Shown here: positions 1-64,000 of the stretch, one piece after another
Layout of the letters: each line of letters starts with the position of its first letter
How positions within the stretch are numbered: the stretch's first letter is position 1
Notes under the pieces: generated by a model
What the model was told of the DNA's origin: nothing
Databases searched by the model: none
What the model saw: the letters and a program-made list of their open reading frames with translations, nothing else
DNA from: Candidatus Poribacteria bacterium
Lineage (GTDB): Bacteria > Poribacteria > WGA-4E > PCPOR2b
DNA length: 64,000 bases
Reading direction: 5' to 3'
Assembly (NCBI GenBank): GCA_965208675.1
Contig: OZ242351.1
Coordinates: 2,560,001-2,624,000 of the forward strand
Program-made: the position numbers and the translations under genes

Positions 1-3000
1 GCATTCAGCGGCAACATGGATACCGATGGCACGCTGACTTTCACGGTTGGTTCGGACGCAATTGCAGGCTATACCGGCGCTGCACTCACTGCTGAAATAT
101 CCGTCACGGCGCTTGCAGAATCAGTGATCGCTTCAACATCCGCTCCATTGACAGAGAGGACACTGAATGAGGGCGTAGTTACACTGACACTGAACGGCGG
201 CACTTACGAACGCCAGACCACCGTCAGAAATAACGTGACGGTATCAGGTATTACCGGCGTAACGTTCAGGTCTCTCGATGTGCAGCGTGTGAGCGATACC
301 GTGGTAACGGTTGAACTGTCGTTTGACGGTACTGACTTCGACAGCGACGCGGTCTTGAACTTTACGGTTGGAGCTGATGCGATAGCTGGCTACGACGGTG
401 CCGCGCTCACCGCCGGAATACCCGTCACCGCATTGTTGGAATCGGTGGTCGCCACAACAACCACCCCGTTGACTGAAGGAACGCTAGATGAGAGCGTGGT
501 TACACTGACATTGGACGGCTGTACCTACGAAACTCAGACCGCCGTCAGAAATAACGTGACGGTATCAGGTATTACTGGCGTAACAGTTGGAACCTTCGGT
601 ATAGAGCGTGTGAGCGATACTGTCGCAACGGTTGATCTGACATTTGACGGTTCTGACCTCGACGCCAATGCCGCCCTGACATTCACAGTCGCGGCGGACG
701 CTATTGTGGACTATAGCGGTTCTGCCCTTTCAACCCAAATTACCATCGCCGCACCATCGAACAGAGCACCGGTGTTCACCGATGGCGCCACCGCTGCCCG
801 CTCAGTGGCGGAGAATACGGCAGCGGGCGTAAACATCGGTAATGCTGTGGCGGCTACAGATGCTGACAACGATACCCTTACCTACACCCTCGGCGGTACC
901 GACGCTTCTATGTTTGACATTGAGCGTGCGTCAGGACAGTTGAAGACGCGAGCGGCACTCGATTATGAAACCATACGCGCTTATACCGTAACGGTCACGG
1001 TCTCCGATGGCAGTCTCACTGACTCCATCACCGTCACTATCACAGTCAGCAACGAAAATGATGCACCAGTGTTTGCCGCAGGTAGCGCCACCCGTACAGT
1101 GGGGGAGAATACGGGGACAGGTGTGAACATCGGTAGTGCGGTAACGGCTACGGACCCCGACAACGACGTCCTAACCTACACCCTCGGCGGTACTGACGCC
1201 GCTTCGTTTGACATTAACCGCACATCGGGGCAGTTGAAGACCAAGGCGGCGCTTGACTATGAAACTAAAACTTCCTATATGGTAACAATAACTGTCTCCG
1301 ACGGCAGTCTAACGGACACTATCACGGTGACAATCAATGTGACCAACGTACCTGAAACTCCGACGAACAGAGCGCCAATTTTCTCCGAAGGCAGCCGTAC
1401 CAAGCGAACAGTAGCTGAGAATACGGCGGAGGGCGCAAACATCGGTAATGCAGTGACGGCTACAGACCCCGATAACGACACATTAACCTATACCCTCGGC
1501 GGTATTGACGCGTCTTCGTTTAACATTGAACCGTCAACTGGCCAGTTGAAGACAAAGGCGGCACTCGACTACGAAACCAAAACTTCCTATAGTGTAACGA
1601 TTACTGTCTCCGACAGGGGGCTTACGGACTCCATCACCGTTACCATTGATGTGGCGGACCTAGACGATCAAGCGAGCCCGACAATAACGTTAGAATCGAC
1701 ATCTTTAACGGAGAGGACGCTGAATGGGAGTGTAGTTACCCTGAGGCTGAGTAACCGAATTTTTGAACGATGGCTGAGCGGCCTTGTGACCGTGTCGGGT
1801 ATTGATGGTGTAAGTGTTAGATCGTTTGATTTGAAACGTGTGAGTGATACTGAATTGACCGCTAAACTTACGTTTGACGGCACGGATTTTGATTCCGATG
1901 CTACCCTTACGTTCACGGTTGAGGCGGGGGCAATTGCAAGTTATAACGGTCCTGCATTGACCAATTCCCTACCTGTCGCCGCAAGTCAGGAATCGGTGGT
2001 CGGATCGCCTACCTCCTTAACGGAGACGGCGCTTAATGAGAGCACGGTGACGCTGACGTTGAGCGGGCGTGTCTACGAATCGCGGTTCACGGTTGCAAAT
2101 AACATTACTGTGTCTGGTATTGACGGCGTTACATTTCGCACGTTTGACCTGGAACGAGATAGCGATACGGTGGTAACGGTTAAACTGAGGTTCGACGGTA
2201 CGGACTTTGACACCGATGCCACCCTCAACTTTACAGTTGGGGCGCGCGCAATAGTAGATTATAGCGGGCCCGCATTCACCGCAACAATACCTGTCACCGC
2301 TGTGGTGGAAGCAATCCCAACAATGGCCGCATCGTCTTCACAACCGCTTTATGAAGGGACGCTGGATGAGAGCGTGGTTACATTGACTTTGTCATCCGGT
2401 GCTTACGCACAATCTAGCTTCGACATCAGCCGTGCTGTCACGGTGTCAGGGATTGATGGCGTCACATTTCGCAGGTTTGATGTAGATCGGGTCAGCGATA
2501 CCGTGGCAACGGTTGAGCTGACATTTGACGGCACGGACTTTGACACCGATGCCACCCTCAACTTTACAGTCGGGGCGGGTGCAATTGAGAACTATAACGG
2601 CGACGCACTAACTGCGGAAATACCTGTCACAGCGGTTGTGGAGGAAGACCCAACCATAACGGCATCAACCCCGCAGCCGCTTTCAGAGGCAACCTTGGAT
2701 GAAAGCGTGGTTACATTGACGCTAAAAAACCGGACTTACGCACAATCCAGCTTTGGGATTAGAGATGCCTTAACGGTTGACGGTATTGTCGGTGTAACTA
2801 TTGGTACGTTCGGCGTAGATCGTGTGAGCGACACGGAGGTGACCGTCGAGTTAACTTTCAACGGAGATATTGACACCGATGCTACCCTCACCTTCTCGGT
2901 GGAGGCAGAAGCCATTGCTAACTACGATGGGCAAACGCTGGTTGCACAAGTTCCTGTCACAGGCGGGCAGGAATCGGTAACCGTATCAACAGAGGCGCCG

Positions 3001-5184
3001 TTGACAGAAGCAACCCTCGATGGGAGCGTCGTCACACTCACACTAAATGGCGGCGTTTACGAGCCGTCCACCTTTGACCTCAGAGATGCCGTGACCGTCT
3101 CCGGCATTGATGGTGTCACGATTCAAGGGTTTGATTTGGACCGAGTCAGCGATACAGAGCTTACTGTCGAACTGACATTTGTCGGAAATATAGACACCGA
3201 TGCCGCGCTCGTATTTTCCGTCGGTGCCGATGCCATAGCGGGCTACAATGGCTCCGCGCTGGACACACAATTACCCGTCACAAGCAGGCAGGAATCGGTA
3301 ACTGCATCAATAGAGACGCCGTTGACGGAAGCAACGCTGGATGGGAGCGTAGTCACATTGACGCTAAGCGGCGCAGTTTACGCGAGATCCGTCTTTGACA
3401 TACGAGATTCGGTAACAGTCTCGGGCATTGAAGGTGTAACTATACCTTGGCACCAACCCGATCGGGAGAGCGACACCCAAATCGCCGTTGAACTTGAATT
3501 CAGCGGCAACATTGACAACGATGCCACACTCACCTTCTCGGTCGGAGCCCATGCAATACAAAGATACAACGGCGAGGCATTCATCGCGGAGATACCCGTA
3601 GCTGCGCTGAATGAATCGGTAACCGCATCGTCGGCGGCACCTTTGACGGAAGCAACATTGGCTGGAAGCGTGGTCACACTCACGCTTAGCGACGCTAAAT
3701 ACGCACGTTCTATCTTCGACATCAGAGATGCCGTGACCGTCACCGGCATTGACGGCGTAACTATTCCTTGGCACCAGCCCGACCGTGAGAGCGATACGGT
3801 AATTACTGTTGAACTCGAATTCATCGGCGACTTTGACACCGATGCCACACTCACCTTTTCAGTCGGAGCCGATGCCATAGCGGGATATAACGGCCCCGCA
3901 CTGGTTGCACAAATGTCTGTCGCTGCGGGACAGGAGTCGATAATCGCCTCAACAGAAGCCCCGTTGACAGAATCAACCCTAAATGAGAGCGAGGTCACAC
4001 TGACGCTTAACGGTGCCAATTATGCGCGTTCTATCTTCGACATTAGAGATTCCGTGACAGTATCCGGTATTGACGGCGTAACTATTCCTTGGCACCAACC
4101 GGACCGTGAGAGTGACACTGTTATCACCGTTGAACTTGAATTCACTGGTGACTTTGATACCGATACGGCACTAACCTTCACTGTGGGAGCAGAAGCCATA
4201 GCAAGTTACGATGGCCCAGCATTCACTGCCCAAATTCCCGTCAACGCGAACATGGAATCGGTGGTTGCCTCTTCTGATTCCCCGTTGACAGAGGTAAGCC
4301 TTGATGAGAGCGTGGTCACTCTGACGCTTAGCGGCGCTAATTACGCGCGTTCTATCTTCGACATCAGAGATGCCGTGACCGTCTCCGGTATTGACGGTGT
4401 GACAATCCCTTGGCACCAACCGGACCGAGGGAACGACACCGTTATCACTGTCGAACTTGAATTCGACGGCAACATTAGCGCCGATGCGACACTTACCTTT
4501 ACCGTGGGCGCGGACGCCATTGCAAACTACGTCGGGTCAGAACTCACAGCCGAAATATCCGTCACCGCAGGCCCCCAAGGAGACGCAAACCAAGATGGTG
4601 TGGTGGACCTCGAGGATTTGGTGGAGGTTGCTTCAAACTTTCAACAGACTGGCCCGAACAGTGCTGATGTCAACGGAGACGGTGTGGTGGATGTTGAAGA
4701 CCTGCTCCTAGTTGCAGGCACACTGGAAAACACGGCAGCCGCGCCTGCCGCACATCCACAAACACTGACGATACTCACCGCCGCAGATGTTCAAGATTGG
4801 CTGTCACAAGCGCGGCATTTGGACCTAACGGACACAAAGTTGCAAAGGGGTGTTCTCTTTTTGGAACAACTCCTCACGGTTTTGATTCCGAAAGAAACAG
4901 CGCTGTTGCCCAACTACCCGAATCCGTTCAACCCAGAGACGTGGATACCGTATCATCTGTCCAACGACGCCGATGTACAAATCTCGATTTACGATTCAAA
5001 AGGCATGTTAGTCCGTTGGTTGGATCTAGGTCATCAGATGGCTGGTTACTATACTGATCGCACAAAAGCCGCGTATTGGGACGGAAAGAACGAGTTCGGT
5101 GAGCAGGCAGCGAGCGGTGTGTATTTCTATCACTTGTCCGCCGGCGATTATTTCGCCGTGTGGAAGATGATAATTTTGAAGTAA
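1..5184 (+). CDS. Giant secreted surface protein (5' partial): ~110-aa Ig-like repeats, 3 cadherin domains, dockerin, C-terminal FlgD/T9SS-like domain
   Basis: Frame is open from base 1. Cadherin motifs NRAPVF...ENT...ATDxDxD...LDYE occur three times. At least 11 full TLTL-SG...VSGIDGV...SDT...DAxLTFTVGA repeats. Dockerin GDANQDGVVD/ADVNGDGVVD; terminal LPNYPNPFNPETWIPY...WDG...SGVYFY. Confidence 0.9.
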   Translation, partial: AFSGNMDTDGTLTFTVGSDAIAGYTGAALTAEISVTALAESVIASTSAPLTERTLNEGVVTLTLNGGTYERQTTVRNNVTVSGITGVTFRSLDVQRVSDTVVTVELSFDGTDFDSDAVLNFTVGADAIAGYDGAALTAGIPVTALLESVVATTTTPLTEGTLDESVVTLTLDGCTYETQTAVRNNVTVSGITGVTVGTFGIERVSDTVATVDLTFDGSDLDANAALTFTVAADAIVDYSGSALSTQITIAAPSNRAPVFTDGATAARSVAENTAAGVNIGNAVAATDADNDTLTYTLGGTDASMFDIERASGQLKTRAALDYETIRAYTVTVTVSDGSLTDSITVTITVSNENDAPVFAAGSATRTVGENTGTGVNIGSAVTATDPDNDVLTYTLGGTDAASFDINRTSGQLKTKAALDYETKTSYMVTITVSDGSLTDTITVTINVTNVPETPTNRAPIFSEGSRTKRTVAENTAEGANIGNAVTATDPDNDTLTYTLGGIDASSFNIEPSTGQLKTKAALDYETKTSYSVTITVSDRGLTDSITVTIDVADLDDQASPTITLESTSLTERTLNGSVVTLRLSNRIFERWLSGLVTVSGIDGVSVRSFDLKRVSDTELTAKLTFDGTDFDSDATLTFTVEAGAIASYNGPALTNSLPVAASQESVVGSPTSLTETALNESTVTLTLSGRVYESRFTVANNITVSGIDGVTFRTFDLERDSDTVVTVKLRFDGTDFDTDATLNFTVGARAIVDYSGPAFTATIPVTAVVEAIPTMAASSSQPLYEGTLDESVVTLTLSSGAYAQSSFDISRAVTVSGIDGVTFRRFDVDRVSDTVATVELTFDGTDFDTDATLNFTVGAGAIENYNGDALTAEIPVTAVVEEDPTITASTPQPLSEATLDESVVTLTLKNRTYAQSSFGIRDALTVDGIVGVTIGTFGVDRVSDTEVTVELTFNGDIDTDATLTFSVEAEAIANYDGQTLVAQVPVTGGQESVTVSTEAPLTEATLDGSVVTLTLNGGVYEPSTFDLRDAVTVSGIDGVTIQGFDLDRVSDTELTVELTFVGNIDTDAALVFSVGADAIAGYNGSALDTQLPVTSRQESVTASIETPLTEATLDGSVVTLTLSGAVYARSVFDIRDSVTVSGIEGVTIPWHQPDRESDTQIAVELEFSGNIDNDATLTFSVGAHAIQRYNGEAFIAEIPVAALNESVTASSAAPLTEATLAGSVVTLTLSDAKYARSIFDIRDAVTVTGIDGVTIPWHQPDRESDTVITVELEFIGDFDTDATLTFSVGADAIAGYNGPALVAQMSVAAGQESIIASTEAPLTESTLNESEVTLTLNGANYARSIFDIRDSVTVSGIDGVTIPWHQPDRESDTVITVELEFTGDFDTDTALTFTVGAEAIASYDGPAFTAQIPVNANMESVVASSDSPLTEVSLDESVVTLTLSGANYARSIFDIRDAVTVSGIDGVTIPWHQPDRGNDTVITVELEFDGNISADATLTFTVGADAIANYVGSELTAEISVTAGPQGDANQDGVVDLEDLVEVASNFQQTGPNSADVNGDGVVDVEDLLLVAGTLENTAAAPAAHPQTLTILTAADVQDWLSQARHLDLTDTKLQRGVLFLEQLLTVLIPKETALLPNYPNPFNPETWIPYHLSNDADVQISIYDSKGMLVRWLDLGHQMAGYYTDRTKAAYWDGKNEFGEQAASGVYFYHLSAGDYFAVWKMIILK

Positions 5185-5378
5185 CGAAAAATTCGAAGAG
5201 AGTAAAATTAGTGTTGGTTAAATATGTTTCATCTGAACGTTTCTCAATACGTTAAACCTGTAATTACCCCCAAAACCTAGACAGTTGCATAAGAGATCTT
5301 TTCGACTAGAAAAATGGTCATCATCTGAGCGAAAATAGGACTCGGAAACGCCAAGAAAAAGAAAGGAGTTTCTCCACG

Positions 5379-5666
5379 ATGTCCCGTAGAATACAGCGTG
5401 ATGGCCGATTCAAAGCGCAAGTGGCTCTTGAAGCTATCAAGAATCAGCAGACTATCAGTCAGATTGCCAGTGAATACGGTGTCAATCCGGCTCAAGTCAG
5501 CCAATGGAAAAAACAGGTGCTTGAGGAATTACCTCAACTCTTTGCGAAGGGACGTTCAAAAACGGCGTCCGACCACGACAAGCTAGTGTCTGAACTGTAT
5601 CGCCAGATTGGTCAGTTGAAGGTAGAACTGGACTGGCTTCAAAAAAAAACGTCGCGCTTCCGTTGA
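5379..5666 (+). CDS. IS3 transposase OrfA (HTH)
   Basis: FKAQVALEAIK...IASEYGV..AQVSQWKKQ...LYRQIGQLKVELDWL. Confidence 0.9.
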   Translation: MSRRIQRDGRFKAQVALEAIKNQQTISQIASEYGVNPAQVSQWKKQVLEELPQLFAKGRSKTASDHDKLVSELYRQIGQLKVELDWLQKKTSRFR

Positions 5667-6477
5667 ACAGAAGCGGCAGCTTGTTGAACCGGAGTGCCGT
5701 TCAGTGTCGATTGCAAGACAGTGTGAGCTCTTAGGCTTGTCTCGAGCATCGTTCTATTACACTCCTGTAGGGGAGTCACCACAAAATCTGCTGTACATGC
5801 GTCTGTTAGATGAACAGTACACCAAGAGGCCGTGGTGTGGGGTGCCTAAGTTAACGAAATGGCTTCGTCGTCAAGGATATGTTGTCAATCCGAAACGGGT
5901 AGCACGGTTAATGCGGAAGATGGGATTAGTTGCCATCTATCCCAAGATCTCCAGAATGGGCAAACCGTCGAAAGTGTACCCCTATCTGTTGAAAGGATTA
6001 AGCATCACCAGACCGAACCACGTCTGGGCAACTGACATCACCTATATTCGTTTAAGCCATGGCTTCGTTTATCTGGTAGCCATTATGGATTGGTTTTCCC
6101 GTTATGTGTTGTCATGGGAACTGTCAAACTCCCTCGACGTGTTCTTTTGCCTATCGGCTCTGGAACGGGCGCTTGGTAAAGCGAGTCCATTAATATTCAA
6201 CAACGACCAAGGAAGTCAATTTACTTCGGAGGCGTTTACTGCTAGACTTGAAGCCTCTGGCATAGCCATTAGTTGGAACGGTAGAGGCCGCTACTTTGAC
6301 AACATCTTCGTTGAACGACTTTGGCGCAGTGTTAAGTATGAGGAGGTTTACCTCAACGACTATGATTCAATGAACACGGCTCGGCGCCGCTTGAGAGATT
6401 ATTTCAACTTTTACAACCGAGAGCGACTTCATCAATCGCTCGATTACTGTACACCTTACGAGGTGTATTTTCACTAA
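5650..6477 (+). CDS. IS3 transposase OrfB (DDE integrase core), joined to OrfA via A9 tract at 5641-5649
   Basis: WATDITY, NNDQGSQF, DNIFVERLWRSVKYEE; frame is open back to the A-tract. Confidence 0.9.
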   Translation, partial: RRASVEQKRQLVEPECRSVSIARQCELLGLSRASFYYTPVGESPQNLLYMRLLDEQYTKRPWCGVPKLTKWLRRQGYVVNPKRVARLMRKMGLVAIYPKISRMGKPSKVYPYLLKGLSITRPNHVWATDITYIRLSHGFVYLVAIMDWFSRYVLSWELSNSLDVFFCLSALERALGKASPLIFNNDQGSQFTSEAFTARLEASGIAISWNGRGRYFDNIFVERLWRSVKYEEVYLNDYDSMNTARRRLRDYFNFYNRERLHQSLDYCTPYEVYFH

Positions 6478-6566
6478 CTTCAGGCGTTTAAGTTTGACCA
6501 GAATTAGTCAGGTTTTATTTCTTAAATCTCCTCATTTTCTGTCTAAAGGATGGGGGTAGCTTAACA

Positions 6567-6936
6567 CATTTATGACCGTGTAGATAATTTTATTGCGTGC
6601 TCCGGTCAAATAAACGGATTAGAACATGTTGATGTATCGAACAGGCATTACTCCGTTGGCGCATTCTTCAATAAGCCCGATGGCGGTTATTTGACATTCG
6701 ACGATCTTCAGGATAAGGTGATATATCTCGTCGTTATTGAGGATGATGCTTATCCATGCCCAGCCCCAGGGGGAGATTTCTTTCCTTTTTCGGACGACTT
6801 TGTCGGCAAGACCGAAACCTTTCCGGGTCGTGACATTGCCGGTACAAAAGCCATGCAGTTTGACGACCTAACCCAGTTAACCGTCACCGTTTCACTTACA
6901 TGGAAACCCATTAATGATAACGGCACAAAATTCTAA
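6567..6936 (+). pseudogene. 3' part of a hypothetical gene cut by the IS3 element
   Basis: Frame is open from the IS right end to 6936. Joining 5224-5258 to 6567 restores an in-frame MFHLNVSQYVKPIYDRVD... protein. Confidence 0.45.
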
Positions 6937-7088
6937 CAATAACAAAATCTCCTCATTAGATGCCGCAAATGTTCGAGAATGTGTCCCAGATGTCAAAATA
7001 GTCCGTCGTCTGCGTTTAATCTGCGTTTCATTTCAGTAGATATTTCAGAAAATTCGGAAATTTATTCTGAAAAATTAATAAAAAAGAC

Positions 7089-7118
7089 TTGACAAAAATA
7101 TTCACGATGAATTATACT
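7089..7118 (+). promoter_or_regulatory. sigma70-like promoter of iron operon 1
   Basis: TTGACA-18 bp-TATACT. Confidence 0.65.
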
Positions 7119-7160
7119 ATCGCGATTTTCCGAATATTTCTTGGTGATGGACATATATTA

Positions 7161-7181
7161 TGCGATTGAGTCTCAGTTGCA
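7161..7181. promoter_or_regulatory. Fur-like operator 1
   Basis: TGCGATTGAGTCTCAGTTGCA near-palindrome; same motif at 7250, 13047, 20950. Confidence 0.7.
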
Positions 7182-7249
7182 ATTCAGATTTTATGGTCTC
7201 AACCAGTTTTGGACGGATTAAGTACGTCCGTTTTTATTTAAGAACGTAT

Positions 7250-7270
7250 TGAAATAGAGTCTCAATATCA
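7250..7270. promoter_or_regulatory. Fur-like operator 2
   Basis: TGAAATAGAGTCTCAATATCA immediately upstream of the porin RBS. Confidence 0.7.
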
Positions 7271-7289
7271 ATAACGAAATGAGGTAAAA

Positions 7290-8537
7290 TTGCGCAGTTT
7301 TTGTTTTGGTGTATTTCTAATCTTGATTGCCCAAGCCGCACCGGCTGATTCCGGGCGGCTCCAAATCTCCGGTTACGGGGTAATCAACTACGCTAACTTT
7401 TTTTGGGAAACAGATCCAGAGCGGCGCGCCCATATTGACGTTGAACGGCTTGTCGTCGCGCCGAAGTACCAGGTCAATGACAACATCCGGCTTGAAGCGG
7501 AGCTTGAGTTTGAACACGGCGGCACCGGCATCACAATGGAGTTCGACAAATTTGAGGAGTTTGGCGAATTTGAGATGGAGGTCGAAAAAGGCGGTGAGGT
7601 CATCGTTGAGAAACTGGCTGCAGTCTTTGAGTTTCGTCCAACATTCAACTTGCGGATAGGTCACATCATCGTGCCGGTCGGCTTAACTACCAAACGGCAT
7701 CGCCCGCAACACTACTTCACGACCACCCGCCCGGAATCCGAATCATACCTGATCCCAACCATCTGGCATGAAAACGGAATTGAGATATTCGGCAATATCG
7801 GCGCGTTCAGCTATCAAGCGCAAGTTGTCAACGGATTGGATTCAACCGGATTCAGCTCACGCCGATGGATAGTCGGCGGTCATCAACTGCGTTTTGAGGC
7901 TGCAAATGCTGAAGATTTCGCGCTCGTCGGCCGTGTCGATTACACAGTCACGGACGGAGCCGTTCTCGGACTCTCCGGGTACTACGGCGACAGTGCGGAC
8001 AACCGTCCGAAACCAGACTTTCAGTCAGATGCCCATGTTTCAATTGTCGACCTGCACGGCTTTTACAAGGTCGGCGCATTGAAAATTCGCGGCATGTTCC
8101 TTTACGGTACGCTCGAAAATTCTGAATTTGTCTCCAAAGCCAATCGAAATCTCTCCAACAACTTGAACGTAAAGCGGACACCCGTTGGCAGCCGAGCACA
8201 CGGCGGTTACCTCGAAGTCGGATTCAATGTGCTAACTTTCTTCAAATCATCGCTGAACACGCAGGCGGCGCTCGACCTGTTCATCCGTTACGACAACTAC
8301 GATACAATGGCTGAGGTTAAGGGAGACATCTTCGATAATCCGCGTTGGGAACGGAAGACGTGGACGTTCGGCGCCAATTACCACCCGCATCCGCAGCTTG
8401 TCTTTAAAGGGCACTACTCCGCACGAACATTGGGCTCTACACCCGTAGAGGTGCTAGACACCATACCCATAGAGATATTTGACACCGAATTTGAGGACGA
8501 ACACACTTTCGCGCTCGGATTTGGGTTTCAATACTAA
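7290..8537 (+). CDS. Outer-membrane beta-barrel porin of imelysin/DHOR iron loci
   Basis: Signal peptide, ELEFEHGG motif, C-terminal aromatic strand GFGFQY; context. Confidence 0.75.
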   Translation: MRSFCFGVFLILIAQAAPADSGRLQISGYGVINYANFFWETDPERRAHIDVERLVVAPKYQVNDNIRLEAELEFEHGGTGITMEFDKFEEFGEFEMEVEKGGEVIVEKLAAVFEFRPTFNLRIGHIIVPVGLTTKRHRPQHYFTTTRPESESYLIPTIWHENGIEIFGNIGAFSYQAQVVNGLDSTGFSSRRWIVGGHQLRFEAANAEDFALVGRVDYTVTDGAVLGLSGYYGDSADNRPKPDFQSDAHVSIVDLHGFYKVGALKIRGMFLYGTLENSEFVSKANRNLSNNLNVKRTPVGSRAHGGYLEVGFNVLTFFKSSLNTQAALDLFIRYDNYDTMAEVKGDIFDNPRWERKTWTFGANYHPHPQLVFKGHYSARTLGSTPVEVLDTIPIEIFDTEFEDEHTFALGFGFQY

Positions 8538-8568
8538 ATTCAACATTAAACCAACAAGGAGGAATCCA

Positions 8569-9681
8569 ATGAGATTCAATCAACACTTAGAAAAATTCTA
8601 TTGCAGTACACTATCGACGCTTCTGGTTTTATCAGTCTTTCTCATCGGGTGCGGTCTCTCTGGTTGCGGCGAGGACGAGGAAATCGATCCTGACACGGGA
8701 GCCGCATTTGATGCAACCACCATTTTGAATGACTTCGCTAACAAGGTCGTGCTTGCCACCTACACCGATTTGGACAATAAAGCGAGTGACCTATTAAACG
8801 CTGTCAACGCATTAAACGCAGCCGCCAACCAATCCCATTTGGAATTGGCGCAAACAGCTTGGAAGGCAGCCAGGACACCGTGGGAACAGAGCGAAGCATT
8901 TTTGTTCGGCCCGGTTGATACACAGGGGCTCGACCCGGCGCTAGATAGTTGGCCCGTCAATAAAGTAGACCTCGACGCGGTGCTCGCCAGTGACCAGGAT
9001 TTGACCTCGGCATCCATTGACGCGCTAGAAGACACGCTGAAAGGCTTCCATACTATCGAGTATCTCCTCTTCCGCGAAGGAGACCAGAGAAAAGCTGAGG
9101 AAATTACGCCTCGAGAGCTCGAATATCTAATTGCCACTACGGAGAATCTGAAAGATAAAACTGGCCAGTTGCGTACCGCGTGGGATGCGTCGGGTGAAAA
9201 CTACGCCGGTGAGGTCGCTAACGCCGGCACATCGAGCACCATTTATAAATCACAGAAAGACGGTATGCAGGAGATGATCAACGGAATGATTGTCATCGCC
9301 GATGAAGTCGCTAACGGTAAAATTTCCGACCCGTTCTCCGAGCAGGACACAACCCTCGTCGAGTCGCAGTTTAGCTTCAACTCAATTAGCGATTTCCAAG
9401 ACAATATCCGCGGTATTCAGAATGTCTACATGGGGAAATTCACTGGCGATGGCCAAGGGCTCAACGAATTTATAAATGGAGTGGACGCCGGATTGGACGC
9501 CAGATTCCTTACCGAAGTCCAAACCGCCATTGATACCATCGGTGCGATTCCAGATCCATTCCGAGATTCTATCACTTCCCATCGTTCTTCAGTCCAAGCG
9601 GCAATTGACGCAGTAAATACGGTTCAGCGTACACTTGAGAACGATATCTTAAAGTTGGTGCTAGACGGTAACTTCAATTAA
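8569..9681 (+). CDS. Imelysin-like (peptidase M75/IrpA-type) iron-regulated lipoprotein
   Basis: AGGAGG RBS, lipobox LSGC, WEQSEAFLFGP, LDSWP, GFHTIE (GxHxxE). Confidence 0.9.
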   Translation: MRFNQHLEKFYCSTLSTLLVLSVFLIGCGLSGCGEDEEIDPDTGAAFDATTILNDFANKVVLATYTDLDNKASDLLNAVNALNAAANQSHLELAQTAWKAARTPWEQSEAFLFGPVDTQGLDPALDSWPVNKVDLDAVLASDQDLTSASIDALEDTLKGFHTIEYLLFREGDQRKAEEITPRELEYLIATTENLKDKTGQLRTAWDASGENYAGEVANAGTSSTIYKSQKDGMQEMINGMIVIADEVANGKISDPFSEQDTTLVESQFSFNSISDFQDNIRGIQNVYMGKFTGDGQGLNEFINGVDAGLDARFLTEVQTAIDTIGAIPDPFRDSITSHRSSVQAAIDAVNTVQRTLENDILKLVLDGNFN

Positions 9682-9685
9682 TGAG

Positions 9686-9718
9686 AGAAACCGAGTTTTT
9701 TCAAAAAACTCGGTTTCT
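9686..9718. repeat. Palindromic repeat / possible terminator
   Basis: AGAAACCGAGTTTTTT-CAAAAAACTCGGTTTCT; second copy ~25804-25840, degenerate copy ~33543. Confidence 0.65.
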
Positions 9719-9730
9719 TCGCACCACTCA

Positions 9731-9937
9731 CTAGGTTCTGTTGACATTTTGAGACTACTGATTCAGCAAAGGTTGTCACCATTGGATAATCTGATATAAG
9801 TAACGCAAACTGTTAGTTTGCGGGCTCGGATCACAATCTAACAGATTGTGTTACAAAAGATTCCTTTGTACTTGATAGGGACTGCCGTTTAACCGTTCAA
9901 TTCAACCTACGGGATGCCAAATGTCAACAAAACCTAG
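9731..9937. mobile_element. MITE with CTAG-ended terminal inverted repeats
   Basis: CTAGGTTCTGTTGACATTT ... AAATGTCAACAAAACCTAG; internal palindrome 9800-9854. Confidence 0.65.
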
Positions 9938-10006
9938 TTTGTAGGAGAGGCTTCCTAGCCTCGATTATTAATCAGTCGATTCCTCCTTGTGTAAATATGA
10001 ACCCAA

Positions 10007-10588
10007 ATGACTATAACAGGGGCAAATTTGATATCCAAAATCGACTTTCCACACCTGTTTGAACGCGCCACTTGGGGTGCTGTAAGCTGTGAGTTTGAAT
10101 GCCTCAACAAGTTACCGCCGCTCAACCTTATCAGTAATGTCAACCTTGTTCCGTTCAGAGAGGATTTGTGGTTAATGCTTCGCACACAAACAGGGGAATG
10201 GGAAGTTCCGGGAGGCACGCTGGAGCCGGACGAATGCTATTCGGATGCAATAAGACGTGAGTTAATTGAAGAAGCTGGTGCACGGGTGATAACCTTTGAA
10301 CTACTCGGCGCATGGCACTGTTTTTCGACTGCTCCAAAACCCTATCGATCGCATCTGCCGCATCCCGAATTCTATCGGCTTGTGGGTTATGGAGCGGTAG
10401 AAATCATCAGCAGCCCTGAAAATCCTGAAGGCGGCGAACAGGTGGCAAGCGTAGAATTCGTCCCTATTGAGGAAGTTGTTCAACGGTTCCACGCCATCAA
10501 TCGGTTTGAGTTGGCAGAGTTATACCAGTTGGCAGCAAAAGTACGTGAGTCTAAAGCTGAAAACCGGCGAGAACGGACAGATCAATGA
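10007..10588 (+). CDS. NUDIX hydrolase
   Basis: Nudix box GGTLEPDECYSDAIRRELIEEAG. Confidence 0.85.
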   Translation: MTITGANLISKIDFPHLFERATWGAVSCEFECLNKLPPLNLISNVNLVPFREDLWLMLRTQTGEWEVPGGTLEPDECYSDAIRRELIEEAGARVITFELLGAWHCFSTAPKPYRSHLPHPEFYRLVGYGAVEIISSPENPEGGEQVASVEFVPIEEVVQRFHAINRFELAELYQLAAKVRESKAENRRERTDQ

Positions 10589-10638
10589 AGATATATTTGT
10601 TCTCTTTTTGATGGGGCAAATATTAAGAGCTTGGAACC

Positions 10639-12039
10639 ATGAAATCAAATCATATCTCAAACACCCTATTCGCTGGGATACTGTTCTGTATGCTGATTAC
10701 TGCTTGTGATTCGGACGATCTAACCGATCCGGAGAAGATGGACATTGTGGATAAAAGGTTTTCCGGTGGGGAAACCACGGTTTTTGACGCAACCAGCCAT
10801 GCGTTTTCGACACCTGCCCCAAACCTTTCGGCAGACGGACTCGAAAAACACCTCGACGGAGACCTTGAATTTGAAGCAGTGTTTGTCACAGTGCCGGCGG
10901 AGGTCAACCCGGGGCTCGGTCCAGTTTACAACAATATCTCGTGTATCAACTGCCATGCGCGAGATGGACGGGGACGTGCACCGACATCCGGGGAAAAGCT
11001 CACATCAATGCTTTTCCGCGTGAGTCTTCCAAATACGGACGGTGACGTTACACATGGACCTGTCCCAGTTCCCGGTTTCGGCACACAACTCAACAACCGC
11101 GCGATTTACGGCGTGCCCCCAGAGGGGACGGTTACAATCAATTACACGGAAGGTGAACTCGCGACAAGCGACGGCGCGAAGGTGTATCTTCGCACGCCGA
11201 ACTACAGTATTGAAAACACATATCAACCGTTACCGGACGATGTTGAAATCTCTCCCCGCGTCGCCCCCGTTGTGTTTGGTTTAGGATTGCTTGAAGCGAT
11301 ACCTGAATCGACCATCCTCGCCTTGGCAGACGAGGAGGACCAGGATGGCGATGGCATTTCAGGGAAAGCGAATTACGTCTGGGATGTCCAGAAGAACGGG
11401 TTAAGCCTAGGTAGGTTCGGGTGGAAAGCAAATCAGCCGACGTTGCTTCAACAGGTCGCTTCTGCCTACCACGACGATATCGGTATTACAACTTCGCTAT
11501 TGCCGACCGAGAGTTCGGCTGGACAACCGCAATACGACGGTAGGGGTGACGACCCGGAACTCAGCGATGAAATTATGGACGTGGTGACGTTTTACATTCA
11601 AACCCTTGCAGTGCCTGCCCGCCGCAACCTTGACGACCCGGTTGTTCAGCGCGGCGAGGAACTCTTTGATAGCGCGGGCTGCACCGGATGCCATATCCCG
11701 ATGTTGCAGACGGGAACGCTGGCAGATGTGCCCGCGGTTTCTAACCAGACGATTTACCCATATACCGATCTGCTTCTGCACGATATGGGTCCGGGGTTAG
11801 CAGACTACCGCCCCGATTTCCTAGTGAGCGGATCGGAGTGGCGTACACCGCCGTTGTGGGGTATCGGGTTAATAAAAGTGGTCAACGGACACACCAACTT
11901 TCTCCACGACGGCCGCGCAAGAGGTTTGCTGGAGGCAATCCTGTGGCACGGTGGAGAGGCGGAACAATCGCGTGAGCGAGTTCAGCAGATGCCGGCAAGT
12001 GACAGAGAGGCGCTAATCGCGTTTCTGGAATCGCTGTAG
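10639..12039 (+). CDS. Di-heme oxidoreductase family (DHOR/DUF1111) lipoprotein
   Basis: Lipobox ITAC, CINCH and CTGCH, GRFGWKA, YTDLLLHDMG, WRTPPLWG, HDGRAR. Confidence 0.9.
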   Translation: MKSNHISNTLFAGILFCMLITACDSDDLTDPEKMDIVDKRFSGGETTVFDATSHAFSTPAPNLSADGLEKHLDGDLEFEAVFVTVPAEVNPGLGPVYNNISCINCHARDGRGRAPTSGEKLTSMLFRVSLPNTDGDVTHGPVPVPGFGTQLNNRAIYGVPPEGTVTINYTEGELATSDGAKVYLRTPNYSIENTYQPLPDDVEISPRVAPVVFGLGLLEAIPESTILALADEEDQDGDGISGKANYVWDVQKNGLSLGRFGWKANQPTLLQQVASAYHDDIGITTSLLPTESSAGQPQYDGRGDDPELSDEIMDVVTFYIQTLAVPARRNLDDPVVQRGEELFDSAGCTGCHIPMLQTGTLADVPAVSNQTIYPYTDLLLHDMGPGLADYRPDFLVSGSEWRTPPLWGIGLIKVVNGHTNFLHDGRARGLLEAILWHGGEAEQSRERVQQMPASDREALIAFLESL

Positions 12040-12126
12040 GAATGAAGTCCTATCATCCATTTAGGCATTGGACATTAGTTTTAATCTTTATGATGTAGTT
12101 TATGTCAACAATACTTGAGGAAAAAT

Positions 12127-12546
12127 ATGACCTTGCAAGTTCAAGAGGTTCAAAACAGCCCCAGCACCCCGCGTTTCATCATAGCAGCCAAGACGGACGA
12201 AATTAGACCGGGTAGCTGTATTGACGCAAAGCTAGAAGGGCATTGCATTGGTATCCACAATGTCGATGGACAGTATTACGCGGTCGACAATATTTGTCCC
12301 CATGTTGGCGGAGTTTTACACTCAGGTCAGTTAATGGACGGGGTTATCGTCTGTCCAATTCATCAATGGAAGTTTGATGTCAAGACGGGCGCGTGCATCT
12401 GGCCGGGGAAATGCGAGATTGCGACCTATCCCGTGAAGGTTGACGGCGACCACATTTTTGTTGATATCAATTCACCGAGCCGCCCAATCCAACATAACCC
12501 CATTCGAGTTTATCATACGAAGGCAAAACGGAGGGCAAAGCCGTGA
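12127..12546 (+). CDS. Rieske [2Fe-2S] ferredoxin (NirD-like)
   Basis: CPH...CPIHQWKFDVKTG. Confidence 0.85.
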   Translation: MTLQVQEVQNSPSTPRFIIAAKTDEIRPGSCIDAKLEGHCIGIHNVDGQYYAVDNICPHVGGVLHSGQLMDGVIVCPIHQWKFDVKTGACIWPGKCEIATYPVKVDGDHIFVDINSPSRPIQHNPIRVYHTKAKRRAKP

Positions 12547-12899
12547 TAACTGTCGCGAATCGAATTTACGTTGCGCCTGAATTTAGAGAAGACTTCGAGG
12601 CGCGTTTCCGAAATCGCGCACGCCTTGTCGACGGCATGCCCGGGTTCATATCAAATCAGGTGTTGCGGCCGGTAAATGACGATGACCCTTACGTGGTTTT
12701 TACACTTTGGGCATCACGCAAAGACTTTGAAAACTGGGTGGAATCGGATGAATTCCGGAAGGGGCATGCCCAATCCGGAACATTGCCCAAAGAGGCGTTC
12801 ACGCAATCGAACAAGTTAGAACTTCACGAGGTATTTCTCGATTCTTCTCGTCCGGACCTTGTGGAAGAGCCGCACGGCGGCGCATTCAGCGTACATTAG
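12543..12899 (+). CDS. ABM-domain heme-degrading monooxygenase (IsdG/HmoA-like)
   Basis: VANRI...FEARF..R...GMPGF...W..S..F..H. Confidence 0.8.
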   Translation: MITVANRIYVAPEFREDFEARFRNRARLVDGMPGFISNQVLRPVNDDDPYVVFTLWASRKDFENWVESDEFRKGHAQSGTLPKEAFTQSNKLELHEVFLDSSRPDLVEEPHGGAFSVH

Positions 12900-13046
12900 A
12901 ATGTGTAAAAACAACCGACATTCAGATTTCAGATAAAGGCTCACGAAGATGTACGACGAATTGTTTTCACACGAATCTATCAGTAAAACATATGAGCACA
13001 TTTGTACCGACACGGCGAGTGTGGCTCAATTCGTAAAATTACTTAT

Positions 13047-13067
13047 TGATACTGAGATTCGTTTTCA
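13047..13067. promoter_or_regulatory. Fur-like operator 3, overlapping a possible + strand promoter (TTGATA-17-TAAATG, 13046-13074)
   Basis: TGATACTGAGATTCGTTTTCA. Confidence 0.7.
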
Positions 13068-13082
13068 ATAAATGTGAAAAAA

Positions 13083-13242
13083 ACAGAAAGGGCCAACAAC
13101 AGGGAAAGGGACAGCACGCAACGGTCAATTGTTAGCTAGCTCCCGTATCCCCGTTGATTAGATGAATTGGGGCTTTTTTGCGCCCAATCGGGGCGAACGT
13201 TAGCAAATCAACAATTTCCCAAACGCGCCCCGCCCTTTCTGT
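13083..13242 (-). ncRNA. Candidate structured ncRNA, copy A (~160 nt)
   Basis: Terminal stem ACAGAAAGGGC/GCCCTTTCTGT; covarying inner stem; 22-nt block identical to copy B; G-U pairs favour the minus strand; U-tract at the 3' end. Confidence 0.7.
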
Positions 13243-13249
13243 ACAAATA

Positions 13250-13279
13250 AGAGTAAGCCAATCGCTTAACAAATGTCAA
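13250..13279 (-). promoter_or_regulatory. Minus-strand sigma70-like promoter for ncRNA copy A
   Basis: TTGACA-18-TACTCT, 7 nt before the stem start; same arrangement in copy B. Confidence 0.65.
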
Positions 13280-13343
13280 GAAAATAGTACGTCGTCGGTC
13301 AATGACGACGACATTAATAACCATTATCAGGTTGAGGATTTAT

Positions 13344-13598
13344 ATGATGAAACTAACCCCTATCCAATTTAGCATCTTGTTGTTGGTAATGGTGGCTGCA
13401 ACCGGTCTGGTGTTGTCTGGTTGTGAGAGCGACCCTTTGCTTGAACCGCAGTCTCAAGTCCCTGAAGAGACCGGCAGCTACGGCAATACGAATCTCCCGG
13501 TCAGTGGAACCGACAACTCGAACAATGCGGTCAACGCCGGTCAGAATAAAGATATTGACGGCAACCGCTACAGGAAAACCAATCCAGAACTCTTTTGA
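13344..13598 (+). CDS. Small lipoprotein, unknown function
   Basis: GAGGA RBS, hydrophobic leader, lipobox LSGC. Confidence 0.7.
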   Translation: MMKLTPIQFSILLLVMVAATGLVLSGCESDPLLEPQSQVPEETGSYGNTNLPVSGTDNSNNAVNAGQNKDIDGNRYRKTNPELF

Positions 13599-13617
13599 AA
13601 GTGTAGGGAACACATCT

Positions 13618-16089
13618 ATGCATCAGATTTTAGGAATTTTAATGACATTAATTCTTCTACTAGGCACGCCGAATCTTTGCTTTAGCTCAGTCGAGATTCG
13701 CGGTAAAGTTGTTGACAAAGAGACGGCACAACCGATTATGGGCGCCGCGGTTAGAATTGAATCCAATGGACAGGACTCGCGAGAGACAAAAACGGTACGA
13801 GATGGCACTTTCCATTTTGCTCAGGTTGACTTGGGGCAGATACTGATTAAGGTAAGTCTGATCGGTTATGATGATTATGTTGAGATGCTTGAGATAGATT
13901 CCGATACCACGCAAGCGTTAGACATAGCCTTGTTGAGCCGTCTCTTTGAATTTGCGCCCGTAGAGATCATTGGCAAATCACCGCAGATTAACAGAAAACT
14001 CACCGGCACTATTAGCGTATTGGAACCGCAATCGGTCGAGTTGATTCGCCCGGTTGGGACACAGGAATTGCTCGAACTCATGCCCGGCATAAACGGCTAC
14101 GCGGACGACGGATTCGGAAATTCGCGTTTGAGCATTGGCATCCGCGGTTTGAATCCGCGCCGGAGTGCGCGAGTCCTTATCCTAGAAGATGGTGTACCGA
14201 TTCAACCCGCGGTCTACATCTATCCGAATGCCTACTACAATCCGCCATCAGATAGAATCGATGCGGTGGAGGTCATTAAAGGGAGTGCCGCACTTCGTTT
14301 TGGTCCCCAAACAATGGGTGGGGTCATTAACTATACTACTCATAAACCGGTGGGGACCCGCCGCTTGGCAAATCAGTTGACTGTCGGAAATAACGGATTT
14401 TACAGCGCCTTCTCGGAGTGGCGGGGCCTCGGCAGCAAAAATATCGCTTCCGACGTACAACTGCTTTATAAACACGGCGACGGATTTCGGGAAAACAATT
14501 CGTTTGACCAAGCGAACGGCACCGTAAAGACGCTGTTCCAATTGAGTGAGCAAAAGACGCTCTATCTCAAAGCTAACGGCAATTTTGAAGACTCGAGCGC
14601 GACCTACACTGGATTGACGGAATACTCCTTCCGAACTGACCCAAACTTCAATCCGAAGGAGGACGATAATTTTAAGGTCATTCGTACATCGCTTGATCTA
14701 ATTTACACGAACAGGATTTCAAATAATCTCATAAGCAACACCACCGTATACACAAGCGTGTTTGACCGCCGATGGTGGCGCGAGGATGATATCTACGTTC
14801 GTCCTTCGGCAATTGAAACGGGGAATTTAGCGCCGGTCCCCTATTTTCAAACCGGGGACTTAGTGAGAATAGGCGGCGGAAAAGGGAATTTTGGAATCTT
14901 GAGGACGTTTTACGTCGGCGGCATAGAACAAAATTATTCCTTCAAACACCGCCTTGCCGGGACACACAGCAACGCTGACATTGGCGCACGAGTTCACTGG
15001 GAACGCTTTATCGACGATAAAAAGATTGGTGATGCTCCAGATGCACGCGACGGTGTCTACTACACTGGCACGCCGGTGGACGCCGAAGACCCCGTGAAAA
15101 TTGTGGGTCAAAGCCACCACTACGAAACCGCTGCCCTCGCACTCTATGCTAAAGAACAACTTGAGTGGGACGAGTTCACGCTGACTCCGGGACTCCGCTT
15201 TGAGGTGTTTAAGCAGGACCGAGTTGACCGGCTATACGGTTCTGTGCTAGCCGACAAGGTTTCTTCTGTTGTGTTGCCCGGCATAGGAGCAAACTATCAG
15301 CTCGGTAGATTCAATCTGTTCGGAGGGGTTCACAGAGGATATACAGCGCCATCCAGCGGAGCGTTAAAAATTACCAATTTCGGACAAAACGTCGACGCCG
15401 GCGGGCTCGACCTCAAGGCCGAAAAGAGTTGGAACATGGAAGCCGGTTTCAGGTCTTGGGGGCAGCGTTTGACCGTAGAAGTCACCGGATTCCTAATTAG
15501 CATCTCGGACATAGTCGCGGCAGGACGTGGTACAGCCTTTAAGAATTTAGGTAGAGTTGACAATTACGGATTGGAAACCGCGGTTGCAATCGGCGTTTCA
15601 CGATTCGCACCGTTGCTTCCCGACGTTAATCTTGCTTACACCTATCTCCAAACTGAAATCAAGAGCGGTATCGTCAAGTCCGCCACTATTGCCGGGAACG
15701 TAGATGTAGACCTCGTTGGAAACGAATTGCCCTACGCGCCGCGGCACACCTTGACTGTCGGATTGGCAAAACAGCTTGGTGATGCCCTGCGCTTGAGAGC
15801 AGACATGCGATTTGTCGACAAGGTCTTCACAGACTTTGAGAATATCGAACAGACGTTTAATCGCGGTGATACTGGCCCCATTCCGAGCTACACAATCGTC
15901 AATGCAAGTGCGGATTATAAAATTTCGAGCCAATGGAAGGCTTTTGTTGCGGGCAAAAACCTCTTTGACAAAGTCTACATCGGGTCGAGATTGCACTCGA
16001 ACGCCGGTCAACCAGAAGCAAACCTAAGCTCAGGTATTCTTGTTGGACCCAGGCGGCAGATACTTTTTGGTATCAAGCATGGGTTTTAG
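13618..16089 (+). CDS. TonB-dependent receptor, FecA-like, with N-terminal carboxypeptidase-regulatory-like domain
   Basis: IGIRGLNPRRSARVLILEDGVP, IDAVEVIKG...GGVINY, C-terminal F. Confidence 0.92.
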   Translation: MHQILGILMTLILLLGTPNLCFSSVEIRGKVVDKETAQPIMGAAVRIESNGQDSRETKTVRDGTFHFAQVDLGQILIKVSLIGYDDYVEMLEIDSDTTQALDIALLSRLFEFAPVEIIGKSPQINRKLTGTISVLEPQSVELIRPVGTQELLELMPGINGYADDGFGNSRLSIGIRGLNPRRSARVLILEDGVPIQPAVYIYPNAYYNPPSDRIDAVEVIKGSAALRFGPQTMGGVINYTTHKPVGTRRLANQLTVGNNGFYSAFSEWRGLGSKNIASDVQLLYKHGDGFRENNSFDQANGTVKTLFQLSEQKTLYLKANGNFEDSSATYTGLTEYSFRTDPNFNPKEDDNFKVIRTSLDLIYTNRISNNLISNTTVYTSVFDRRWWREDDIYVRPSAIETGNLAPVPYFQTGDLVRIGGGKGNFGILRTFYVGGIEQNYSFKHRLAGTHSNADIGARVHWERFIDDKKIGDAPDARDGVYYTGTPVDAEDPVKIVGQSHHYETAALALYAKEQLEWDEFTLTPGLRFEVFKQDRVDRLYGSVLADKVSSVVLPGIGANYQLGRFNLFGGVHRGYTAPSSGALKITNFGQNVDAGGLDLKAEKSWNMEAGFRSWGQRLTVEVTGFLISISDIVAAGRGTAFKNLGRVDNYGLETAVAIGVSRFAPLLPDVNLAYTYLQTEIKSGIVKSATIAGNVDVDLVGNELPYAPRHTLTVGLAKQLGDALRLRADMRFVDKVFTDFENIEQTFNRGDTGPIPSYTIVNASADYKISSQWKAFVAGKNLFDKVYIGSRLHSNAGQPEANLSSGILVGPRRQILFGIKHGF

Positions 16090-16157
16090 TCAAAACCTTT
16101 CAAACGAGAGGTTTAATCGGTTAAATTTTTAACCATTCAATTTGAAGAGGAGAACAA

Positions 16158-17483
16158 ATGAAAGTGTTTACCGAGCGGATTCTCTGGACAACTGTGCTAC
16201 TCTTGGCGACCAGCCTGTTTGTTGTAGGTTGCGGCGAGGATGACACGGAGGATCCTCTCACTGAAGAACCACCAGAAGGCGACGCCGCCATTCAGGTGCC
16301 GTCCGCTTACGTATTTGACAGTCGTTTCGTTGAAGGCAAAAGCAGCGTTTCCTATTCCGGACAGACGGTGCGCAATCTGCTGTTGCAAGACCTGAAAATC
16401 TTTATTGACAGTTTGGGCAAAGACGGCGCTCGAGCAGCAGCTGTTCAAGAAATGCTTAATCTTTATGATTACGACGATGGACTCAACCTTAAATCACTTA
16501 GTACCGCCGGCGCACTGCCAGTTTTGGAGAGCCATTATTCCTCGATTTCGACCGGCAAAAATCTGTCAGGGAAAATTTCGGGAGACGTCGTCATAGGCTA
16601 CGACCATACCGCGGACGAACTGGTGCGAGAGTGGTTTCAAATTATCGCGGATAACTCGGAAAACCCTGATAAACTCGGAACACCGGCGGTCTACACCGAT
16701 GACAACGGCGTTGACCTGACGCAGATGATTAACAAAGTACTTATCGGTGCGGTGCCTTACTATCAAGCCACGGGAGTTTATCTCGACAGCTTGCTAGACC
16801 GCGACAACAACGAGGCGCGTAATGGAACCGACCCCTACACCGCTATGGAACATGCGTGGGACGAAGCCTTCGGCTACTTTGGCGCTGCGCGAGACTATGC
16901 CCGCTATACCGATGAACAACTCGCCGGCAGCATCGATGATTTTACCTTTGACTCCAACGGCGACGGCAGCATCGATTTCAAGTCGGAGTATAATTTTGGA
17001 CTCTCGCGTAACGCCGGCAAGCGTGATAAAGGGGGCTCTGGCGTGAACTTCACGCAGGAGATTTTCGATGCGTTCCTCAAGGGCCGCACCCTAATCACTA
17101 ACCAAGGCACCGTGGCTGAAATCAGTCAACAGCGGCAGATCGCTGCAAACGGTATGGAGAAGGTAATCGCCGCGACAGTTGTCCATTATATTAACGATAC
17201 GCTCAGCGACATGTCCAAGCTGGGTACGGCGGATGAAAATCGCGTCAATCAAAATAAGCACTGGGCAGAAATGAAAGGGTTTACTGTAGCCCTGCAATAT
17301 AATCCGTTCAGGCTGATTAGCGACGGGCAACTCAGGGAATTGCACGGCATCATGGGTCAGGCGCCAGCCTACGACGCCCCCGGCAGCAACGGGTATGACA
17401 CGACGGTTGCGAACTACAACCGTGCGAAGACTGTGTTGCAGGAAGCGTATGGATTCTCCGGCGCCAATATGGCAAATTGGTAA
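16158..17483 (+). CDS. DUF4856-type lipoprotein
   Basis: Lipobox VVGC, SVSYSGQTVR, MEHAWDEAFGYFG, HWAEMKGF. Confidence 0.8.
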   Translation: MKVFTERILWTTVLLLATSLFVVGCGEDDTEDPLTEEPPEGDAAIQVPSAYVFDSRFVEGKSSVSYSGQTVRNLLLQDLKIFIDSLGKDGARAAAVQEMLNLYDYDDGLNLKSLSTAGALPVLESHYSSISTGKNLSGKISGDVVIGYDHTADELVREWFQIIADNSENPDKLGTPAVYTDDNGVDLTQMINKVLIGAVPYYQATGVYLDSLLDRDNNEARNGTDPYTAMEHAWDEAFGYFGAARDYARYTDEQLAGSIDDFTFDSNGDGSIDFKSEYNFGLSRNAGKRDKGGSGVNFTQEIFDAFLKGRTLITNQGTVAEISQQRQIAANGMEKVIAATVVHYINDTLSDMSKLGTADENRVNQNKHWAEMKGFTVALQYNPFRLISDGQLRELHGIMGQAPAYDAPGSNGYDTTVANYNRAKTVLQEAYGFSGANMANW

Positions 17484-17496
17484 GACTTAAACGATT

Positions 17497-18960
17497 GTGG
17501 ACGCACATAGGGAATCAGATCGTCGACATCTAGGCAGATTGGTGATACGCAAATTCTCGGATTTGCGTATCACTGAATTTAAAATGTGGTGTATTGTACT
17601 CGTCCTATGTGTGGCATCGCGGTTGCTTACAACCATATTCTACATCGAAGATTTGGATAGTCTCCGTTTTGCGTTGAGTATGGTTGACTATGATGTCGCC
17701 AAATTGCAACCCCACTTTCCGGCTTACCCCGTCTTCTGTTTTGTCGGCAAGCTGATTTATGCCGTTACGGGGCGTTATGCCTTGGCGTTTTCGCTCATCG
17801 GCGGCGTATCCATATTTTTGACGATTTTTTTCCTACTCAAGATTGCGGGAATTAGAATCACTTCGTCTGCCGGGCTAATTACCGTTTTCGTATTGTTCAT
17901 CAACCCGCTGCTGTGGTTGATGAGCAACCGCTACATGCCGGACGCGATGGGAGTTGGGCTCGTTTTTGCCGGTCTCTATTTCACAACAGTTAAAGACCAG
18001 AATCCGCGTAAAGTCGGGTTCGGGTTCTTTCTTGCGGGAGTCTTAGGTGGGGTGCGCCTCTCCTATCTGCCAATGCTCATACCCGCGCTATTCATGCGGT
18101 TGCGGACAAATTGGATGTCGTTAGGGTTTATCGCGGCGGGAACAGTTGGCGCTATCATTTGGCTAGTCCCTTTAGTTTTCCTCACCGGATGGGAAACACT
18201 GCTCCAAGCCGCTCAGACCCAAAGTCGAGGGCATCTTTTTGAATTTGGCGGCACTGTTGTTAGCCACCCCGAAATGTGGCTGCGAATAACGAAACTTCTT
18301 GAAGGCGTGAGGGCAGACGGATTCGGGCTTTATTGGGGCGGGCGGCATATAATAACCGCATGCACAACTATTACGCTGCTTGGAATTCTCGCCGCAAATT
18401 GGCGCCAGATAAAAAATGTCAAGCGGTCGAGTTTTCTGAGTGCCAGTTTTATCGGATGTGTGGTTTACGTCATCTGGATTTTCTGCTTTCAAAACGTCGT
18501 GAATAAGAGCCGGCATGTTCTGCCGTTAATCCCTTTTTTGGGACTTTTCATCGCGTTTGCCTGTGCTAGAATCGCCGGGCATCGGAACCGTATACTCAAA
18601 GTGGTTTTAGCCGGTTTCTTGCTCTGTTACGGATACGTTACGCTTCATCTGGTTGTGCAGCACAAAAATCCGACGGCGATTGCGCAGATATACCAGTATC
18701 TCAAGGCTAAACAGAGCGATAAACTATGTGTGGTCTCGGTGCCCCTAATAAAATATTACCTTGAATCTCAAGGGCTGAAAGCGGTCTATATCCCGATTAA
18801 AGATGAGGCTGACACCGTGAAACTTGACGAGCAGTTGAGCTCAGAATTCGTAGTCATCGGCAGCCCGCTGCATGGCCGGGCAATGAAAACTCGAAAGACG
18901 TTCTATCACAATCCGTATGTTAATCGGATGTGGTCTGAAATCCCCTTGTTTGAGTATTAA
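17497..18960 (+). CDS. Polytopic membrane protein, GT-C/PMT_2-like glycosyltransferase (start uncertain, possibly 17584)
   Basis: DxDSLRFAL...YD...QPHFPAYP loop followed by many TM helices. Confidence 0.65.
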   Translation: MDAHRESDRRHLGRLVIRKFSDLRITEFKMWCIVLVLCVASRLLTTIFYIEDLDSLRFALSMVDYDVAKLQPHFPAYPVFCFVGKLIYAVTGRYALAFSLIGGVSIFLTIFFLLKIAGIRITSSAGLITVFVLFINPLLWLMSNRYMPDAMGVGLVFAGLYFTTVKDQNPRKVGFGFFLAGVLGGVRLSYLPMLIPALFMRLRTNWMSLGFIAAGTVGAIIWLVPLVFLTGWETLLQAAQTQSRGHLFEFGGTVVSHPEMWLRITKLLEGVRADGFGLYWGGRHIITACTTITLLGILAANWRQIKNVKRSSFLSASFIGCVVYVIWIFCFQNVVNKSRHVLPLIPFLGLFIAFACARIAGHRNRILKVVLAGFLLCYGYVTLHLVVQHKNPTAIAQIYQYLKAKQSDKLCVVSVPLIKYYLESQGLKAVYIPIKDEADTVKLDEQLSSEFVVIGSPLHGRAMKTRKTFYHNPYVNRMWSEIPLFEY

Positions 18961-19019
18961 CGTGAGAGTAGAGAGACGTTACTCACATCCAAACTCAATA
19001 TCGCTGAGTAGACAAAAAC

Positions 19020-20360
19020 TTGCAATCAATCGAAACTGACGTTCAGATTCTTGGCGGCGGCCCTGCGGGGTTGGCGGCGGGGTATTATGCCAAACAGCGC
19101 GGCATCAATTTTGCTCTCGTTGAGGCTAGTGCACATGTCGGCGGAAATTGCCGCACACTCCGGGCAGGCGGCTTCCGATTCGATACCGGCGCCCACCGAT
19201 TCCACGATAAAGACCGCGAAGTCACGAGCGAGGTCAAAAAACTTCTGGGCGACGCGCTACTCCGCGTCGAAGCGCCAAGTGAGATTTTTTTCGAGGGGCA
19301 GTTCGTCCAGTTTCCGCTCACATTGACTAATTTGGTGAAGAAACTGGATGCCAAAACCTTGCTAAAAATCGCTTGTGATACACCGGGCGCTGGCCGAGGA
19401 ATATCCGCAGACAACTTCGGGAGGTTTGCGGTCAATCAGTACGGAAAGACATTAGCAGAACGCTTCCTGCTCAACTATTCTCAAAAACTGTGGGGAGAGC
19501 CGCCGCACAAGCTATCTACAGCCGTCTCCGGCAGCAGATTAAACGGATTGGACATCAAAAATTTTATCCGTTCCACCGTCATGGGCGATGTTCAACAGCC
19601 GAGCCATCTGGACGGTTCTTTCCTTTATCCAAGGTACGGCATCGGGATGATTGCAGAAAAAATGCGGGATTTTATTGGAGACCGATGCATCAGAACCAAC
19701 AGCCGAGTGAGCCGCTTAGTTCACAAGAACGGCAAAATCGAACAAATCATATTAAATGGCGGCGATGACGAGTTGCGAGCCACGAAGCTTGTCAACACAT
19801 TGCCATTGACGCTTACAACGAAAATTCTAGACCCGCCGCCGCCGCCGGAGCTTCTAGATGTCGCGAATTCAATCAAATTCAGAAATCTGGTGCTCTGCGT
19901 ATTTTGCTTGAACCGCAACTCCTTTTCGCCTAACGCCTCGCTCTATTTCCCAAGCGAATCGTTTCCTTTTACGCGGCTTTATGAACCAAAAAACCGAAGC
20001 CTTCACATGGCCCCGCAAGGTCAGACGGCAATAGTGCTTGAACTGCCGTGTTACAACCGTGATGCGTTGTGGCGTATGTCGGACAAAGCACGAAAAGCCC
20101 TGGTTTGGAAGGCTTTACAGCATGTTAAACCGATTGCAACTGAAGAAATTCTCTGTTATCGCTCTTATAAGTTGCCTTTTGCTTATCCGGTACTTGAGGT
20201 TGGGTTTGACGAAAACATAAGGCGCTTGATCGATTACCTTGAGGCATTTGAGAATCTATATCTGACAGGCAGAAGCGCGCTCTTTCGCTATCTGCATCTC
20301 CACGACCTGTTTAAAGCGGGGAAAGCGTTGGCAAATCGAATCGTAACGGTGTCCGATTAG
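19020..20360 (+). CDS. FAD-dependent oxidoreductase (UDP-galactopyranose mutase/protoporphyrinogen oxidase-like)
   Basis: GGGPAGL, GGNCRT, FDTGAHRFH, FLYPRYG, AYPV, GR..LFRY. Confidence 0.8.
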   Translation: MQSIETDVQILGGGPAGLAAGYYAKQRGINFALVEASAHVGGNCRTLRAGGFRFDTGAHRFHDKDREVTSEVKKLLGDALLRVEAPSEIFFEGQFVQFPLTLTNLVKKLDAKTLLKIACDTPGAGRGISADNFGRFAVNQYGKTLAERFLLNYSQKLWGEPPHKLSTAVSGSRLNGLDIKNFIRSTVMGDVQQPSHLDGSFLYPRYGIGMIAEKMRDFIGDRCIRTNSRVSRLVHKNGKIEQIILNGGDDELRATKLVNTLPLTLTTKILDPPPPPELLDVANSIKFRNLVLCVFCLNRNSFSPNASLYFPSESFPFTRLYEPKNRSLHMAPQGQTAIVLELPCYNRDALWRMSDKARKALVWKALQHVKPIATEEILCYRSYKLPFAYPVLEVGFDENIRRLIDYLEAFENLYLTGRSALFRYLHLHDLFKAGKALANRIVTVSD

Positions 20361-20431
20361 GGAACCGCGATGATCACTTAAAGATTGTATTATACATACT
20401 AGGAGGAATGTAGTTATTTCATTTCACAATC

Positions 20432-20800
20432 ATGAGTTATAGTGCAGATTTAAGGAAACGAGTTGTCAGTTATGTTAAAGCTGGCGGCAGCAAAATCGAA
20501 GCCGCTCGCCGATTCGATATCAGTCGAAGGACGGTGTACAATTGGTTAGCGTCAGTCAACCTGCCGCCTAAACCGCGGGCGCCGCACGCCCGTAAATTTG
20601 ACATTGGCGCTTTACGGCGTCACGTAAAGGATTATCCTGATGCCATACTCTCAGAACGCGCTCAACAGTTCGGCGTATCCATAAGTACGATATGGTATCA
20701 TTTGAATCAGATGAATTTATGCAGGCGAAACCATCAGCATATCAATAAAAACATCACTGCAACCGAGACAAGTCTTGCCGTGAATACCGTAACCGATTAG
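20432..20800 (+). pseudogene. IS630-family transposase N-terminal HTH fragment (no DDE part)
   Basis: MSYSADLRKRVV...EAARRF.ISRRTVYNW...PDAILSERA. Confidence 0.75.
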
Positions 20801-20949
20801 ATTTAAAGCCAGGGGAGATGCCATCCATGTTCGTGCGTGGAAATTTGACTCAACTACTTAACGAAGTGCGGCACGACGCCATCATAAGACAACGAGGCAT
20901 CGCATTGGGAGAAACTGACGCCGCCGCATGGTACATTTTTAAAAATGGC

Positions 20950-20970
20950 TGATACTGAGACTCATTTGCA
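20950..20970. promoter_or_regulatory. Fur-like operator 4
   Basis: TGATACTGAGACTCATTTGCA. Confidence 0.7.
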
Positions 20971-20987
20971 TAAATCAGACCTAATAT

Positions 20988-21107
20988 AACAGAAAAGGCG
21001 AACGATAGATATAGGGAAGAACTCGCAACGTCCAATTGTTAGCCGCATTCCCTATCCCTATCGGATTCATAAATTGGGGCTTTTTTGCGCCCACCGCCCT
21101 TTCTGTT
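20988..21107 (-). ncRNA. Candidate structured ncRNA, copy B (~120 nt)
   Basis: Terminal stem AACAGAAAAGGCG/CGCCCTTTCTGTT; inner stem CGATAGATATAGGGAA/TTCCCTATCCCTATCG; conserved loops shared with copy A. Confidence 0.7.
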
Positions 21108-21113
21108 CCCATT

Positions 21114-21143
21114 AGGATAAGCCAGTCGCTTTGAGATTGTCAA
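21114..21143 (-). promoter_or_regulatory. Minus-strand sigma70-like promoter for ncRNA copy B
   Basis: TTGACA-18-TATCCT, 6-7 nt before the stem start. Confidence 0.65.
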
Positions 21144-21170
21144 GAATTTTGCCTAGGAGGAAATCTATAA

Positions 21171-23117
21171 ATGACGTTGCACACCCAAATTTTGATGGGG
21201 GTTTTCGCCATCTTCGCCATTGGGGAAATAACTTTAAAGACAGGCCCCAAATCTGCCTATGCCTTCGATTCAACTGAGTTAACCAATGACATTTTTAAGA
21301 TGGACGAGATTGTCATCACCGGTACAAAAACCGAGCGTCAATTGAAAAATACACCTATTATCACCGAGATTATCACGCGCAGCGAAATCGAAGCAACAGG
21401 TGCAGAGAACATCGGAGAGGCGTTAGAGCATCGAGTGGGTGTCGTTGTCAATCGTGACGCCCACGGCGACGGAGTTCAACTGCAAGGGCTAGATTCGGAT
21501 TACATCCTAATTCTGGTCGACGGCGAACCGCAGGTTGGGCGAATCGCCGGCAAACTGGATCTTGCGCGTATGACAGTCGAAAATGTTGAACGGATCGAGA
21601 TTGTCAAAGGCGCATCGTCTGCGCTCTTCGGCAGCGCCGCGATGGGGGGCGTAATCAACGTTATCACGCGAAAAATATCATCGCCGTTTACTGCTCAATT
21701 CACCAACAACTTCGGGAACCACAACACCATTGACAGCCGTAGCACGGTTGGGTTGAATCGCGGCAAGTTCAACGGGTTAATGACGGTTACTGCAAACCGC
21801 CGAAACCCAATCGACCTGGACAAGTCAGACCTTACGACAACGATTGACGGCTATCAAAACTGGACCCACTCGGCGCGAACTGAGTATCAACTGACCCCAA
21901 AATCAACCCTCCTGTTTTCGGGGCAATATTTTGCCCAAAATCAGGACGGTGTCAGCGAAAGAGAGGGCGCCGTTTTTGACCGGCTCGGCGACATTGACAA
22001 CTTCAGCGGCAGCGTCGGCACGGAATATCAAGTCGGATCCCGCTCAAAGTTGATGGGCAAAATTTACGGCACGCGGTACCGCGATGAATCCACGGTTATC
22101 GACCGCGGCGCATCGCTCACCGCGTCATCAAATGTCACAATTCAAGACCTAATCAAGGGCGAAGTGCAATATGACGCCGCTCTCGGTTCAAAAAATCAAC
22201 TGACCGTTGGCGCAGAACTGATATTTGAAAATCTCGAATCGAAACGCATCACGGGCGGCGAAAAGGACATCACAACCGACTCGCTGTTTTTCCAAAACGA
22301 ATTTCGACCAATGGCAAAACTGTCGATTGTCTTGGGCGGACGGTTTGACAATCACTCCGAATTTGGAACACATTTCAGTCCAAAGTTGAGCGGGATGTAT
22401 CACGTGACACCTAATCTAACGATGCGTACCTCCTTCGGTGAAGGTTTTCGCGCCCCTGACTTCAAAGACCTATATCTCGATTTCAGCAATGTGACATCCG
22501 GGTATCAGGTGCTTGGAAATCCGGACTTACAACCGGAGTCGTCGGGCAACTGGAATCTTGGAGTTGAATACCTATTCAAGTCCTCAATTCGCGGACGGGC
22601 GCACCTGTATCGAAACAACCTAAACAACCTTATTGAAGCGGAACGGATCGGGACAAGCGTGCTTGGTGGGAGTAAGTTTCAGTATTTTAATGTCAGCGAG
22701 GCATTCACTGAAGGGCTTGAAGTCGAATTCTCGACCCGCTCAATTAGGGGATGTGCCGCCTCAATCGGCTATGCATATCTCAACGGCGAGGACAAGGAGA
22801 CCGGTATGGCGCTGCTGAACCGATCAAAGCATAGCGGTAACCTCAAGCTCGTTTACATGAACCCGGACGCCGGTGTCAACCTTGACCTGCGCGGGCGTTA
22901 CGCCAGTAAGTGGGGTTTTTACGACGACGGTGACAAGGTACTTGAAGATGAGGAGTATGCGCCAAGCAACTGGATATGGAACATTCGGGCGTCGAAGCAG
23001 GTCATCAAATGGTTAAAAGCCTCGTTCGGAATCAACAACATCTTCGACTTCAAAATTCCGACCTTTTATCCCTTTTCCGGGCGGTCATTTTACGGCGGTT
23101 TGTCGCTAAATTACTGA
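21171..23117 (+). CDS. TonB-dependent receptor, probably heme (HmuR-like)
   Basis: TonB box DEIVITGT, VERIEIVKG..S.LFGS.AMGGVIN, GFRAP, GNPDLQPE; adjacent to HmuY. Confidence 0.9.
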   Translation: MTLHTQILMGVFAIFAIGEITLKTGPKSAYAFDSTELTNDIFKMDEIVITGTKTERQLKNTPIITEIITRSEIEATGAENIGEALEHRVGVVVNRDAHGDGVQLQGLDSDYILILVDGEPQVGRIAGKLDLARMTVENVERIEIVKGASSALFGSAAMGGVINVITRKISSPFTAQFTNNFGNHNTIDSRSTVGLNRGKFNGLMTVTANRRNPIDLDKSDLTTTIDGYQNWTHSARTEYQLTPKSTLLFSGQYFAQNQDGVSEREGAVFDRLGDIDNFSGSVGTEYQVGSRSKLMGKIYGTRYRDESTVIDRGASLTASSNVTIQDLIKGEVQYDAALGSKNQLTVGAELIFENLESKRITGGEKDITTDSLFFQNEFRPMAKLSIVLGGRFDNHSEFGTHFSPKLSGMYHVTPNLTMRTSFGEGFRAPDFKDLYLDFSNVTSGYQVLGNPDLQPESSGNWNLGVEYLFKSSIRGRAHLYRNNLNNLIEAERIGTSVLGGSKFQYFNVSEAFTEGLEVEFSTRSIRGCAASIGYAYLNGEDKETGMALLNRSKHSGNLKLVYMNPDAGVNLDLRGRYASKWGFYDDGDKVLEDEEYAPSNWIWNIRASKQVIKWLKASFGINNIFDFKIPTFYPFSGRSFYGGLSLNY

Positions 23118-23365
23118 GCCATGATTCTCAACGTTGGACACTGCGTCTCTGACAACTCTCTTATCGGGTAGAGAGTGGTCTGAAAAAACCAACCCAACTT
23201 GTAGCTTGGCAATCGTTACGCGTGGAATTTGCTTCACGTTGCTTCTCAATTTTTGCATACGATTTCTGTCGCCAGCACATCGCTCCCGCGGGACTTGACA
23301 CCCAAGGGTGTGCGCTGTTGACAGTTGCTAACCTTAATCCAAAAACATTAAAAGGATATCAGGTA

Positions 23366-23995
23366 ATGAAGAAGATTAGGTTTCTCTTAACACCGATATT
23401 CATCTGCACAATAATTTTCGGCGTGGTACCGGCTGATGCGAAAGTTCACAGCGCAACCGTCACCATTGACGCCACGAGCCGCGAGGCGTGGACATTTTTC
23501 AGCTTCTCAACAGGTAAGCCGGTCGAAGTTGAACACCATTCATCCTCAATAAATTGGGACCTCGGTTTCCAAAGGACAATGGTGATTGTCAACGGTGGTG
23601 CCAGCGGTCCCGGTGAAGGCACCGTCCTAATATTAGAAGGTGTTCAATTTGAAGATGTTGTCGCTGCGCCGGAAGGCGTCTACGTACCGGATACCGACCA
23701 GATTGCCACGATTGCACGGGGAGACGGTTGGTACACCTACACCGGTCCCCCAAATCACTTGGTTCTGCCCAACGATCGGGTCTACGTGCTGCAAACCGCA
23801 GCCGGGCTGTTCGCAAAGTTGCGCTTTATCGGCTATTACAGCGACAACGAAGCCAAGGAAGGCTCTGGTAATATCACCATCGAGTATGCCTTCCAAGACG
23901 ACGGCAGCCGCAGTTTCCAGACGTCTGCTCAAACCTCAGTCGAAGCGAAAGCGAAACTCGTAACGACATGGGCGCGGCTTAAGTTCGGTAGTTGA
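23366..23995 (+). CDS. hmuY: HmuY-family heme-binding protein with C-terminal VEAKAKLVTTWARLK tag
   Basis: TIDATSREAW.FFSF, WDLGFQR, NGG.SGPG.G, GWY.Y, AKLRF..YY. Confidence 0.8.
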   Translation: MKKIRFLLTPIFICTIIFGVVPADAKVHSATVTIDATSREAWTFFSFSTGKPVEVEHHSSSINWDLGFQRTMVIVNGGASGPGEGTVLILEGVQFEDVVAAPEGVYVPDTDQIATIARGDGWYTYTGPPNHLVLPNDRVYVLQTAAGLFAKLRFIGYYSDNEAKEGSGNITIEYAFQDDGSRSFQTSAQTSVEAKAKLVTTWARLKFGS

Positions 23996-24265
23996 TTCGC
24001 CGACAGATGAACCTTATATGCTTGCTCGCCGCCAATTTGCTGCCGCGGCGAGCAAGATTAGCGAACTTTACTCTATTTAATGTTGTACTCGTAAGGTCTA
24101 CCAATTGCCAACCCAAGACTCCCAAGCTAGTTTGGGTTGTGGACGAGCGTGAAGCTTGTATTGGCAAGTCATGCGTAACGTCAAGGAAATTATTCCCTAC
24201 CATTACGCATTACGCTTTACTCATTATTCACTACACAGCAATCAATTTTGCCAAGAGAATAAAAG

Positions 24266-24766
24266 ATGACTTTCAGCATATCTCGCCTCATTGGAATAAC
24301 CGGTTTCGGTGCGATTGCACTCACCGGTACTTTGATTGCGCTCACGCCTTTATTGCAGCAGTCATGCTGGTTAATCTATTCGCGTTCACTTCTGCTCGCA
24401 AACGGTGCGTTTGCATGCGCGTGCGCCGCATCGGCATTCTACCTCATCCAAGAACGCCAACTCAAACGTAAGCGGTTTCTCACGGCATTTAAACACCTGC
24501 CGGCGCTTGAGCGGTTGGACACGCTTTGTCATCAAGGCGTGATTATCGGGCTGTCGCTATCGATTCTTGGACTGTTCGCTGTTTTAAGATGGCACGCCAG
24601 TTATCACAACGACTGGTCGCACCAAGTGTCCGGCGTGAGTGGTGTGTGTCTGCTCTATCTGTTTCACCTGTTTATTCGCTTCGTTCTACGTCGGCGCGGA
24701 AAAACGCTTGCGTATTTTTCAATCACTTGCATTTCAATTCTGCTGCTTTTACACCTATCTTCCTAA
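24266..24766 (+). CDS. Short CcsA/HemX/YpjD-like cytochrome c assembly membrane protein
   Basis: FYLIQERQLKRK...LPALERLD motif, several TM helices. Confidence 0.6.
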   Translation: MTFSISRLIGITGFGAIALTGTLIALTPLLQQSCWLIYSRSLLLANGAFACACAASAFYLIQERQLKRKRFLTAFKHLPALERLDTLCHQGVIIGLSLSILGLFAVLRWHASYHNDWSHQVSGVSGVCLLYLFHLFIRFVLRRRGKTLAYFSITCISILLLLHLSS

Positions 24767-24819
24767 TAGCAGGGAGATGTACATTTACTCAACCCTCAAA
24801 CTATCTAGAAAGGTAAAAA

Positions 24820-25035
24820 ATGCATCACACGAAAGAGTTTCGGTCGAGTAACAACATCTGTTGCGTTTATCAATGCCTTGAGGGGCATATTCACTTCAAA
24901 TACCGCGGGATTGACATTGCGATGACTCCCAAAGATTTCTACGATGTTGCAGATACTATCGCGGAAGCCATGTTAACTTTAAAGGACGACAATACAAAAA
25001 CTCTAACGGACGCGGGTCATCCGATTGCTGTTTAA
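24820..25035 (+). CDS. Small Cys/His-rich hypothetical protein
   Basis: AAAGG RBS; CCVYQCLEGHIHF. Confidence 0.6.
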   Translation: MHHTKEFRSSNNICCVYQCLEGHIHFKYRGIDIAMTPKDFYDVADTIAEAMLTLKDDNTKTLTDAGHPIAV

Positions 25036-25067
25036 CCCGTTATTTCAATTGATCGATAGGGGGTATT

Positions 25068-25742
25068 ATGAATGCCTTTAGAGATGTCGCCGTTTGGCGG
25101 CTAATCTTCTGGTCGGTTATGATTGTTGGGGTTGTTTTCTTATTCGGTTGCGGTAATGATGACAACGACACACCTGAGCAACCACTCAAGGAACAGTTGC
25201 CTGAAACTATGACCCCGCCGCCAACTAATCAAACTCCCGTCGAGGTCGAACCGCAACTCGACGTTGTCACCTTCACCATTGATGCGACCAATAGAGAAGC
25301 GTGGTCGTATTTTTCCTTCGCCACGAATGATGTTATAGAAGTGGCAGACCCGGAAAATTCAGCGGATTGGGACCTCGGATTTCAACGGACAAAGGTAAAA
25401 CTCAATGGCGGTGTCAGCGGCCCGGGAAAGGGCGCCGCTGTTATGCTCAAAGATGTGGAGTTTGAGGGTGTGAAAGAAGCGCCTGCCGATGGGTACATTG
25501 CAGATTCCGCGGATACATTAGCGATCGCCGCACAGAGCGAGAAGGGATGGTACATTTACACCGGACCGCCCAACCACTGGGTTTTGCCGCTTGATAATCG
25601 CGTGTTCATTGTTCAAGCGGCGGACGGTACATTTGCTAAAGTTCGGTTCATCGGTTACTACAAGGACAATGAAAATAAAAAGGACAGCGGTTTTGTTACC
25701 TTTGAATATGTCCATCAACCCGATGGAAGCCTAAATTTCTAA
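25068..25742 (+). CDS. hmuY: HmuY-family lipoprotein
   Basis: Lipobox LFGC; paralog of 23366-23995 (WDLGFQR, NGGVSGPG, GWYIYTGPPNH). Confidence 0.82.
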   Translation: MNAFRDVAVWRLIFWSVMIVGVVFLFGCGNDDNDTPEQPLKEQLPETMTPPPTNQTPVEVEPQLDVVTFTIDATNREAWSYFSFATNDVIEVADPENSADWDLGFQRTKVKLNGGVSGPGKGAAVMLKDVEFEGVKEAPADGYIADSADTLAIAAQSEKGWYIYTGPPNHWVLPLDNRVFIVQAADGTFAKVRFIGYYKDNENKKDSGFVTFEYVHQPDGSLNF

Positions 25743-25902
25743 CTCGGGCGCAAACGACCGGTCTAGACCGCAACGAGTTTGTACTGCGTCTCACACTGCT
25801 CTGGTAGAAACCGAGTTTTTTTCCAAAACTCGGTTTCTACTCACCATCGCTCGACAGAAGTGGTCAATTATTATATCCCACTTTCAACACAAGGAGTCAA
25901 AA

Positions 25903-26820
25903 TTGAAAATGCGGCATCTCGCAATACTGTTCTGTCTGGTTGCATCAATCGTCAATGCAGAACCGGTGGAAGTTTCGGACGCCCACGGCGAAACGATAGT
26001 CGTCAACTCATCCGAGCGCATCGTTTCGCTCAACGGCAGTACCACTGAGATTCTCTTTGCGCTCGGCGCCGGCGAAAATGTCGTTGGCTGTGATGCATCT
26101 TCCACCTATCCAAAACATGTTAAGGAATCCTTGCCGTCGATCGGTTATCAGTATCGGCTAAACGCAGAAGGGATTCTCGCCCTTAATCCGACGTTAGTCA
26201 TCGGCCGCGCAAATGTGAAACCGCCTCAAGTCGTCGATCAGCTGCGCATGGCGGGCGTAACTGTGCTGCTGCTCAAAGAACCGAGAACATTCGACGAAGC
26301 CACGCAACGTCTGCGCAAAATCGGAAAGGCGGTCGGTCGTGAGGAGCGCGCAACAGAATTAATCTCGGCGTTGGACGAGGACATTGAAACGTTGAATTCA
26401 AAGCTTGCCGCACGGGAAGGCAAGGAAAAACTGAAAGTGTTGTTTCTATATTTGCGAGGTCCGCAAACCGCTTTTGTGCTCGGCAAGAATTCCGGTCCCG
26501 GCGCAATGCTTGAACTTGCCGGAGCAACCAACGCCTCCGGAAAGATCAAGGACTCCAAACCGATGACGGCGGAGGCGGTTATCGCCGCACAACCGGATGT
26601 GTACGTGCTGTTTGAATCCGGGTTGAAATCTATCGGCGGCGTCGAAGGGTTGCTCGAAGTGCCCGGTTTGGCACAGACGCCCGCCGGACGAAACAAGCGA
26701 GTGGTTGCAATGGATGGATTGTATTTGTCCGGATTCGGCCCCCGCTGCGGGCGGGCAGCCCTTGACCTATTCCGCGGCATCTACGAATCTCAAGGACTTT
26801 TCAACTCAAAGAGGGAGTAG
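25903..26820 (+). CDS. hmuT: Hemin ABC transporter substrate-binding protein
   Basis: RIVSL.G.TEI.FALG, D.SS.YP, GYQYRLNAEGILAL.P, TPAG...R, GFGPR. Confidence 0.85.
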   Translation: MKMRHLAILFCLVASIVNAEPVEVSDAHGETIVVNSSERIVSLNGSTTEILFALGAGENVVGCDASSTYPKHVKESLPSIGYQYRLNAEGILALNPTLVIGRANVKPPQVVDQLRMAGVTVLLLKEPRTFDEATQRLRKIGKAVGREERATELISALDEDIETLNSKLAAREGKEKLKVLFLYLRGPQTAFVLGKNSGPGAMLELAGATNASGKIKDSKPMTAEAVIAAQPDVYVLFESGLKSIGGVEGLLEVPGLAQTPAGRNKRVVAMDGLYLSGFGPRCGRAALDLFRGIYESQGLFNSKRE

Positions 26821-26956
26821 TTCGGTTGCAACTCGCCATCGTCCATAGTCATTGCGGCTAAAAATTAGACATTTACTCATTGGTTTGTGGGAGAGGCTTC
26901 CTAGCCTCGATCATCTATCAGTCGATTCCTACTTGTGTAAATATGAACCTAAACGA

Positions 26957-27162
26957 CTAGGTTCTGTTGACATTTCATCACAACTGAACAATCATAGGGG
27001 CAGTGCACAGCTCCAAGACGATTAGTAGGGGTTGGGTTACCCAACCCTCTATTCCCAAACATATCTGTATGGTTGGGAGTCTCCTGCCAGCGGTTAATCT
27101 GTGGGCGGGGTGACCCCGCCCCTACGGTTACGGAGGGATTCACACAAATGTCACCACGCCCT
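26957..27162. mobile_element. Second copy of the CTAG-ended MITE carrying a GTAG REP pair
   Basis: CTAGGTTCTGTTGACATTT left end; degenerate right end AAATGTCACCACGCCCTA; internal GTAGGGG...CCCCTAC. Confidence 0.55.
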
Positions 27163-27194
27163 ATAATACGGCTATGCATAACTATCGGTAAACC

Positions 27195-28193
27195 GTGACA
27201 AATCGAGCGCGAATCCTTTACACCCTCGGCAGCTTACTCCCAATCTCATTGTGCGTCGCCGCAGGAGTGGGAGCATACCAAATCCTTCCTTGGCGCATAC
27301 CTAGTGTCTTGCTATTCCGCGAAGACGGTTTTGATGTACTCATCTACGTCCGATTCCCCCGCGTCATCTTGTCCGCAATTGTCGGATCAGTCTTAGCCAT
27401 CTCCGGGGCGACGCTGCAAGGCATCTTCCGCAATCCGCTCGCAGATCCTGGACTAATTGGCGTAACTGCGGGAGCGGGTCTCGGCGCAGCGGTGTGGATT
27501 GTACTGATTGGGAGCGGGTTCTTTGGAATCTGGGGTGTGCCAATCGCGGCATTCGCCGGAGGCGTGATTGTAACGATTGCAGTCTGGAAAATCGCTCAAA
27601 CCCAAGGACAGGTTCTCACGGTAACCCTGTTACTCGCCGGGATAGCGCTCAACAGTTTCGCCGGGGCGGGCATCGGCATGATGACCTTCCTCGCTGACGA
27701 AGAACAGCTTCGGAGCCTTACCTTCTGGCTGCTCGGCGGATTTGGCGGGGCGACCTGGCGTGTGGTTGCGGTAACGCTTCCGGTGGCAACCGCAGGGGGA
27801 GTCGTGTTGTTTCGTTTGGCTCGCGCGCTTAACGCCATGAGCTTGGGCGAATCGGAAGCATATCATCTCGGGGTTTCGACCGAATCGCTGAAGCGATGGG
27901 CAGTCTTTGGCGTCGCACTGACTGCCGGTGCAGCCGTATCAGCCGCTGGCGGCATCGGTTTCGTAGGACTTGTCGTACCGCACCTGCTTCGCCTCATGGG
28001 CGGCGCCGACCATCGGTATGTGTTGCCCGGATCGGCGCTCGGCGGTGCGATACTGCTCGTATTGGCGGACCTGTTCGCGCGAACGGTTGCCATTCCCGCT
28101 GAACTGCCCGTTGGCGTAATCACCGCCTTGCTTGGGGGACCGTTTTTTCTCTGGCTATTGATGAGATTCAAAAAAGAGGTGGTATATGGTTGA
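27195..28193 (+). CDS. hmuU: Hemin ABC transporter permease (FecCD family)
   Basis: RFPR, QGIFRNPLADPG, GESEAYHLG, IGFVGLVVPH, ELPVG. Confidence 0.9.
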   Translation: MTNRARILYTLGSLLPISLCVAAGVGAYQILPWRIPSVLLFREDGFDVLIYVRFPRVILSAIVGSVLAISGATLQGIFRNPLADPGLIGVTAGAGLGAAVWIVLIGSGFFGIWGVPIAAFAGGVIVTIAVWKIAQTQGQVLTVTLLLAGIALNSFAGAGIGMMTFLADEEQLRSLTFWLLGGFGGATWRVVAVTLPVATAGGVVLFRLARALNAMSLGESEAYHLGVSTESLKRWAVFGVALTAGAAVSAAGGIGFVGLVVPHLLRLMGGADHRYVLPGSALGGAILLVLADLFARTVAIPAELPVGVITALLGGPFFLWLLMRFKKEVVYG

Positions 28194-29013
28194 ACTGGTG
28201 GCAGTTGGATATCGGATCGGTCATAAGTGGATTGTCCGCGATATTGACCTGAAAATCGAAGCCGGTCAGTTTTGGATTTTCGTCGGACCGAATGGCGCGG
28301 GCAAGACAACGCTTTTGCGCCTCATCTCCGGCGAACTGCCGCCGACCACCGGGCGAATTACATTTTTCGGCGAATCAGCCTGTCAATACGCGCCGCGCGA
28401 ATTAGCGCGGAAACGCGCCTATCTCCAACAGAAACGAGATGTCAACTTCCCATTCCGAGCCTCCGAGATTGTCCTGCTTGGGCGCCATCCGCATCTCAAC
28501 GGCGCGAAAGAAAGCCCCGCAGATTTCGCCGTTGCTGAAGAAGCTATGAAAAAGGTACAATCCGAGATGTTCGCTGAACGCCTTTTTTATCCAACCCTTT
28601 CGGGCGGGGAAGCGTCTCGCGTCGATCTCGCCCGCATCCTCGCGCAAGAACCGGAACTCTTTCTCCTGGATGAACCGACGAATCATCTTGACCCGCGGCA
28701 TCAGGTACAAATCCTCCATTTGTGCCAGTCCATCGCGCAGTCGGGGAAATCGGTCATCGCCGCGGTTCATGACCTGAATTTGGCGTCAATGTATGCCGAG
28801 CACGTGCTCATGTTGCGGCAAGGGATCCCGATTGCGGTTGGACCTCCGGCGCTTGTTCTCACGCCGCAACTGTTGGAGGCCGCCTACGATGTACCGTTTG
28901 AAGTGAAGCGGCTTTCGAGCGGCAGGCTAGTGGTTTTACCGCTTCTCTCCGATTCCATACCTAAAACCGGCGCATTGAAGCCTGTGTCAAACTCACCTTC
29001 CCCTGAAGCATGA
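28186..29013 (+). CDS. hmuV: Hemin ABC transporter ATP-binding protein
   Basis: GPNGAGKTT, LSGGE, LLDEPT, HDLNLA. Confidence 0.9.
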   Translation: MVELVAVGYRIGHKWIVRDIDLKIEAGQFWIFVGPNGAGKTTLLRLISGELPPTTGRITFFGESACQYAPRELARKRAYLQQKRDVNFPFRASEIVLLGRHPHLNGAKESPADFAVAEEAMKKVQSEMFAERLFYPTLSGGEASRVDLARILAQEPELFLLDEPTNHLDPRHQVQILHLCQSIAQSGKSVIAAVHDLNLASMYAEHVLMLRQGIPIAVGPPALVLTPQLLEAAYDVPFEVKRLSSGRLVVLPLLSDSIPKTGALKPVSNSPSPEA

Positions 29014-29073
29014 ATCATTAGAAGCAACGACTTCCGGCTAAGCGCAGCCCTCTGTCGGGCGCGCTTACACATT

Positions 29074-29655
29074 TTAATCGAAATACTCATCCTCCCTAAA
29101 CTTCGTCCACGAGTTGAACACGGGAAACGGTGATGGTAAGCTCTCATCAGGGTCGTTCAGTTTGAAGGATATCTTTTCGCTGTCGAAAACGTCCCTTACC
29201 GAAATAGAAATCCCCGACGTTTCTATACAATCGTCGCATCGAGTCGGCAGTATTCTCTCCGAACGCGGTTCAATGAAATACATCTTGATCTCGGAACCGT
29301 TCTCCTTCTGTTCAATGCGATACTTTTCTGCGCGGATCTCCCACTCGTTGATTGCGTGTTCGCCCTCCGAATATTGCGCCCAGAGACTAATTCCGTCAAA
29401 GAAATCCAGAATTACCGCTTTTCTCGGACTCGCATCTATGTCGTCCGGATCAAATTGGCGGAACGACCTATCTTTCAACGCCGCCTTTATCTCGTCTTCG
29501 TCCGATTCGCTAACCGGCAGAAATCTGCCTTCAAACCCGCACGACGATACGATAAGCAGCGCGAGTATGAGAATAATTGGTTTTAGGTGGGATTGTACAG
29601 TTACGATTGACACGATTACCTCCACTATATTTAAACATTTGCGAGAGCGAAACAT
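29074..29655 (-). CDS. Hypothetical lipoprotein (start uncertain)
   Basis: Hydrophobic stretch + SSC lipobox; natural composition. Confidence 0.6.
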   Translation of the reverse strand: MFRSRKCLNIVEVIVSIVTVQSHLKPIILILALLIVSSCGFEGRFLPVSESDEDEIKAALKDRSFRQFDPDDIDASPRKAVILDFFDGISLWAQYSEGEHAINEWEIRAEKYRIEQKENGSEIKMYFIEPRSERILPTRCDDCIETSGISISVRDVFDSEKISFKLNDPDESLPSPFPVFNSWTKFREDEYFD

Positions 29656-29838
29656 TTTCCGGCTTCAAGCGCTAGTGTACCACATGATAGGACAAGAATC
29701 AAACCGCTGCAATTCGTGCCGAACCGAATAAAAGCCTGTTTTTGTAGGTTGGAATCGACTACGTAAGTGGCGAAGGATAAACCGACCGAATAGGATCAAC
29801 TGAGCGAATAGCGAAGGCGATAGTCTTCTCCAGTCTTC

Positions 29839-30100
29839 GTAGGTTGGGTTAAGCGGAGCAAATGAAAGATGCGAAACATGTCGAGTGGATATTTGTATTA
29901 GAATTCGTTCAGGATTTTTTGTGATGCAGCGAACCCAACGTTTTTCGTTAATTTCGAGGCGTCCAGGTTTTCGGGCGACGTGGGGGTATCCAAAAAGCGT
30001 TGGGTTACGCGCCGTGCATCAGATTTTGTACGTCGTTAAGCTCTTGGCACGAAACGTAAAACCGTACATCATTTGGTAAAATTCGCTCAACCCAACCTAC
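29839..30100. repeat. GTAG-family REP/MITE element
   Basis: GTAGGTTGGGTTAAGCG ... CGCTCAACCCAACCTAC with inner AACCCAACG/CGTTGGGTT arms. Related copies at 32085, 33101, 35497, 38092, 44137, 45883. Confidence 0.8.
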
Positions 30101-30114
30101 ACAATCTTAACCGT

Positions 30115-30160
30115 TTACGCATTACGCTTTACTCGTTACGCTTTACTCGTTACGCTTTAC
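30115..30160. repeat. Heptamer tandem repeat (TTACGCT/TTACTCG)
   Basis: Seven consecutive TTACnCn-type units; also at ~24203, ~38318, ~45805. Confidence 0.75.
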
Positions 30161-30405
30161 CGTAGGAGCAATCTCCGTATCGCGGCACACATGCCCTTGA
30201 TCGCTCTACACAACCTACAATAGCCGATCATGAAAAAGCGCCGGCGGCTGCGACGTTTTTTACCCGATTGCACAAATTCGGCTTCGTGGATAGAAGTTTG
30301 ATAATACGCCGAGAAAAATGGTATGATAAATGAAAATTGATGATTCTTGTGTAGATTCTAATTTTCAATCTTTCACCACGCACCAATCGAAAGGGGATAT
30401 CCACT

Positions 30406-31911
30406 ATGAATCGTTCAATATTCAAATTCAGCGTGACATCAATCGCCGGGATTGTGGTGTTGTTGGTAACCTCCGTGTCGCTCGGCATCACGCCGAAAAT
30501 CCCAAGCACACTCTCTGGGCGTGTAGTTGATGTAGAAGGGAATCCGGTCGCCGGGTTTCCGCTAACCATGAAGCCCATAAAACTTGTCAACGGCTATGCT
30601 GTTGCGGCAAATAGCGGCCTTCCGATAATTTCTGTCGATACAACCGATGAAGCGGGACATTTCATTATCACCCCTGTAATGTCCGGCCCGGTTCAACTGA
30701 TTGGATCGTCTTCAGCGCCGCAGGAATCTCAGAAAAGTTATGAACTGCTATCAATGAAAATCGGCGCGATAACTGTCTATCCAACAGTCCTGTCGCACTC
30801 AAAGGGGATTAAGCTTTTGATTGAGCCGGGAACACATCTCGAAAACGTGAGAATCACGGTGCGGCCTCGTACTCGTTATCGCGGATTGGTCGTATCAAAG
30901 GATGGCACACTGTTTAAGAACGCGCAGATCGACCTCCACGTGCGAAGTGAATACAACAATGGGATGTCTAGTACAGAGACAAAAGGATCGTCAACGCGAA
31001 CGAATTCGGACGGTTACTTTGTGAGATACGTAGATGAGCCTAATTTCGAGGTCGCATCCTACAAGGTTTCGGTGAAATGTCAAGGGCTTTCGGCAACGTC
31101 CGAGTTTACCCTCAAAAGTGGAGAGCAGCGGGAAGATCTGGTCTTCACACTCCAAGAAACTTCCATGTTGATGCGGGGACGAATCGTATTTGAAGACGGC
31201 ACTGTACTTCCGAAAGCAATGTTCATGTTAGAGGTACGCAGTGGCGGTTCGGATAAAAGTTCTCTCCACCATTCAAGTCGCCGACCTGTGACCGATTATG
31301 CCGGTTACTTTATCGAATTTTTGCCTCAACCTGGAGTCTATGTCGCGTCCGTAGAATATCAAGGACTCTCTGCGGCATCGAAATTTACGGTCAAATCTGG
31401 GGCAGAGCGCAAAGACATGGTGTTCACACTCAACGACACACCAATTCGGGACATGATGGGATTGATGGCACCCACCGAACCGAACATGCTTGGCGTGTGG
31501 ATTGGGGCTCCCAATGAAAGCCTTTACAAAAGCATTCGTTGCAGCAGTTGGCAAGATGCCCAAACCAAAGCACGCACAGAAGGTGCACAACTCGTTTCAA
31601 TAAATGACAGTACCGAGCAGGAGTGGCTGGTCGAGCACTTTGGCTTTCATTCCTATTGGATTGGGTTGACCTATTCAGTTGAAGCGGGCGAATGGCAGTG
31701 GAACAGCGGAGAACCAGTTGTCTATACCAACTGGATGAGGAGTCAACCTGAGCATACAGAGGCTGATAGTTATGGTAGTATGGGCGGGAATTTACGTGGA
31801 CAGTGGCGCACACATGGACAGCTTGGAAGTGGAGCCTTAAGCGAATCCTCACCTAGAGTAGCGATCCTTGAAAAACGGATTGCCGGTACAGCGCCGTTGG
31901 GGGATAGGTAA
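30406..31911 (+). CDS. Secreted protein with transthyretin/carboxypeptidase-regulatory-like repeats and C-terminal C-type lectin domain
   Basis: SGRVVD.EGNPVAG; SWQDAQ..A...GA.LVSIND..EQ.WL...YWIGL...W.W.SGE...YTNW. Confidence 0.8.
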   Translation: MNRSIFKFSVTSIAGIVVLLVTSVSLGITPKIPSTLSGRVVDVEGNPVAGFPLTMKPIKLVNGYAVAANSGLPIISVDTTDEAGHFIITPVMSGPVQLIGSSSAPQESQKSYELLSMKIGAITVYPTVLSHSKGIKLLIEPGTHLENVRITVRPRTRYRGLVVSKDGTLFKNAQIDLHVRSEYNNGMSSTETKGSSTRTNSDGYFVRYVDEPNFEVASYKVSVKCQGLSATSEFTLKSGEQREDLVFTLQETSMLMRGRIVFEDGTVLPKAMFMLEVRSGGSDKSSLHHSSRRPVTDYAGYFIEFLPQPGVYVASVEYQGLSAASKFTVKSGAERKDMVFTLNDTPIRDMMGLMAPTEPNMLGVWIGAPNESLYKSIRCSSWQDAQTKARTEGAQLVSINDSTEQEWLVEHFGFHSYWIGLTYSVEAGEWQWNSGEPVVYTNWMRSQPEHTEADSYGSMGGNLRGQWRTHGQLGSGALSESSPRVAILEKRIAGTAPLGDR

Positions 31912-32619
31912 TTAAACATGAGATTCAAGTTACTGAAAGGATAACCCGCAGCAACCTAACAAAAGGAGGCAAGACGATGAACCCTTCGTACGGTAGAGCT
32001 AACCTGAAAACTCTCTCTGCATTTGTGGCACTTTCACTTCTCGCATCGGCATTTGGCTTTACGACGCCGAGACACTGAGTTCTGGTAGGTTGGGTTGAGC
32101 GTGTAATACCAAAACCCGTCCTGCGCAATGATCCGTTCCGATTTAAGTAGGGCGTGGATTTCCAAATACGGGGAGCGTAACCCAACGCTTTACCTACACT
32201 GTATAAGGATTACGATAGCGGTTCTACAATCTTCATTCCCTTCCTTACCAAGGAGGGATCAACTGTACGAATAGCAAAGACCCGACCGAATAGGTTCAAG
32301 CGACCGAACAGGGAACACGATAGTCTTGGTTCTTCTCGTTTAGCTCTAACAGCGAATCCCAACGATTTTAACCATCTGGAGGATTCAATAGCGTCCGCCG
32401 TCGCTAATCACAAACAAACCTAGAACTCCCCCTTTCGACGGATCGGCGCTTGCCGTCAACGAGCGTTGCATTCGCTTCAAGATTCTGTTTCAGTAACCGC
32501 GGCGTTTGGAGTGCCGTCAGCGCACGGACACGTTGTTGCATCTTCATTGCAGTAAGGGTAGATTGCCTATGCTCTATTCGGTTATAATTCCTCATTTTCG
32601 GCAATAATGGAGGTTCAAA

Positions 32620-33075
32620 TTGAAAGTCAGAAGATTCACCGCATTTGCATCTATACTCGGGATTAGTCTCCTGATTATTAGTCTTTCCTCATGCGATCAA
32701 CTCGTGCAGGTATTGTCCGATGACGATGAGTTTGCGGAAGATCCACCACGCCATGAGACTATTGACTCCATAACGTATGTCATCAATGAACTCCCAATTG
32801 TAGATGGTACGGCAGAGATTCTTGAGACCGCTCCGCCTCAAGTTAATCTGCATATCAACGGTTACCTTTCAGACAGTTGCACAACCCTTCATCAGACAAC
32901 TGATTCGCGGCACGACAATACAATCCATATTCAAATTACGACTAAACGTCCTATTGACTTGGCGTGCGCCGCTGTGATTACCGAAATTGAACATTTCGTA
33001 TCGCTAGGAACATTTGAACCGGGCGAGTATCAGGCAATTATCAACGATTTTTCCATCAATTTCAAGGTCGATTAG
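32620..33075 (+). CDS. Hypothetical lipoprotein
   Basis: GGAGG RBS, lipobox LSSC, GYLSDSC...AC..VI. Confidence 0.7.
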   Translation: MKVRRFTAFASILGISLLIISLSSCDQLVQVLSDDDEFAEDPPRHETIDSITYVINELPIVDGTAEILETAPPQVNLHINGYLSDSCTTLHQTTDSRHDNTIHIQITTKRPIDLACAAVITEIEHFVSLGTFEPGEYQAIINDFSINFKVD

Positions 33076-33100
33076 ATCGCCGAAACCGGTAGAAGTCTTC

Positions 33101-33430
33101 GTAGGTTGGGTAGAGCGATCAACTGAGCGAATAGCGAAGGATCAACCGAGTGAATAACGAGGGCGATAGTCTTCTCCAGTCTTCCCCGAAACTCAACATC
33201 AACTGTAGGAATAGATCAACCGACTGAATGAGGATTGCGACAGCGATATTGCAATCTTAATTCCCCTCCTTACCAAGGAGGGGCTAGGGGAGGTTATAGG
33301 ACAGGATTAACCGACCGAATAAGATCAACTGAGCGGATAGCGAAGGATCAACCGAGTGAATAACGAGGGCGATAGTCTTCTCCAGTCAAAGTCCTCCCCG
33401 TTCAGCCGGTTGATCGCCCTACCCACCCCA
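33101..33430. repeat. Composite REP cluster with GATCAACYGASYGAATA modules
   Basis: GTAG REP arm followed by two module arrays and a CCCCTCCTTACCAAGGAGGGG palindrome. Confidence 0.7.
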
Positions 33431-33669
33431 CCAATGCAAGTTCCGTCAATTTCGCAGCGGGGAATGGACTACGGATTAGGCAATCTGCGCCGCGATTAGT
33501 AAAATTACCATGCTATAACATAACCCAAGATGTTAGAATAGGAGAATAACCGAGTTTTGTCATAAATACTCCGTTTCTAGTGTTTGGTTTATCAACTAGC
33601 AACCTTCGTTATTTGCACCTTAAATGCGTATCTCCTAACCGTTTCACAAAGAAAGGGAAATACAACTTT

Positions 33670-35460
33670 ATGCAAATGCGGTCTATCACGGCGAATCCGT
33701 CTCAGGTTATGGTCGAGCAACTTGCGGCACTGGATGTGAAATATCTGTTTTATAATACAGGCTCGCGCGAGGCGCGCTTTTTCGACGCACTGCATGATCA
33801 CCCGGATATACACGGCATTCTGGCGCTCCATGAAGGCAGCGTCGCAGCACAAGCTGGCGGTTATACGCAGGCAAATCTCGACCCGGCGGTTATGGTGGTC
33901 CATCTTGCCGCGGGGCTTGCCCAATGTTTAGGGCAGCTAATCAACATTTGGTCCGGCGGTTTACCTGTCGTGGTCATCAGCTTCGCAGGAGACACCGGCA
34001 GTTTCGCGGATCGGATTGAACTCGATCTCAGTCACAGTTTCGGGCCGACATCCATCGCTGCACCCTTTACAAAGCAAAATTGGACCGTGATCGACCCCGA
34101 AGGGCTGCCCCAAGCCATTCACCGTGCGTTACTGGTCGCCAAAACGCCGCCGGTGGGCCCCGTCCATCTCGCTGTTTATGATCGGGCGCTTGGGCACGAG
34201 CAGATAACCGCGAACATTATTGAAGGTAGCATCCCCGACCTCCACGCGGGTTATCCGTCGGATAGTGATGTCGAGAAGATTGAATCTGCTTTGCACGACG
34301 CGAAGTCTCCCCTGTTTTATATTGGGGATGGTGTCTGGAAAAGTGGCGCGGAAGACCAAATTATCGCGGTCGCTGAACACTTCGGTGTTCCCTGTGTCAG
34401 CAGCTACGTCCCTGTCGGCACTTGGGAAAGAAGCATCGCAACGAAACATCCACTCAATTGCGGTCGGTTGGATCAGGTGGTCGATATCCTTCAACCCGAC
34501 CTGATCGTTTGTATCGGTATCCATCATCGCGGCGTCGGAAGGTCCGGGGATTTCGATGTATTTTCTAAAGCGCGGCAGGTTATCGCCATTGGATCGGATA
34601 TTGAGCATATCAAAAATATCCCGTATCTGTCTACGGCGATTTTGGCGGACGAGCGCCGCTCCTTTGAAAGGTTGGCAAAATTGGCGTCGAGCCATTCCAC
34701 CCCGAGCCGCTTTGACGAGCGGCGGGCTTGGGTAATGGAACAAGCCGCCGCGCTGCACGTCCAGCGAATAAACGAAGTGTGGAAGACTGAGACGCGGCCT
34801 AATGAGATTCGGCCATGGATAGTGGCAGAGACGCTCGACACTGCCCTAGAACGTCGCGGCGGCGGGTTGGTGATGCTCGAACAATATGCGGTCCCGTGGG
34901 ACACCGTCGGCGGATATACGCTTTCTTCAGACACCGTAGATGCAACAGACACCGGAAGGAACAGATACATCCGCGCTGCCGGCGGGTCTGAGGGCTACGG
35001 CGTTGGAGGAGCCGTGGGATTGAAGCTCGCCGCCCCTGAAATGCCGGTTGTCGGGTTGGTCGGCGACGGTTCGCTGTTGTACGCAGAGTCGGGTTTGTGG
35101 ACCGCGGCACACCATAGCATACCGGTCCTCTACATTATTCCCAACAACCAGTCTTACGGCGCGGTTGCGTCCTCCTTCGCAAGCGTGGATGGGGTGATGA
35201 AGGAGACCGGGGAATATGCCGGAGTCGTTCTGGACGGCATTGACCCCGTAAAACTCGCCGAAGGCGTGGGTGTGGAGGGGTTGCACGTCCAAGCGGAGCC
35301 TCGCCTGGCTGCGGCGATTGAACACGGATTGAACGTGGTTGAAAGGGAAAACCGCCCATTTCTTTTGAATATTCGCTTGCCGCTAGGACTACCGGAGGGC
35401 GGACGCCCCGCTGCGCAATTCCGACATGCGGACGCTAAAACTCAGAATCGTTCGGCTTAG
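33670..35460 (+). CDS. Thiamine-pyrophosphate enzyme (benzoylformate decarboxylase/acetolactate synthase family)
   Basis: LALHE catalytic Glu, GPVHL, GDGS...NN TPP motif. Confidence 0.88.
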   Translation: MQMRSITANPSQVMVEQLAALDVKYLFYNTGSREARFFDALHDHPDIHGILALHEGSVAAQAGGYTQANLDPAVMVVHLAAGLAQCLGQLINIWSGGLPVVVISFAGDTGSFADRIELDLSHSFGPTSIAAPFTKQNWTVIDPEGLPQAIHRALLVAKTPPVGPVHLAVYDRALGHEQITANIIEGSIPDLHAGYPSDSDVEKIESALHDAKSPLFYIGDGVWKSGAEDQIIAVAEHFGVPCVSSYVPVGTWERSIATKHPLNCGRLDQVVDILQPDLIVCIGIHHRGVGRSGDFDVFSKARQVIAIGSDIEHIKNIPYLSTAILADERRSFERLAKLASSHSTPSRFDERRAWVMEQAAALHVQRINEVWKTETRPNEIRPWIVAETLDTALERRGGGLVMLEQYAVPWDTVGGYTLSSDTVDATDTGRNRYIRAAGGSEGYGVGGAVGLKLAAPEMPVVGLVGDGSLLYAESGLWTAAHHSIPVLYIIPNNQSYGAVASSFASVDGVMKETGEYAGVVLDGIDPVKLAEGVGVEGLHVQAEPRLAAAIEHGLNVVERENRPFLLNIRLPLGLPEGGRPAAQFRHADAKTQNRSA

Positions 35461-35814
35461 CCGCCAACTAACTATACGACGCCCCACGCAGTTCTTGTAG
35501 GTTGGGTAGAGCGATCAACTGAGCGAACAGCGAAGAATCAACCGATAGTCCAATAGTGTGGAAGGCTTCTCTCGCTCCAATTCAATGAGCACACGCGGTG
35601 ATTGCGTTTAGCCGCTCAATTAACCTCTTAAATTCACTACCAACACAGGCACCGACGTGTCGTTCGGGTGGGCCGATTGATTCGTATTTCCATCTTTGGT
35701 ATACTTGCGGTATTCGCAATCTGTTGGGAAATGAATTGCTCCCACTGGACTCGCTAGGAAAAGAGTTGGCGGGTCGGCGATGTATTCACAATTAAATTAA
35801 AGGAGGTGAGAACA

Positions 35815-36093
35815 ATGGACAAAACGGAGGTCATGCGCAAACACAATTTAAGCGTAGGCGATGTATTGGATTTACGAGCAATGGCAGAAGGCACAGTCTA
35901 CGTTGAGGAGGACAGCGGGAGGCACATACAATTTACTGACAACCGCCACTGGAGTGACGGACGCGAGCCAGGGTGTTCAGTTGAATTCACGACCGCAGCA
36001 CGACTGAAAGACTACAATAGGATACAAACATTGTATATTAAGCTATCCGACGAAGAATACAATGCCATATTGGCCCGAGAAGACAGGAATTGA
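35815..36093 (+). CDS. Hypothetical protein
   Basis: AAGGAGG RBS, 92 aa. Confidence 0.6.
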   Translation: MDKTEVMRKHNLSVGDVLDLRAMAEGTVYVEEDSGRHIQFTDNRHWSDGREPGCSVEFTTAARLKDYNRIQTLYIKLSDEEYNAILAREDRN

Positions 36094-36408
36094 GGCCATC
36101 GGCTAGGTGTGAGCGGATTGTTGTCTTTGGATCCATAATCGCCAAATGAGTTTGAAGTTAGTCACAGCTCAAGGCGTTAAGCACGTGTACGACGTAAACA
36201 ACGCACAGACAAACACACGCACTCGATGACCTTACAAGAGATGGTAACCCCTGTATTTTTTTGAAGTACACGAACAAGCAAAAGATGTTTGTTACGGGCT
36301 GCATGAGCGCAACAATGGATTGCGGGCTTAGCGTCATCGTTTACTAGACTCTTCTATTTCTAAAGTGAGGTTTAGCCTGCCCCAAAACCTCCACGTAAGG
36401 AAACGCAC

Positions 36409-36548
36409 ATGCTCTATCTTGAATGGCGGATGCAAGACGACGAAGGATGTCCCTTGCGATTAGATTGGCTTAGACTAGCTCATCCTTTCTTTGAAGACCA
36501 AGCCGGCGTCTACATTATTTGGTATCTCGACAATGAAAATCCTGTTAC
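36409..36548 (+). pseudogene. Truncated small gene (GVYIIW, GIY-YIG-like start) cut by a high-GC insert
   Basis: TAAGGA RBS; composition switches abruptly at 36549. Confidence 0.4.
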
Positions 36549-36701
36549 AGCTTCCGCGACTGGGCGGCGAAGCGGACGGATGCGCCGCTCGCGGTCATGG
36601 AGGCCGCCTACGCCCGCTCGGACCTGTTCGAACGCCGACGTGTCCTGATGGAGCAGTGGGCGGCGTATCTGGCGGGCCGGAGAACGAGCACCGAGGGCTG
36701 A
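36549..36701 (+). pseudogene. C-terminal remnant of a P4-like tyrosine integrase
   Basis: My translation: SFRDWAAKRTDAPLAVMEAAYARSDLFERRRVLMEQWAAYL; the LAH segment is deleted. Confidence 0.8.
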
Positions 36702-37146
36702 CCGGGCCCCGCGACGGGCTCAGAGGCCGTTCCCGGGCATTTCAAGGGGATTTCGGGTTACCTACGGGCTGTAGGATCGCCAGGATCGACGATCTCGGGT
36801 CCCCGAGGAGTATGGGGTAGGGTGAAATGCGGCGGCGACGGGCAGGGCAATCGGTAGGGAAGCTGAGGATCGAAGGGGCCTACTCGCTGCCCGAAGGTCG
36901 TGGTGGCGTTCGCAGCGAACGAGCGCCCTGGGTCTGTTCGGCTCATGCCCCTCGCTTTGAGGGCGCACCGTTCGCTCGGGTCCCGAACATACGCAAGCTA
37001 GAGCGCGGCCGGTAGACGGCTCGTTTCCGGCCCGATTTCCGCAAGGATCCCTATACGCTTCGAACACCTCCGTCTGACGGAGAGTGGTTCTCTCTGCGGG
37101 ATTTCCGACGCGTAGATCGTACAGTCCATAATCGAGAGGAGGTAGC

Positions 37147-37509
37147 ATGCAGGGCGTTCAGGGATTCGGTGGGTTCTTCTTTCGGGCAAAGGACCCGCAA
37201 GGACTTGCGAAATGGTATCAGGATCACCTTGGGATCAATCCTGCTCCGACGAACATGGAGATGGCTCCGTGGGTGACCGAGTCCGGGGTCACCGTCTTCT
37301 CGCCCTTCGATGCTGACACGGACTATTTCGCAGCAGACAAGACTTTCATGCTGAATTTCCGCGTGACCGATTTGGACGCGATGATTACACAACTGAAGTC
37401 CGCAGATATCGAGGTCAGCCAGGAAATCGAGATGGAGGGCATCGGCCGCTTCGCCCGCATCCACGACCCCGAAGGAAACGCGATCGAGCTTTGGGAACCC
37501 GCGTCATGA
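37147..37509 (+). CDS. VOC/glyoxalase family protein
   Basis: GGFFFRAKDP..LA.WY..HLG, MLNFRV.DLD, GRFA...DPEGN.IELWEP. Confidence 0.9.
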   Translation: MQGVQGFGGFFFRAKDPQGLAKWYQDHLGINPAPTNMEMAPWVTESGVTVFSPFDADTDYFAADKTFMLNFRVTDLDAMITQLKSADIEVSQEIEMEGIGRFARIHDPEGNAIELWEPAS

Positions 37510-38091
37510 GATTCGAACTTCTGCTGTTGGACGCGACGGGATTGGGCGGTTGTCGGACTTTCGAGTCAACATCGCTGAAGGCCAGTGGCCGCTGGCACGG
37601 CAGAAGCTTACCGAGCTTAAGAGAAGCCGCTCGCTCTGGATGGTGTGGGTCGGCAACCCGGGTCTGACTTGAGGTTGGCGGCGCGTAACCCGAGTTCGCT
37701 CGCTTGGGCACTGCTCCAAGGCAACTCCACGGACGCTTCCGAAACGCTATCCGAGCGCCACCCAAAGCAGCGCGCGGGGAGCGCTCGGCCCCCAATCCCG
37801 GTGGCTTGGCGGCAAGCCGACGTGGCCGGTTCGGTTCGTTGAGTTAAGGACATCGCATGCGCCGGCGCGGAGGGCCGGCTCACGCCCTTAAGGTGCGGGG
37901 GCAGCATGCCCAACGTTATACGTAGGGCTGGCGAGAGGCACGCCCCTTCCATCCCCAAGAAGTCACTCGCCGATGCGTGCAGGATCGCGGGCGATGGGAT
38001 TCACAGTTCTTATAACCTTCCGCCTGCCGAATAAACACTGATCCCAACGTAACGCCATGAGTTTCCGAAAGCAGATTGTCCACATGTTTTT

Positions 38092-38303
38092 GTAGGTGGG
38101 TTGAGCGATCAACTGAGCGAATAATTCAAGCGACTGAATAGGATCAACCGAGTGAATAACGAGGGCGATAGTTTTCTCCAGTAGTAGCCTTTTCCTCTCC
38201 AGTATTCGGGTTCTCCGCGCATCGAATCTTGTAAGTCGCTAGTCTTCCGAAGCGCCTCGTTAAATTGTACATTAATTCGTGTAATCCGCTCAACCCAACC
38301 TAC
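38092..38303. repeat. GTAG REP/MITE with GATCAAC modules
   Basis: GTAGGTGGGTTGAGCG...CGCTCAACCCAACCTAC. Confidence 0.7.
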
Positions 38304-38484
38304 AAAAATTTAACCGTTTACGCATTACGCTTTTCCGTAGGAGCGATCTCCGAATCGCGACAAAAATTCGGTCAATAATTCAACCTAACGCAAAAAAACT
38401 CACACCTCTCCGATCAATATTCATCACTCTCCACTGCTTTTTCCCACTAATAATATTTCACCTACACAATTGTTAAATTTGCGC

Positions 38485-38513
38485 TTGACTTATAACAACT
38501 ATTCTTGTAATAT
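38485..38513 (+). promoter_or_regulatory. sigma70-like promoter heading the small-gene cluster
   Basis: TTGACT-17-TAATAT in AT-rich context. Confidence 0.5.
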
Positions 38514-38642
38514 ATTAAGTGAATATATATTTAGTATTCAGACTGAAAAGCGTGAAACTCAACCTACAATAGCTGCGACCGGTTTTTCCGACCACTGGCG
38601 ACTAGCCACTGGACACTGCTTCCCAACTAAGGAGAAATTGCT

Positions 38643-39212
38643 ATGAAATCGAAACACAGTCTTGTTATAAGCGGTATTGTTGGCGGAGTCATAGGGAGTT
38701 TGTTAACAGCGTCGTTGGTTTCACCAGTCACAGCGCAAAGGGATAAGTTTGATGCGATTCAATGTTCCGGTTTAACAGTCGTTGATGATTCGGGCCAACC
38801 GAGGATATTACTCACAGCCGGTGAAGAGAGTGGGGTTAGTCTTTTCATTGGCAAAGACATGAAAATTGCGTTGATGTTCGGCGAAGACGAACACGGTGGA
38901 TATGTCAGGGGCGTTGGCACGGATGGAGAATCTGCGGTAATGCTCGGTATCGATGAACACGGCGGGATTGTCAACGTCTTTGGCAAGGGCAAGAAATCTT
39001 TGTTGATACTCGCTATCGATGAACACGGTGGGAATATCATTGTCAGTGACAAGGACAATGAACCTGTTGTGCATCTCGGTCCGAAGGAACACGGCGGGTT
39101 TGTATCTGTCTTTGGCAAAGGCAAAGGTCGTGCAGTGATGACAATCGACAAATACGGCAACGGCGTTGTGGGTACACGGGACCAAAACGGCACTGAGAAT
39201 ACATTAGACTAA
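38643..39212 (+). CDS. Exported beta-repeat protein (22-aa DEHGG repeats, 5 + cap)
   Basis: TAAGGAG RBS; signal/TM; repeats. Confidence 0.75.
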   Translation: MKSKHSLVISGIVGGVIGSLLTASLVSPVTAQRDKFDAIQCSGLTVVDDSGQPRILLTAGEESGVSLFIGKDMKIALMFGEDEHGGYVRGVGTDGESAVMLGIDEHGGIVNVFGKGKKSLLILAIDEHGGNIIVSDKDNEPVVHLGPKEHGGFVSVFGKGKGRAVMTIDKYGNGVVGTRDQNGTENTLD

Positions 39213-39395
39213 AACTCAAGAAGATTTCACAATGCGACTACTTGATTTGAAAAAATGTCACATGACGGGTACAAACATGTTTGTGATTGCCGTCATTGTC
39301 GGGGCGATTATCGCCTTTGTTGAGTAATATATCTTACCTTAACCCGCGGTGCCGGTTCGCCGAATACTGCACAATTGAAAAAGGAAGGTTTGGAG

Positions 39396-39683
39396 ATGTC
39401 AACATATCTACCCAAAGTTGAGAAGTTTGAACATATTGAGTGTGAAAGCATAACCGTAACAAACGGTGAAGGAGCTAAAATTCGTCTGGATTTTAATGCT
39501 GCTGGGCAACCAGAGGTCAGTATATCAGGCGTAGGCACTGATCCAGACGCTAATCAACTCACACTAACTGTAAATCATAACGGAGGCATTATTGCTGTTA
39601 GTGGTTTAGATGGCGATGCTCGCATAGGTCTATCAATTGACGACAGAGGAAGAGGTCAAGTATTAACTCTTGGTACTAGTTAA
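39396..39683 (+). CDS. Short signal-less member of the same beta-repeat family
   Basis: KFEHIECESITV matches KFDAIQCSGLTV; NHNGG...DDRGRG. Confidence 0.6.
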   Translation: MSTYLPKVEKFEHIECESITVTNGEGAKIRLDFNAAGQPEVSISGVGTDPDANQLTLTVNHNGGIIAVSGLDGDARIGLSIDDRGRGQVLTLGTS

Positions 39684-39727
39684 GCGGTTAACCAGAATTA
39701 AACTCACTCAGTGATAAGGAGAGTCAA

Positions 39728-40015
39728 ATGTCTGAACGTAACGCCAAATACGGCGAGAAAACGATTAAACTTACTGTGTATCTATTTACCGAAAACATTG
39801 CAAAAGAAGAAAGCAAGGTCGAGCCGAAACATGCTTGGACAAATGGAAGTGTCAGCCTTATAAGTAATAAGACACATGGCATAACATCGGGCGACCGGCA
39901 CCCCTTCAATTCATTGTTAGAGATTCCTAAGGCGATTGAGGATGCGCTTATCGAAGGGGAGATTACTCTACATCCCACTGGCAAGATGAAAAAGTATATC
40001 GTGGATAACAACTAA
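39728..40015 (+). CDS. Hypothetical protein
   Basis: TAAGGAG RBS; KHAWTNG...NKTHGI...PFNS. Confidence 0.7.
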   Translation: MSERNAKYGEKTIKLTVYLFTENIAKEESKVEPKHAWTNGSVSLISNKTHGITSGDRHPFNSLLEIPKAIEDALIEGEITLHPTGKMKKYIVDNN

Positions 40016-40082
40016 TACTACTGGCCGCCAATTACAACTGATTACCGACGAATTAACCTGCCGTAGGACTGAAACATCAAAT

Positions 40083-40119
40083 AGCCGTTGCGGTAGATGC
40101 TTGCGTGACGGCTTTTTTG
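40083..40119 (+). terminator. Rho-independent terminator
   Basis: AGCCGTTGCG...CGTGACGGCT followed by T-run. Confidence 0.65.
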
Positions 40120-40139
40120 TTTGTGAGGAGATGAATGTT

Positions 40140-40541
40140 ATGTGCCATGAATCTGTAGTACGACGGAATACGATCGCCCGCTTGTTCTTTTCCTGCAAAG
40201 GTCGAATCTCGCGTCGCACTTATTGGGCACTAATTGGTATTAGTATGGTTCCGGGTATTTTAAAGATAGTGTTTTTAGTCACTGGCGACATTGTGACGAG
40301 AGCATTCTTCCCGGGTGTTTTCTATTTAGCATTACCATTTGGGTGCTGGTGTCTTCAATGCGCAATTCAAATTCCAGCCTTTATCAAACGGCTGCACGAT
40401 ATGAACAGGAATGGATGGTGGTGCATACTGTGTTTTTTCGATGTTCTGGCGGTCATTGCCTGGATTGTTTTAGGTGTATCTAATGGCACTCAAGGCAAAA
40501 ACCGGTACGGCGATATAACGGAACGTCATCGGTTATTTTAG
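40140..40541 (+). CDS. DUF805 inner-membrane protein
   Basis: FS.KGRISRR.YW, KRLHDMNRNGWW, G.NRYG. Confidence 0.85.
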   Translation: MCHESVVRRNTIARLFFSCKGRISRRTYWALIGISMVPGILKIVFLVTGDIVTRAFFPGVFYLALPFGCWCLQCAIQIPAFIKRLHDMNRNGWWCILCFFDVLAVIAWIVLGVSNGTQGKNRYGDITERHRLF

Positions 40542-40692
40542 ATTCATGCCCCCTAATTTCAATCCGCCCTTGTTGCTAAGGCGATAGTCGCCCTTGTTAT
40601 GTACATTATACCTTAATGCAGGACACATACAACTAAAAGTTACAAATCTTAACTTGCTAGTATGGCGAAAGTTGGATCAAGGAGGCATTACA

Positions 40693-41049
40693 ATGTTTAA
40701 AGTGCAAAATTGGAAGATTGGATTGGTTTATGCGATGCTCGGCACGATAATCGGACTGCTCCTGTCCCCCGTGGCCTCACACAGGGAAGAGTATGGCTCG
40801 ATTCGGTGTACTACATTAACGATTGTTGATGAAGAGGGGAAAGACAGGATGATATTCAAAGCCGGTGAAGTGAGCGTTGCCCTTTGCTTTACCAAAGACG
40901 GTAAAATTGTGACGAGTTTTGGTGAAGGTAATTACGGTGGGTATGTATCTGTTCGTGGCAAAGAAGGCTCCGGTATCACGAGGATGAGCATCTCCGAATA
41001 CGGCAACGGTGTTGTGAGGACATACGACAAAAACGGCTATCGACAGTAA
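40693..41049 (+). CDS. Exported beta-repeat family protein (2 repeats + cap)
   Basis: AGGAGG RBS; IRCTTLTIVDEEG; SEYGNGVVRTYDKNG cap. Confidence 0.7.
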   Translation: MFKVQNWKIGLVYAMLGTIIGLLLSPVASHREEYGSIRCTTLTIVDEEGKDRMIFKAGEVSVALCFTKDGKIVTSFGEGNYGGYVSVRGKEGSGITRMSISEYGNGVVRTYDKNGYRQ

Positions 41050-41102
41050 CCTAAACGAACTGAAACGTCTGGCGATATTTACGCAATGAAAGGAGAATTG
41101 AC

Positions 41103-41993
41103 ATGTTGAGAACTTTAGTTGCGTTGTTGGTTCTAGCTGTAAGTTTGTCTTCAATGGGTTGTGCAACAATCATGCGAGGTACTACTCAAAAGGAGAAGTT
41201 TGACACGATTCAGTGTTCTCGGTTAGAGCTTGTTAATGATGCGGGCGAAGTGAAAGTACTCCTCACTGCCTATGAATACGGCGGGCAAGTCCGTGTTCGC
41301 GGCAAGAACGGGATATCTGGGGTCGCGCTTGGAACCGATGAATACGGCGGACTTGTCGGTGTCCATGGCAAGTCCGAGGCCCCTGGGGTCTTGCTCGGCA
41401 CCGATGAAAATGGAGGAATTATCGTTGTCGTTGGCAAGGAAAAGGAATCTGGGGTCGTGCTCAGTATTGATAAAGATGGTGGGCGTGTCGGTGTTGATGA
41501 CAAGGACGGGCAAACTGTGGTCATGCTCACAACCGATGAAGACGGCGGGCATGTCGGTGTCCGTGGTAAGGACGATAAACGTGGAGCCATGCTCTATATC
41601 GACGAACACGGCGGGCGCGTCCGTGTCCATGGCAAGGACGGGAAACCTGAGGCCGCGCTCGGTACCGATGAAAATGGAGGAATTATCGTTGTCGTTGGGA
41701 AGGACGGACAATCTGGGGTGGTGCACGATGTGACCGAACACGGCGGGATTGTCAACGTCTTTGGCGAGGACAAGAAATCTTCGTTGCTGCTCGTTATTGA
41801 TGAACACGGTGGGAAAATCATTGTCGTTGACAAGGACGATGAACCTGTTGTGCATCTCGGTCCTAAGGAACACGGCGGGTTTGTATTAGTCCTTGGCAAA
41901 GGCAAAGGTCGTGCAGTGATGACAATCGACAAATACGGCAACGGCATTGTGGGTACACGGGACCAAAACGGAACTGAGAATACATTAGACTAA
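41103..41993 (+). CDS. Beta-repeat lipoprotein (10 x 22-aa repeats + cap)
   Basis: Lipobox SMGC; DEHGG/DENGG repeats; 3' end near-identical to 38643 gene. Confidence 0.8.
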   Translation: MLRTLVALLVLAVSLSSMGCATIMRGTTQKEKFDTIQCSRLELVNDAGEVKVLLTAYEYGGQVRVRGKNGISGVALGTDEYGGLVGVHGKSEAPGVLLGTDENGGIIVVVGKEKESGVVLSIDKDGGRVGVDDKDGQTVVMLTTDEDGGHVGVRGKDDKRGAMLYIDEHGGRVRVHGKDGKPEAALGTDENGGIIVVVGKDGQSGVVHDVTEHGGIVNVFGEDKKSSLLLVIDEHGGKIIVVDKDDEPVVHLGPKEHGGFVLVLGKGKGRAVMTIDKYGNGIVGTRDQNGTENTLD

Positions 41994-42387
41994 AACGCAA
42001 GAGAATTTCACAATGCGACTACTAGATCTGAAAAAATGTTAAATGACGGGTACACTCGTGTGAACTTACCCCCCCAATGTTTACACAGTTATGCTTGTCC
42101 ATTAAGGTGTAAGCGCTGGGCAATCCGGCTACGCTTCAACACCTAATATTTTTGAAAACACACCTCGTGATGTGTTTTAGTATTGAGCGACCTATGAAGC
42201 CGATACTTGTGAGATACGTAAAACCAGTGTCGATAATCATGCTGTCGATTTAGACGAATTTATGCGGCGCACCGCTACAGGTATTAAAGCCAATCTCAAT
42301 CGCAATGAATCGCTTTATGAACTAACTCAAAATCCTTAGGAGCCAAACTATGGAAACCTTACTCTCAACGTGGGAGGAGATGAAGTG

Positions 42388-42918
42388 ATGAAAACTCACG
42401 GGAAGAATGCCAAGACCGCAATGAACCTAAAAACAATAATCCTCTCTCTCATCTTATGCGCCCTCTCTGGGTGTGCCGCCGAGCACAATGGCAACAACGA
42501 TACCGTACCTCACCCTATGACTGAATGGGTCGGAGAGTGGAACGTTATGGATTTTGATACCGGTGGCAACTTGGTTCCAACTTCAGACCGATTTATTTTC
42601 AGACCAAACGGCACATTTATTAAGCGCAGTTGGTCAATATTTAAAGAACCCCGCGAGAGAGTTGTATCCATTCGTGGTATTTATTTAGTCTATGACAATA
42701 CATGCATACTGAAGCGCTGGGTTGGAGAACCAGACACTGTACGGCATCATGAACGTTACGAAGGCACATGGCAAAGGCTTGACAACATTCTCATTTTATC
42801 AGCCGAACCGCAATTCTATAATAATCCTGACCGTCTAGGAAAACGACTCTATCTCGGTGAAACTGTGGTATTTAAACGTCCCGATTTGCGTTCGGAAATA
42901 CAACTACGAAAAAAATAA
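42388..42918 (+). CDS. Lipocalin-like hypothetical lipoprotein
   Basis: Lipobox LSGC, VGEW, F.PNGTF, GTW. Confidence 0.65.
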   Translation: MKTHGKNAKTAMNLKTIILSLILCALSGCAAEHNGNNDTVPHPMTEWVGEWNVMDFDTGGNLVPTSDRFIFRPNGTFIKRSWSIFKEPRERVVSIRGIYLVYDNTCILKRWVGEPDTVRHHERYEGTWQRLDNILILSAEPQFYNNPDRLGKRLYLGETVVFKRPDLRSEIQLRKK

Positions 42919-43255
42919 TAGGGAGGTTTACAATGGACACACAAACTGTTTTTGCAGTCTTAGGTACGACAGGCCAGCGCGTGCCCGTTGGCGTGAACAC
43001 CCGAATGTCGTGCGTTGGTTGCGCATCAAGTATGCAGTAGATGCTCTGGCGATGCAGCCGGGCTTTGACCGAAACCAACTTTCCGAGATGAAGTTGTCCG
43101 GCCTCTTCGCCAAGCCCAACAAGGAATAGCGTCCGCCAATCAAACAGAAATACCCGGAGTGCGCGGGTGGCGCAACGATGCGTGTTGGCAGAGGAAGCAG
43201 TGGCGGTATTTGACTGGAACGACGGATTTGAAGTTGCAATTAAGGAGGTATTAGA

Positions 43256-43549
43256 ATGAGGGTTAAAAAGAGCGACAGATCTTTATTGGAACGTTTACGA
43301 AGCAAACCGCCGCTTGGCGGCGAGATTGGCAAGGAATTAGGAGAAGCGGGTAAGGGGTTGCGTGAAGTTCCGGCGCCTAATTGGAAAGACAAGGAAGCGC
43401 GCGCCCGTTGGCGTGAGCACCCGAAAGTCGTGCGTTGGTTGCGCATCAAGTATGCGGTAGACGCCCTAGCGATGAAGCCGGGTTTTGATCTAAACAAGCT
43501 CTCCGAGATGAAGTTGTCCGAGCTCTTGGCCAAACCCAACAAGGAATAG
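43256..43549 (+). CDS. Basic 97-aa hypothetical protein, array copy 2
   Basis: TAAGGAGG RBS; paralog of 43676. Confidence 0.7.
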   Translation: MRVKKSDRSLLERLRSKPPLGGEIGKELGEAGKGLREVPAPNWKDKEARARWREHPKVVRWLRIKYAVDALAMKPGFDLNKLSEMKLSELLAKPNKE

Positions 43550-43675
43550 CGTCCGCCAATCAAACAAAAATCGCCTGAGTGCGCGGACGGCGCAACGATG
43601 CGTGTTGGCAGAGGGAGCGGTGGCTGTATTTGATTGGAACGACGATTTTGAAGCTGCGATTAAGGGGGTATTAAA

Positions 43676-43969
43676 ATGAGAGTTAAAAAGAGCGGAAGAT
43701 CTTTATTAGAACGTTTACGAAGTACACCGCCGCTAGGCGGCGAGATTGGCGAGGAGTTAAGAGAAGCGGGTAAGGGATTGCGTGAAGTTCCGCGCCCTGC
43801 ATTGGGCGACAAAACAGCGAAGCGGCGTTGGCGTGAGCACCCGAAAGTCGTGCGTTGGTTGCGCATCAAGTATGCGGTAGACGCCCTAGCGATGCGGCCG
43901 GGTTTTGACCGTAACAAACTCTCCGAGATGAAGTTGACCGACCTCTTCGCCAACCCCAGCAAGGAATAG
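43676..43969 (+). CDS. Basic 97-aa hypothetical protein, array copy 3
   Basis: TAAGGGGG RBS; WREHPKVVRWLRIKYAVDALAM identical to copy 2. Confidence 0.7.
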   Translation: MRVKKSGRSLLERLRSTPPLGGEIGEELREAGKGLREVPRPALGDKTAKRRWREHPKVVRWLRIKYAVDALAMRPGFDRNKLSEMKLTDLFANPSKE

Positions 43970-44836
43970 CGCCCATAAATCAAACAAAAATCCCCTAAGT
44001 GCGCGGGCGGGGCGACGATGCGTGTTGGCGGAGGAGGCGGTGGCGGTATTTGACTGGAACGACGATTTTGAAGCTGCGATTAAGGAGATATTAAAATGAT
44101 TAGCGATGAGGTGTTGAAAGTAATACGGAAGTTTTTGTAGGTTGGGTAGAGCGGGAATGATGTACGAGATGCGGAGATCTGCACGTGGTTAGAATGTTGA
44201 GGTTGTTGGCCGATGTTTATGATGTAGCGAAACCCAACGTTTTTGAAACCTTTACCTTCCCGATTGTCCGACGCCGGCACAGGGACGATCAGATCAAGAA
44301 AATACCATGGATATGTTGGGAAATCGAGGCGGAGCATTGAATACGGAATTTATTTGGAATGCCGGAGGAATTAAAATCATTGGGTTTCGCTCCAAAAATC
44401 ATAATTTCTAACGCAAATAAAACGCGTTACGCACGCGGCACTTTGAAACTTTTGTTGTCTCGGCATTAAACAATTGCCAGAGTGAAACAATTTACGCCTT
44501 ATGGTAACAACCGGGCTAAACCCGGTGGTTGCCGAATGGGCGTGTAGGACGCCTTTGTTCAAGATACAGACAGGTAACGCTATGCGCCCGAACATTGTGG
44601 TTCGGGCGTGCGTTTTCTAACATTTTTTATTGGAGCCGCTGTGGTTCGTAATCCTTAATTCCCCGGCTACCAAATGCTGATTAACGTCCAACCATCGGTA
44701 AGCGCGGTCAAGCGAGTGGGCAGCGAGTGCGATAGAGTTCCCCTTCCCAACCGCTAAATCAGTTTATAAACTAACTCAAAATCCTTAGGAGCCAAACTAT
44801 GGAAACCTTACTCTCAACGTAGGAGGAAATGAAGTA

Positions 44837-45376
44837 ATGAAAATTCATGGGAAGAATGCCAAGACCGCAATGATCCCAAAAACAATAATCCTTTCTCTCA
44901 TTTTCTGCGTCGTCTTCGCCAATGGCGCGCCACCTGCGAAATCTGACTATAAGTTTCGTGTTAGTGTTGAAGTCGCATCTGATAGTCATGAATCTATAAT
45001 CAAAAGCTATTTAAGTCGTGGACTCCGTCAGATCGGTGATGTTGAAGTTGTATATGATGAAGCCCTATATAGTGTCCGAGTAGTTCACGTTCATCATACC
45101 TTTGTTAACGCTTACTCAATTGTTGTCATGGAAAGTAGGCATGATACTGTTTTGGCTTTGACAGATCGCTTGCATGATGAGGATTTGAGAGAATTGGCCC
45201 GTGAGCTTTTCGATGATGTTGTTTCGATAAAAACTCATTTATTATTCATGTTCGGCGGACAACGAGATATTAGTGAAGCGTGTGAAAAAATCGTTGCAGA
45301 ACTTGACGCGGATGTCTTAGAACCGCATAGGCAGGTACTGCAGAAACTGAGATGGCGTCACAAAGAGCAAAAATAA
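44837..45376 (+). CDS. Secreted hypothetical protein
   Basis: Signal peptide shared with 42388 gene. Confidence 0.65.
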   Translation: MKIHGKNAKTAMIPKTIILSLIFCVVFANGAPPAKSDYKFRVSVEVASDSHESIIKSYLSRGLRQIGDVEVVYDEALYSVRVVHVHHTFVNAYSIVVMESRHDTVLALTDRLHDEDLRELARELFDDVVSIKTHLLFMFGGQRDISEACEKIVAELDADVLEPHRQVLQKLRWRHKEQK

Positions 45377-45390
45377 CAAGGAGCTACACC

Positions 45391-45642
45391 ATGGACGCCT
45401 TGCAATCACCGGAGTTCCTGATAATCGCATTAACGGTTGCAAGTATTCTCGTAACGTACCTGCTGCCGGTCGTAATCGTTGCCGCTATCTTCTGGACAAA
45501 TCGCACGACCAAAAAGCTAATTACTTCGTTGATACCGCAAATACAGGCAGACCGCGCCGAATTACTCGCACAAATGCAGTGTGAACACGAAGAGTTACGC
45601 TCGGAGCTAAAAATGAAAGACCGCACTAGGCGAAAGCAATAA
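45391..45642 (+). CDS. Small membrane protein with coiled-coil tail
   Basis: AAGGAG RBS; TM followed by helical tail. Confidence 0.6.
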   Translation: MDALQSPEFLIIALTVASILVTYLLPVVIVAAIFWTNRTTKKLITSLIPQIQADRAELLAQMQCEHEELRSELKMKDRTRRKQ

Positions 45643-45652
45643 GGAGCCGACC

Positions 45653-45793
45653 TTGCAGGTGAAAGATGTCCCGGCGTACATAGAGAATCTGTTAAACGAT
45701 TTTATACTTTTCATCGGCGAAATCGAGGTCGAAACGGCTATCGCTATTGTCGGTGTAGTATTTTTAATCGGCAAATGGATTGAGGAACGTTAA
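45653..45793 (+). CDS. 46-aa small membrane protein (not in ORF track)
   Basis: TAAGGAG RBS, TTG start: MQVKDVPAYIENLLNDFILFIGEIEVETAIAIVGVVFLIGKWIEER. Confidence 0.45.
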   Translation: MQVKDVPAYIENLLNDFILFIGEIEVETAIAIVGVVFLIGKWIEER

Positions 45794-45882
45794 GCCCTTA
45801 CCCATTACGCTTTATTCATAATTCTTTACTCATTACGCTTTACTCGTTACGCTTTACCGTAAGCGCGATCAAGCGAGTTTTT

Positions 45883-46228
45883 GTAGGTTAGGTAGAGCGG
45901 ATATGGTGATACATGCGTAGTATTTCGTTAGCAGTACATACATTGAGATTGTTTGGCACATGTAATGGTGGAGCGAAACCCAACGTTTTTGAAAAGTTCG
46001 GATCGCCGACCGGCAGGCGTCACCGCCAAATCGATAAGAACAAGGAAATACAAGGAGTGAATTTGGAATTTGAAGCGGTGTATTGTAATTGGAATTTTGT
46101 TAGGGTTCCCGGAGGGTATAAAAGCGTTGGGTTTCGCTCTGCGTGTTTTGACATCGGCATCGTTAGAAATTCGGAACGGTTAATTGTTACCTGAACCGTT
46201 TTGCAATTATCCGCTCTACCCAACCTAC
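45883..46228. repeat. GTAG REP/MITE element
   Basis: GTAGGTTAGGTAGAGCGG...GCGAAACCCAACG...CGTTGGGTTTCGC...CCGCTCTACCCAACCTAC. Confidence 0.8.
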
Positions 46229-46667
46229 AGAAACTATGATGGCTGAATCAATCAACTCGTCTGCGGGTTCAAAATTGAGCATTCGCAACTTATTTTCTCA
46301 AATGCTCACAAATACTCAACGCCGCAAACCCGCTCCCTGTCTAGCTTTCCGCCCATTATCGCTTATTTTCCAATGTCCCAAATACTCAAAAAATAAGCAA
46401 ATCACAAATTCCAAATCTACCTACTCAACCCAAATTAACACGAGCGTTTTTAATTTTTTCAGACAACGTATACCGCAAAAGTTTCCCTTTTTTTTATGGA
46501 CTGTAAAAACTGTAATTTTGGCTGAAATCTGTGGGTTTGAATTTCCTACTGATGACATTCGTCGCTCGACGCCGTAAGGGTTCCTAGGTTGGGTTAAACC
46601 CAAAATAACGCAAAAGCGAAATTACAAAATCAATTCATGTCAACCCGCGATTGATAGCCACACCCCG

Positions 46668-48701
46668 ATGAAATCACAAGCCTTTCGTTACAAAATTATT
46701 CTATTGAGCGGACTTACCTTGTTTACGTCCGACCCGGTTGCCGTCTCCCAAATTCAAGATTATTCAACGTTGAATTTGCCCGACGGAGCGGTTGCGCGTC
46801 TGGGGAAAGGCGGGGTGAGTTTCGGCGACAGAAGTATCGCGTTTTCGCCCGATGGAAGCCGCCTCGCCGTAGCAACCAGCATCGGCGCATGGCTTTACGA
46901 TGCCGAGACGTGGGATGAAATTGCGCTGCTAGCCGGGCACAAAGAGGAGGTTTCCACGGTGGCGTTCTCGCCTGACGGCACAAAACTGGCTTCAGGGTCG
47001 GGCTCCCAATTCCCCGGAACGCTAAAACTGTGGGATATCGAAAGCGGACAAGATATCGCTGCATTCCAAGTAGAGAGAAGATTTGTCGATACTGCGGCGT
47101 TCTCGCCTGACGGGGCAAAGCTTGCCTGGGCGGATAGATTGTGGGATGTGAGGGCAGGACAACAACTCGACATCATCCAAGATAAGGGGTTGTACAAGGT
47201 CGAGTTTTCGTCCGATGGTGTGACGTTAGCGGGGACAGACATGTGCGCCGTTAATGGGAAGCGGGCGGCGGTTGTAAAGTTATACGACATTGAAACCGGA
47301 AAACACCTTAAGACGCTAAATCAGGGTACAGAACGGGTCTCATCCATCGCCTTTTCGCCTGATGGGCATCTATTAGCTTCAGGCTCGCCATCCGATGGCA
47401 CAGTCAAACTGTGGGATGTAGATTCAGGGCAAAATACCGCCGTATTTACAGTGAAACCAAGTGATGGCAATGCAATGTGTGTTGCGTTCTCACCCGACGG
47501 CGCAAAACTCGCTGTGGCGTCGTCGGAGGGTATCACGCTCTGGGAAGTATCGACGGGGCAGCATCTCTACGCACGGCAACACATCGATTTCGGAAAACTA
47601 GAGATTTCAGCGGATGTTTTCTCTATTGCGTTTTCGCCGGACGGGACGAAACTCGCCTCAGCGTCATGGGATGGCGTCAAGCTGTGGGATGCAGCGACCG
47701 GGCAAAATCTCGCCGCCTTACCCGGTCATACACGGGTGGTTAATGCTGTCGCGTTCGCACCTGACGGATCGGCGCTCGCGTCAAATTCGATGAGCGGCGT
47801 CCAAGTATGGGAGGTTGCCGCCGGCCGGCATATTACCACGCTGGCAGGGCCTCCGAATTTTGCCGCATCCTTTGCGTATTCGCCCGACGGCACAAGACTC
47901 GCCGCGGGTTCAGCAGATGCAAGGAATGCCGAGCATACAGTTAAAATATGGGACGTAGATACGGGGAAAAATATTGATACCCTACAAGGGCACTCGGACT
48001 TAGTGACCGCGGTCGCGTACTCGCAAGACGGAACGCTGCTTGCCGCGGGGTCAAAAGACAGAACCATCAACGTGTGGGATGTCAAAACAGGGCAAAGCGC
48101 CGCCAGATTGCGGGGGCATAAGAGTTCAATCAACGCTGTCGCGTTTTCGCCCGATGGAACGAAACTGGCGTCCGGCGCAGATGATACGTCAATTCGGTTG
48201 TGGGAGATTCCGACCGGCAAAGTGCTGTATACACTAGGCGGTATAAATAGCCCTCAAATCCCGGTGAAAGTGCTGCCCGCGCCGCGCCGAGGAGAGGACA
48301 TCAACGAAGATCAGATGGACAGTGCCGGTGATGTTGTACCCGAGATTATCAGGGGTTCTGTCCTATCTGTCGCATTTTCGCCGGACGGAACGAAACTCGC
48401 CTCTGCGTCGATGGATGGCGTCAGGCTGTGGCATGTAGGGACAGGGAAACTTCTCGCGGCGCTCACGGACGAGGAGGATGCTGCGGGTTTCTCCGTCGCA
48501 TTTTCACCGGATGGCGCAAAACTCGCTTCCGGGTCGTGGGATAACACGGTAGAGCTGTGGGATGTTTCGACGCAAAAACATATCGCTGCATTTCAAGGGC
48601 ATACCGGCAACGTCTGGACCGTGGCGTTTTCGCCCGACGGCACAAAACTGGCTTCAGGATCAGATGATGGAACGGTGCTGCTGTGGAATGCACCAGAGTA
48701 A
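46668..48701 (+). CDS. Secreted WD40-repeat protein
   Basis: LPDGAVARLGKG leader; many VAFSPDG.KLASGS.D..V.LWD repeats. Confidence 0.92.
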   Translation: MKSQAFRYKIILLSGLTLFTSDPVAVSQIQDYSTLNLPDGAVARLGKGGVSFGDRSIAFSPDGSRLAVATSIGAWLYDAETWDEIALLAGHKEEVSTVAFSPDGTKLASGSGSQFPGTLKLWDIESGQDIAAFQVERRFVDTAAFSPDGAKLAWADRLWDVRAGQQLDIIQDKGLYKVEFSSDGVTLAGTDMCAVNGKRAAVVKLYDIETGKHLKTLNQGTERVSSIAFSPDGHLLASGSPSDGTVKLWDVDSGQNTAVFTVKPSDGNAMCVAFSPDGAKLAVASSEGITLWEVSTGQHLYARQHIDFGKLEISADVFSIAFSPDGTKLASASWDGVKLWDAATGQNLAALPGHTRVVNAVAFAPDGSALASNSMSGVQVWEVAAGRHITTLAGPPNFAASFAYSPDGTRLAAGSADARNAEHTVKIWDVDTGKNIDTLQGHSDLVTAVAYSQDGTLLAAGSKDRTINVWDVKTGQSAARLRGHKSSINAVAFSPDGTKLASGADDTSIRLWEIPTGKVLYTLGGINSPQIPVKVLPAPRRGEDINEDQMDSAGDVVPEIIRGSVLSVAFSPDGTKLASASMDGVRLWHVGTGKLLAALTDEEDAAGFSVAFSPDGAKLASGSWDNTVELWDVSTQKHIAAFQGHTGNVWTVAFSPDGTKLASGSDDGTVLLWNAPE

Positions 48702-48956
48702 ATCGGCGACTGAAACGTTTTGACGATCGGACAAAAAACTGTAAGCGGAGACATCGCAGTCTCGTCGACACAAGTAGAAATCCGTCACCATACAGAGGAA
48801 TATGGTATAATGTAGATGATTTGATGGTGCTCGCTATTCTGGTTTTGTCAACCCGATGACTTTATAACAAACTGTGTTCCTCGATATATAGCGATTATCC
48901 TAGTAGTTTCATTCGAGTCGTATTAGCGTACCGGTGCTGCCGTTAAGGAGTTTTGC

Positions 48957-50261
48957 ATGTTAAAAATTTTTGAAGCCTATACCGAAGAAGCGCAAGCGTT
49001 CATTAAACGGTTAAACCTGCGCGGACGACTCGACGATGAGGACATTTTGAAAACGGTACGCCGCATATTGCAAGATGTTCGTAAAAATGGGGACGCCGCC
49101 GTAATCAAGTATACACGCAAGTACGATGCGCCGAGAATAGCCGTAAAAGATTTACGCGTAAAAGCAAAGGAATTCAACGACGCACAGTCACATGTCGATC
49201 CAGAATTCATTGATGCGGTCAAGCTTGCCCGGCAGAATATCGAAAGATTTCATCGGAAACAGTTACGAAATTCATGGTTCACCGCCGAAGAAAACGGTGT
49301 CCTTTTAGGGCATATGATTCGCCCGTTGAAGCGTGTCGGCGTATGTGTGCCTTCTGTAAGTCAGCTATTGGTTTCGTCGCTCATCATGAACGTGGTTCCG
49401 GCAAAGGTTGCAGGCGTTGAAGAGATTGCCGTATTCATGGGCCCCATGCGGAATCGCAAGATTAATCCGCATATGCTTGTTGCAGCGGCGGAATGCGGCG
49501 TTCAGGAGGTTTACAAGTGCGGCGGCGCCCAAGCTGTCGCGGCAATGGCTTATGGAACGGAAACTTTGCCAAAAGTAGACAAGATTGTCGGGCCGGGAAA
49601 CTCTTTTGTCCAACTCGCCAAGAAGGAGGTCTACGGTATGGTCGACATTGACAAATTGGCGGGTCCGAGTGAAGTCCTCGTTATCGCCGACCAGAGCGCG
49701 GAACCGGCTTTCATCGCTGCAGATTTAATCTCTCAGGCAGAACACAGTGAAGATAGCTCCGCGATTCTTGTGACGCCGTCAAGAACGCTCGCAGAACAGG
49801 TTCGAAAAGAGGTAGAATTACAGACGAAAGTACTTCCGCGCCAGACTGAACTTACAAGCGCGTTTGAGAACCACAGCGCCGCGCTGGTCGTCCCCGATTT
49901 GGCGGAAGCAATCAATCTGGCGAATGCAATCGCTCCTGAACACGTTGAGTTGGAAGTGGAACGCCCATTTGAGTGGATTGGCGAAATTCGCAATGCGGGC
50001 GCAATTTTGGTGGGACCTTACACGCCGGAATCCGTCGGCGATTATATCGCGGGACCCAATCATATTCTTCCGACAGGGGGCGCCGCGCGATACGCTTCTC
50101 CGTTGAACGTGGACGATTTTCTTAAGAAGACAAGCGTAATCTCTTATACCGAGTCGGCTCTAAAAAAGGTGACGCCCGCGGTGGTCAAACTGGCGCAGGT
50201 GGAAGGCTTGGACGGGCATGCAGCCGCGATGACAACCCGGTTTGACAGGAATCAAGACTAA
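48957..50261 (+). CDS. hisD: Histidinol dehydrogenase
   Basis: GGAQAVAAMAYGTE, KIVGPGN, AGPSE, SQAEH, APEH, GDY.AGPNH.LPT. Confidence 0.96.
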   Translation: MLKIFEAYTEEAQAFIKRLNLRGRLDDEDILKTVRRILQDVRKNGDAAVIKYTRKYDAPRIAVKDLRVKAKEFNDAQSHVDPEFIDAVKLARQNIERFHRKQLRNSWFTAEENGVLLGHMIRPLKRVGVCVPSVSQLLVSSLIMNVVPAKVAGVEEIAVFMGPMRNRKINPHMLVAAAECGVQEVYKCGGAQAVAAMAYGTETLPKVDKIVGPGNSFVQLAKKEVYGMVDIDKLAGPSEVLVIADQSAEPAFIAADLISQAEHSEDSSAILVTPSRTLAEQVRKEVELQTKVLPRQTELTSAFENHSAALVVPDLAEAINLANAIAPEHVELEVERPFEWIGEIRNAGAILVGPYTPESVGDYIAGPNHILPTGGAARYASPLNVDDFLKKTSVISYTESALKKVTPAVVKLAQVEGLDGHAAAMTTRFDRNQD

Positions 50262-50335
50262 GTAAATCTTACAAACATCAACGATGGTGTTGCCTTCGCA
50301 TTTTAGCGGACGTGGTTTGCACAACGCCGTTTTTG

Positions 50336-51559
50336 CTATTCCACGATTGCCGTCACGACCCCAATGCCAAGCTTCACTCCCATCTTCTTGAGGTCAAACC
50401 TCGCACCTACGGATAATGCCATAGGGGTGTCAAGCGTGATTTTTACTGTCGCGTATTCTCCGGGGTTAATGACAGCAACGTCCGGCGGTAAACGTAGATG
50501 TCCGGTAATGTCGATAGTCCAGAGATGGATATCCGGTTTATCGTTTTCGACAAGCGGGATGTGAACGCCGCATTCCTCTTGGGTCATAACATAAACCGCA
50601 GCTTCAAAAACAGTATGCGACTTCATGGTCTTCGGATCGGATACAACCTGCCCGGGCGAAAGCCAGCCCGGTTCCGAATCAACCTGAACGACCTCCTGGT
50701 TTTCAACCGATTGATCGGCTTGTCCATTGTGCGGCGAAGGGGGAAGTTCTGCGTGGGAACGCATGGCTACACAGCGCGTTTTGATGAGATTGCCCTTGCC
50801 GACGATATGTACTGAATGGCCAACTGCAAGTCTGCCTTGAATAATCTCTCCATGAAGTGTTGACACACCGGTTTTCGGATCATCAGTCACTTCTCGAATC
50901 GGCAAAATCAGCGGCAGATCTGAGGTGCTTATCGGTTGCGGAATGCAACGGTTCAGTGCAAAGATAAGGTCCACAATTGGTTTCCAGTCACTGGAACTCA
51001 GATTATTCCCATTATATCTTAAAGCTCTCTCAGCATCTCCAATGATTATCGGGGATTTGGCTTCTACATAGCCATAAGCGGTAAGCGTTTCGCGAATCTC
51101 CATTTGACAGATTTCGATTAGCTCCGGGTCTTTGATAAGTTCTGCTTTGTTTAGAAACGCAACCACCGCCGGTATTCGAGTTTGGCTTGCAAGGCGAATC
51201 TGCGATTCTGTTTCAGTCGTCACGCCGTCAATCGCACTCACAACTAGAATCGCTCCTCCAACTTGCGGCGAACCGCTTATCAGCATCTTGACGTTATCCG
51301 CGTGGCTGATTGCGTCGATGTGCGTGTAATGCCTGCCGCTTGTCTCATAGTCGACTGCCTTATAACTAACGCCTAACCGCCCCCCGATTGAATGGTGAAT
51401 CGGTTGTTGCAAATCCAGATCATGCGCCAGTGATTGTGTCGAGCCAACCTTCGATACCACGTTTATGGTAGCAGCGGTCAGGGTAGTTTTTCCGTGACCC
51501 GCGCCCCCAAGTGTACAAATTGTCGATATTTGATGCCGGTGGTGCTTTTTTGTCTCCAT
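50336..51559 (-). CDS. Divergent elongation factor Tu-like paralog
   Basis: On the MINUS strand (CAT at 51557-51559; the ORF track labels it +). GHGKTTLTAA, YET..RHYTHID, GAILVVSA.DG, FLNK, H..FEA.VYV...EE.G.H.P domain III. Confidence 0.85.
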   Translation of the reverse strand: METKKHHRHQISTICTLGGAGHGKTTLTAATINVVSKVGSTQSLAHDLDLQQPIHHSIGGRLGVSYKAVDYETSGRHYTHIDAISHADNVKMLISGSPQVGGAILVVSAIDGVTTETESQIRLASQTRIPAVVAFLNKAELIKDPELIEICQMEIRETLTAYGYVEAKSPIIIGDAERALRYNGNNLSSSDWKPIVDLIFALNRCIPQPISTSDLPLILPIREVTDDPKTGVSTLHGEIIQGRLAVGHSVHIVGKGNLIKTRCVAMRSHAELPPSPHNGQADQSVENQEVVQVDSEPGWLSPGQVVSDPKTMKSHTVFEAAVYVMTQEECGVHIPLVENDKPDIHLWTIDITGHLRLPPDVAVINPGEYATVKITLDTPMALSVGARFDLKKMGVKLGIGVVTAIVE

Positions 51560-51804
51560 ATGGCTAACCTCTCATAACAAATCGTCACACCAATATAGAT
51601 GACCTGTGGTTAGTCAATTGAAATGATTCTCTGCGGAACAAGTATTACCGGTGATACTTCGTATCTCTCCCATTTAGTTACAGTTTTCTGTCCTGCGTTA
51701 ATTCAATTTCCCGCTGGCAATGATAGTCTGTAGTTTACCAGAGATAACAGTAGACATCAATCACAAACTCCTATGTCCAAGTATTCCGGACGGACGGATT
51801 TTTA

Positions 51805-51833
51805 TTGACATTGCCTTAAAATGTTGTTATTAT
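51805..51833 (+). promoter_or_regulatory. sigma70-like promoter
   Basis: TTGACA-17-TATTAT. Confidence 0.6.
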
Positions 51834-51946
51834 TCGCACGTTGTGTCTTGGAAACTACGATTCAAAAAGGGATTTGAATTTTCCATCAAATAAATGATTT
51901 AGAACGGCCTTATTCGATTCCAAGAATTGCAGATTGAGGTGAAAGT

Positions 51947-53800
51947 TTGAGGAAGTTTTGTTGTTGGCTGATAATATGTGTATTCTGCTCAATGGTGTTG
52001 CACGCGGCAGCGGAAATAAAGTGGGATGCTGAAAAATTTATGCCCCTGTCAGAAATTAAACCGGGCATGAAAGGAGAAGCGTACACCGTTTTTTCGGGAA
52101 CAACTGTCGAAAGTTTTCCCTTTGAAGTTGTTACCATCGAATACAATTCTTTGCCGCGGTGGCACGTGATTTGGGTTGAAGCGAGCGGGGATAATTATGA
52201 GAAGACCGGTGCTGCCGGCGGGATGAGCGGCAGCCCGGGTTATATCAAAGGACGACTAATCGGCGCCCTCTCGCTCGGCTATTTATACCAGCGGGAAGAT
52301 TCAAACCTCGTCGGCTTTACACCCATTGAATCTATGATTGAGGTAACGCGGCGCGGAATGCAACCGAATATGAGCTATTCCGGCGGTGGACTTTTTGGCG
52401 TTGGCATACATACCGCTTGGAAGCCGTTCGAGCCATTGCCTTCAGTTTCAGATGGTTTTTTTACAACTAAAGAGTCGCTGGAAACACAGTCCATTCCGAC
52501 GGTGGATAGCGGTTCGCCTCTGCTTCAGCTTCCGGTGGCGTTGCCTACGATGAATCCCCAAGTATTAGGATTCCTTAAACCAATTTTCGACAAACATCGG
52601 CTGGCGCCAATGCGTGGAACGGCTGGAGGATCGCCCGTTGAAAGCGCACCCATTGAGCCCGGCCAGATAGTCGGTATGGAATTTTCTCGAGGGGATTTCA
52701 CAGCTTTTGGTTACGGTACAATGACCTATATTGAAGGAAATCAGATAATCGGTTTCGGTCATTCAATGTTTGGAGAAGGTCATGTAAATCTCCCGCTTTC
52801 TGGAGGGTATGTCCATTTTATTCTACCCAGTATTACTCGATCGTTCAAAGTCGCATCCCCGACGAAACCGATAGGCACATTGGTGCAGGATCGCCAAACA
52901 GCCATCGCGGGTTTAACCGGACCGCATCCCAGTTTTATGCCGGTAAGCGCCAGCATTGAAACGACAGACGGGCAAACCCATCCAGTTCGGTATGAGGTGC
53001 TGCGCCATCGTGACTTATCGGCGGCGATCGCAATGACTGGGGTTTGGAATAGCATCAGCGCGCTTGAGATTGATAGCGGCGATCATACCATCAACATAAA
53101 TACGACAATTACACTCCAAGATCAGCCCAATCTCTCATCTCAAGAGATTGTGCGCAGCAATGTTTATTCATCCAGTTTTTCGCCGGGGTTTTGGGCGTTT
53201 CAGGCTTTTTCCCCGTTAGCAAGTCTAATTGGTAATCAATATGAAAAGATTGTGGTTAAAGGAGTTACCGTTGACATCAAAATTGAGGATAAGCGCAAAA
53301 CGGCGGTTATTGAAGCGGTTAGGATAAATAAAAATCGGTATCGCCCGGGTGAGCAAATTGAGGTGATGGTGACCCTTCGCCCTTATCTTGAAGCGCCAAT
53401 TATGCAAGTGGGGCACATTAAAATTCCGGATGACGCCCCTGAAGGATTATCCACACTCCTTGTTGCAAGCGCGGTGTCCCATGAAGCCTGGCAGCGAACC
53501 CGCGCCCCGCTGAACTACTACCCAAAAAATATCAATCAACTCATCCAACTGTTGCAACACAACCCTAGCAATAATAATATTATACTTGAGATTTTTATCC
53601 CGAAAATTGGCATGACTGTTCAAGGGCGAGAATTCCCGGAACTCCCTTTGTCTATGCTCTCGGTCATGAGTTCGCCCAGCCAGTCTGGTGAAGGAGGCTA
53701 CACGCGCGGGACTACCTTGCATATTCAAGATGTCCCGACGAAGTACGTTATCTCTGGTGGACAATTTGTACGATTCACCGTAGACCGAAACGCCCCATAG
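51947..53800 (+). CDS. SpoIVB/peptidase S55 domain secreted protein
   Basis: EIKPGMKG...TVFSG, GMSGSP, TPIE.M, FGH. Confidence 0.85.
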   Translation: MRKFCCWLIICVFCSMVLHAAAEIKWDAEKFMPLSEIKPGMKGEAYTVFSGTTVESFPFEVVTIEYNSLPRWHVIWVEASGDNYEKTGAAGGMSGSPGYIKGRLIGALSLGYLYQREDSNLVGFTPIESMIEVTRRGMQPNMSYSGGGLFGVGIHTAWKPFEPLPSVSDGFFTTKESLETQSIPTVDSGSPLLQLPVALPTMNPQVLGFLKPIFDKHRLAPMRGTAGGSPVESAPIEPGQIVGMEFSRGDFTAFGYGTMTYIEGNQIIGFGHSMFGEGHVNLPLSGGYVHFILPSITRSFKVASPTKPIGTLVQDRQTAIAGLTGPHPSFMPVSASIETTDGQTHPVRYEVLRHRDLSAAIAMTGVWNSISALEIDSGDHTININTTITLQDQPNLSSQEIVRSNVYSSSFSPGFWAFQAFSPLASLIGNQYEKIVVKGVTVDIKIEDKRKTAVIEAVRINKNRYRPGEQIEVMVTLRPYLEAPIMQVGHIKIPDDAPEGLSTLLVASAVSHEAWQRTRAPLNYYPKNINQLIQLLQHNPSNNNIILEIFIPKIGMTVQGREFPELPLSMLSVMSSPSQSGEGGYTRGTTLHIQDVPTKYVISGGQFVRFTVDRNAP

Positions 53801-53846
53801 TCCATTGCCAATCTTCAATTAGCCATTAAGAGGAGGAAGTTTCTTC

Positions 53847-55925
53847 ATGAGGCATTATCGTGTTCTTTGTCTGTTGGGATTCATAGCCATACTATTGGTT
53901 GCCGCAATTGGAACGGCGTTGGCAGTGAAAACGTCCGTGTGGGAACAATACCGCCATCGTGATTTTGAAGCCGGAACCGGTAAAGATGTATCGATTTCAA
54001 GCAAAAACGACGTCGTTTTGTCCCCTAAACTGGACGCTGTTTTCACAGATATAGAGCAGATTTACATTTGGTGTCTAGCCGAGGATTCTAAAGGAAACAT
54101 CTACGCGGGTACTGGCAATCAGGGGAAAATCTATAAGATTAATCCCGAAGGTCAATCATCGCTCTTTTACGACTCGCCAGAGGTTGCAATATTGAGTCTT
54201 GCTATAGACAAAAATGACAACCTTTATGCTGGCACGGCGCCTGATGGCTTAATTTATAAAATCTCCCAAGAAGGTGTTCCACCAAATACTCTTCTTAGTT
54301 CCGAGGAAAAGTTCGTTTTTGCGCTGACGTTTGATGATGCCGGAAATCTATATGCAGCGACGGGAACAAACGGCAAGATTTACAAAATCACGCCTGAGGG
54401 TGAAAACAGCGTCCTGTTTGACTCTGAAGAGAGTTCCATTATGTGCCTGCTGTACCACCAAGGCGCTCTGTACGCTGGAAGTGAGGGTAAAGGTGTCATT
54501 TACCGAATAACACCCGATGGATCGGTTTCAGTTGTATATCAGACGGGACAAAAAGAGGTCCGCACGCTGGTTGTAAATCCCCAAGGCACCATCTACGCTG
54601 GTACCGTCACAACTTCTCCACCGAAGCCGGGCGCACCGCCAAGCGGTCCTCCTCCGCCAGGCGCGCCGCCCGAAGAAAAGAAGTCACAGCTTTATCAGAT
54701 TAATCCTGACGGCGTGGTCTCCATGATTTGGGCGGCACCAGCCCCATTGATTCTGTCAATGGTTGTCGAAGCGGATAATCAACTCTTGGTTGGAACAGGG
54801 GACGACGGAAAGGTTTTTCGAGTCAATACGGATGGGGACTTTACGTTATTGGGAAAATGCGATGCAAGTCAGATTCTTGCAATGCACCGGAGCACAGATG
54901 GCAAACTCACCTTGGGAACAGGCAATGCCGGTAAATTCTTTGAACTGAAAATCGATCGCAATTCATCGGGAACACTAGAATCTGTAGCTCATGATACGCG
55001 ACTCATTTCGCGGTGGGGGAAATTATCGTGGGAAGGACTTTCGCCGGAAGGTACTTCAATTTCGTTCGCTACGCGTACGGGCAACACTGGAAAACCGGAT
55101 AACACTTGGAGCGATTGGTCAAGCGCACTGACAATCCCGGAAGGTTCTCAGATAACGAGTCCAACAGCACGATTCATCCAATGGCGTGCAACACTTACGA
55201 CGAGCGCTCCGTCAACGACTCCAATTCTAAAAAGAGTAGCTGTTGCATCTGTCCAATCAAATGTCGAGCCTCGTTTTACTTCAGTTGAGATTCATCGCGG
55301 AGATAAACCCAAAGGCTCCGGCAGACCCCCTGATGTAAGTCCTCCGGGAGAAAACAGAGCCCAAAGCCAAGCTGAAAGCAATAATGGGAAGCGGCGGGCA
55401 ACCTGGAAAGTAGAAGATGCGAACAATGATACCCTGCAGTTCACCATCTACTACAAAAGCATTGATGAGACAAATTGGAAACTACTCAAAAAGAAATTGG
55501 ATCAGCCTAACTACACCTGGGATACGACATCAATGCCCGACGGACGCTACACCCTGAAAATTCAAGCGACGGATAAGCTAAGCAACCCGCCTAGTTTCGC
55601 AAAAGCTTCTGAGAAAATCAGCGATCCTTTTGACATTGATAATACACAGCCAGCAGTAGGCAATATCGCTGCGACTGCCAACGGAGATGATACATTTCAA
55701 ATCGTGTGTTCGGTTGAGGACGCGATGAGTTATATTCAAAAGGCGGTTTATAAAATCGACAACGATGAACATTGGAAGGTCATGTTTCCGGCGGATGGAA
55801 TCTTCGATTCCAAGCGGGAAGAACTTATGGTTCAAACGGAGACACTGCCGGCCGGTGAACACATCATAACAATTCAGGCTACTGATGCAGAGGGAAATAC
55901 GTCTGTTGGGCGGGGGAAGTTCTGA
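53847..55925 (+). CDS. Secreted beta-propeller protein with C-terminal FN3/Ig-like domains
   Basis: Repeated D..GN.YAGTG..GKIYKI; RTGNT..PD.TWS.WS; PDGRY; P.DGIFDS. Confidence 0.8.
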   Translation: MRHYRVLCLLGFIAILLVAAIGTALAVKTSVWEQYRHRDFEAGTGKDVSISSKNDVVLSPKLDAVFTDIEQIYIWCLAEDSKGNIYAGTGNQGKIYKINPEGQSSLFYDSPEVAILSLAIDKNDNLYAGTAPDGLIYKISQEGVPPNTLLSSEEKFVFALTFDDAGNLYAATGTNGKIYKITPEGENSVLFDSEESSIMCLLYHQGALYAGSEGKGVIYRITPDGSVSVVYQTGQKEVRTLVVNPQGTIYAGTVTTSPPKPGAPPSGPPPPGAPPEEKKSQLYQINPDGVVSMIWAAPAPLILSMVVEADNQLLVGTGDDGKVFRVNTDGDFTLLGKCDASQILAMHRSTDGKLTLGTGNAGKFFELKIDRNSSGTLESVAHDTRLISRWGKLSWEGLSPEGTSISFATRTGNTGKPDNTWSDWSSALTIPEGSQITSPTARFIQWRATLTTSAPSTTPILKRVAVASVQSNVEPRFTSVEIHRGDKPKGSGRPPDVSPPGENRAQSQAESNNGKRRATWKVEDANNDTLQFTIYYKSIDETNWKLLKKKLDQPNYTWDTTSMPDGRYTLKIQATDKLSNPPSFAKASEKISDPFDIDNTQPAVGNIAATANGDDTFQIVCSVEDAMSYIQKAVYKIDNDEHWKVMFPADGIFDSKREELMVQTETLPAGEHIITIQATDAEGNTSVGRGKF

Positions 55926-56080
55926 GATTCATACTATCATAATCCAGCGCACCCCGCAGCAGGCGGAACGCGAGTTGTTCATACCGCAAACTTGAGAATG
56001 AGGAGTGCCTGCCTACATAGCTCTTTCGAAGATTGCCTCAGTCGGATTCGCCTCCCAAGCCGCAATTAAGTCACGCTAAT

Positions 56081-57130
56081 TCAGGTGCTTTCAAGATTAG
56101 GGCACAGACAGATTTTTCCGAAATTTTCTCTATTTTCAAGGGCGCGATGCGCCTCTGCCGCCGCTTGTAACTGCAGCACACGATCGACAATAGGGGATAA
56201 TTTTCCGCCCTCTGCAAGACGAATGATTGTGCGCAGTTCAGATGTTGATCCTAACGCCGATCCAAGAATGGTCAATTGCCGCTGATAAATCTTGCGAATA
56301 TTGATGCGTGCGGTATTTCCCGTCGTAACGCCGCACGTAACAAGCCGCCCATTTTTCGCAAGGCTCGCCATACTCTCCTCCCATGTCGCCGATCCAACAT
56401 GCTCAAACACAATGTCAACACCTCGATTATCTGTCATTTCCCGGACGGCTTTACTGAAATCGGTTTGTGTATAGTTAATTGTAAAATCTGCACCCATCTG
56501 CCGCGCACGCTCGAGCTTTTCATCCGTGCTGGCAGTAGCAATAACGGTAGCACCGCACAACTTGGAAATTTGCAGTGCTGCGCTGCCAACGCCGCTTCCG
56601 GCGGACAGAATAAGTACGCTTTCACCGGGGTGAAGCTGCGCCCGACTGATTAGCATGTGCCATGCGGTGAGGTAAGCCGTTGGAATTGCGGCAGCGTGTG
56701 CGTAGGCGAGCTCTGATGAGATTGGAATCACATTTTTGGCGGGGGCTTTGACATATTCTGCATAGCCGCCATTGGTTTGAAAACCCAAAATTTCTTGGAA
56801 GTCACACATGTTCTCATCGCCGTTGAGGCAATCCCTGCACTCGCCGCAAGAGATACATGGCGACAAAACAACACGATTTCCAACAGCAACATTGCGGACA
56901 TCTGAACCTACCTCCACCACGTCGCCGGCAATGTCCGATCCAAGAATGTGCGGGAACGGCTGAACCTCCGGACGATCGCGGCGCGCGGATATGTCGAGGT
57001 GATTCACCGCGCATGCTTTAACTTCAACCAATACTTCTGATGGGGCGATGACCGGAACAGGAACATCTTCATAAAGAAGTTTGTCTACGCCGCCCTGTTC
57101 GTAAAAAACGACTGCTTTCATATCGATCAT
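56081..57130 (-). CDS. Zinc-binding alcohol dehydrogenase/quinone reductase family
   Basis: C..C..C......C structural Zn, GGYAEY, AGSGVG, FGKI. Confidence 0.9.
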   Translation of the reverse strand: MIDMKAVVFYEQGGVDKLLYEDVPVPVIAPSEVLVEVKACAVNHLDISARRDRPEVQPFPHILGSDIAGDVVEVGSDVRNVAVGNRVVLSPCISCGECRDCLNGDENMCDFQEILGFQTNGGYAEYVKAPAKNVIPISSELAYAHAAAIPTAYLTAWHMLISRAQLHPGESVLILSAGSGVGSAALQISKLCGATVIATASTDEKLERARQMGADFTINYTQTDFSKAVREMTDNRGVDIVFEHVGSATWEESMASLAKNGRLVTCGVTTGNTARINIRKIYQRQLTILGSALGSTSELRTIIRLAEGGKLSPIVDRVLQLQAAAEAHRALENRENFGKICLCPNLEST

Positions 57131-57133
57131 TCA

Positions 57134-57949
57134 TCAACCATATGCTCCGCGCTCAAGGAAACCGAGGAGACGGCGCAGCCGTGGATTTGCATTTGTGTAG
57201 ATATTTTCAGGCATGATGTAATTCATAAACGGGTAGTATTTATGTCCGATTATTCGCCGGGCATAAGTAACTTGTGTGATGTAGCGCGTCCGTTCGCTTT
57301 GATTTGGCCCCCCGCGATGGCAAACTTGATTGTTGAACATCACAACGCTGCCAGCTGCTCCTAGATTGTAGTGAATCCGACTTTCCCATTCCGTGCCTTC
57401 CAACGCGGCAGGCAGCTGGGCGCCAAGCAGATGAGAACCTGGTATAACCTCTGTGCCGCCGTATTCTTTTGCGGTAACATCTGTCAAATAGTAATTCGCC
57501 GTAAAAAAAAGGACTGGCAGGTGCACGTTCGTAGGCGGCTCACCGTCATTGACAACATAGTGGGGAGCGTCGTCCTGATGCCAGTTCGTAATACCGCCCC
57601 CCGGAAGGCATCGAAAAGAATTATTGTGGATGACGTGACAGTTGGCAGCAACAAGCGCCTCGGCAAAACTAACAATGGGCTCAAGATCGAACAACCTGAG
57701 ATTGGCTTGACTGTGTTCGAACATCCGGTGGCACAGTTGGATTGTATTGCTAGTGATGTTGAGACCGTCCGGGTTTTCTTGCAGCGCCCAGTCTAAATCT
57801 TCACGCAACTCGGCACACCACGCTGGCGGCAGTACATTCTCAATAAACAAAAAACCGTTTCGGTGGAACTTTTCAACCCATTCCTGAATCATTTCCTCAC
57901 TGACAATTTGGTTGGCTAAGTAAGTTTCAGGCTCTGAAATTGCGCGCAT
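57134..57949 (-). CDS. Phytanoyl-CoA dioxygenase (PhyH) family Fe(II)/2OG oxygenase
   Basis: WHQD, YLTD, GGT.VIPGSH, HRGG.N...R. Confidence 0.88.
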   Translation of the reverse strand: MRAISEPETYLANQIVSEEMIQEWVEKFHRNGFLFIENVLPPAWCAELREDLDWALQENPDGLNITSNTIQLCHRMFEHSQANLRLFDLEPIVSFAEALVAANCHVIHNNSFRCLPGGGITNWHQDDAPHYVVNDGEPPTNVHLPVLFFTANYYLTDVTAKEYGGTEVIPGSHLLGAQLPAALEGTEWESRIHYNLGAAGSVVMFNNQVCHRGGPNQSERTRYITQVTYARRIIGHKYYPFMNYIMPENIYTNANPRLRRLLGFLERGAYG

Positions 57950-58194
57950 TTGAGATTCCCTTATCCGAATTGGATATGATTATGTGATAAATCTGGCAAG
58001 CTAGGGTTTGGGTAATGAGTTGAGAATCGGCATTAAACCCGATTTCGTGCGCCAAGAGGATACCATCAGATCCGGAAAAATTCAACAGATTTAATGATTT
58101 AAGCGAGACGCTATTCAATAAACAATCTGTCTTTCCCATCGTCTTATTAAAGCAATGCACCAAGATCCATGTACGTCGACGAAGGAATCAATCG

Positions 58195-60138
58195 ATGATA
58201 GAACGATTAAACAAAGCGCGATCCTCTCGTGCACTTCTCATCTCTTTGGTAATTCATCTTTGTCTACTCATCGCATGGACAATTGTAATTTATCGCCAGC
58301 AGGAAGAAGATTTGAAGGACGCAGTTGCCGTTGAATTCGTTGACGAAGAAGACTTGCCCCAGCCGCGTCGAAAGGTGCTTAAACCCTTACCACGCCTTTT
58401 TGTTCCACGTCAAGACCATGCACCGGTGCCAGACCAACCGCAAACCGTCAAGTTGCAGGCTACCCAACATCCTATTAACGAAACCTTAAATCTATCAGAA
58501 CGCCTTTTACAGCACAGCGCATCAGTCAATCAGAGCAACCCTCAAGACAGACTGCCCGATGTCATGACAGCAACGCAGCAACTCAACAGCCGCGAAGTAA
58601 GTATCCCTTCGGTTTCAACCCTCGCCCTACCTGATGATGGGGACGGCGTAAAAAGTTTCCGACAACGCGTTCAAGGGAATGGATCCGGCGGCCTTGATAT
58701 GTTTGAATCGACAGGCACGGCAGACGTAGGTCCGATCGGAAGCCGTTCAGGCGGAGGCGGCATAGTACCAGACGAAAATCCTTTCGCAGAAGCATTGCGC
58801 GAAATCGCCGAGCATGTCATCAATACACGGCAAAAAGATAGGGTTAATGTCGTGTTTGTGCTTGACACTAGCGCAAGTATGCGGGATAACATTCAACAGG
58901 TCGCCGATTACCTCTATGCTATGACTGATGCATACACCGACATTAATCTCGAATATTATCTTGGTATGTTAGAATTCAGTGTGAAACAGGGAGGACAGTC
59001 CGTAAAAACAATTCCGCTTATGCCGGATGTAGCGCTGCTGCGCCACCGAATGAAGAACGTTCAGCTAAGTGGCGACGAACGTGCGCTCGACGCATTGATG
59101 TCAACCTTGAGTTTTATTCAATTTCATGGAGACGCTGACAAACATTTGGTGTTGGTGACAGATGAACCTGCCACAACGAGTTTGCGAAAAGCCGGTGCAA
59201 TCAAGGAGATGCGTGAGAAGGTGTTAGACAATTACACATCGCAAGACATTCACGTCAACGTTCTAGGTCACACTGACTCATTTCAGCAACGCCTTGCCGA
59301 AGCAACGGATGGGCTTTGGCAAGAGATACCGGGTGGGACTTCCAAGCCAGGAAGTCTACTAGCAGCACACCATTCGAATGACAGGCGGGTGCGTGAAAAC
59401 GTAAAGTTACAGAAGTTACTCGGAAATGTGCGAAAAATTGTTAAAGAAATCGCTCGTGGAGGTCATAATTCGAATCCTGAGGCCCATATGCAACCCTCTC
59501 ACCAAAGCGGCGGCGAGTTCCCAGCGTCGCAGGACGCACGGCATTTGCTGGCGAATGAAATAGAAACGACACCGGCAGGTGTTCCAAGAATAAGGGCGGC
59601 GCCAAAATTCAATCACGCAAAGGTTGACGTTATAATAATGCTTGATTGCAGCCGTAGTATGAGCAGAAAAATGGAATCAGTTATGTTCAGCATAAGTGAA
59701 TTTCTTGGAAAATTGGACCTCCGGCCGATTAACTATCGAATCGGGCTGATTCGTTTTGCGGAAGCGAAGGACGCCATCAAATCAATTGATGGAACTGTTG
59801 TCACGCAGATGCCAATTAGCAAAGGGTTGTTAAAAAGACTTACGAATATTCCCTTCGGAGGCGATGAACATTTTATCGACGCCGTCGTAGAGGGGTTACC
59901 CCAGATTCGCTTTCGTTCCGATGCGAGGCGTGCTCTTTTAGCTTTTACAGATGAACCCAGCACAGGTAACCATTCCCCACAACAAGCGATTGAAATCTGC
60001 CAATCCTTGGGCGTTCGGGCTTATGTCATTGGCATCACCGGTGATGGCAGCGATTTTCAATCAATGCTAGCTCAAAAAACGCATGGCCTCGCCTTCCCAA
60101 TGCCCAATAGCTTCTCTAAACCATATCCCTACCAATAA
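58195..60138 (+). CDS. Membrane-anchored protein with two vWA domains
   Basis: N-terminal SLVIH TM; DTSASM and DCSRSM MIDAS motifs; TDEP twice. Confidence 0.8.
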   Translation: MIERLNKARSSRALLISLVIHLCLLIAWTIVIYRQQEEDLKDAVAVEFVDEEDLPQPRRKVLKPLPRLFVPRQDHAPVPDQPQTVKLQATQHPINETLNLSERLLQHSASVNQSNPQDRLPDVMTATQQLNSREVSIPSVSTLALPDDGDGVKSFRQRVQGNGSGGLDMFESTGTADVGPIGSRSGGGGIVPDENPFAEALREIAEHVINTRQKDRVNVVFVLDTSASMRDNIQQVADYLYAMTDAYTDINLEYYLGMLEFSVKQGGQSVKTIPLMPDVALLRHRMKNVQLSGDERALDALMSTLSFIQFHGDADKHLVLVTDEPATTSLRKAGAIKEMREKVLDNYTSQDIHVNVLGHTDSFQQRLAEATDGLWQEIPGGTSKPGSLLAAHHSNDRRVRENVKLQKLLGNVRKIVKEIARGGHNSNPEAHMQPSHQSGGEFPASQDARHLLANEIETTPAGVPRIRAAPKFNHAKVDVIIMLDCSRSMSRKMESVMFSISEFLGKLDLRPINYRIGLIRFAEAKDAIKSIDGTVVTQMPISKGLLKRLTNIPFGGDEHFIDAVVEGLPQIRFRSDARRALLAFTDEPSTGNHSPQQAIEICQSLGVRAYVIGITGDGSDFQSMLAQKTHGLAFPMPNSFSKPYPYQ

Positions 60139-60535
60139 GCCTTCACGATCTCAACAAAGTCAGTTAATCTGACAACTTACCGTAAATGCGAAGTTTGCGA
60201 GTATCACGTTAAATTTGCCAAGTTTATATGATTAACGAATGACTACTACTACTCACCGGAGGCATGCAAAAATTGCACAATTATGAAAAATTTGCACCAT
60301 GAATTCAACGCTCATCGGCAATCAGAGGTCATGCCTGAAAAACCAACTTCATACGTTAGGAGTATAAACAGAAGCCTACCCAATTGATACCGTGAAGGAC
60401 GCCCTTATCCATCCTGCATAGTGTTTGCCATTGGTAATGGCACGAAAAATAACGCCATTCCTAAAGCGCTAAACCACCCCGTGAACTATCCCCTTAGAAC
60501 ATGGAATGAAATTGACAATCCCCGAGTTATGGTTA

Positions 60536-60551
60536 TTGGCATAATTCTTGC
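60536..60551 (+). promoter_or_regulatory. sigma54 -24/-12 promoter
   Basis: TTGGCATAATTCTTGC matches TGGCAY-N5-TTGC. Confidence 0.6.
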
Positions 60552-60601
60552 GCCTTCATGCTTTTAAAGTCAGCGATTTTTAGCGGAATAGGTGACCATA
60601 A

Positions 60602-61180
60602 ATGGCGCAGGAATTACAACGCAAAGGCATTCACCTGATTGGACTAATCGTCCCTATTGTCTATTCGTTCACCGAACAGCGTACAATAATCGTCATTGTC
60701 GGCATACTTACTCTCATCGCTCTGCTGATAGAGCTATTGAAATGGTTGTCGCCGTCGTTTCTCAATTTATTCGTCCGGATATTTTCCCCAATGTTACGCC
60801 CTCAAGAACGAAAAGGAGGGTTTACCGGCGCGACATACTACCTTATTGGATCGTTTGTTTGCGTATTTGTTTTCGATAAAACGCTTGCTATCGTTTGCAT
60901 CTGTTTTCTCATATTAGGGGATTTGTTTGCAGCCATAATCGGCAAACAATGGGGACGAACAAAGCTAATTTCGCAAAAAAGCTTAGAGGGTAGTCTCGCG
61001 TGTTTCACGGTGTGCGCATTGATTGCACTATTGATGAAAATCCATCCGATTATTGCGCTCACTGGAGCTGCCGTGGCGACACTGATTGAACTCTTCCCGC
61101 TTGGATTGGATGACAATGTGGCAATGCCGTTAATTTCGGGCGCCGTGATGCACCTGATGATTAACAATTGGCAGTTTTAA
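60602..61180 (+). CDS. Dolichol/phytol kinase - cytidylyltransferase-like membrane protein (SEC59/VTE5 family)
   Basis: RKGIH, GD.FAAIIG, KSLEGS, DDNV.MP. Confidence 0.85.
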   Translation: MAQELQRKGIHLIGLIVPIVYSFTEQRTIIVIVGILTLIALLIELLKWLSPSFLNLFVRIFSPMLRPQERKGGFTGATYYLIGSFVCVFVFDKTLAIVCICFLILGDLFAAIIGKQWGRTKLISQKSLEGSLACFTVCALIALLMKIHPIIALTGAAVATLIELFPLGLDDNVAMPLISGAVMHLMINNWQF

Positions 61181-61480
61181 ATTCTGCGTACCATTGCCCT
61201 TACTCCGCGCTTCGCTTCCTCCCTTGTTGCGTTTCCTCCGATTTCCTCAACCGTTGAACGGACTCGCGCATTCACCCGCTTGGCACCATACTAGCGAATA
61301 AATTCCCCAAACCACAAATTAAGCCGCTGATTCGGACTGGTTGTGATAATCCGTCGTACCTTGTCGAAATTCTGTTTTCAATTACGGCTATGCTATGTTA
61401 AAATGTAGCTATTCATCTCCTGCAGGGAAATCCCAACCCAAGTTTTATGCCCGCATTTCCGTATCGCCGCACTGTTCTTC

Positions 61481-62599
61481 ATGGCAAAAATCGGTCTTGA
61501 ACACATTACAAAACGCTTTGGCAACGTCGTTGCCGTCAATGATTTAACCGTCGAAATCCATGATGGGGAATTTTTCTTTTTGCTAGGGCCGTCCGGCTGC
61601 GGCAAGACTACGACACTTAGAGTAATTGCTGGGTTGGATGGTTCCGATGAAGGCGCTATTTTCATTGATGGGAGACAGGTAAATCATCTGCAGCCCGCGG
61701 ATCGAGACATCGCGTTTGTATTTCAATTTTACGCGCTTTATCCACACCTGACCGCCTATGACAACATCGCATTCCCGCTCAAAGCGGTAAAAGTGCCCAA
61801 ACCCGAAATCCGGAACAGGGTAGGAGAGGTCGCATCAACCTTGCAAATTGAGCACCTTCTGAACCGAAAGCCGGGAAATTTGAGCGGCGGCGAAATGCAG
61901 CGTGTCGCACTTGGCAGAGCGATGGTACGCCGTCCGAGAGCGTTTTTGATGGATGAACCGATGGCAAACCTCGACGCGAAGCTTCGGGTCGATACGCGTT
62001 CAGAACTCAAACACCTACAGCGTGAAATCGGAACAACGACGGTCTTCGTCACTCACGACCAGGTCGAAGCCATGTCAATGGCAGATCGAATCGCCGTCAT
62101 GCACGAGGGCGTGTTACAGCAGCTTGGCGCTCCACAGGAAGTTTACAACCAGCCGAAAAGCCTGTTTGTCGCTGAATTCATGGGAAGCCCATCAATGAAT
62201 TTGATTGATGGAGAGATTCAATCGCAAGCCGGAGAATCTATCTTACAATTGACCCACACCGATATCGGATTACCGATATCCGGCAAACAGATGGCACGAG
62301 TTCAACGCGAAGCCACAAACAACAAACTGGTTTTCGGTGTCCGTCCCGAACACATTGTTGTATCCAAAGAGCCAATCAATGGAAAAATTCAGGCATCGGT
62401 ACATCTTGTAGAATCCCTAGGGTCAGCCAATATTGTTGATACTTTCGTCGGAGAGAATTCAGACGCGGGCAATTTGATTGTATTTAGGGCACGCACTCAT
62501 CCCGCATTTCAAGTAGAAACCGGACAATCTGTTTGGCTGGATTTTGACGAGCAACACACCCACCTTTTCGACCGGTATACAGGAAAAGCTATCCGCTGA
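61481..62599 (+). CDS. Sugar ABC transporter ATP-binding protein (MalK-like)
   Basis: GPSGCGKTT, LSGGEMQR, MDEP, VTHDQ, GVRPEH. Confidence 0.92.
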   Translation: MAKIGLEHITKRFGNVVAVNDLTVEIHDGEFFFLLGPSGCGKTTTLRVIAGLDGSDEGAIFIDGRQVNHLQPADRDIAFVFQFYALYPHLTAYDNIAFPLKAVKVPKPEIRNRVGEVASTLQIEHLLNRKPGNLSGGEMQRVALGRAMVRRPRAFLMDEPMANLDAKLRVDTRSELKHLQREIGTTTVFVTHDQVEAMSMADRIAVMHEGVLQQLGAPQEVYNQPKSLFVAEFMGSPSMNLIDGEIQSQAGESILQLTHTDIGLPISGKQMARVQREATNNKLVFGVRPEHIVVSKEPINGKIQASVHLVESLGSANIVDTFVGENSDAGNLIVFRARTHPAFQVETGQSVWLDFDEQHTHLFDRYTGKAIR

Positions 62600-62735
62600 T
62601 TGCCGCTAGAGTATTCGATTGGTGTGCATGAAAAATGCCCGTTACGATTGAATTTTAACTCTAAATTATTTAGTGTGAGCGGGGCGTGTTAGAGGGTTGC
62701 GGACAGATATGGGGGAAACAAAAGGGATAAAAAAA

Positions 62736-63557
62736 ATGGAAAGAATTCCATGTTGTTTAGTAGCTGTGGATTTGGACGGAACGCTACTAAACGACGATTA
62801 CATTATTTCCGAGCGGAACTGTAGAGCACTTCGGGCTTTAACGGCGCAAGGAGTTATCGTGGTGCTTGCCTCAGGTAGAATGCACCAATCAATCTTGCCA
62901 ATCAGTAACAAGATTGGGTTAGAGAATCCGATAATTTCATACAACGGCGGGATGGTTAAACATGCCACAACTGAAAAGGTTTTCCATCACAGCCCTATTC
63001 CTGCCAAAATTGCAACTGAGCTTGTTGAATATTGCGATACGCGGCGGTTGCATTTCAATTTTTGCTTAAACGATAGGTTGTATGTTAAAACGCGCAATCA
63101 GTGGAGTCAACTCTACGAGGAAAGAACAGGGGTGCCGGCTGCGGTTCTTGACAATCTCCATCAACTGTATGGAGAAACCCCCACCAAGATGCAGATAATA
63201 GATACACCGGAAAGAATTAAGCGCCTTCTGACTGAATTAGAAGAAAGCTTTGGAGAACGTCTGTATGTTACACGAACACAGATTGAATATATTGAGTTTA
63301 TGAATCCTCATGTGTCAAAGGGACGGGCATTAAAAACACTCGCGGCTCAAATCAATGTCCCCATGAAACTCGTTGTTGCTGTCGGAGATGGTTACAACGA
63401 TGAAAGCATGATGAAGGTCGCGGGATTTCGTATTGCGATGGGCAATTCTGTGGACGAGATAAAAGCGTGCGCGGACTACATTACAGAAACCAATCAAAAC
63501 GACGGCGTCGCCAAGGCGGTTGAACAACTCCTACTACCCGAGGCAGTTAGAACATAA
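62736..63557 (+). CDS. Cof-type HAD-IIB hydrolase
   Basis: DLDGTLL, ASGR, SKG, GDGYND, AMGN. Confidence 0.92.
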   Translation: MERIPCCLVAVDLDGTLLNDDYIISERNCRALRALTAQGVIVVLASGRMHQSILPISNKIGLENPIISYNGGMVKHATTEKVFHHSPIPAKIATELVEYCDTRRLHFNFCLNDRLYVKTRNQWSQLYEERTGVPAAVLDNLHQLYGETPTKMQIIDTPERIKRLLTELEESFGERLYVTRTQIEYIEFMNPHVSKGRALKTLAAQINVPMKLVVAVGDGYNDESMMKVAGFRIAMGNSVDEIKACADYITETNQNDGVAKAVEQLLLPEAVRT

Positions 63558-63573
63558 TTCCACTTGTCCATAC

Positions 63574-63849
63574 TCATGCTTGTAGAGGGCGGCGAACTTT
63601 TAAACTGGAGACCGGAATATTTGCAACGAGCGCCATCGACTGCCCCTCCCGTTGCATCTCCATCTCAATTCCGTCTTGTTCAAGTTCAAAATATCTTGAC
63701 AATAGCGCTGTCATGTCCGTCTGCAAGGCTTTCATAAGTTGTTCATCAATGCCAATCCGATCTTGAACCAAGATTAATTGTAGGCGACTCTTGGCAGTAT
63801 CTTTACTTCTCTGATTCCGATGAAATAGTTTCAGCAATTGCTTGAGCAT
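63574..63849 (-). CDS. minE: Cell division topological specificity factor MinE
   Basis: SKDTAKSRLQLILVQDR...ALVANIPV. Confidence 0.92.
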   Translation of the reverse strand: MLKQLLKLFHRNQRSKDTAKSRLQLILVQDRIGIDEQLMKALQTDMTALLSRYFELEQDGIEMEMQREGQSMALVANIPVSSLKVRRPLQA

Positions 63850-63863
63850 GCTTTTCTCCCCTG

Positions 63864-64000
63864 TTAACTTACCTTGGACGAATTGAAATTGAACAAGAAT
63901 TTAAACCAGCCGCCGGCTTTGAATTCTGGAATTTGCACGTCCTCTCCTTCAATCCGCCTCGCAATTCGCCTGTAAGCTTGTCCACCATGCGATTGGTGAT
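63864..64000 (-). CDS. minD: MinD C-terminus (partial)
   Basis: My translation: GQAYRRIARRIEGEDV...GWFKFLF (amphipathic helix), directly upstream of minE. Confidence 0.85.
   Translation of the reverse strand, partial: HQSHGGQAYRRIARRIEGEDVQIPEFKAGGWFKFLFNFNSSKVS

Follow-up and report, generated by a model that had tools for sequence, protein, structure and literature searches.

Two TonB-receptor operons in the genome of a sponge-associated Candidatus Poribacteria MAG are preceded by a Fur-type palindrome, a structured stretch and a sigma70-type promoter that faces away from the operon, and we were interested whether the structured stretch belongs to the operon leader or represents an RNA of its own that is read from the opposite strand. 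Poribacteria are sponge symbionts and uncultivated. The window, i.e. the whole stretch of 64,000 nucleotides that was analysed, is an iron/haem-uptake island. The original prediction had placed two cassettes with a common order of parts at 13.0-13.3 kb and 20.95-21.17 kb, and this was borne out: cassette A (13046-13346) and cassette B (20949-21173) are homologous paralogues with a mean column identity of 75% in a pairwise alignment, and in both the Fur-type palindrome is followed, after 13-16 nt, by the structured element, the opposing sigma70-type promoter, the RBS and the TonB-receptor operon. The features of both cassettes, together with a third box of the island, are the following:

7249-7271, palindromic: third Fur-type box of the iron island, without sRNA
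13046-13068, palindromic: Fur-type palindrome of copy A, TTGATACTGAGATTCGTTTTCAA, 23 bp, best PWM match genome-wide
TTGATA (13046-51), 17 nt, TAAATG (13069-74), + strand: candidate promoter of copy A, overlapping Fur-type box A
13082-13243, - strand: structured element of copy A, 13 nt from the Fur-type box
13072-13243, - strand: predicted sRNA gene of copy A (class I), covariance match to model R1 of 119.4 bits
13279-13250, - strand: predicted sRNA promoter of copy A, -35 TTGACA (13279-13274), 18 nt spacer, -10 TACTCT (13255-13250)
13344-13598, + strand: first gene of operon A, ATG at 13344, 84-aa protein with signal peptide and LSGC motif
ending at 16089, + strand: TonB-dependent receptor ORF of operon A
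20949-20971, palindromic: Fur-type palindrome of copy B, second-best PWM match genome-wide
CTGATA, 16 nt, TAAATC, + strand: candidate promoter of copy B, overlapping Fur-type box B
20988-21107, - strand: structured element of copy B, 16 nt from the Fur-type box
20978-21107, - strand: predicted sRNA gene of copy B (class I), covariance match to model R1 of 119.5 bits
21143-21114, - strand: predicted sRNA promoter of copy B, TTGACA, 18 nt, TATCCT, 10/12 matches in a generic scan
21171-23117, + strand: TonB-dependent receptor, first gene of operon B, ATG at 21171

The LSGC motif of the 84-aa protein presumably represents a lipobox. Its gene is followed in operon A by those for the TonB-dependent receptor, a DUF4856 protein, an unknown gene and an amine oxidase, and operon B encodes the TonB-dependent receptor, HmuY, an unknown gene, a further HmuY and a periplasmic binding protein. 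NUDIX, di-haem oxidoreductase (DHOR), Rieske and ABM monooxygenase genes are also found in the island, and the third box lies ~17 nt ahead of the RBS and TTG of a 415-aa gene that belongs to no known family, with an imelysin gene next. A 122-aa IS630-type transposase HTH fragment (20432-20800) separates operon A from cassette B and an rve-type integrase ORF is located at 5704-6477, so that the island is flanked and interrupted by remnants of mobile elements.

A BLAST search detected the whole cassette, from box to sRNA -35, in 26 of 61 related genomes with 68-83% identity, and of 151 genomes from the phylum Poribacteria, 72 contained a match to the class I covariance model R1; these numbers place the arrangement far beyond chance, with the reservation that related genomes are not independent samples in any of the copy counts given here. 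Matches to R1 were confined to four families of one order (f1, 20/25 genomes; f3, 7/10; f2, 43/100; f4, 1/4), and the 11 genomes from the other five families of the phylum gave none. One to three copies occur per genome, the genome of the window having the two cassettes alone. A pattern scan with the most conserved stretch, performed on one genome per prokaryotic species, led to 65 loci, 46 of them in Candidatus Poribacteria MAGs. The 19 loci outside Poribacteria are missing the rest of the element and were taken as chance matches, of which ~70 are expected by our own arithmetic.

The copies can be assigned to three classes and one variant. Class I (26 unique sequences) is the form present in the window, and in other genera it is found in the synteny Rieske-ABM-box-RNA-PepSY_TM/TBDR, as at copy A. 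Class II (20 unique sequences, ~172 nt, mostly from family f2) has no adjacent box and is located in the intercistronic region between ABM and PepSY/TBDR of putatively Fur-controlled iron operons: its RNA 3' end abuts the ABM stop codon and its sRNA promoter abuts the RBS of the PepSY_TM gene, with a TonB receptor gene next. A divergent class II copy (L088) is absent from the counts on 46 sequences and included in an alignment of 58 sequences. Class III (~147 nt) was found in genus g5 (L141-L144, at ~2001-2148 of each locus) after a WD40-repeat gene and before small genes with a 'Planctomycete cytochrome C' domain; promoter and apex are as in the other classes, and a separate hairpin-plus-U terminator of its own is present. 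The variant from family f4 (L147, 2001-2172) is located between a TonB receptor gene and a row of ABC-ATPase, Fur and ABM genes, and thus adjoins fur. Apart from class III, the context is iron/haem uptake (TBDR, HmuY, PepSY_TM, ABM, DHOR, imelysin, and in one variant Fur itself). Rfam 15 gave no match at gathering thresholds for the whole window or for four class II loci, and with permissive thresholds an unrelated plastid family came out best, at 22.7 bits where its threshold is 45; Rfam 15 does not include the RNA family described here. A tRNA/tmRNA scan detected nothing. Among public sequencing runs, five of DNA or unknown type from two studies contained the stretch 12500-22000, and no RNA run was listed for it. 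A literature search led to no reports on Poribacteria regulatory RNAs, their iron control or this RNA family, which is not proof of absence.

The strand of the RNA can be deduced from its wobble pairs, as an A·C cell on one strand corresponds to G·U on the other. For the minus-strand structure, 90 G·U versus 9 A·C cells were counted in class I and 97 versus 6 in class II (~82 versus 10 and 97 versus 6 with the tool alignments). An example is pair 9-158 of the closing stem P1, observed as GU in 12, AU in 12 and GC in two sequences, for which the plus strand would give twelve A·C mismatches. RNAalifold led to -41.8 kcal/mol on the minus versus -17.5 on the plus strand for the 26 class I sequences and to -42.9 versus -34.9 for the 20 class II sequences, and the single-sequence folds showed the same order, with -74.5 (z -6.1) versus -64.7 kcal/mol for copy A and -50.5 (z -4.8) versus -45.0 kcal/mol for copy B. 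Paired cells amounted to 97.8% and 98.4%, compared to 42-56% in controls with slid partners. When 58 sequences from all classes were aligned to R1, 21 of 36 pairs were changed on both sides (161 cells), which was reached in 0 of 500 shuffles, a count that overstates the support as the alignment was fitted to R1 and the sequences are related. The comparison therefore indicates that the structured RNA is on the minus strand.

The predicted fold consists of the 12-bp closing stem P1, a small A-loop hairpin and a long hairpin with an invariant apex of 23 nt. The stems of the long hairpin differ wholly in sequence between the classes with pairing kept, and the sequence of P1, the apical pentaloop and an A-rich hexaloop are invariant along with the apex. 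A possible pseudoknot or alternative pairing of GCCCCAA with UUGGGAGC is also invariant on both sides. The apical loop contains UUGG, which would fit the YUNR U-turn, a motif of antisense recognition loops. In copy A, an additional hairpin is inserted at ~13190-13230, and P1 closes the 5' and 3' ends, followed by the U-rich tail. The sRNA of copy B is 78-84% identical to four orthologues, compared to 72-80% for the downstream coding DNA and ~61% for the upstream spacer. Judged from these alignments, selection acts on the sRNA's own fold.

A promoter of the type TTGACA-17/18-TAnnnT was found 6-7 nt ahead of the first paired base in 43 of the 46 unique copies (6 nt from the end of the -10 in copy A), and this conserved spacing predicts the first base of P1 as transcript start. 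Exceptions are L023, L040 and L041, three second copies whose contigs also have an intact copy at a distance of 9-10 kb. They have lost the sRNA -35 (GTGACA, CTCGAG and CTCGAC, respectively) and the spacer between box and P1 has collapsed to 0-2 nt, and both promoters seem to have decayed together. On the single sequence, evidence for the promoters is weak: the + strand hexamers of the original prediction are present as claimed (weaker at copy B), but a generic promoter scan called neither of them nor the minus promoter of copy A, found only the minus promoter of copy B, and gave no more calls per region than in shuffled sequence; the weight of the promoter evidence thus comes from the comparison across related genomes. 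At the 3' end, the mean number of T in the 12 nt after P1 is 7.7 for f1 class I, 7.3 for class II and 5.6 for f3. This U-rich tail is weak in f3, and a 12-bp stem that closes a multibranch loop is atypical for a textbook terminator. In every class, the start codon of the next + gene is found 21-65 nt from the sRNA -35. Taken together, the predicted RNA is a self-standing minus-strand sRNA gene of ~120-170 nt, antisense within the leader, and it very probably has its own promoter. The claim of an opposite-strand RNA gene with its own promoter between Fur-type operator/promoter and operon RBS was accordingly supported and extends, in conserved form, across one order of Poribacteria; with this location, the putatively Fur-controlled + transcript would have to traverse the sRNA gene.

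Two details of the original prediction did not hold. The word AGCCA.TCGCTT in the promoter spacers, suggested as a second protein site, was found without mismatch in only 3 of the 26 class I sequences and in none of the 20 of class II, and is not a general site; for 18 of 23 class I promoters, 5-7 of 7 positions of a partial inverted repeat CAATCGC-n3-GCGATTG are complementary, compared to only 2-4 of 7 in class II. The + strand stretch GGGGCTTTTTT, suggested to be terminator-like and to act in attenuation, has a T run that makes up the loop of a conserved hairpin (GGGGC/GCGCCC), and the generic scan for an inducible + strand terminator called none in either cassette. A GC-rich hairpin of 9 bp (13289-13314) separates the RBS of operon A from the sRNA -35, with a T-rich run after it on the minus strand, where it was called terminator-like; it is restricted to loci of the copy A type (own genus, L002 and L036). 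An 18-codon ORF in some g5 loci was considered as a + strand leader peptide and rejected, as it is not conserved in copy B or f3.

The box has the consensus TTGAtAyTGAGAyTCAttaTCAA, a palindrome over 23 bp. Fur recognizes an AT-rich palindrome with the consensus GATAATGATAATCATTATC, and the core GATACTGAGACTCATTATC matches it at 16 of 19 positions by our own count. A PWM built from the 26 class I boxes gave nine matches above 14 bits in the genome, which encodes two Fur-family proteins; the three best loci (13044, 20947 and 7246) are all in the window and all ahead of iron genes. From motif likeness and iron-gene context the box is a candidate Fur site. In class I, a homologous box was found in 26 of 26 loci at -23 to -42 from the element, and in the 23 copies whose sRNA promoter is intact the U-rich tail, and with it the RNA 3' end, stops 7-19 nt short of it. 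A second box is present at ~-460 in family f3. All 20 class II loci have a box immediately ahead of the ABM start, at ~-405, and 13 of them have a further one at around -580. An equally short distance between box and start as at the third box of the window was also observed ahead of ABM in class II loci.

The PWM scan detected no Fur-type box at the sRNA promoter in 26 class I, 20 class II and 7 other loci, in agreement with the predicted difference to RyhB: the box is at the 3' end of the sRNA, never at its promoter. Small RNAs of the RyhB, PrrF and IsaR1 type are repressed by Fur through a box at their own promoter and regulate iron-using proteins in trans. The Poribacteria RNA resembles them as a small RNA tied to the iron regulon, but differs in the position of the box and in that no Rfam model matches it. 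A strict tie between RNA and Fur box, implied in the original prediction, had to be given up, since the class II box is far upstream ahead of ABM and the same scan found none within ~2 kb of flank on each side of class III and the f4 variant. As class III is located beside cytochrome-c-like genes without such a box, the RNA is not bound to Fur control.

How could an sRNA at this position contribute to iron control? The short distance between sRNA -35 and start codon leaves little room for another + promoter, and in most loci none, so that with the Fur-type promoter beyond the sRNA 3' end as the only one, the mRNA would cross the sRNA gene. The iron-regulated + transcript would then carry a perfect complement of the sRNA, in the leader for class I or in the ABM-PepSY/TBDR intercistronic region for class II, and the sRNA could act in cis as antisense partner of this segment, with mutual interference of the face-to-face promoters. 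In the presence of iron, Fur would silence the + promoter, and sRNA from its unregulated strong promoter would mop up or abort leaky transcripts, for which duplex-dependent decay, processing, attenuation and head-on interference or collision are candidate routes. In the absence of iron, + transcription would outpace the sRNA pool and sweep across the sRNA promoter, and the outcome may be a sharpened response with a threshold. Through blocks of 11, 13 and 22 nt that are identical in copies A and B, each sRNA could in addition contact the leader of the other copy. We give this cis-antisense, convergent-promoter iron switch, similar to RnaG/icsA or IsrR/isiA, about an even chance; more generally, the sRNA probably helps to set the timing of iron transporter production.

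Several other explanations have to be weighed against the cis-antisense switch. The sRNA could act mainly in trans, with the invariant apex GCUAACAAUUGGCNGUUGGGAGC or the P1 strands as seed for other mRNAs, its placement next to iron genes reflecting ancestry or co-regulation and the convergent Fur promoter merely turning it off under iron starvation. The invariance of apex and P1 across classes whose remaining helices differ completely would fit, as would the class III copies in a non-Fur context and the one to three copies per genome; however, the 18-nt apex word matches nowhere in the genome but the two cassettes when up to one mismatch is allowed, complementarity of the sRNA to the RBS region of the adjacent gene was not above shuffles (mean z +0.14 for 24 class I and -1.1 for 18 class II loci, with no start found in 4 further loci), and the fact that the sRNA is packed closely, and in conserved fashion, against the next RBS in every class speaks for a local role, so that we regard a mainly trans-acting sRNA as unlikely. 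Since promoters can become bidirectional through symmetry, the operon mRNA might also start inside the sRNA promoter by means of a symmetric -10, giving a divergent pair with a 5' UTR of ~40-50 nt and no overlap with the sRNA. This length would be ordinary for a UTR, and the minus -10 is followed by A in all class II sequences (20 of 20) and about half of the class I sequences, which yields TAnnnT on the + strand with an offset of one. Such a + promoter would be without -35 or TG extension, copy A of the window and the copies from genus g5 do not show the symmetry, and the class I Fur box with its promoter, which are conserved 150-200 bp upstream, would have nothing else to transcribe; a start of this kind is distinctly unlikely.

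The remaining alternatives concern the fold itself. That the element is a + strand leader, i.e. a riboswitch or attenuator of the TonB-receptor operon, and the minus promoter fortuitous, might be expected from its position between regulated promoter and RBS, a classic riboswitch site, and from the plus strand also folding well (z -5.4 and -5.3). Read in this direction, the conserved wobbles turn into A·C mismatches in 90 and 97 cells (versus 9 and 6 the other way) and the class I alifold energy falls to -17.5 kcal/mol; the minus promoter with its fixed spacing to P1 in 43 of 46 copies, no matching Rfam family and no + terminator found also disfavour a + leader, which is extremely improbable. 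An RNA that binds a protein or ligand and whose fold is important in itself, with or without an antisense role, would account for selection on the sRNA's own fold and for the invariant pentaloop, hexaloop and P1 sequence, but no known aptamer or protein-binding motif was recognized, and we consider it improbable. Against the cis-antisense switch, the strong conservation of the multi-helix fold and the invariant apex exceed the needs of simple antisense pairing. As an extension, which we rate as very improbable, the antisense RNA could itself be a sensor whose fold and apical and A-rich loops bind an iron- or haem-linked small molecule or protein, and whose pairing with the leader or interference would need this second signal, resulting in a two-input switch in which Fur would act at the DNA level and a riboswitch-like antisense RNA at the transcript level.

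The cis-antisense switch has precedents in other bacteria, and 43 of the 46 unique copies show, at the level of the sequence, what characterizes a cis antisense RNA, namely an own promoter on the strand opposite the regulated gene or leader. For RnaG/icsA of Shigella flexneri, convergent strong and weak promoters that act by interference and attenuation have been described (PMC2879508), and the likeness is that of a cis antisense RNA whose strong promoter faces a weaker regulated one and which overlaps the mRNA leader. Compared to RnaG, the Poribacteria RNA has a smaller size, a 5'-3' closing stem and a location entirely ahead of the RBS, with no relation in sequence or structure; it is also conserved across an order and belongs to iron-uptake loci with a Fur-type box, and an induced terminator was not detected on the + strand. 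In Synechocystis, isiA, an iron-stress gene repressed by Fur (FurA), is also held down by the cis antisense RNA IsrR, which is abundant when iron is sufficient and for which a threshold or switch logic is described (PMC8635728); the proposed antisense layer on Fur-type control of iron genes would be similar. IsrR is located inside the isiA coding region, whereas the RNA described here occupies a 5' leader or a spacer between cistrons of transporter operons, in another phylum and without homology. RNA-alpha of Vibrio anguillarum is long (~650 nt) and opposite coding sequence. As an antisense RNA of the fat operon, it lowers the expression of receptor and transport genes under iron-rich conditions alongside Fur, and its synthesis needs Fur (PMC5524678). 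Compared to this description, the Poribacteria RNA is short and structured and has no box at its own promoter.

The regulatory kind is thus known, as cis antisense RNAs convergent with the regulated promoter include iron systems, and the RNA family is what is new. Unusual are the closure by a 5'-3' stem, the location wholly in the untranslated leader, the fold under its own selection, and the use in both leader and intercistronic position across an order. The analysis yields a covariance model for a defined and conserved RNA family, a candidate Fur motif for the phylum, and what appears to be a compact natural convergent-promoter antisense module that evolution has shifted between 5' leader and intercistronic position. 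If the cis-antisense model is true, the logic of IsrR and RnaG would extend to outer-membrane iron transporters in a distant phylum.

An additional observation was made upstream of the third box. On the + strand, TTGACA-18-TATACT at 7090-7119 is followed by ~110 nt with a half-box-like TGCGATTGAGTCTCAGTTGCAA, and a hairpin GGACG...CGTCC with a T run is located at ~7211-7240, immediately upstream of the box. The fold of the stretch 7090-7245 is ordinary (z -1.1), and it is conserved over its full length within the genus only, the box part alone being kept in more distant relatives. From this arrangement, 7090-7245 could represent a small + strand transcript or a terminator-ended leader.

What the first reader, a model, noticed from the sequence alone, without database searches (positions are those of the whole stretch)
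13083..13279. Candidate undescribed structured RNA (copy A) antisense to the leader of an iron-uptake operon
Seen: 13083-13242 is homologous to 20988-21107. Both have a terminal stem (ACAGAAARGGC/GCCCTTTCTGT) and an inner stem whose sequence differs but still pairs (CAACAGGGAAAGGGA/TCCCGTATCCCCGTTG vs CGATAGATATAGGGAA/TTCCCTATCCCTATCG). They share an identical 22-mer AATTGGGGCTTTTTTGCGCCCA and a near-identical CGCAACG..CAATTGTTAGC. Several A-C mismatches on + become G-U pairs on -, pointing to the minus strand. Copy A carries a ~40-nt insertion that is itself a hairpin (CGGGGCG/CGCCCCG). A TTGACA-18-TACTCT promoter puts +1 at the stem start, and a U-tract follows the 3' end. CAAUU and loop AAUUG could form a pseudoknot. 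Inference: a discrete sRNA with conserved unpaired sequence. I do not recognise it as tRNA, SRP, 6S or a known riboswitch.
Basis: partly seen in the sequence, partly recalled or inferred. Interest (0 to 1): 0.88.

Follow-up and report, generated by a model that had tools for sequence, protein, structure and literature searches.

The report
Antisense small RNA at iron-uptake genes
Two copies of a previously uncatalogued, structured small RNA gene of sponge-symbiont Poribacteria lie on the opposite strand inside the leaders of iron/haem receptor operons, where they most likely restrain receptor expression.

Summary
Window 13083-13242 and 20989-21106 are homologous, and they are the only two copies in the 4.9-Mb genome.

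A covariance model found full-length relatives in 75 of 151 genomes of the same order, which record titles name Candidatus Poribacteria. It found none in 11 genomes of five other families of the phylum.

On 85 copies the fold is well supported. 92.5% of cells pair, against 44-53% when partners are slid, and 21 of 36 pairs change on both sides.

Four things point to the minus strand:
- G·U outnumbers A·C by 261 to 72 cells.
- The consensus fold is -41.6 kcal/mol on the minus strand and -17.5 on the plus strand.
- 74 of 85 copies have TTGACA-N17/18-TAnnnT ending 5-6 nt before the closing helix.
- A U-rich tail follows the closing helix on that strand only.

The RNA always faces an iron/haem gene. 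It usually sits between a haem-oxygenase-like ABM gene and a TonB-dependent receptor, and in this family a Fur-box-like site lies beside it.

There is no Rfam match. Expression could not be tested, because no RNA run was listed.

Best reading: a new cis-antisense regulatory sRNA family. The proposed pseudoknot is not supported family-wide.

The parts
13083..13242 (-). sRNA copy A (about 160 nt; model hit 13081-13244)
   Evidence: R1 112.8 bits, E 5e-25; R2 94.4 bits. The fold has the closing helix, the insertion hairpin, the A6-loop hairpin and the long hairpin.
13274..13279 (-). -35 hexamer TTGACA of copy A
   Evidence: Read. The same hexamer at the same distance is found in 74 of 85 homologues.
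13250..13255 (-). -10 hexamer TACTCT of copy A (18-nt spacer; predicted start near 13243-13242)
   Evidence: TAnnnT ending 5 nt before model position 1. Not listed by the generic scan.
13232..13242 (-). 5' strand of closing helix P1, copy A
13189..13231 (-). lineage-specific insertion hairpin of copy A (variable expansion site)
   Evidence: Shared with L039. Other lineages carry other inserts at the same place.
13165..13186 (-). short hairpin with A6 loop (the 22-mer shared by both copies)
   Evidence: Helix 2 has 4 of 4 pairs with changes on both sides.
13097..13156 (-). long hairpin P2/P2b/P3 with the conserved apex
   Evidence: helices 3-5: 8 of 8, 3 of 4 and 2 of 8 pairs with changes on both sides.
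13119..13131 (-). near-invariant apical motif (RNA sense CAAUUG-ACC-GUUG; family consensus CAAUUGGCNGUUG)
   Evidence: CAATTG in 83 of 85 copies. Columns 206-218 are conserved in at least 79 of 85 copies, except one variable loop base.
13083..13093 (-). 3' strand of P1, copy A, followed by a U run (13082-13077)
   Evidence: U-rich tails occur on this strand only.
13046..13068 (+). Fur-box-like palindrome and probable plus-strand promoter for the receptor operon of copy A
   Evidence: 21-mer with 4 mismatches to a Fur consensus, starting 14 nt beyond the RNA's 3' end. A site lies 1-20 nt beyond the 3' end in 30 of 30 copies of this type.
13289..13314 (-). terminator-like hairpin just upstream of copy A's -35
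12543..12899 (+). ABM-family, haem-oxygenase-like gene (convergent with the RNA)
   Evidence: Pfam ABM 9.7e-23. Best NCBIfam hit is HmuQ at 59 bits, below its cut-off. 62 of 80 homologous loci carry the RNA right behind this gene.
13344..13598 (+). small lipoprotein-like ORF, first gene after copy A
   Evidence: signal peptide with Cys. No family hit.
13618..16089 (+). TonB-dependent receptor A
   Evidence: Plug, barrel and CarboxypepD_reg domains. Siderophore/FecA-like below cut-off.
20989..21106 (-). sRNA copy B (about 120 nt; model hit 20987-21108)
   Evidence: R1 114.8 bits, E 1.7e-25. Fold.
21114..21143 (-). promoter of copy B, TTGACA-18-TATCCT
   Evidence: 10 of 12 matches.
20949..20970 (+). 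Fur-box-like site of copy B
   Evidence: 4 mismatches, 17 nt beyond the RNA's 3' end.
21171..23117 (+). TonB-dependent receptor B
   Evidence: haem/B12/siderophore receptor families, all below cut-off.
23222..23995 (+). HmuY-like haem-binding protein gene after receptor B
   Evidence: Pfam HmuY 3.4e-19.

Best explanation
What it is. Each copy is a gene for a structured small RNA of about 120-165 nt, read from the minus strand. It has a sigma-70-type promoter (TTGACA, 17-18 nt, TAnnnT) placed so that transcription starts at the closing helix P1. The RNA ends after the 3' strand of P1 in a U-rich stretch.

The fold. P1 encloses a variable region of one to three hairpins and one long irregular hairpin. 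The apex of that hairpin (CAAUUGGCNGUUG, flanked by AA/GG) is almost invariant across the order.

Where it sits. The gene lies inside the untranslated leader, or in other lineages the intercistronic spacer, of plus-strand mRNAs for TonB-dependent iron/haem receptor operons. Those mRNAs start at Fur-box-like promoters, so the RNA is fully complementary to that leader.

Inferred mechanism. The RNA promoter fires regardless of iron. When iron is replete and Fur holds the sense promoter nearly shut, the antisense RNA and its convergent transcription remove leaky receptor transcripts, which sets a threshold. When Fur lets go, sense transcription overrides the small RNA. The two copies have near-identical apical loops and could also act on each other's leaders. 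Contact would start by loop-loop pairing at the conserved apex, whose loop reads UUGG, a YUNR-type U-turn motif (motif recalled, not tested).

Shown here: family, fold, strand, promoter and synteny.
Inferred: that it is expressed, that it represses, and how the duplex acts.
For: Not a repeat. There are two copies in the genome.

Family. Relatives are found in 75 of 151 genomes of the order: f1 21/28, f2 44/104, f3 8/11, f4 1/7.

Fold. 92.5% of cells pair, against 43.7-53.4% for slid partners. 21 of 36 pairs change on both sides. 0 of 500 shuffles reach any of the five measures.

Strand.
- G-U 261 against A-C 72 cells.
- RNAalifold gives -41.6 kcal/mol with 36 pairs on the minus strand and -17.5 with 24 pairs on the plus strand, on the same 28 sequences.
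- Single folds are 5-10 kcal/mol more stable on the minus strand.
- An exact TTGACA-N17/18-TAnnnT ends 5-6 nt before the model start in 74 of 85 copies, with unconserved spacers.
- At least 9 U in the 15 nt after P1 in 42 of 85 copies on this strand, and in 0 of 85 on the other.
- 8 of 9 second copies in genus g5 add a small hairpin plus U stretch.

Sense transcription must cross the RNA gene. The downstream gene's ribosome site lies only about 10-35 nt from the RNA's -35. A Fur-like site lies 1-20 nt beyond the RNA's 3' end in 30 of 30 f1/f3-type copies. In f2 such sites lie upstream of the ABM gene, 374-640 nt away.

Synteny. 62 of 80 ABM loci carry the RNA on the opposite strand just after the stop codon. 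Downstream genes are TonB receptors, PepSY_TM, HmuY or cytochrome-c lipoproteins. Same-genus genomes without the RNA also lack the receptor module behind ABM.

Precedents, from passages read. IsrR acts with FurA on isiA (PMC8635728). RNA-alpha acts with Fur on fatA/fatB (PMC5524678).
Against: No transcript has been seen. No RNA run was listed, so expression, ends and strand are all predicted.

The duplex would lie about 45-220 nt upstream of the ribosome site, so it cannot block translation directly.

RNase III, the usual enzyme for antisense duplexes, was not found in 31 of 31 Poribacteria genomes searched. Hfq and ProQ were not found in this genome. The degradation step therefore has no obvious agent.

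A pure cis-antisense RNA does not need an apex conserved across a whole order. That points to an extra or different function.

The closing helix followed by U is not a textbook terminator, and copy B's tail is weakly U-rich.

The plus-strand promoters are poor matches to consensus and were not found by the scan.

The 85-row alignment was fitted to a model of the minus strand, which favours that strand.
Confidence: 0.6

Rival explanations
1. It is a stand-alone, trans-acting RNA. Its functional site is the near-invariant apical hairpin, which binds a protein, a small ligand such as haem, or distant mRNAs. Its place next to receptor genes would reflect co-inheritance or shared control, not antisense action.
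For: The apex CAAUUGGCNGUUG is kept in at least 79 of 85 copies while the stems around it covary. Second copies in genus g5 sit at another locus, before cytochrome-c lipoprotein genes and without a nearby Fur-like site. Both copies of this genome share one derived change in the apex. The duplex does not reach the ribosome site, and RNase III was not found.
Against: No extended complement to the apex exists elsewhere in the genome beyond chance. Three sites have 2 or fewer mismatches of 17, against about 0.7 expected by my own estimate. The RNA is always oriented head-to-head with, and within about 10-35 nt of, a downstream gene whose transcript must cross it. A free-standing gene would not need that. 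No partner protein or ligand is indicated by any result.
Confidence: 0.22
2. The functional molecule is the plus strand: a cis-regulatory leader, riboswitch-like, of the receptor mRNA. The minus-strand promoter-like hexamers would be incidental.
For: The element always lies sense-upstream of iron/haem uptake genes and must be transcribed as part of their mRNA. The plus strand also folds well as a single sequence, with z -4.6 and -5.5.
Against: The consensus fold is far weaker on the plus strand: -17.5 against -41.6 kcal/mol, and 24 against 36 pairs. A-C mismatches sit in the core of P1 in many lineages. The apical internal loop would be CC/UU instead of AA/GG. There is no conserved expression platform, because the stretch between the element and the ribosome site is taken up by two hexamers with an unconserved spacer. 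74 of 85 copies have exact promoter geometry on the other strand. There is no U-rich tail on this strand.
Confidence: 0.1
3. It is a DNA-level element: operator palindromes or a mobile or duplicated intergenic repeat with no RNA function.
For: It lies between regulated genes, contains a CAATTG palindrome and inverted repeats, and copy B is preceded by an IS630-type transposase fragment.
Against: There are only 2 copies in 4.9 Mb, and 1-2 per genome elsewhere, always at the same kind of locus. The stems keep pairing through changes on both sides in 21 of 36 pairs, and G-U is tolerated on one strand only. DNA palindromes would not show that. Variable-length hairpin inserts at one site are typical of RNA.
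Confidence: 0.04

Closest known systems
IsrR, the antisense RNA of isiA in Synechocystis (passages read in PMC8635728)
   Same: A cis-encoded antisense RNA works together with a Fur-family repressor on an iron-stress gene. The antisense RNA is proposed to clear leaky sense transcripts when iron is sufficient and to be overridden on starvation, giving threshold behaviour.
   Different: [quoted passage not shown] This RNA lies opposite an untranslated leader or intercistronic spacer and stops short of the ribosome site. There is no sequence or structural likeness, and the target is a receptor operon, not a photosystem antenna. Here the fold covaries and the apex is conserved across an order.
RNA-alpha (and RNA-beta) of the Vibrio anguillarum fat iron-transport operon (RNA-alpha: passages read in PMC5524678; RNA-beta: recalled, not read)
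   Same: An antisense RNA, together with Fur, represses an outer-membrane ferric-siderophore receptor gene (fatA) and fatB under iron-rich conditions. RNA-beta, as recalled, acts inside the operon to uncouple upstream from downstream genes. That resembles the ABM-receptor spacer position seen in family f2.
   Different: Those RNAs are plasmid-borne in a gamma-proteobacterium and are complementary to the fatA and fatB mRNAs. No related sequence is seen. RNA-alpha synthesis needs Fur, whereas no Fur-like site is seen at this RNA's promoter.
Fur-repressed trans-acting iron sRNAs (RyhB, PrrF1/PrrF2, FsrA; recalled, not tested)
   Same: These are small RNAs tied to iron homeostasis. PrrF genes are duplicated and lie beside a haem-uptake locus.
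   Different: Those RNAs are themselves Fur-repressed, act in trans on mRNAs of iron-using proteins, and mostly use Hfq or other chaperones. Here the Fur-like site serves the opposing promoter, Hfq was not found, and no Rfam model of any such family matches.
Plasmid copy-control and toxin-antitoxin antisense RNAs with YUNR recognition loops (CopA, RNA I, Sok; recalled)
   Same: These are highly structured antisense RNAs whose hairpin loops start pairing with the complementary loop of the target. The apical loop here reads UUGG, which fits YUNR.
   Different: This RNA is chromosomal, sits at an iron-uptake locus and is a different family. The U-turn was not tested.

Membership tests
Any Rfam 15 family (including any Poribacteria-named motif the library may hold) | Score at or above the family's gathering threshold | tested here: not met
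   0 hits over the whole window and 0 over 20 homologous loci from all sub-groups. At E up to 10 around copy A, copy B and an f2 copy, only chance-level hits appear, 11.6-22.7 bits and all below their gathering scores.
Cis-encoded antisense regulatory RNA | Own promoter on the strand opposite the target transcript | tested here: met
   TTGACA-N17/18-TAnnnT ends 5-6 nt before P1 in 74 of 85 homologues, with variable spacers. This is in silico only.
Cis-encoded antisense regulatory RNA | The target transcript really overlaps the RNA gene | tested here: inconclusive
   The downstream gene's ribosome site is 10-35 nt from the RNA's -35, so its promoter must lie beyond the RNA gene. Fur-like sites sit there: 30 of 30 f1/f3-type copies within 20 nt, and upstream of ABM in f2. 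No transcript data.
Cis-encoded antisense regulatory RNA | The RNA is expressed and changes the level or translation of the overlapping mRNA | not testable with these tools
   No RNA run was listed, and the organism is uncultured.
Riboswitch or cis-regulatory leader | Conserved, covarying structure on the sense strand of the regulated mRNA, with an expression platform | tested here: not met
   The sense-strand consensus fold is -17.5 against -41.6 kcal/mol. 261 G-U cells would be A-C on the sense strand. There is no conserved terminator or anti-ribosome-site pairing downstream.
MITE or dispersed repeat | Many copies at unrelated loci, with terminal inverted repeats and target duplications | tested here: not met
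   2 copies in 4.9 Mb by DNA search and by two covariance models. Elsewhere there are 1-2 per genome, always at iron/haem loci.
Intrinsic (Rho-independent) terminator at the 3' end | G+C-rich hairpin directly followed by a U run | tested here: inconclusive
   P1 (11-12 bp) is a long-range helix, not a simple hairpin. It is followed by at least 9 U of 15 in 42 of 85 copies. The generic scan found none at either copy's 3' end.
Fur box next to the RNA | 19-21-bp A/T-rich palindrome close to GATAATGATAATCATTATC (consensus recalled) | tested here: met
   2-5 mismatches of 21 to a consensus I wrote, in 30 of 30 f1/f3-type copies, 1-20 nt beyond the RNA's 3' end. Only one further site at that stringency occurs in the 64-kb window. 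Two Fur-family genes are in the genome. Binding was not tested.
Hfq- or ProQ-dependent sRNA | The chaperone gene is present in the genome | tested here: not met
   PF17209 gave 0 hits and PF04352 gave 0 hits in the own genome, which is 96.4% complete on one contig.

The most novel reading that the evidence does not exclude
The RNA is more than an antisense brake. It would be a Poribacteria-specific riboregulator whose near-invariant apical hairpin (CAAUUGGCNGUUG above an AA/GG internal loop) binds a factor or ligand, haem or an iron-status protein being the obvious candidates. It would thereby coordinate haem/iron receptors, the haem-oxygenase-like ABM gene and cytochrome-c genes, in a phylum in which RNase III (31 genomes searched) and, in this genome, Hfq and ProQ were not found.
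Probability: 0.15. Interest if true: 0.8.

Novelty: new member of a known kind. Interest (0 to 1): 0.6.

Why it matters
Poribacteria are uncultured sponge symbionts, and I know of no described regulatory RNA for them. My paper searches found nothing relevant. Supplements, where motif lists are usually printed, were not open to me.

This is a well-supported new RNA family: 85 copies, covariation, a conserved promoter and fixed synteny. It gives a concrete handle on how these symbionts control iron and haem uptake inside the host.

Antisense control of Fur-regulated receptor genes is known from a few model cases. Here it is conserved across an order, and RNase III was not found in the 31 genomes searched. 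If the RNA does repress, it must use a mechanism other than the textbook duplex cleavage.

The covariance models built here could annotate the family in further genomes and metatranscriptomes.

Tried and rejected
Transcription. No RNA holder was listed for window 12100-21900. Five DNA-type runs from two studies hold the stretch.

MITE or repeat. Rejected: two copies only.

Known RNA family. Rejected.

Pseudoknot between CAAUU/CCAAU and the apical AAUUG/AUUGG. A partner 5-mer is present in 31 of 85 copies, against 12.2 expected from mononucleotide shuffles. It is nearly confined to family f1 and absent from all 9 f3 copies and most f2 copies, so it is not a family feature.

Trans target by long complementarity. 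A 17-mer complement of copy B's apex gave only the two cis sites plus three sites with 2 or fewer mismatches, against about 0.7 expected by my own estimate. This is uninformative for short seeds.

Small ORF. The minus-strand 46-codon ORF at 13132-13272 exists in copy A only. Homologues differ by indels that are not multiples of three. Coding is rejected.

RNase III co-degradation as the effector step. Weakened: PF14622 is in 0 of 31 genomes and PF00636 gave 0 hits in the own genome.

A Fur site at the RNA's own promoter. None with 5 or fewer mismatches of 21.

Plus-strand promoters. Not found by the generic scan. My reading of TTGAnA-16/17-TAAAnn inside the Fur-like site is by eye only.

Paper searches for a Poribacteria RNA motif returned 0, 0 and 3 irrelevant listings. 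Supplements were not open and may hold motif lists that I could not see.
Full report
OBSERVATION

Window 13083-13242 (copy A) and 20989-21106 (copy B) are homologous over their whole length and into both flanks.
- Upstream of each, on the plus strand, lies a conserved A/T-rich palindrome of Fur-box type: 13046-13068 and 20949-20970.
- Downstream lies a conserved ...TTGTCAAG... motif, which on the minus strand reads CTTGACA.
- The terminal stem, the inner stem with compensating differences, the shared 22-mer and copy A's extra hairpin of about 40 nt are all there.
- A DNA search and two covariance models find only these two copies in the single-contig 4.9-Mb genome. It is therefore not a dispersed repeat.

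CONTEXT

Copy A follows a Rieske gene (12115-12546) and an ABM-family gene (12543-12899).
- The ABM gene's best NCBIfam matches are haem-degrading HmuQ and IsdG-type haem oxygenases, all below their cut-offs.
- Copy A precedes a small lipoprotein-like ORF, a TonB-dependent receptor (13618-16089) and a DUF4856 gene.

Copy B follows an IS630-type transposase fragment. It precedes a second TonB-dependent receptor (21171-23117) and an HmuY-like haem-binding protein gene.

Record titles of the closest ABM loci name Candidatus Poribacteria MAGs.

A FAMILY, NOT A PAIR

A DNA search found relatives of 73-83% identity in 25 of 60 related genomes.

A covariance model (R1) built from 28 of these copies read on the minus strand found full-length matches in 75 of 151 genomes of the order: f1 21/28, f2 44/104, f3 8/11, f4 1/7. 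In a sample of the phylum it found none in 11 genomes of five other families. These searches used stricter filters and a model trained on two families, so absences are soft.

I fetched 51 further places and obtained 85 matches at E up to 1e-4 in the 84 sources I gave the model, lengths 116-189 nt. One further weak hit, on the opposite strand of a place already counted, was dropped (last row).

STRUCTURE

On the 85 copies (83 distinct rows):
- 92.5% of cells form standard pairs, against 43.7-53.4% when the 3' partners are slid by 1-3 columns.
- 21 of 36 pairs show changes on both sides.
- The covariation score is 0.256, against 0.043-0.095 for slid partners.
- 0 of 500 shuffles reach any of the five measures.

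Examples of pairs: 192-229 is AU 39 / CG 29 / UA 11. 179-243 is AU 36 / UG 26 / UA 12 / CG 2. 191-230 is GC 52 / AU 26. 3-262 is GC 49 / AU 23.

The alignment was fitted to the model, which inflates pairing somewhat. The slid controls, made on the same alignment, show that the signal is specific.

The fold is a closing helix P1 of 11-12 bp that encloses two parts:
- A variable region. Here it is the A6-loop hairpin, plus the insertion hairpin in copy A. Family f2 has one to three larger hairpins.
- A long irregular hairpin.

The apex of that hairpin is nearly invariant. CAATTG is present in 83 of 85 copies. Columns 206-218 are kept in at least 79 of 85 copies, except one variable loop base.

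Read as RNA, the apex is a small stem CAAU/GUUG with a UGGCN loop, above an AA/GG internal loop and an AGCU/AGCU stem.

WHICH STRAND

Four independent lines point to the minus strand.

1. Wobble pairs. There are 261 G-U cells against 72 A-C cells. In the core of P1 (pairs 10-255, 11-254, 12-253) there are 67 G-U against 2 A-C. Most A-C cells sit at helix ends, where the pair probably does not exist in that lineage.

2. Consensus folding of the same 28 sequences, MAFFT-aligned and not model-fitted, gives -41.6 kcal/mol and 36 pairs on the minus strand against -17.5 kcal/mol and 24 pairs on the plus strand. Single-sequence folds are good on both strands, as expected for complements, but 5-10 kcal/mol better on the minus strand.

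3. Promoter. An exact TTGACA, 17 nt (9 copies) or 18 nt (65 copies), then TAnnnT (mostly TATTCT, TATCCT or TATCTT) ends 5 nt (61 copies) or 6 nt (13 copies) before model position 1, in 74 of 85 copies. The spacer between the hexamers is not conserved. Most of the 11 misses are one-letter variants or visibly decayed second copies, and one is truncated. Within this window alone such a hit is at chance level: 1 found against 0.9 expected for copy B, and none listed for copy A. The argument rests on conservation.

4. The 3' end. The 15 nt after P1 hold at least 9 U in 42 of 85 copies on this strand and in 0 of 85 on the other. U runs of 4 or more occur in 45 copies against 2. 8 of 9 second copies in genus g5 add a small hairpin followed by a U-rich stretch.

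RELATION TO THE NEIGHBOURING GENES

In RNA orientation, the -35 hexamer lies only about 10-35 nt from the ribosome site and start codon of a divergent gene. That gene's promoter must therefore lie on the far side of the RNA gene, and its mRNA must contain the full complement of the RNA.

Families f1 and f3, including this window: a Fur-like 21-mer with 2-5 mismatches begins 1-20 nt beyond the RNA's 3' end in 30 of 30 copies.

The other 55 copies: none lies within 30 nt. In family f2 the sites lie 374-640 nt away, upstream of the ABM and Rieske genes. There the RNA gene starts only about 5-11 nt after the ABM stop codon, so the RNA is antisense to the ABM-receptor spacer of an operon.

Of 80 ABM loci from different species, 62 carry the RNA on the opposite strand within about 330 nt after the stop codon. 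The 7 same-place hits on the other strand score 29-35 bits, against 90-119 bits.

The genes faced by the RNA are TonB-dependent receptors, PepSY_TM proteins followed by receptors, or, for the g5 second copies, lipoproteins with a planctomycete-type cytochrome-c domain.

Two same-genus genomes keep Rieske and ABM but lack the Fur-like site, the RNA and the receptor module together.

The genome has two Fur-family genes.

MECHANISM

Shown:
- A conserved, structured RNA gene with its own promoter.
- It is convergent with, and nested in, the leader of iron/haem uptake operons that carry Fur-type sites.

Inferred:
- The RNA is made constitutively, since no Fur-like site lies at its promoter.
- It acts in cis, and between the two paralogous leaders, to suppress receptor mRNA made by leaky initiation when Fur is active. 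It is overridden when Fur releases the sense promoter.

This is the logic described for IsrR with FurA on isiA (passages in PMC8635728) and for RNA-alpha with Fur on fatA/fatB (passages in PMC5524678).

The physical step is open. The duplex does not reach the ribosome site. RNase III was not found in 31 of 31 Poribacteria genomes searched, and Hfq and ProQ were not found in this genome. Convergent-promoter interference, or a loop-loop complex that alters leader folding or termination, is more likely than duplex cleavage. The apical loop reads UUGG, which fits the YUNR recognition-loop motif of classical antisense RNAs. That motif is recalled, not tested.

RIVALS

The strongest rival is a trans-acting or factor-binding RNA. 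The order-wide invariance of the apex is more than antisense pairing needs. The g5 second copies have left the Fur/ABM locus. Both copies of this genome share a derived G-to-C change in the apex that none of the other 83 copies has, although their flanking bases differ. A long-complement search gave no convincing distant target.

A plus-strand leader element is disfavoured by all four strand tests.

A DNA-level element or repeat is disfavoured by copy number and covariation.

KNOWN OR NEW

No Rfam 15 family reaches its threshold in the window or in 20 homologous loci, and relaxed scans give only chance hits.

Full-text searches for a Poribacteria RNA motif or small RNA gave nothing relevant. 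Supplementary files, where motif catalogues are listed, were not open to me.

The kind of system is known: an antisense RNA paired with Fur control of an iron gene. The family is new.

VERDICT

- Expression remains untested, because no RNA run was listed.

Noticed in passing
whole genome G000 and 30 related genomes: No RNase III domain was found: PF14622 in 0 of 31 Poribacteria genomes and PF00636 with 0 hits in G000. The same searches ring in 8 of 14 control genomes. Hfq and ProQ were also not found in G000. If real, this phylum lacks the usual double-strand RNase and the usual sRNA chaperones.
   Followed up: partly
window 13119-13131 and 21024-21040 (apical motifs of copies A and B): Both copies of this genome carry GUUGCG where 81 of the other 83 homologues, including the sister genome's copy A, have GUUGGG or GUUGAG. 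The bases flanking the change differ between the two copies. This suggests parallel change or a very short conversion tract.
   Followed up: partly
window 20432-20800: A 122-aa ORF with only the IS630-type HTH transposase N-terminal domain lies directly upstream of copy B's Fur-like site. Two RNA-receptor modules 5-10 kb apart also occur in five genus g5 genomes (G012, G018, G023, G024, G028).
   Followed up: partly
window 13289-13314 (minus strand): A terminator-like hairpin (9 pairs, then a U-rich tail) ends a few bases before copy A's -35. It is conserved in the sister genome (L039). It may shield the RNA promoter from upstream minus-strand transcription, or it may belong to the plus-strand leader.
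   Followed up: no
L079, L085, L089, L091, L098, L107, L112, L118, L126 (genus g5): A diverged third type of copy, about 140 nt, sits at a different locus. It faces lipoprotein genes with a planctomycete cytochrome-c domain, or in L085 a 632-aa protein with no confident family. No Fur-like site lies nearby, and 8 of the 9 copies have their own small hairpin followed by a U-rich stretch.
   Followed up: partly
window 35-4554: A long array of 321-nt tandem direct repeats, 60-76% identical, presumably coding for a protein of repeated domains.
   Followed up: no
window 46837-48672: Repeats of 123-147 nt spacing, with translated motifs typical of WD40-type repeats.
   Followed up: no
window 24200-24237, 30100-30187, 45795-45884; also 29771-38183: Short intergenic-looking tandem repeats of a 14-nt unit (TTACGCTTTACTCG-like) recur at three places. 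A second repeat family of about 46-65 nt recurs five to six times between 29.8 and 38.2 kb.
   Followed up: no
L128, L129 (same-genus genomes): DHOR, Rieske and ABM genes are kept, but the Fur-like site, the RNA and the receptor operon behind ABM are missing. The module is accessory within the genus.
   Followed up: partly

Follow-up and report, generated by a model that had tools for sequence, protein, structure and literature searches.

The TonB-dependent receptor gene at 21171..23117 (plus strand; identified by Pfam) in this Candidatus Poribacteria genome is preceded by a short non-coding gap, and the question raised by the locus is whether this gap encodes an RNA and, if so, from which strand it is read and what it might do for the receptor gene beside it. 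Within the window (the whole 64,000-nucleotide stretch that was analysed) every long reading frame from 9 kb to 29 kb is on the plus strand. The initial annotation had placed in the gap a minimal second copy of a structured RNA, which we refer to as copy B, on the minus strand and with its own promoter, ahead of a heme-uptake operon.

A covariance model of the RNA, described below, matches copy B on the minus strand at 20986..21110 (117.4 bits, E = 7.3e-26), and the predicted transcript would run from about 21107 to about 20980. Both the letters and a promoter scan point to the -35 hexamer TTGACA at 21138..21143 (minus strand, read 21143-21138) and, 18 nt after it, the -10 hexamer TATCCT at 21114..21119 (minus strand, read 21119-21114); the scan picks this same TTGACA-18-TATCCT site with 10 of 12 matches. 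Seven bases separate the -10 from P1, a 12-bp closing stem in which the 5' strand ACAGAAAGGGCG (21095..21106, minus) pairs with the 3' strand CGCCUUUUCUGU (20989..21000, minus). Enclosed by P1 are the P2 hairpin, GGGC-GCAAAAAA-GCCC (21077..21092, minus), which constitutes the variable domain and is larger and branched in other families, and P3, a long interrupted stem (21003..21063, minus; helices 3 to 5 of the pair analysis). The sequence CCAAUU follows P2, and the 13-nt linker to P3 starts with CAAUU. In the alignments the apical part of P3 (21020..21047, minus) carries a nearly invariant loop with the family consensus CUAACAAUUGGCNGUUGGGAGC; in copy B this part (21047-21020) holds AACAAUUGG, including the loop AAUUGG. 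P1 is followed by an A/U-rich 3' tail (20972..20988, minus), presumed from a comparison of U content to be the 3'-end region.

The promoter, closing stem, hairpin, CCAAUU and long stem of the initial annotation were all found in place on the minus strand. Its view of copy B as a small version also held, but the model match is 125 nt long and not 120 nt, and the apical stem GCGGC/GUUGC that it reported, while present in copy B, is peculiar to it, the family using AGCU/AGCU together with CAAU/GUUG.

A search of the complete 4.89-Mb genome with a covariance model, which the initial annotation had proposed, returned two copies and no third. Copy A, at 13080..13246 (minus strand, 115.6 bits), has the same orientation as copy B, and by alignment contains an extra hairpin of about 40 nt between P1 and P2 (roughly 13190-13230, minus). 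Its promoter (13250..13279, minus), read from the letters, consists of TTGACA at 13279-13274, 18 nt, and TACTCT at 13255-13250; this -10 is weaker, and the simple promoter scan misses the site. The two copies are similar over the window segments 13082-13186 (74.5% identity) and 13224-13282 (76.3%), and they have exact common stretches of 22, 13 and 11 nt. Just upstream of the copy A -35 is a 9-bp G+C-rich hairpin followed on the minus strand by a T-rich run (window 13289-13314), a near-identical form of which is found in the same-genus relative L033; it would either keep minus-strand transcription from running on into the RNA gene or form a hairpin in the leader on the plus strand.

Relatives of the element were first found by blastn, in 25 of 101 related genomes, and 27 of the sequences obtained in this way were used to build the covariance model (R1). 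The model matches 76 of 151 genomes of the same order, with one or two copies per genome, distributed as 21 of 28 genomes in family f1, 45 of 104 in f2, 8 of 11 in f3 and 1 of 7 in f4; it has no match in 11 genomes from five other families of the phylum. Forward matches score 31-148 bits, as compared with about 22 bits for reverse-strand matches. A scan for the loop pattern over one genome per prokaryotic species gave 57 loci, 56 of which are records of Candidatus or uncultured Poribacteria, and when 18 of the 57 were re-scored with the model 17 proved to be full-length matches. The lone Acidobacteriota locus was rejected as a chance match, since it lies inside a permease frame and aligns to only 23 model positions (18.9 bits), as was a lone metagenome locus, where the loop alone matches and the hit is partial (15.3 bits). 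Among the genomes searched, the RNA family is confined to one order of Candidatus Poribacteria.

Rfam 15 gave no match at gathering thresholds anywhere in the window. At E values up to 10 for both copies, and up to 1 for four homologous loci, it gave only unrelated families far below threshold, such as S4-Clostridia (16.5 bits, with 37.5 needed) and Plastid-rpoB (22.7 bits, with 45 needed). A literature search on regulatory RNAs of Poribacteria (riboswitch, sRNA and related terms) found nothing relevant. Judged from comparison of the genomes, the element is confidently predicted to be a genuine poribacterial gene for a small structured RNA that had not been catalogued before.

Two groups of loci stand somewhat apart. 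One genus has a shorter subtype of about 141 nt (L075, L087, L089, L092, L099, L101 and L105, at about 1501-1644 in each), which follows the 3' end of a TonB receptor gene and stands back-to-back with a gene of about 170 aa whose product has a PSCyt1-type cytochrome domain; by eye, P1 is followed on the RNA strand by a hairpin and a U-run, and a simple terminator scan made no call on this hairpin in L089. The secondary copies L036, L037, L038 and L016 lie after unrelated genes (GHMP kinase, UDP-glucose dehydrogenase) and have a degenerate or altered -35, and P1 of L038 contains a run of A-C mismatches that would be G-U on the opposite strand. These secondary copies may be decaying duplicates.

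Given a family of this breadth, it was possible to ask whether the fold is under selection. Pairing was counted in an alignment (A4) of 82 distinct sequences that had been fitted to the structure of the model, which favours that structure. In this alignment 92.0% of cells are paired, as compared with a mean of 84.0% after shuffling and 45-58% in controls with slid partners, and changes on both sides that keep the pair occur in 19 of 34 pairs (shuffled mean 13.3). Not one shuffle out of 500 attains even a single one of the five measures used, a count that is not to be read as a probability because the 82 sequences are mutually related. In P1, 95.6% of cells are paired, with G-U at two positions (21 and 39 of the 82 sequences); in P2 each of the four pairs has two-sided changes in some members of the family; and in P3 the pair 192/249 is AU in 36 sequences, CG in 31 and UA in 11, and the pair 191/250 is GC in 49 and AU in 28. 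P1 and P3 form the conserved core, and the domain between them varies from one hairpin in copy B to two or three in copy A and in f2. The apical loop of P3 is almost invariant in the alignments while the stems covary. Compensatory changes therefore appear to keep the helices of the predicted RNA; the initial annotation had named a lack of covariation as what would count against it, and covariation is what was found.

The genes around the element were examined next to one another across the family. In 73 loci the RNA is flanked by two genes, each in the orientation opposite to its own. On the promoter side, where the neighbours are divergent, the 37 tested comprise 17 TonB receptors, 14 PepSY_TM-like proteins, 2 PSCyt1 proteins, 1 ABC ATPase and 3 proteins with no family, and the PepSY_TM-like genes each precede a receptor gene where the locus reaches far enough. 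The initial annotation had equally named a missing link to iron genes as evidence against it, and 31 of the 37 divergent neighbours are of the receptor or PepSY_TM-like kind. On the 3' side, the 14 convergent neighbours tested comprise 7 ABM proteins, 6 TonB-receptor C-termini and 1 WD40 protein. A frame of exactly 118 aa was counted manually on this side in 39 of the 73 loci, and all ten of the convergent proteins of about this length that were tested by Pfam are ABM proteins, so that the 3'-side partner of the RNA is usually a predicted heme-oxygenase-like ABM gene.

Both copies in the window have such surroundings. The copy B receptor, whose start codon is 27 nt beyond the -35 of the RNA, is the first gene of a cluster that also encodes two HmuY proteins, a periplasmic binding protein, a FecCD permease and an ABC ATPase, and has NCBIfam similarity to heme, siderophore and B12 receptors, in each case below the curated cut-off. 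Between the two HmuY genes are frames that overlap in different phases (window 23992-24471 and 24266-24766, plus strand), the second with a weak Cytochrom_C_asm match; they may represent a frameshifted or miscalled gene for a heme-handling membrane protein. Copy A is convergent with a 118-aa ABM-domain gene (12543..12899, plus; Pfam ABM, E = 9.7e-23), the product of which has the heme-degrading HmuQ as its best NCBIfam model (59.3 bits, below the cut-off of 130), and this gene is preceded by a Rieske ferredoxin gene (12115-12546, plus); across the family, such a Rieske and ABM pair is what usually lies upstream of the RNA. In the other direction copy A precedes a small lipoprotein-like frame and then a second receptor. 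This frame of about 84 aa (window 13344-13598, plus), between the copy A promoter and the CarboxypepD_reg-type receptor, has a lipoprotein-like signal with a Cys after the hydrophobic stretch and matches no Pfam or NCBIfam family; a similar N-terminus is found at the same place in the related locus L018. The receptor frame itself is listed from 13423, and its true start is probably later. The receptors beside the two copies are 27% identical over 134 residues, which agrees with the earlier assertion that the flanking genes are not close homologues and that it is the non-coding cassette that is conserved.

Beside copy B is an N-terminal fragment of an IS630-family transposase (window 20432-20800, plus; HTH_Tnp_IS630, E = 7.6e-27), which occupies the place of the Rieske and ABM genes of other genomes and suggests that an insertion or rearrangement split the copy B module from those genes. 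Beyond the 3' end of the RNA is a palindrome (20947..20974) that we take to resemble a Fur operator. In f1 and f3 it is conserved at this place, between the RNA 3' end and the ABM gene, and in f2 it is absent there. Copy B has retained the RNA and the palindrome despite the replacement of its upstream genes by the IS630-type fragment, and in four relatives that have the ABM gene and no same-strand receptor gene after it the RNA is absent (best score 9.4 bits with filters off). From these two observations it follows that the RNA travels with the receptor or PepSY gene.

The transposase fragment raises the question of whether the element is an RNA gene at all, as opposed to a DNA-level feature (an operator array, a recombination site or the remnant of a mobile element) or a small protein gene. 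We consider this very improbable. The fragment adjoins copy B and the loop holds short palindromes, as a DNA-level feature might, but a genome that has the element has just one or two copies of it, the gene context is always the same, and compensatory changes preserve its helices. The prospect of a small protein arises from a 42-codon open frame in copy B (window 20988-21113, minus), the ATG of which overlaps the end of the -10 region. This frame was rejected as a chance occurrence: the homologues lack both the ATG and the frame, and indels of one base and of variable length break any reading frame through the element.

While the helices pointed to an RNA, a single copy could not tell us from which strand it is read. 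The 131-nt minus-strand stretch of copy B folds with -50.5 kcal/mol (z = -4.77; none of 200 shuffles as stable), and the plus strand is also well folded, at -45.0 kcal/mol (z = -5.31), so that the strand is unresolvable from one sequence. A quite different interpretation was accordingly considered, in which the functional RNA is a leader or intercistronic element of the receptor mRNA, riboswitch-like and on the plus strand, the minus-strand features being incidental. The good plus-strand fold of copy B would be expected of such an element, as would its position, always directly upstream of a receptor or PepSY gene in the same DNA segment, and in f1 and f3 the Fur-operator-like palindrome lies just upstream of it in the plus direction. 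Across the family, however, the two strands part company. For 27 sequences aligned with MAFFT, RNAalifold gave a consensus of -36.57 kcal/mol with 34 pairs in the minus orientation and of half that stability, -17.4 kcal/mol with 24 pairs, in the plus orientation. Among the paired cells of the 82 sequences there are 251 G-U or U-G as compared with 71 A-C or C-A, the latter mostly at helix ends, in an alignment (A4) that was fitted to a model built on the same strand; read on the plus strand the 251 G-U cells would become A-C mismatches, and a minus-strand RNA is therefore favoured. Nor does the element match any Rfam riboswitch. Covarying helices and an invariant loop are present, but on the strand opposite the receptor, and we regard the plus-strand leader as improbable.

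The sequences flanking the fold bear on the same point. Exact TTGACA is found in 72 of the 82 distinct homologues, 38-40 nt from the start of P1, and each of these 72 loci has TANNNT at a distance of 17 nt (8 loci) or 18 nt (64 loci), with a spacer that varies freely; the remaining 10 sequences have a near-match -35 or are degenerate secondary copies. Hexamers at fixed spacing around a free spacer are the signature of a promoter and not of an RNA element, which again speaks against the plus-strand leader, and a sigma-70-type promoter of its own is predicted to drive the putative RNA. At the other end, a U content of 60% or more is seen in the 15 nt that follow P1 in 37 of the 82 sequences on the RNA strand and in none on the opposite strand; a terminator scan found no canonical intrinsic terminator after copy B. 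Four independent results agree that the predicted RNA is read from the strand opposite the TonB-receptor genes. The minus strand and the own promoter of the initial annotation are thus borne out across families by the fold, the G-U count and the conserved hexamers. Its placement of the RNA ahead of a heme-uptake operon is right as to position, but the RNA points away from the receptor gene and would be antisense to its transcript.

How could an RNA so placed affect the receptor gene? The start codon of the receptor or next gene is about 20-30 nt beyond the -35 of the RNA, and the RNA promoter and the ribosome-binding site of that gene stand back-to-back. In f2 the gap between the ABM stop codon and the RNA 3' end measures 4-10 nt, and the next start is about 20 nt beyond the -35, distances so short that the RNA gene and its promoter fill the whole intercistronic gap. 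Given that about 20-30 nt separate the -35 from the receptor ATG, there is no room for a receptor promoter, and the receptor transcript would therefore have to cross the RNA gene. It is the geometry, and nothing else, that points to this overlap. A sense-strand promoter near the palindrome is seen as a marginal match (9 of 12 positions) in 8 of the 27 f1 and f3 loci and in none of 55 loci of other families.

The best explanation of these data, which we hold with modest confidence, is that the element is a minus-strand RNA gene of about 125 nt with its own promoter that exerts cis-antisense control over expression of the receptor. The structure, strand, promoter, synteny and taxonomic range of the RNA are results of computation, to which this explanation would add that the RNA is transcribed, where it begins and ends, that it pairs with the sense RNA and in which direction it acts, all of which we infer. 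A search of sequencing runs for a 10-kb segment spanning both copies listed five, none of them recorded as RNA. The receptor transcript would start no nearer to the receptor than the far end of the RNA gene, and the receptor mRNA would carry the full complement of the RNA, as a leader in f1 and f3 and as an intercistronic spacer in f2. The RNA would be made constitutively from its near-consensus promoter and would pair with the sense segment, probably first via the exposed conserved loop. Through duplex cleavage or premature termination, pairing together with head-on transcription might then reduce the expression of the receptor genes downstream or uncouple it, and the strong transcription of the operon under iron starvation would override the RNA. 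It counts against the cis-antisense explanation that the RNA does not overlap the ribosome-binding site of the receptor gene.

The fold is a further difficulty. Complementarity in cis is automatic, so that the constraint on the fold and the loop is left unaccounted for, and this keeps a role in trans or in binding alive. A conserved fold and an invariant loop are not needed for cis-antisense action and hint at a further partner. It is thus conceivable, if somewhat doubtful, that the RNA acts in trans or binds a partner, that its position at iron loci reflects co-inheritance or co-regulation, and that the fold presents the loop as a seed for mRNAs or as a dock for a protein or ligand, for example an iron- or heme-related signal. 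The near invariance of the loop across families in which the stems covary is what such a role predicts and what pairing in cis does not require, and with stretches of 22, 13 and 11 nt that are identical in copies A and B each could reach the locus of the other. On the other hand, the strict back-to-back placement with receptor or PepSY genes would be unnecessary for action in trans, and the RNA is absent where the receptor gene is missing; no candidate partner protein was identified, and the own genome has no site complementary to the loop over more than 13 nt. Complementary sites of 11 nt number 83 in this genome, as compared with about 42 expected, a count that is uninformative.

Pairing of the loop within the RNA itself bears on the same alternative, given that in several clades the loop has a possible pairing partner in the variable domain, which suggests a compact or switching fold. 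The initial annotation had proposed a pseudoknot between CCAAUU and AAUUGG. The 6-bp complement is present in copy B, but no pair of it changes on both sides; in f1 and f3, 81.1% of its cells pair, and the sixth pair is formed in 4 of 27 sequences. An alternative pairing of CCCAAU with GUUGGG is formed in 95.0% of cells, likewise with no two-sided changes, and in both cases such changes are lacking because the loop never varies. In one f2 clade of 26 sequences the loop can pair with 10 nt of the variable domain (95.4% of 260 cells), five pairs changing on one side only in a wobble-compatible manner; these 10 nt are also part of a local hairpin, with 95.1% of cells paired and 2 compensatory pairs. 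The longest complementarity of variable domains to the loop is little above that of shuffled domains, averaging 7.1 as compared with 6.3 when G-U is allowed, and 4.59 as compared with 4.57 for Watson-Crick pairs only. Long-range or alternative pairing of the loop is a possibility of some interest.

Taken further, these observations allow the RNA to be seen as a sensor, in which the loop and the variable-domain segment, with its choice between local pairing and pairing with the loop, would form a switch. A ligand or protein related to iron or heme would read this switch, and its state would gate engagement of the receptor transcript. We think this unlikely; were it true, TonB-dependent uptake would be regulated by an antisense RNA that is both structured and responsive to a signal, a combination that is not known to have been described.

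No genetic system exists for Poribacteria, which are uncultured and live as sponge symbionts and marine bacteria, and the RNA family offers a first handle on the control of their iron and heme uptake, a trait central to life within a host. It also carries a caution for the automated annotation of motifs, in that what appears to be the 5' leader of a receptor gene is, on comparative evidence, a separate gene on the opposite strand. What is new is a lineage-restricted RNA family, whereas antisense and small regulatory RNAs are a kind already known in iron regulons. Should the cis-antisense explanation prove correct, the principle of RNA-alpha, RNA-beta and IsrR would extend to a distant phylum, with an unusually constrained fold.

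The closest parallels in arrangement are RNA-alpha and RNA-beta of pJM1 in Vibrio anguillarum. RNA-alpha is described, in the account consulted, as repressing the iron-transport genes fatA and fatB under iron-rich conditions (PMC5524678), and for RNA-beta the account describes termination inside the fatDCBA-angRT operon, which leads to unequal expression of the upstream and downstream genes (PMC8383071). The likeness is that of an antisense RNA within an iron-uptake operon that contains a TonB-dependent receptor gene (fatA), and a poribacterial RNA between an upstream gene and a receptor gene would fit the same logic, its function here being predicted. There is no relation in sequence or structure between them. 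RNA-alpha and RNA-beta overlap coding regions and are specific to the plasmid; the poribacterial RNA, in contrast, occupies non-coding sequence between genes, its fold of three domains covaries, its loop is invariant, and it is conserved order-wide.

IsrR of cyanobacteria is described as a constitutive cis-antisense RNA to the isiA mRNA, which is under Fur control; the two are degraded together, and induction thereby acquires a threshold (PMC8635728). The f1 and f3 poribacterial loci are similar in that a palindrome resembling a Fur operator lies on the sense side of the RNA gene; they differ in that IsrR is inside the isiA coding region whereas the poribacterial overlap would be with a leader or intercistronic region, and the f2 loci differ further in having no palindrome at the same place. 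GadY of Escherichia coli is a small RNA opposite the intergenic region of an operon, and its pairing directs processing of the polycistronic mRNA. It serves the acid response and not iron, and its likeness to the poribacterial RNA is in the opposite-strand intergenic site, with no relation in sequence.

The Fur-repressed, trans-acting RNAs RyhB, PrrF and IsaR1 resemble the poribacterial RNA in being small RNAs tied to iron homeostasis that have their own promoters, and no Rfam family of this kind matches it. In these systems a Fur operator overlaps the promoter of the small RNA, which spares iron by repressing the mRNAs of iron proteins. In Poribacteria, by contrast, the palindrome is not over the promoter, lying beyond the 3' end of the RNA in f1 and f3 and being absent in f2.
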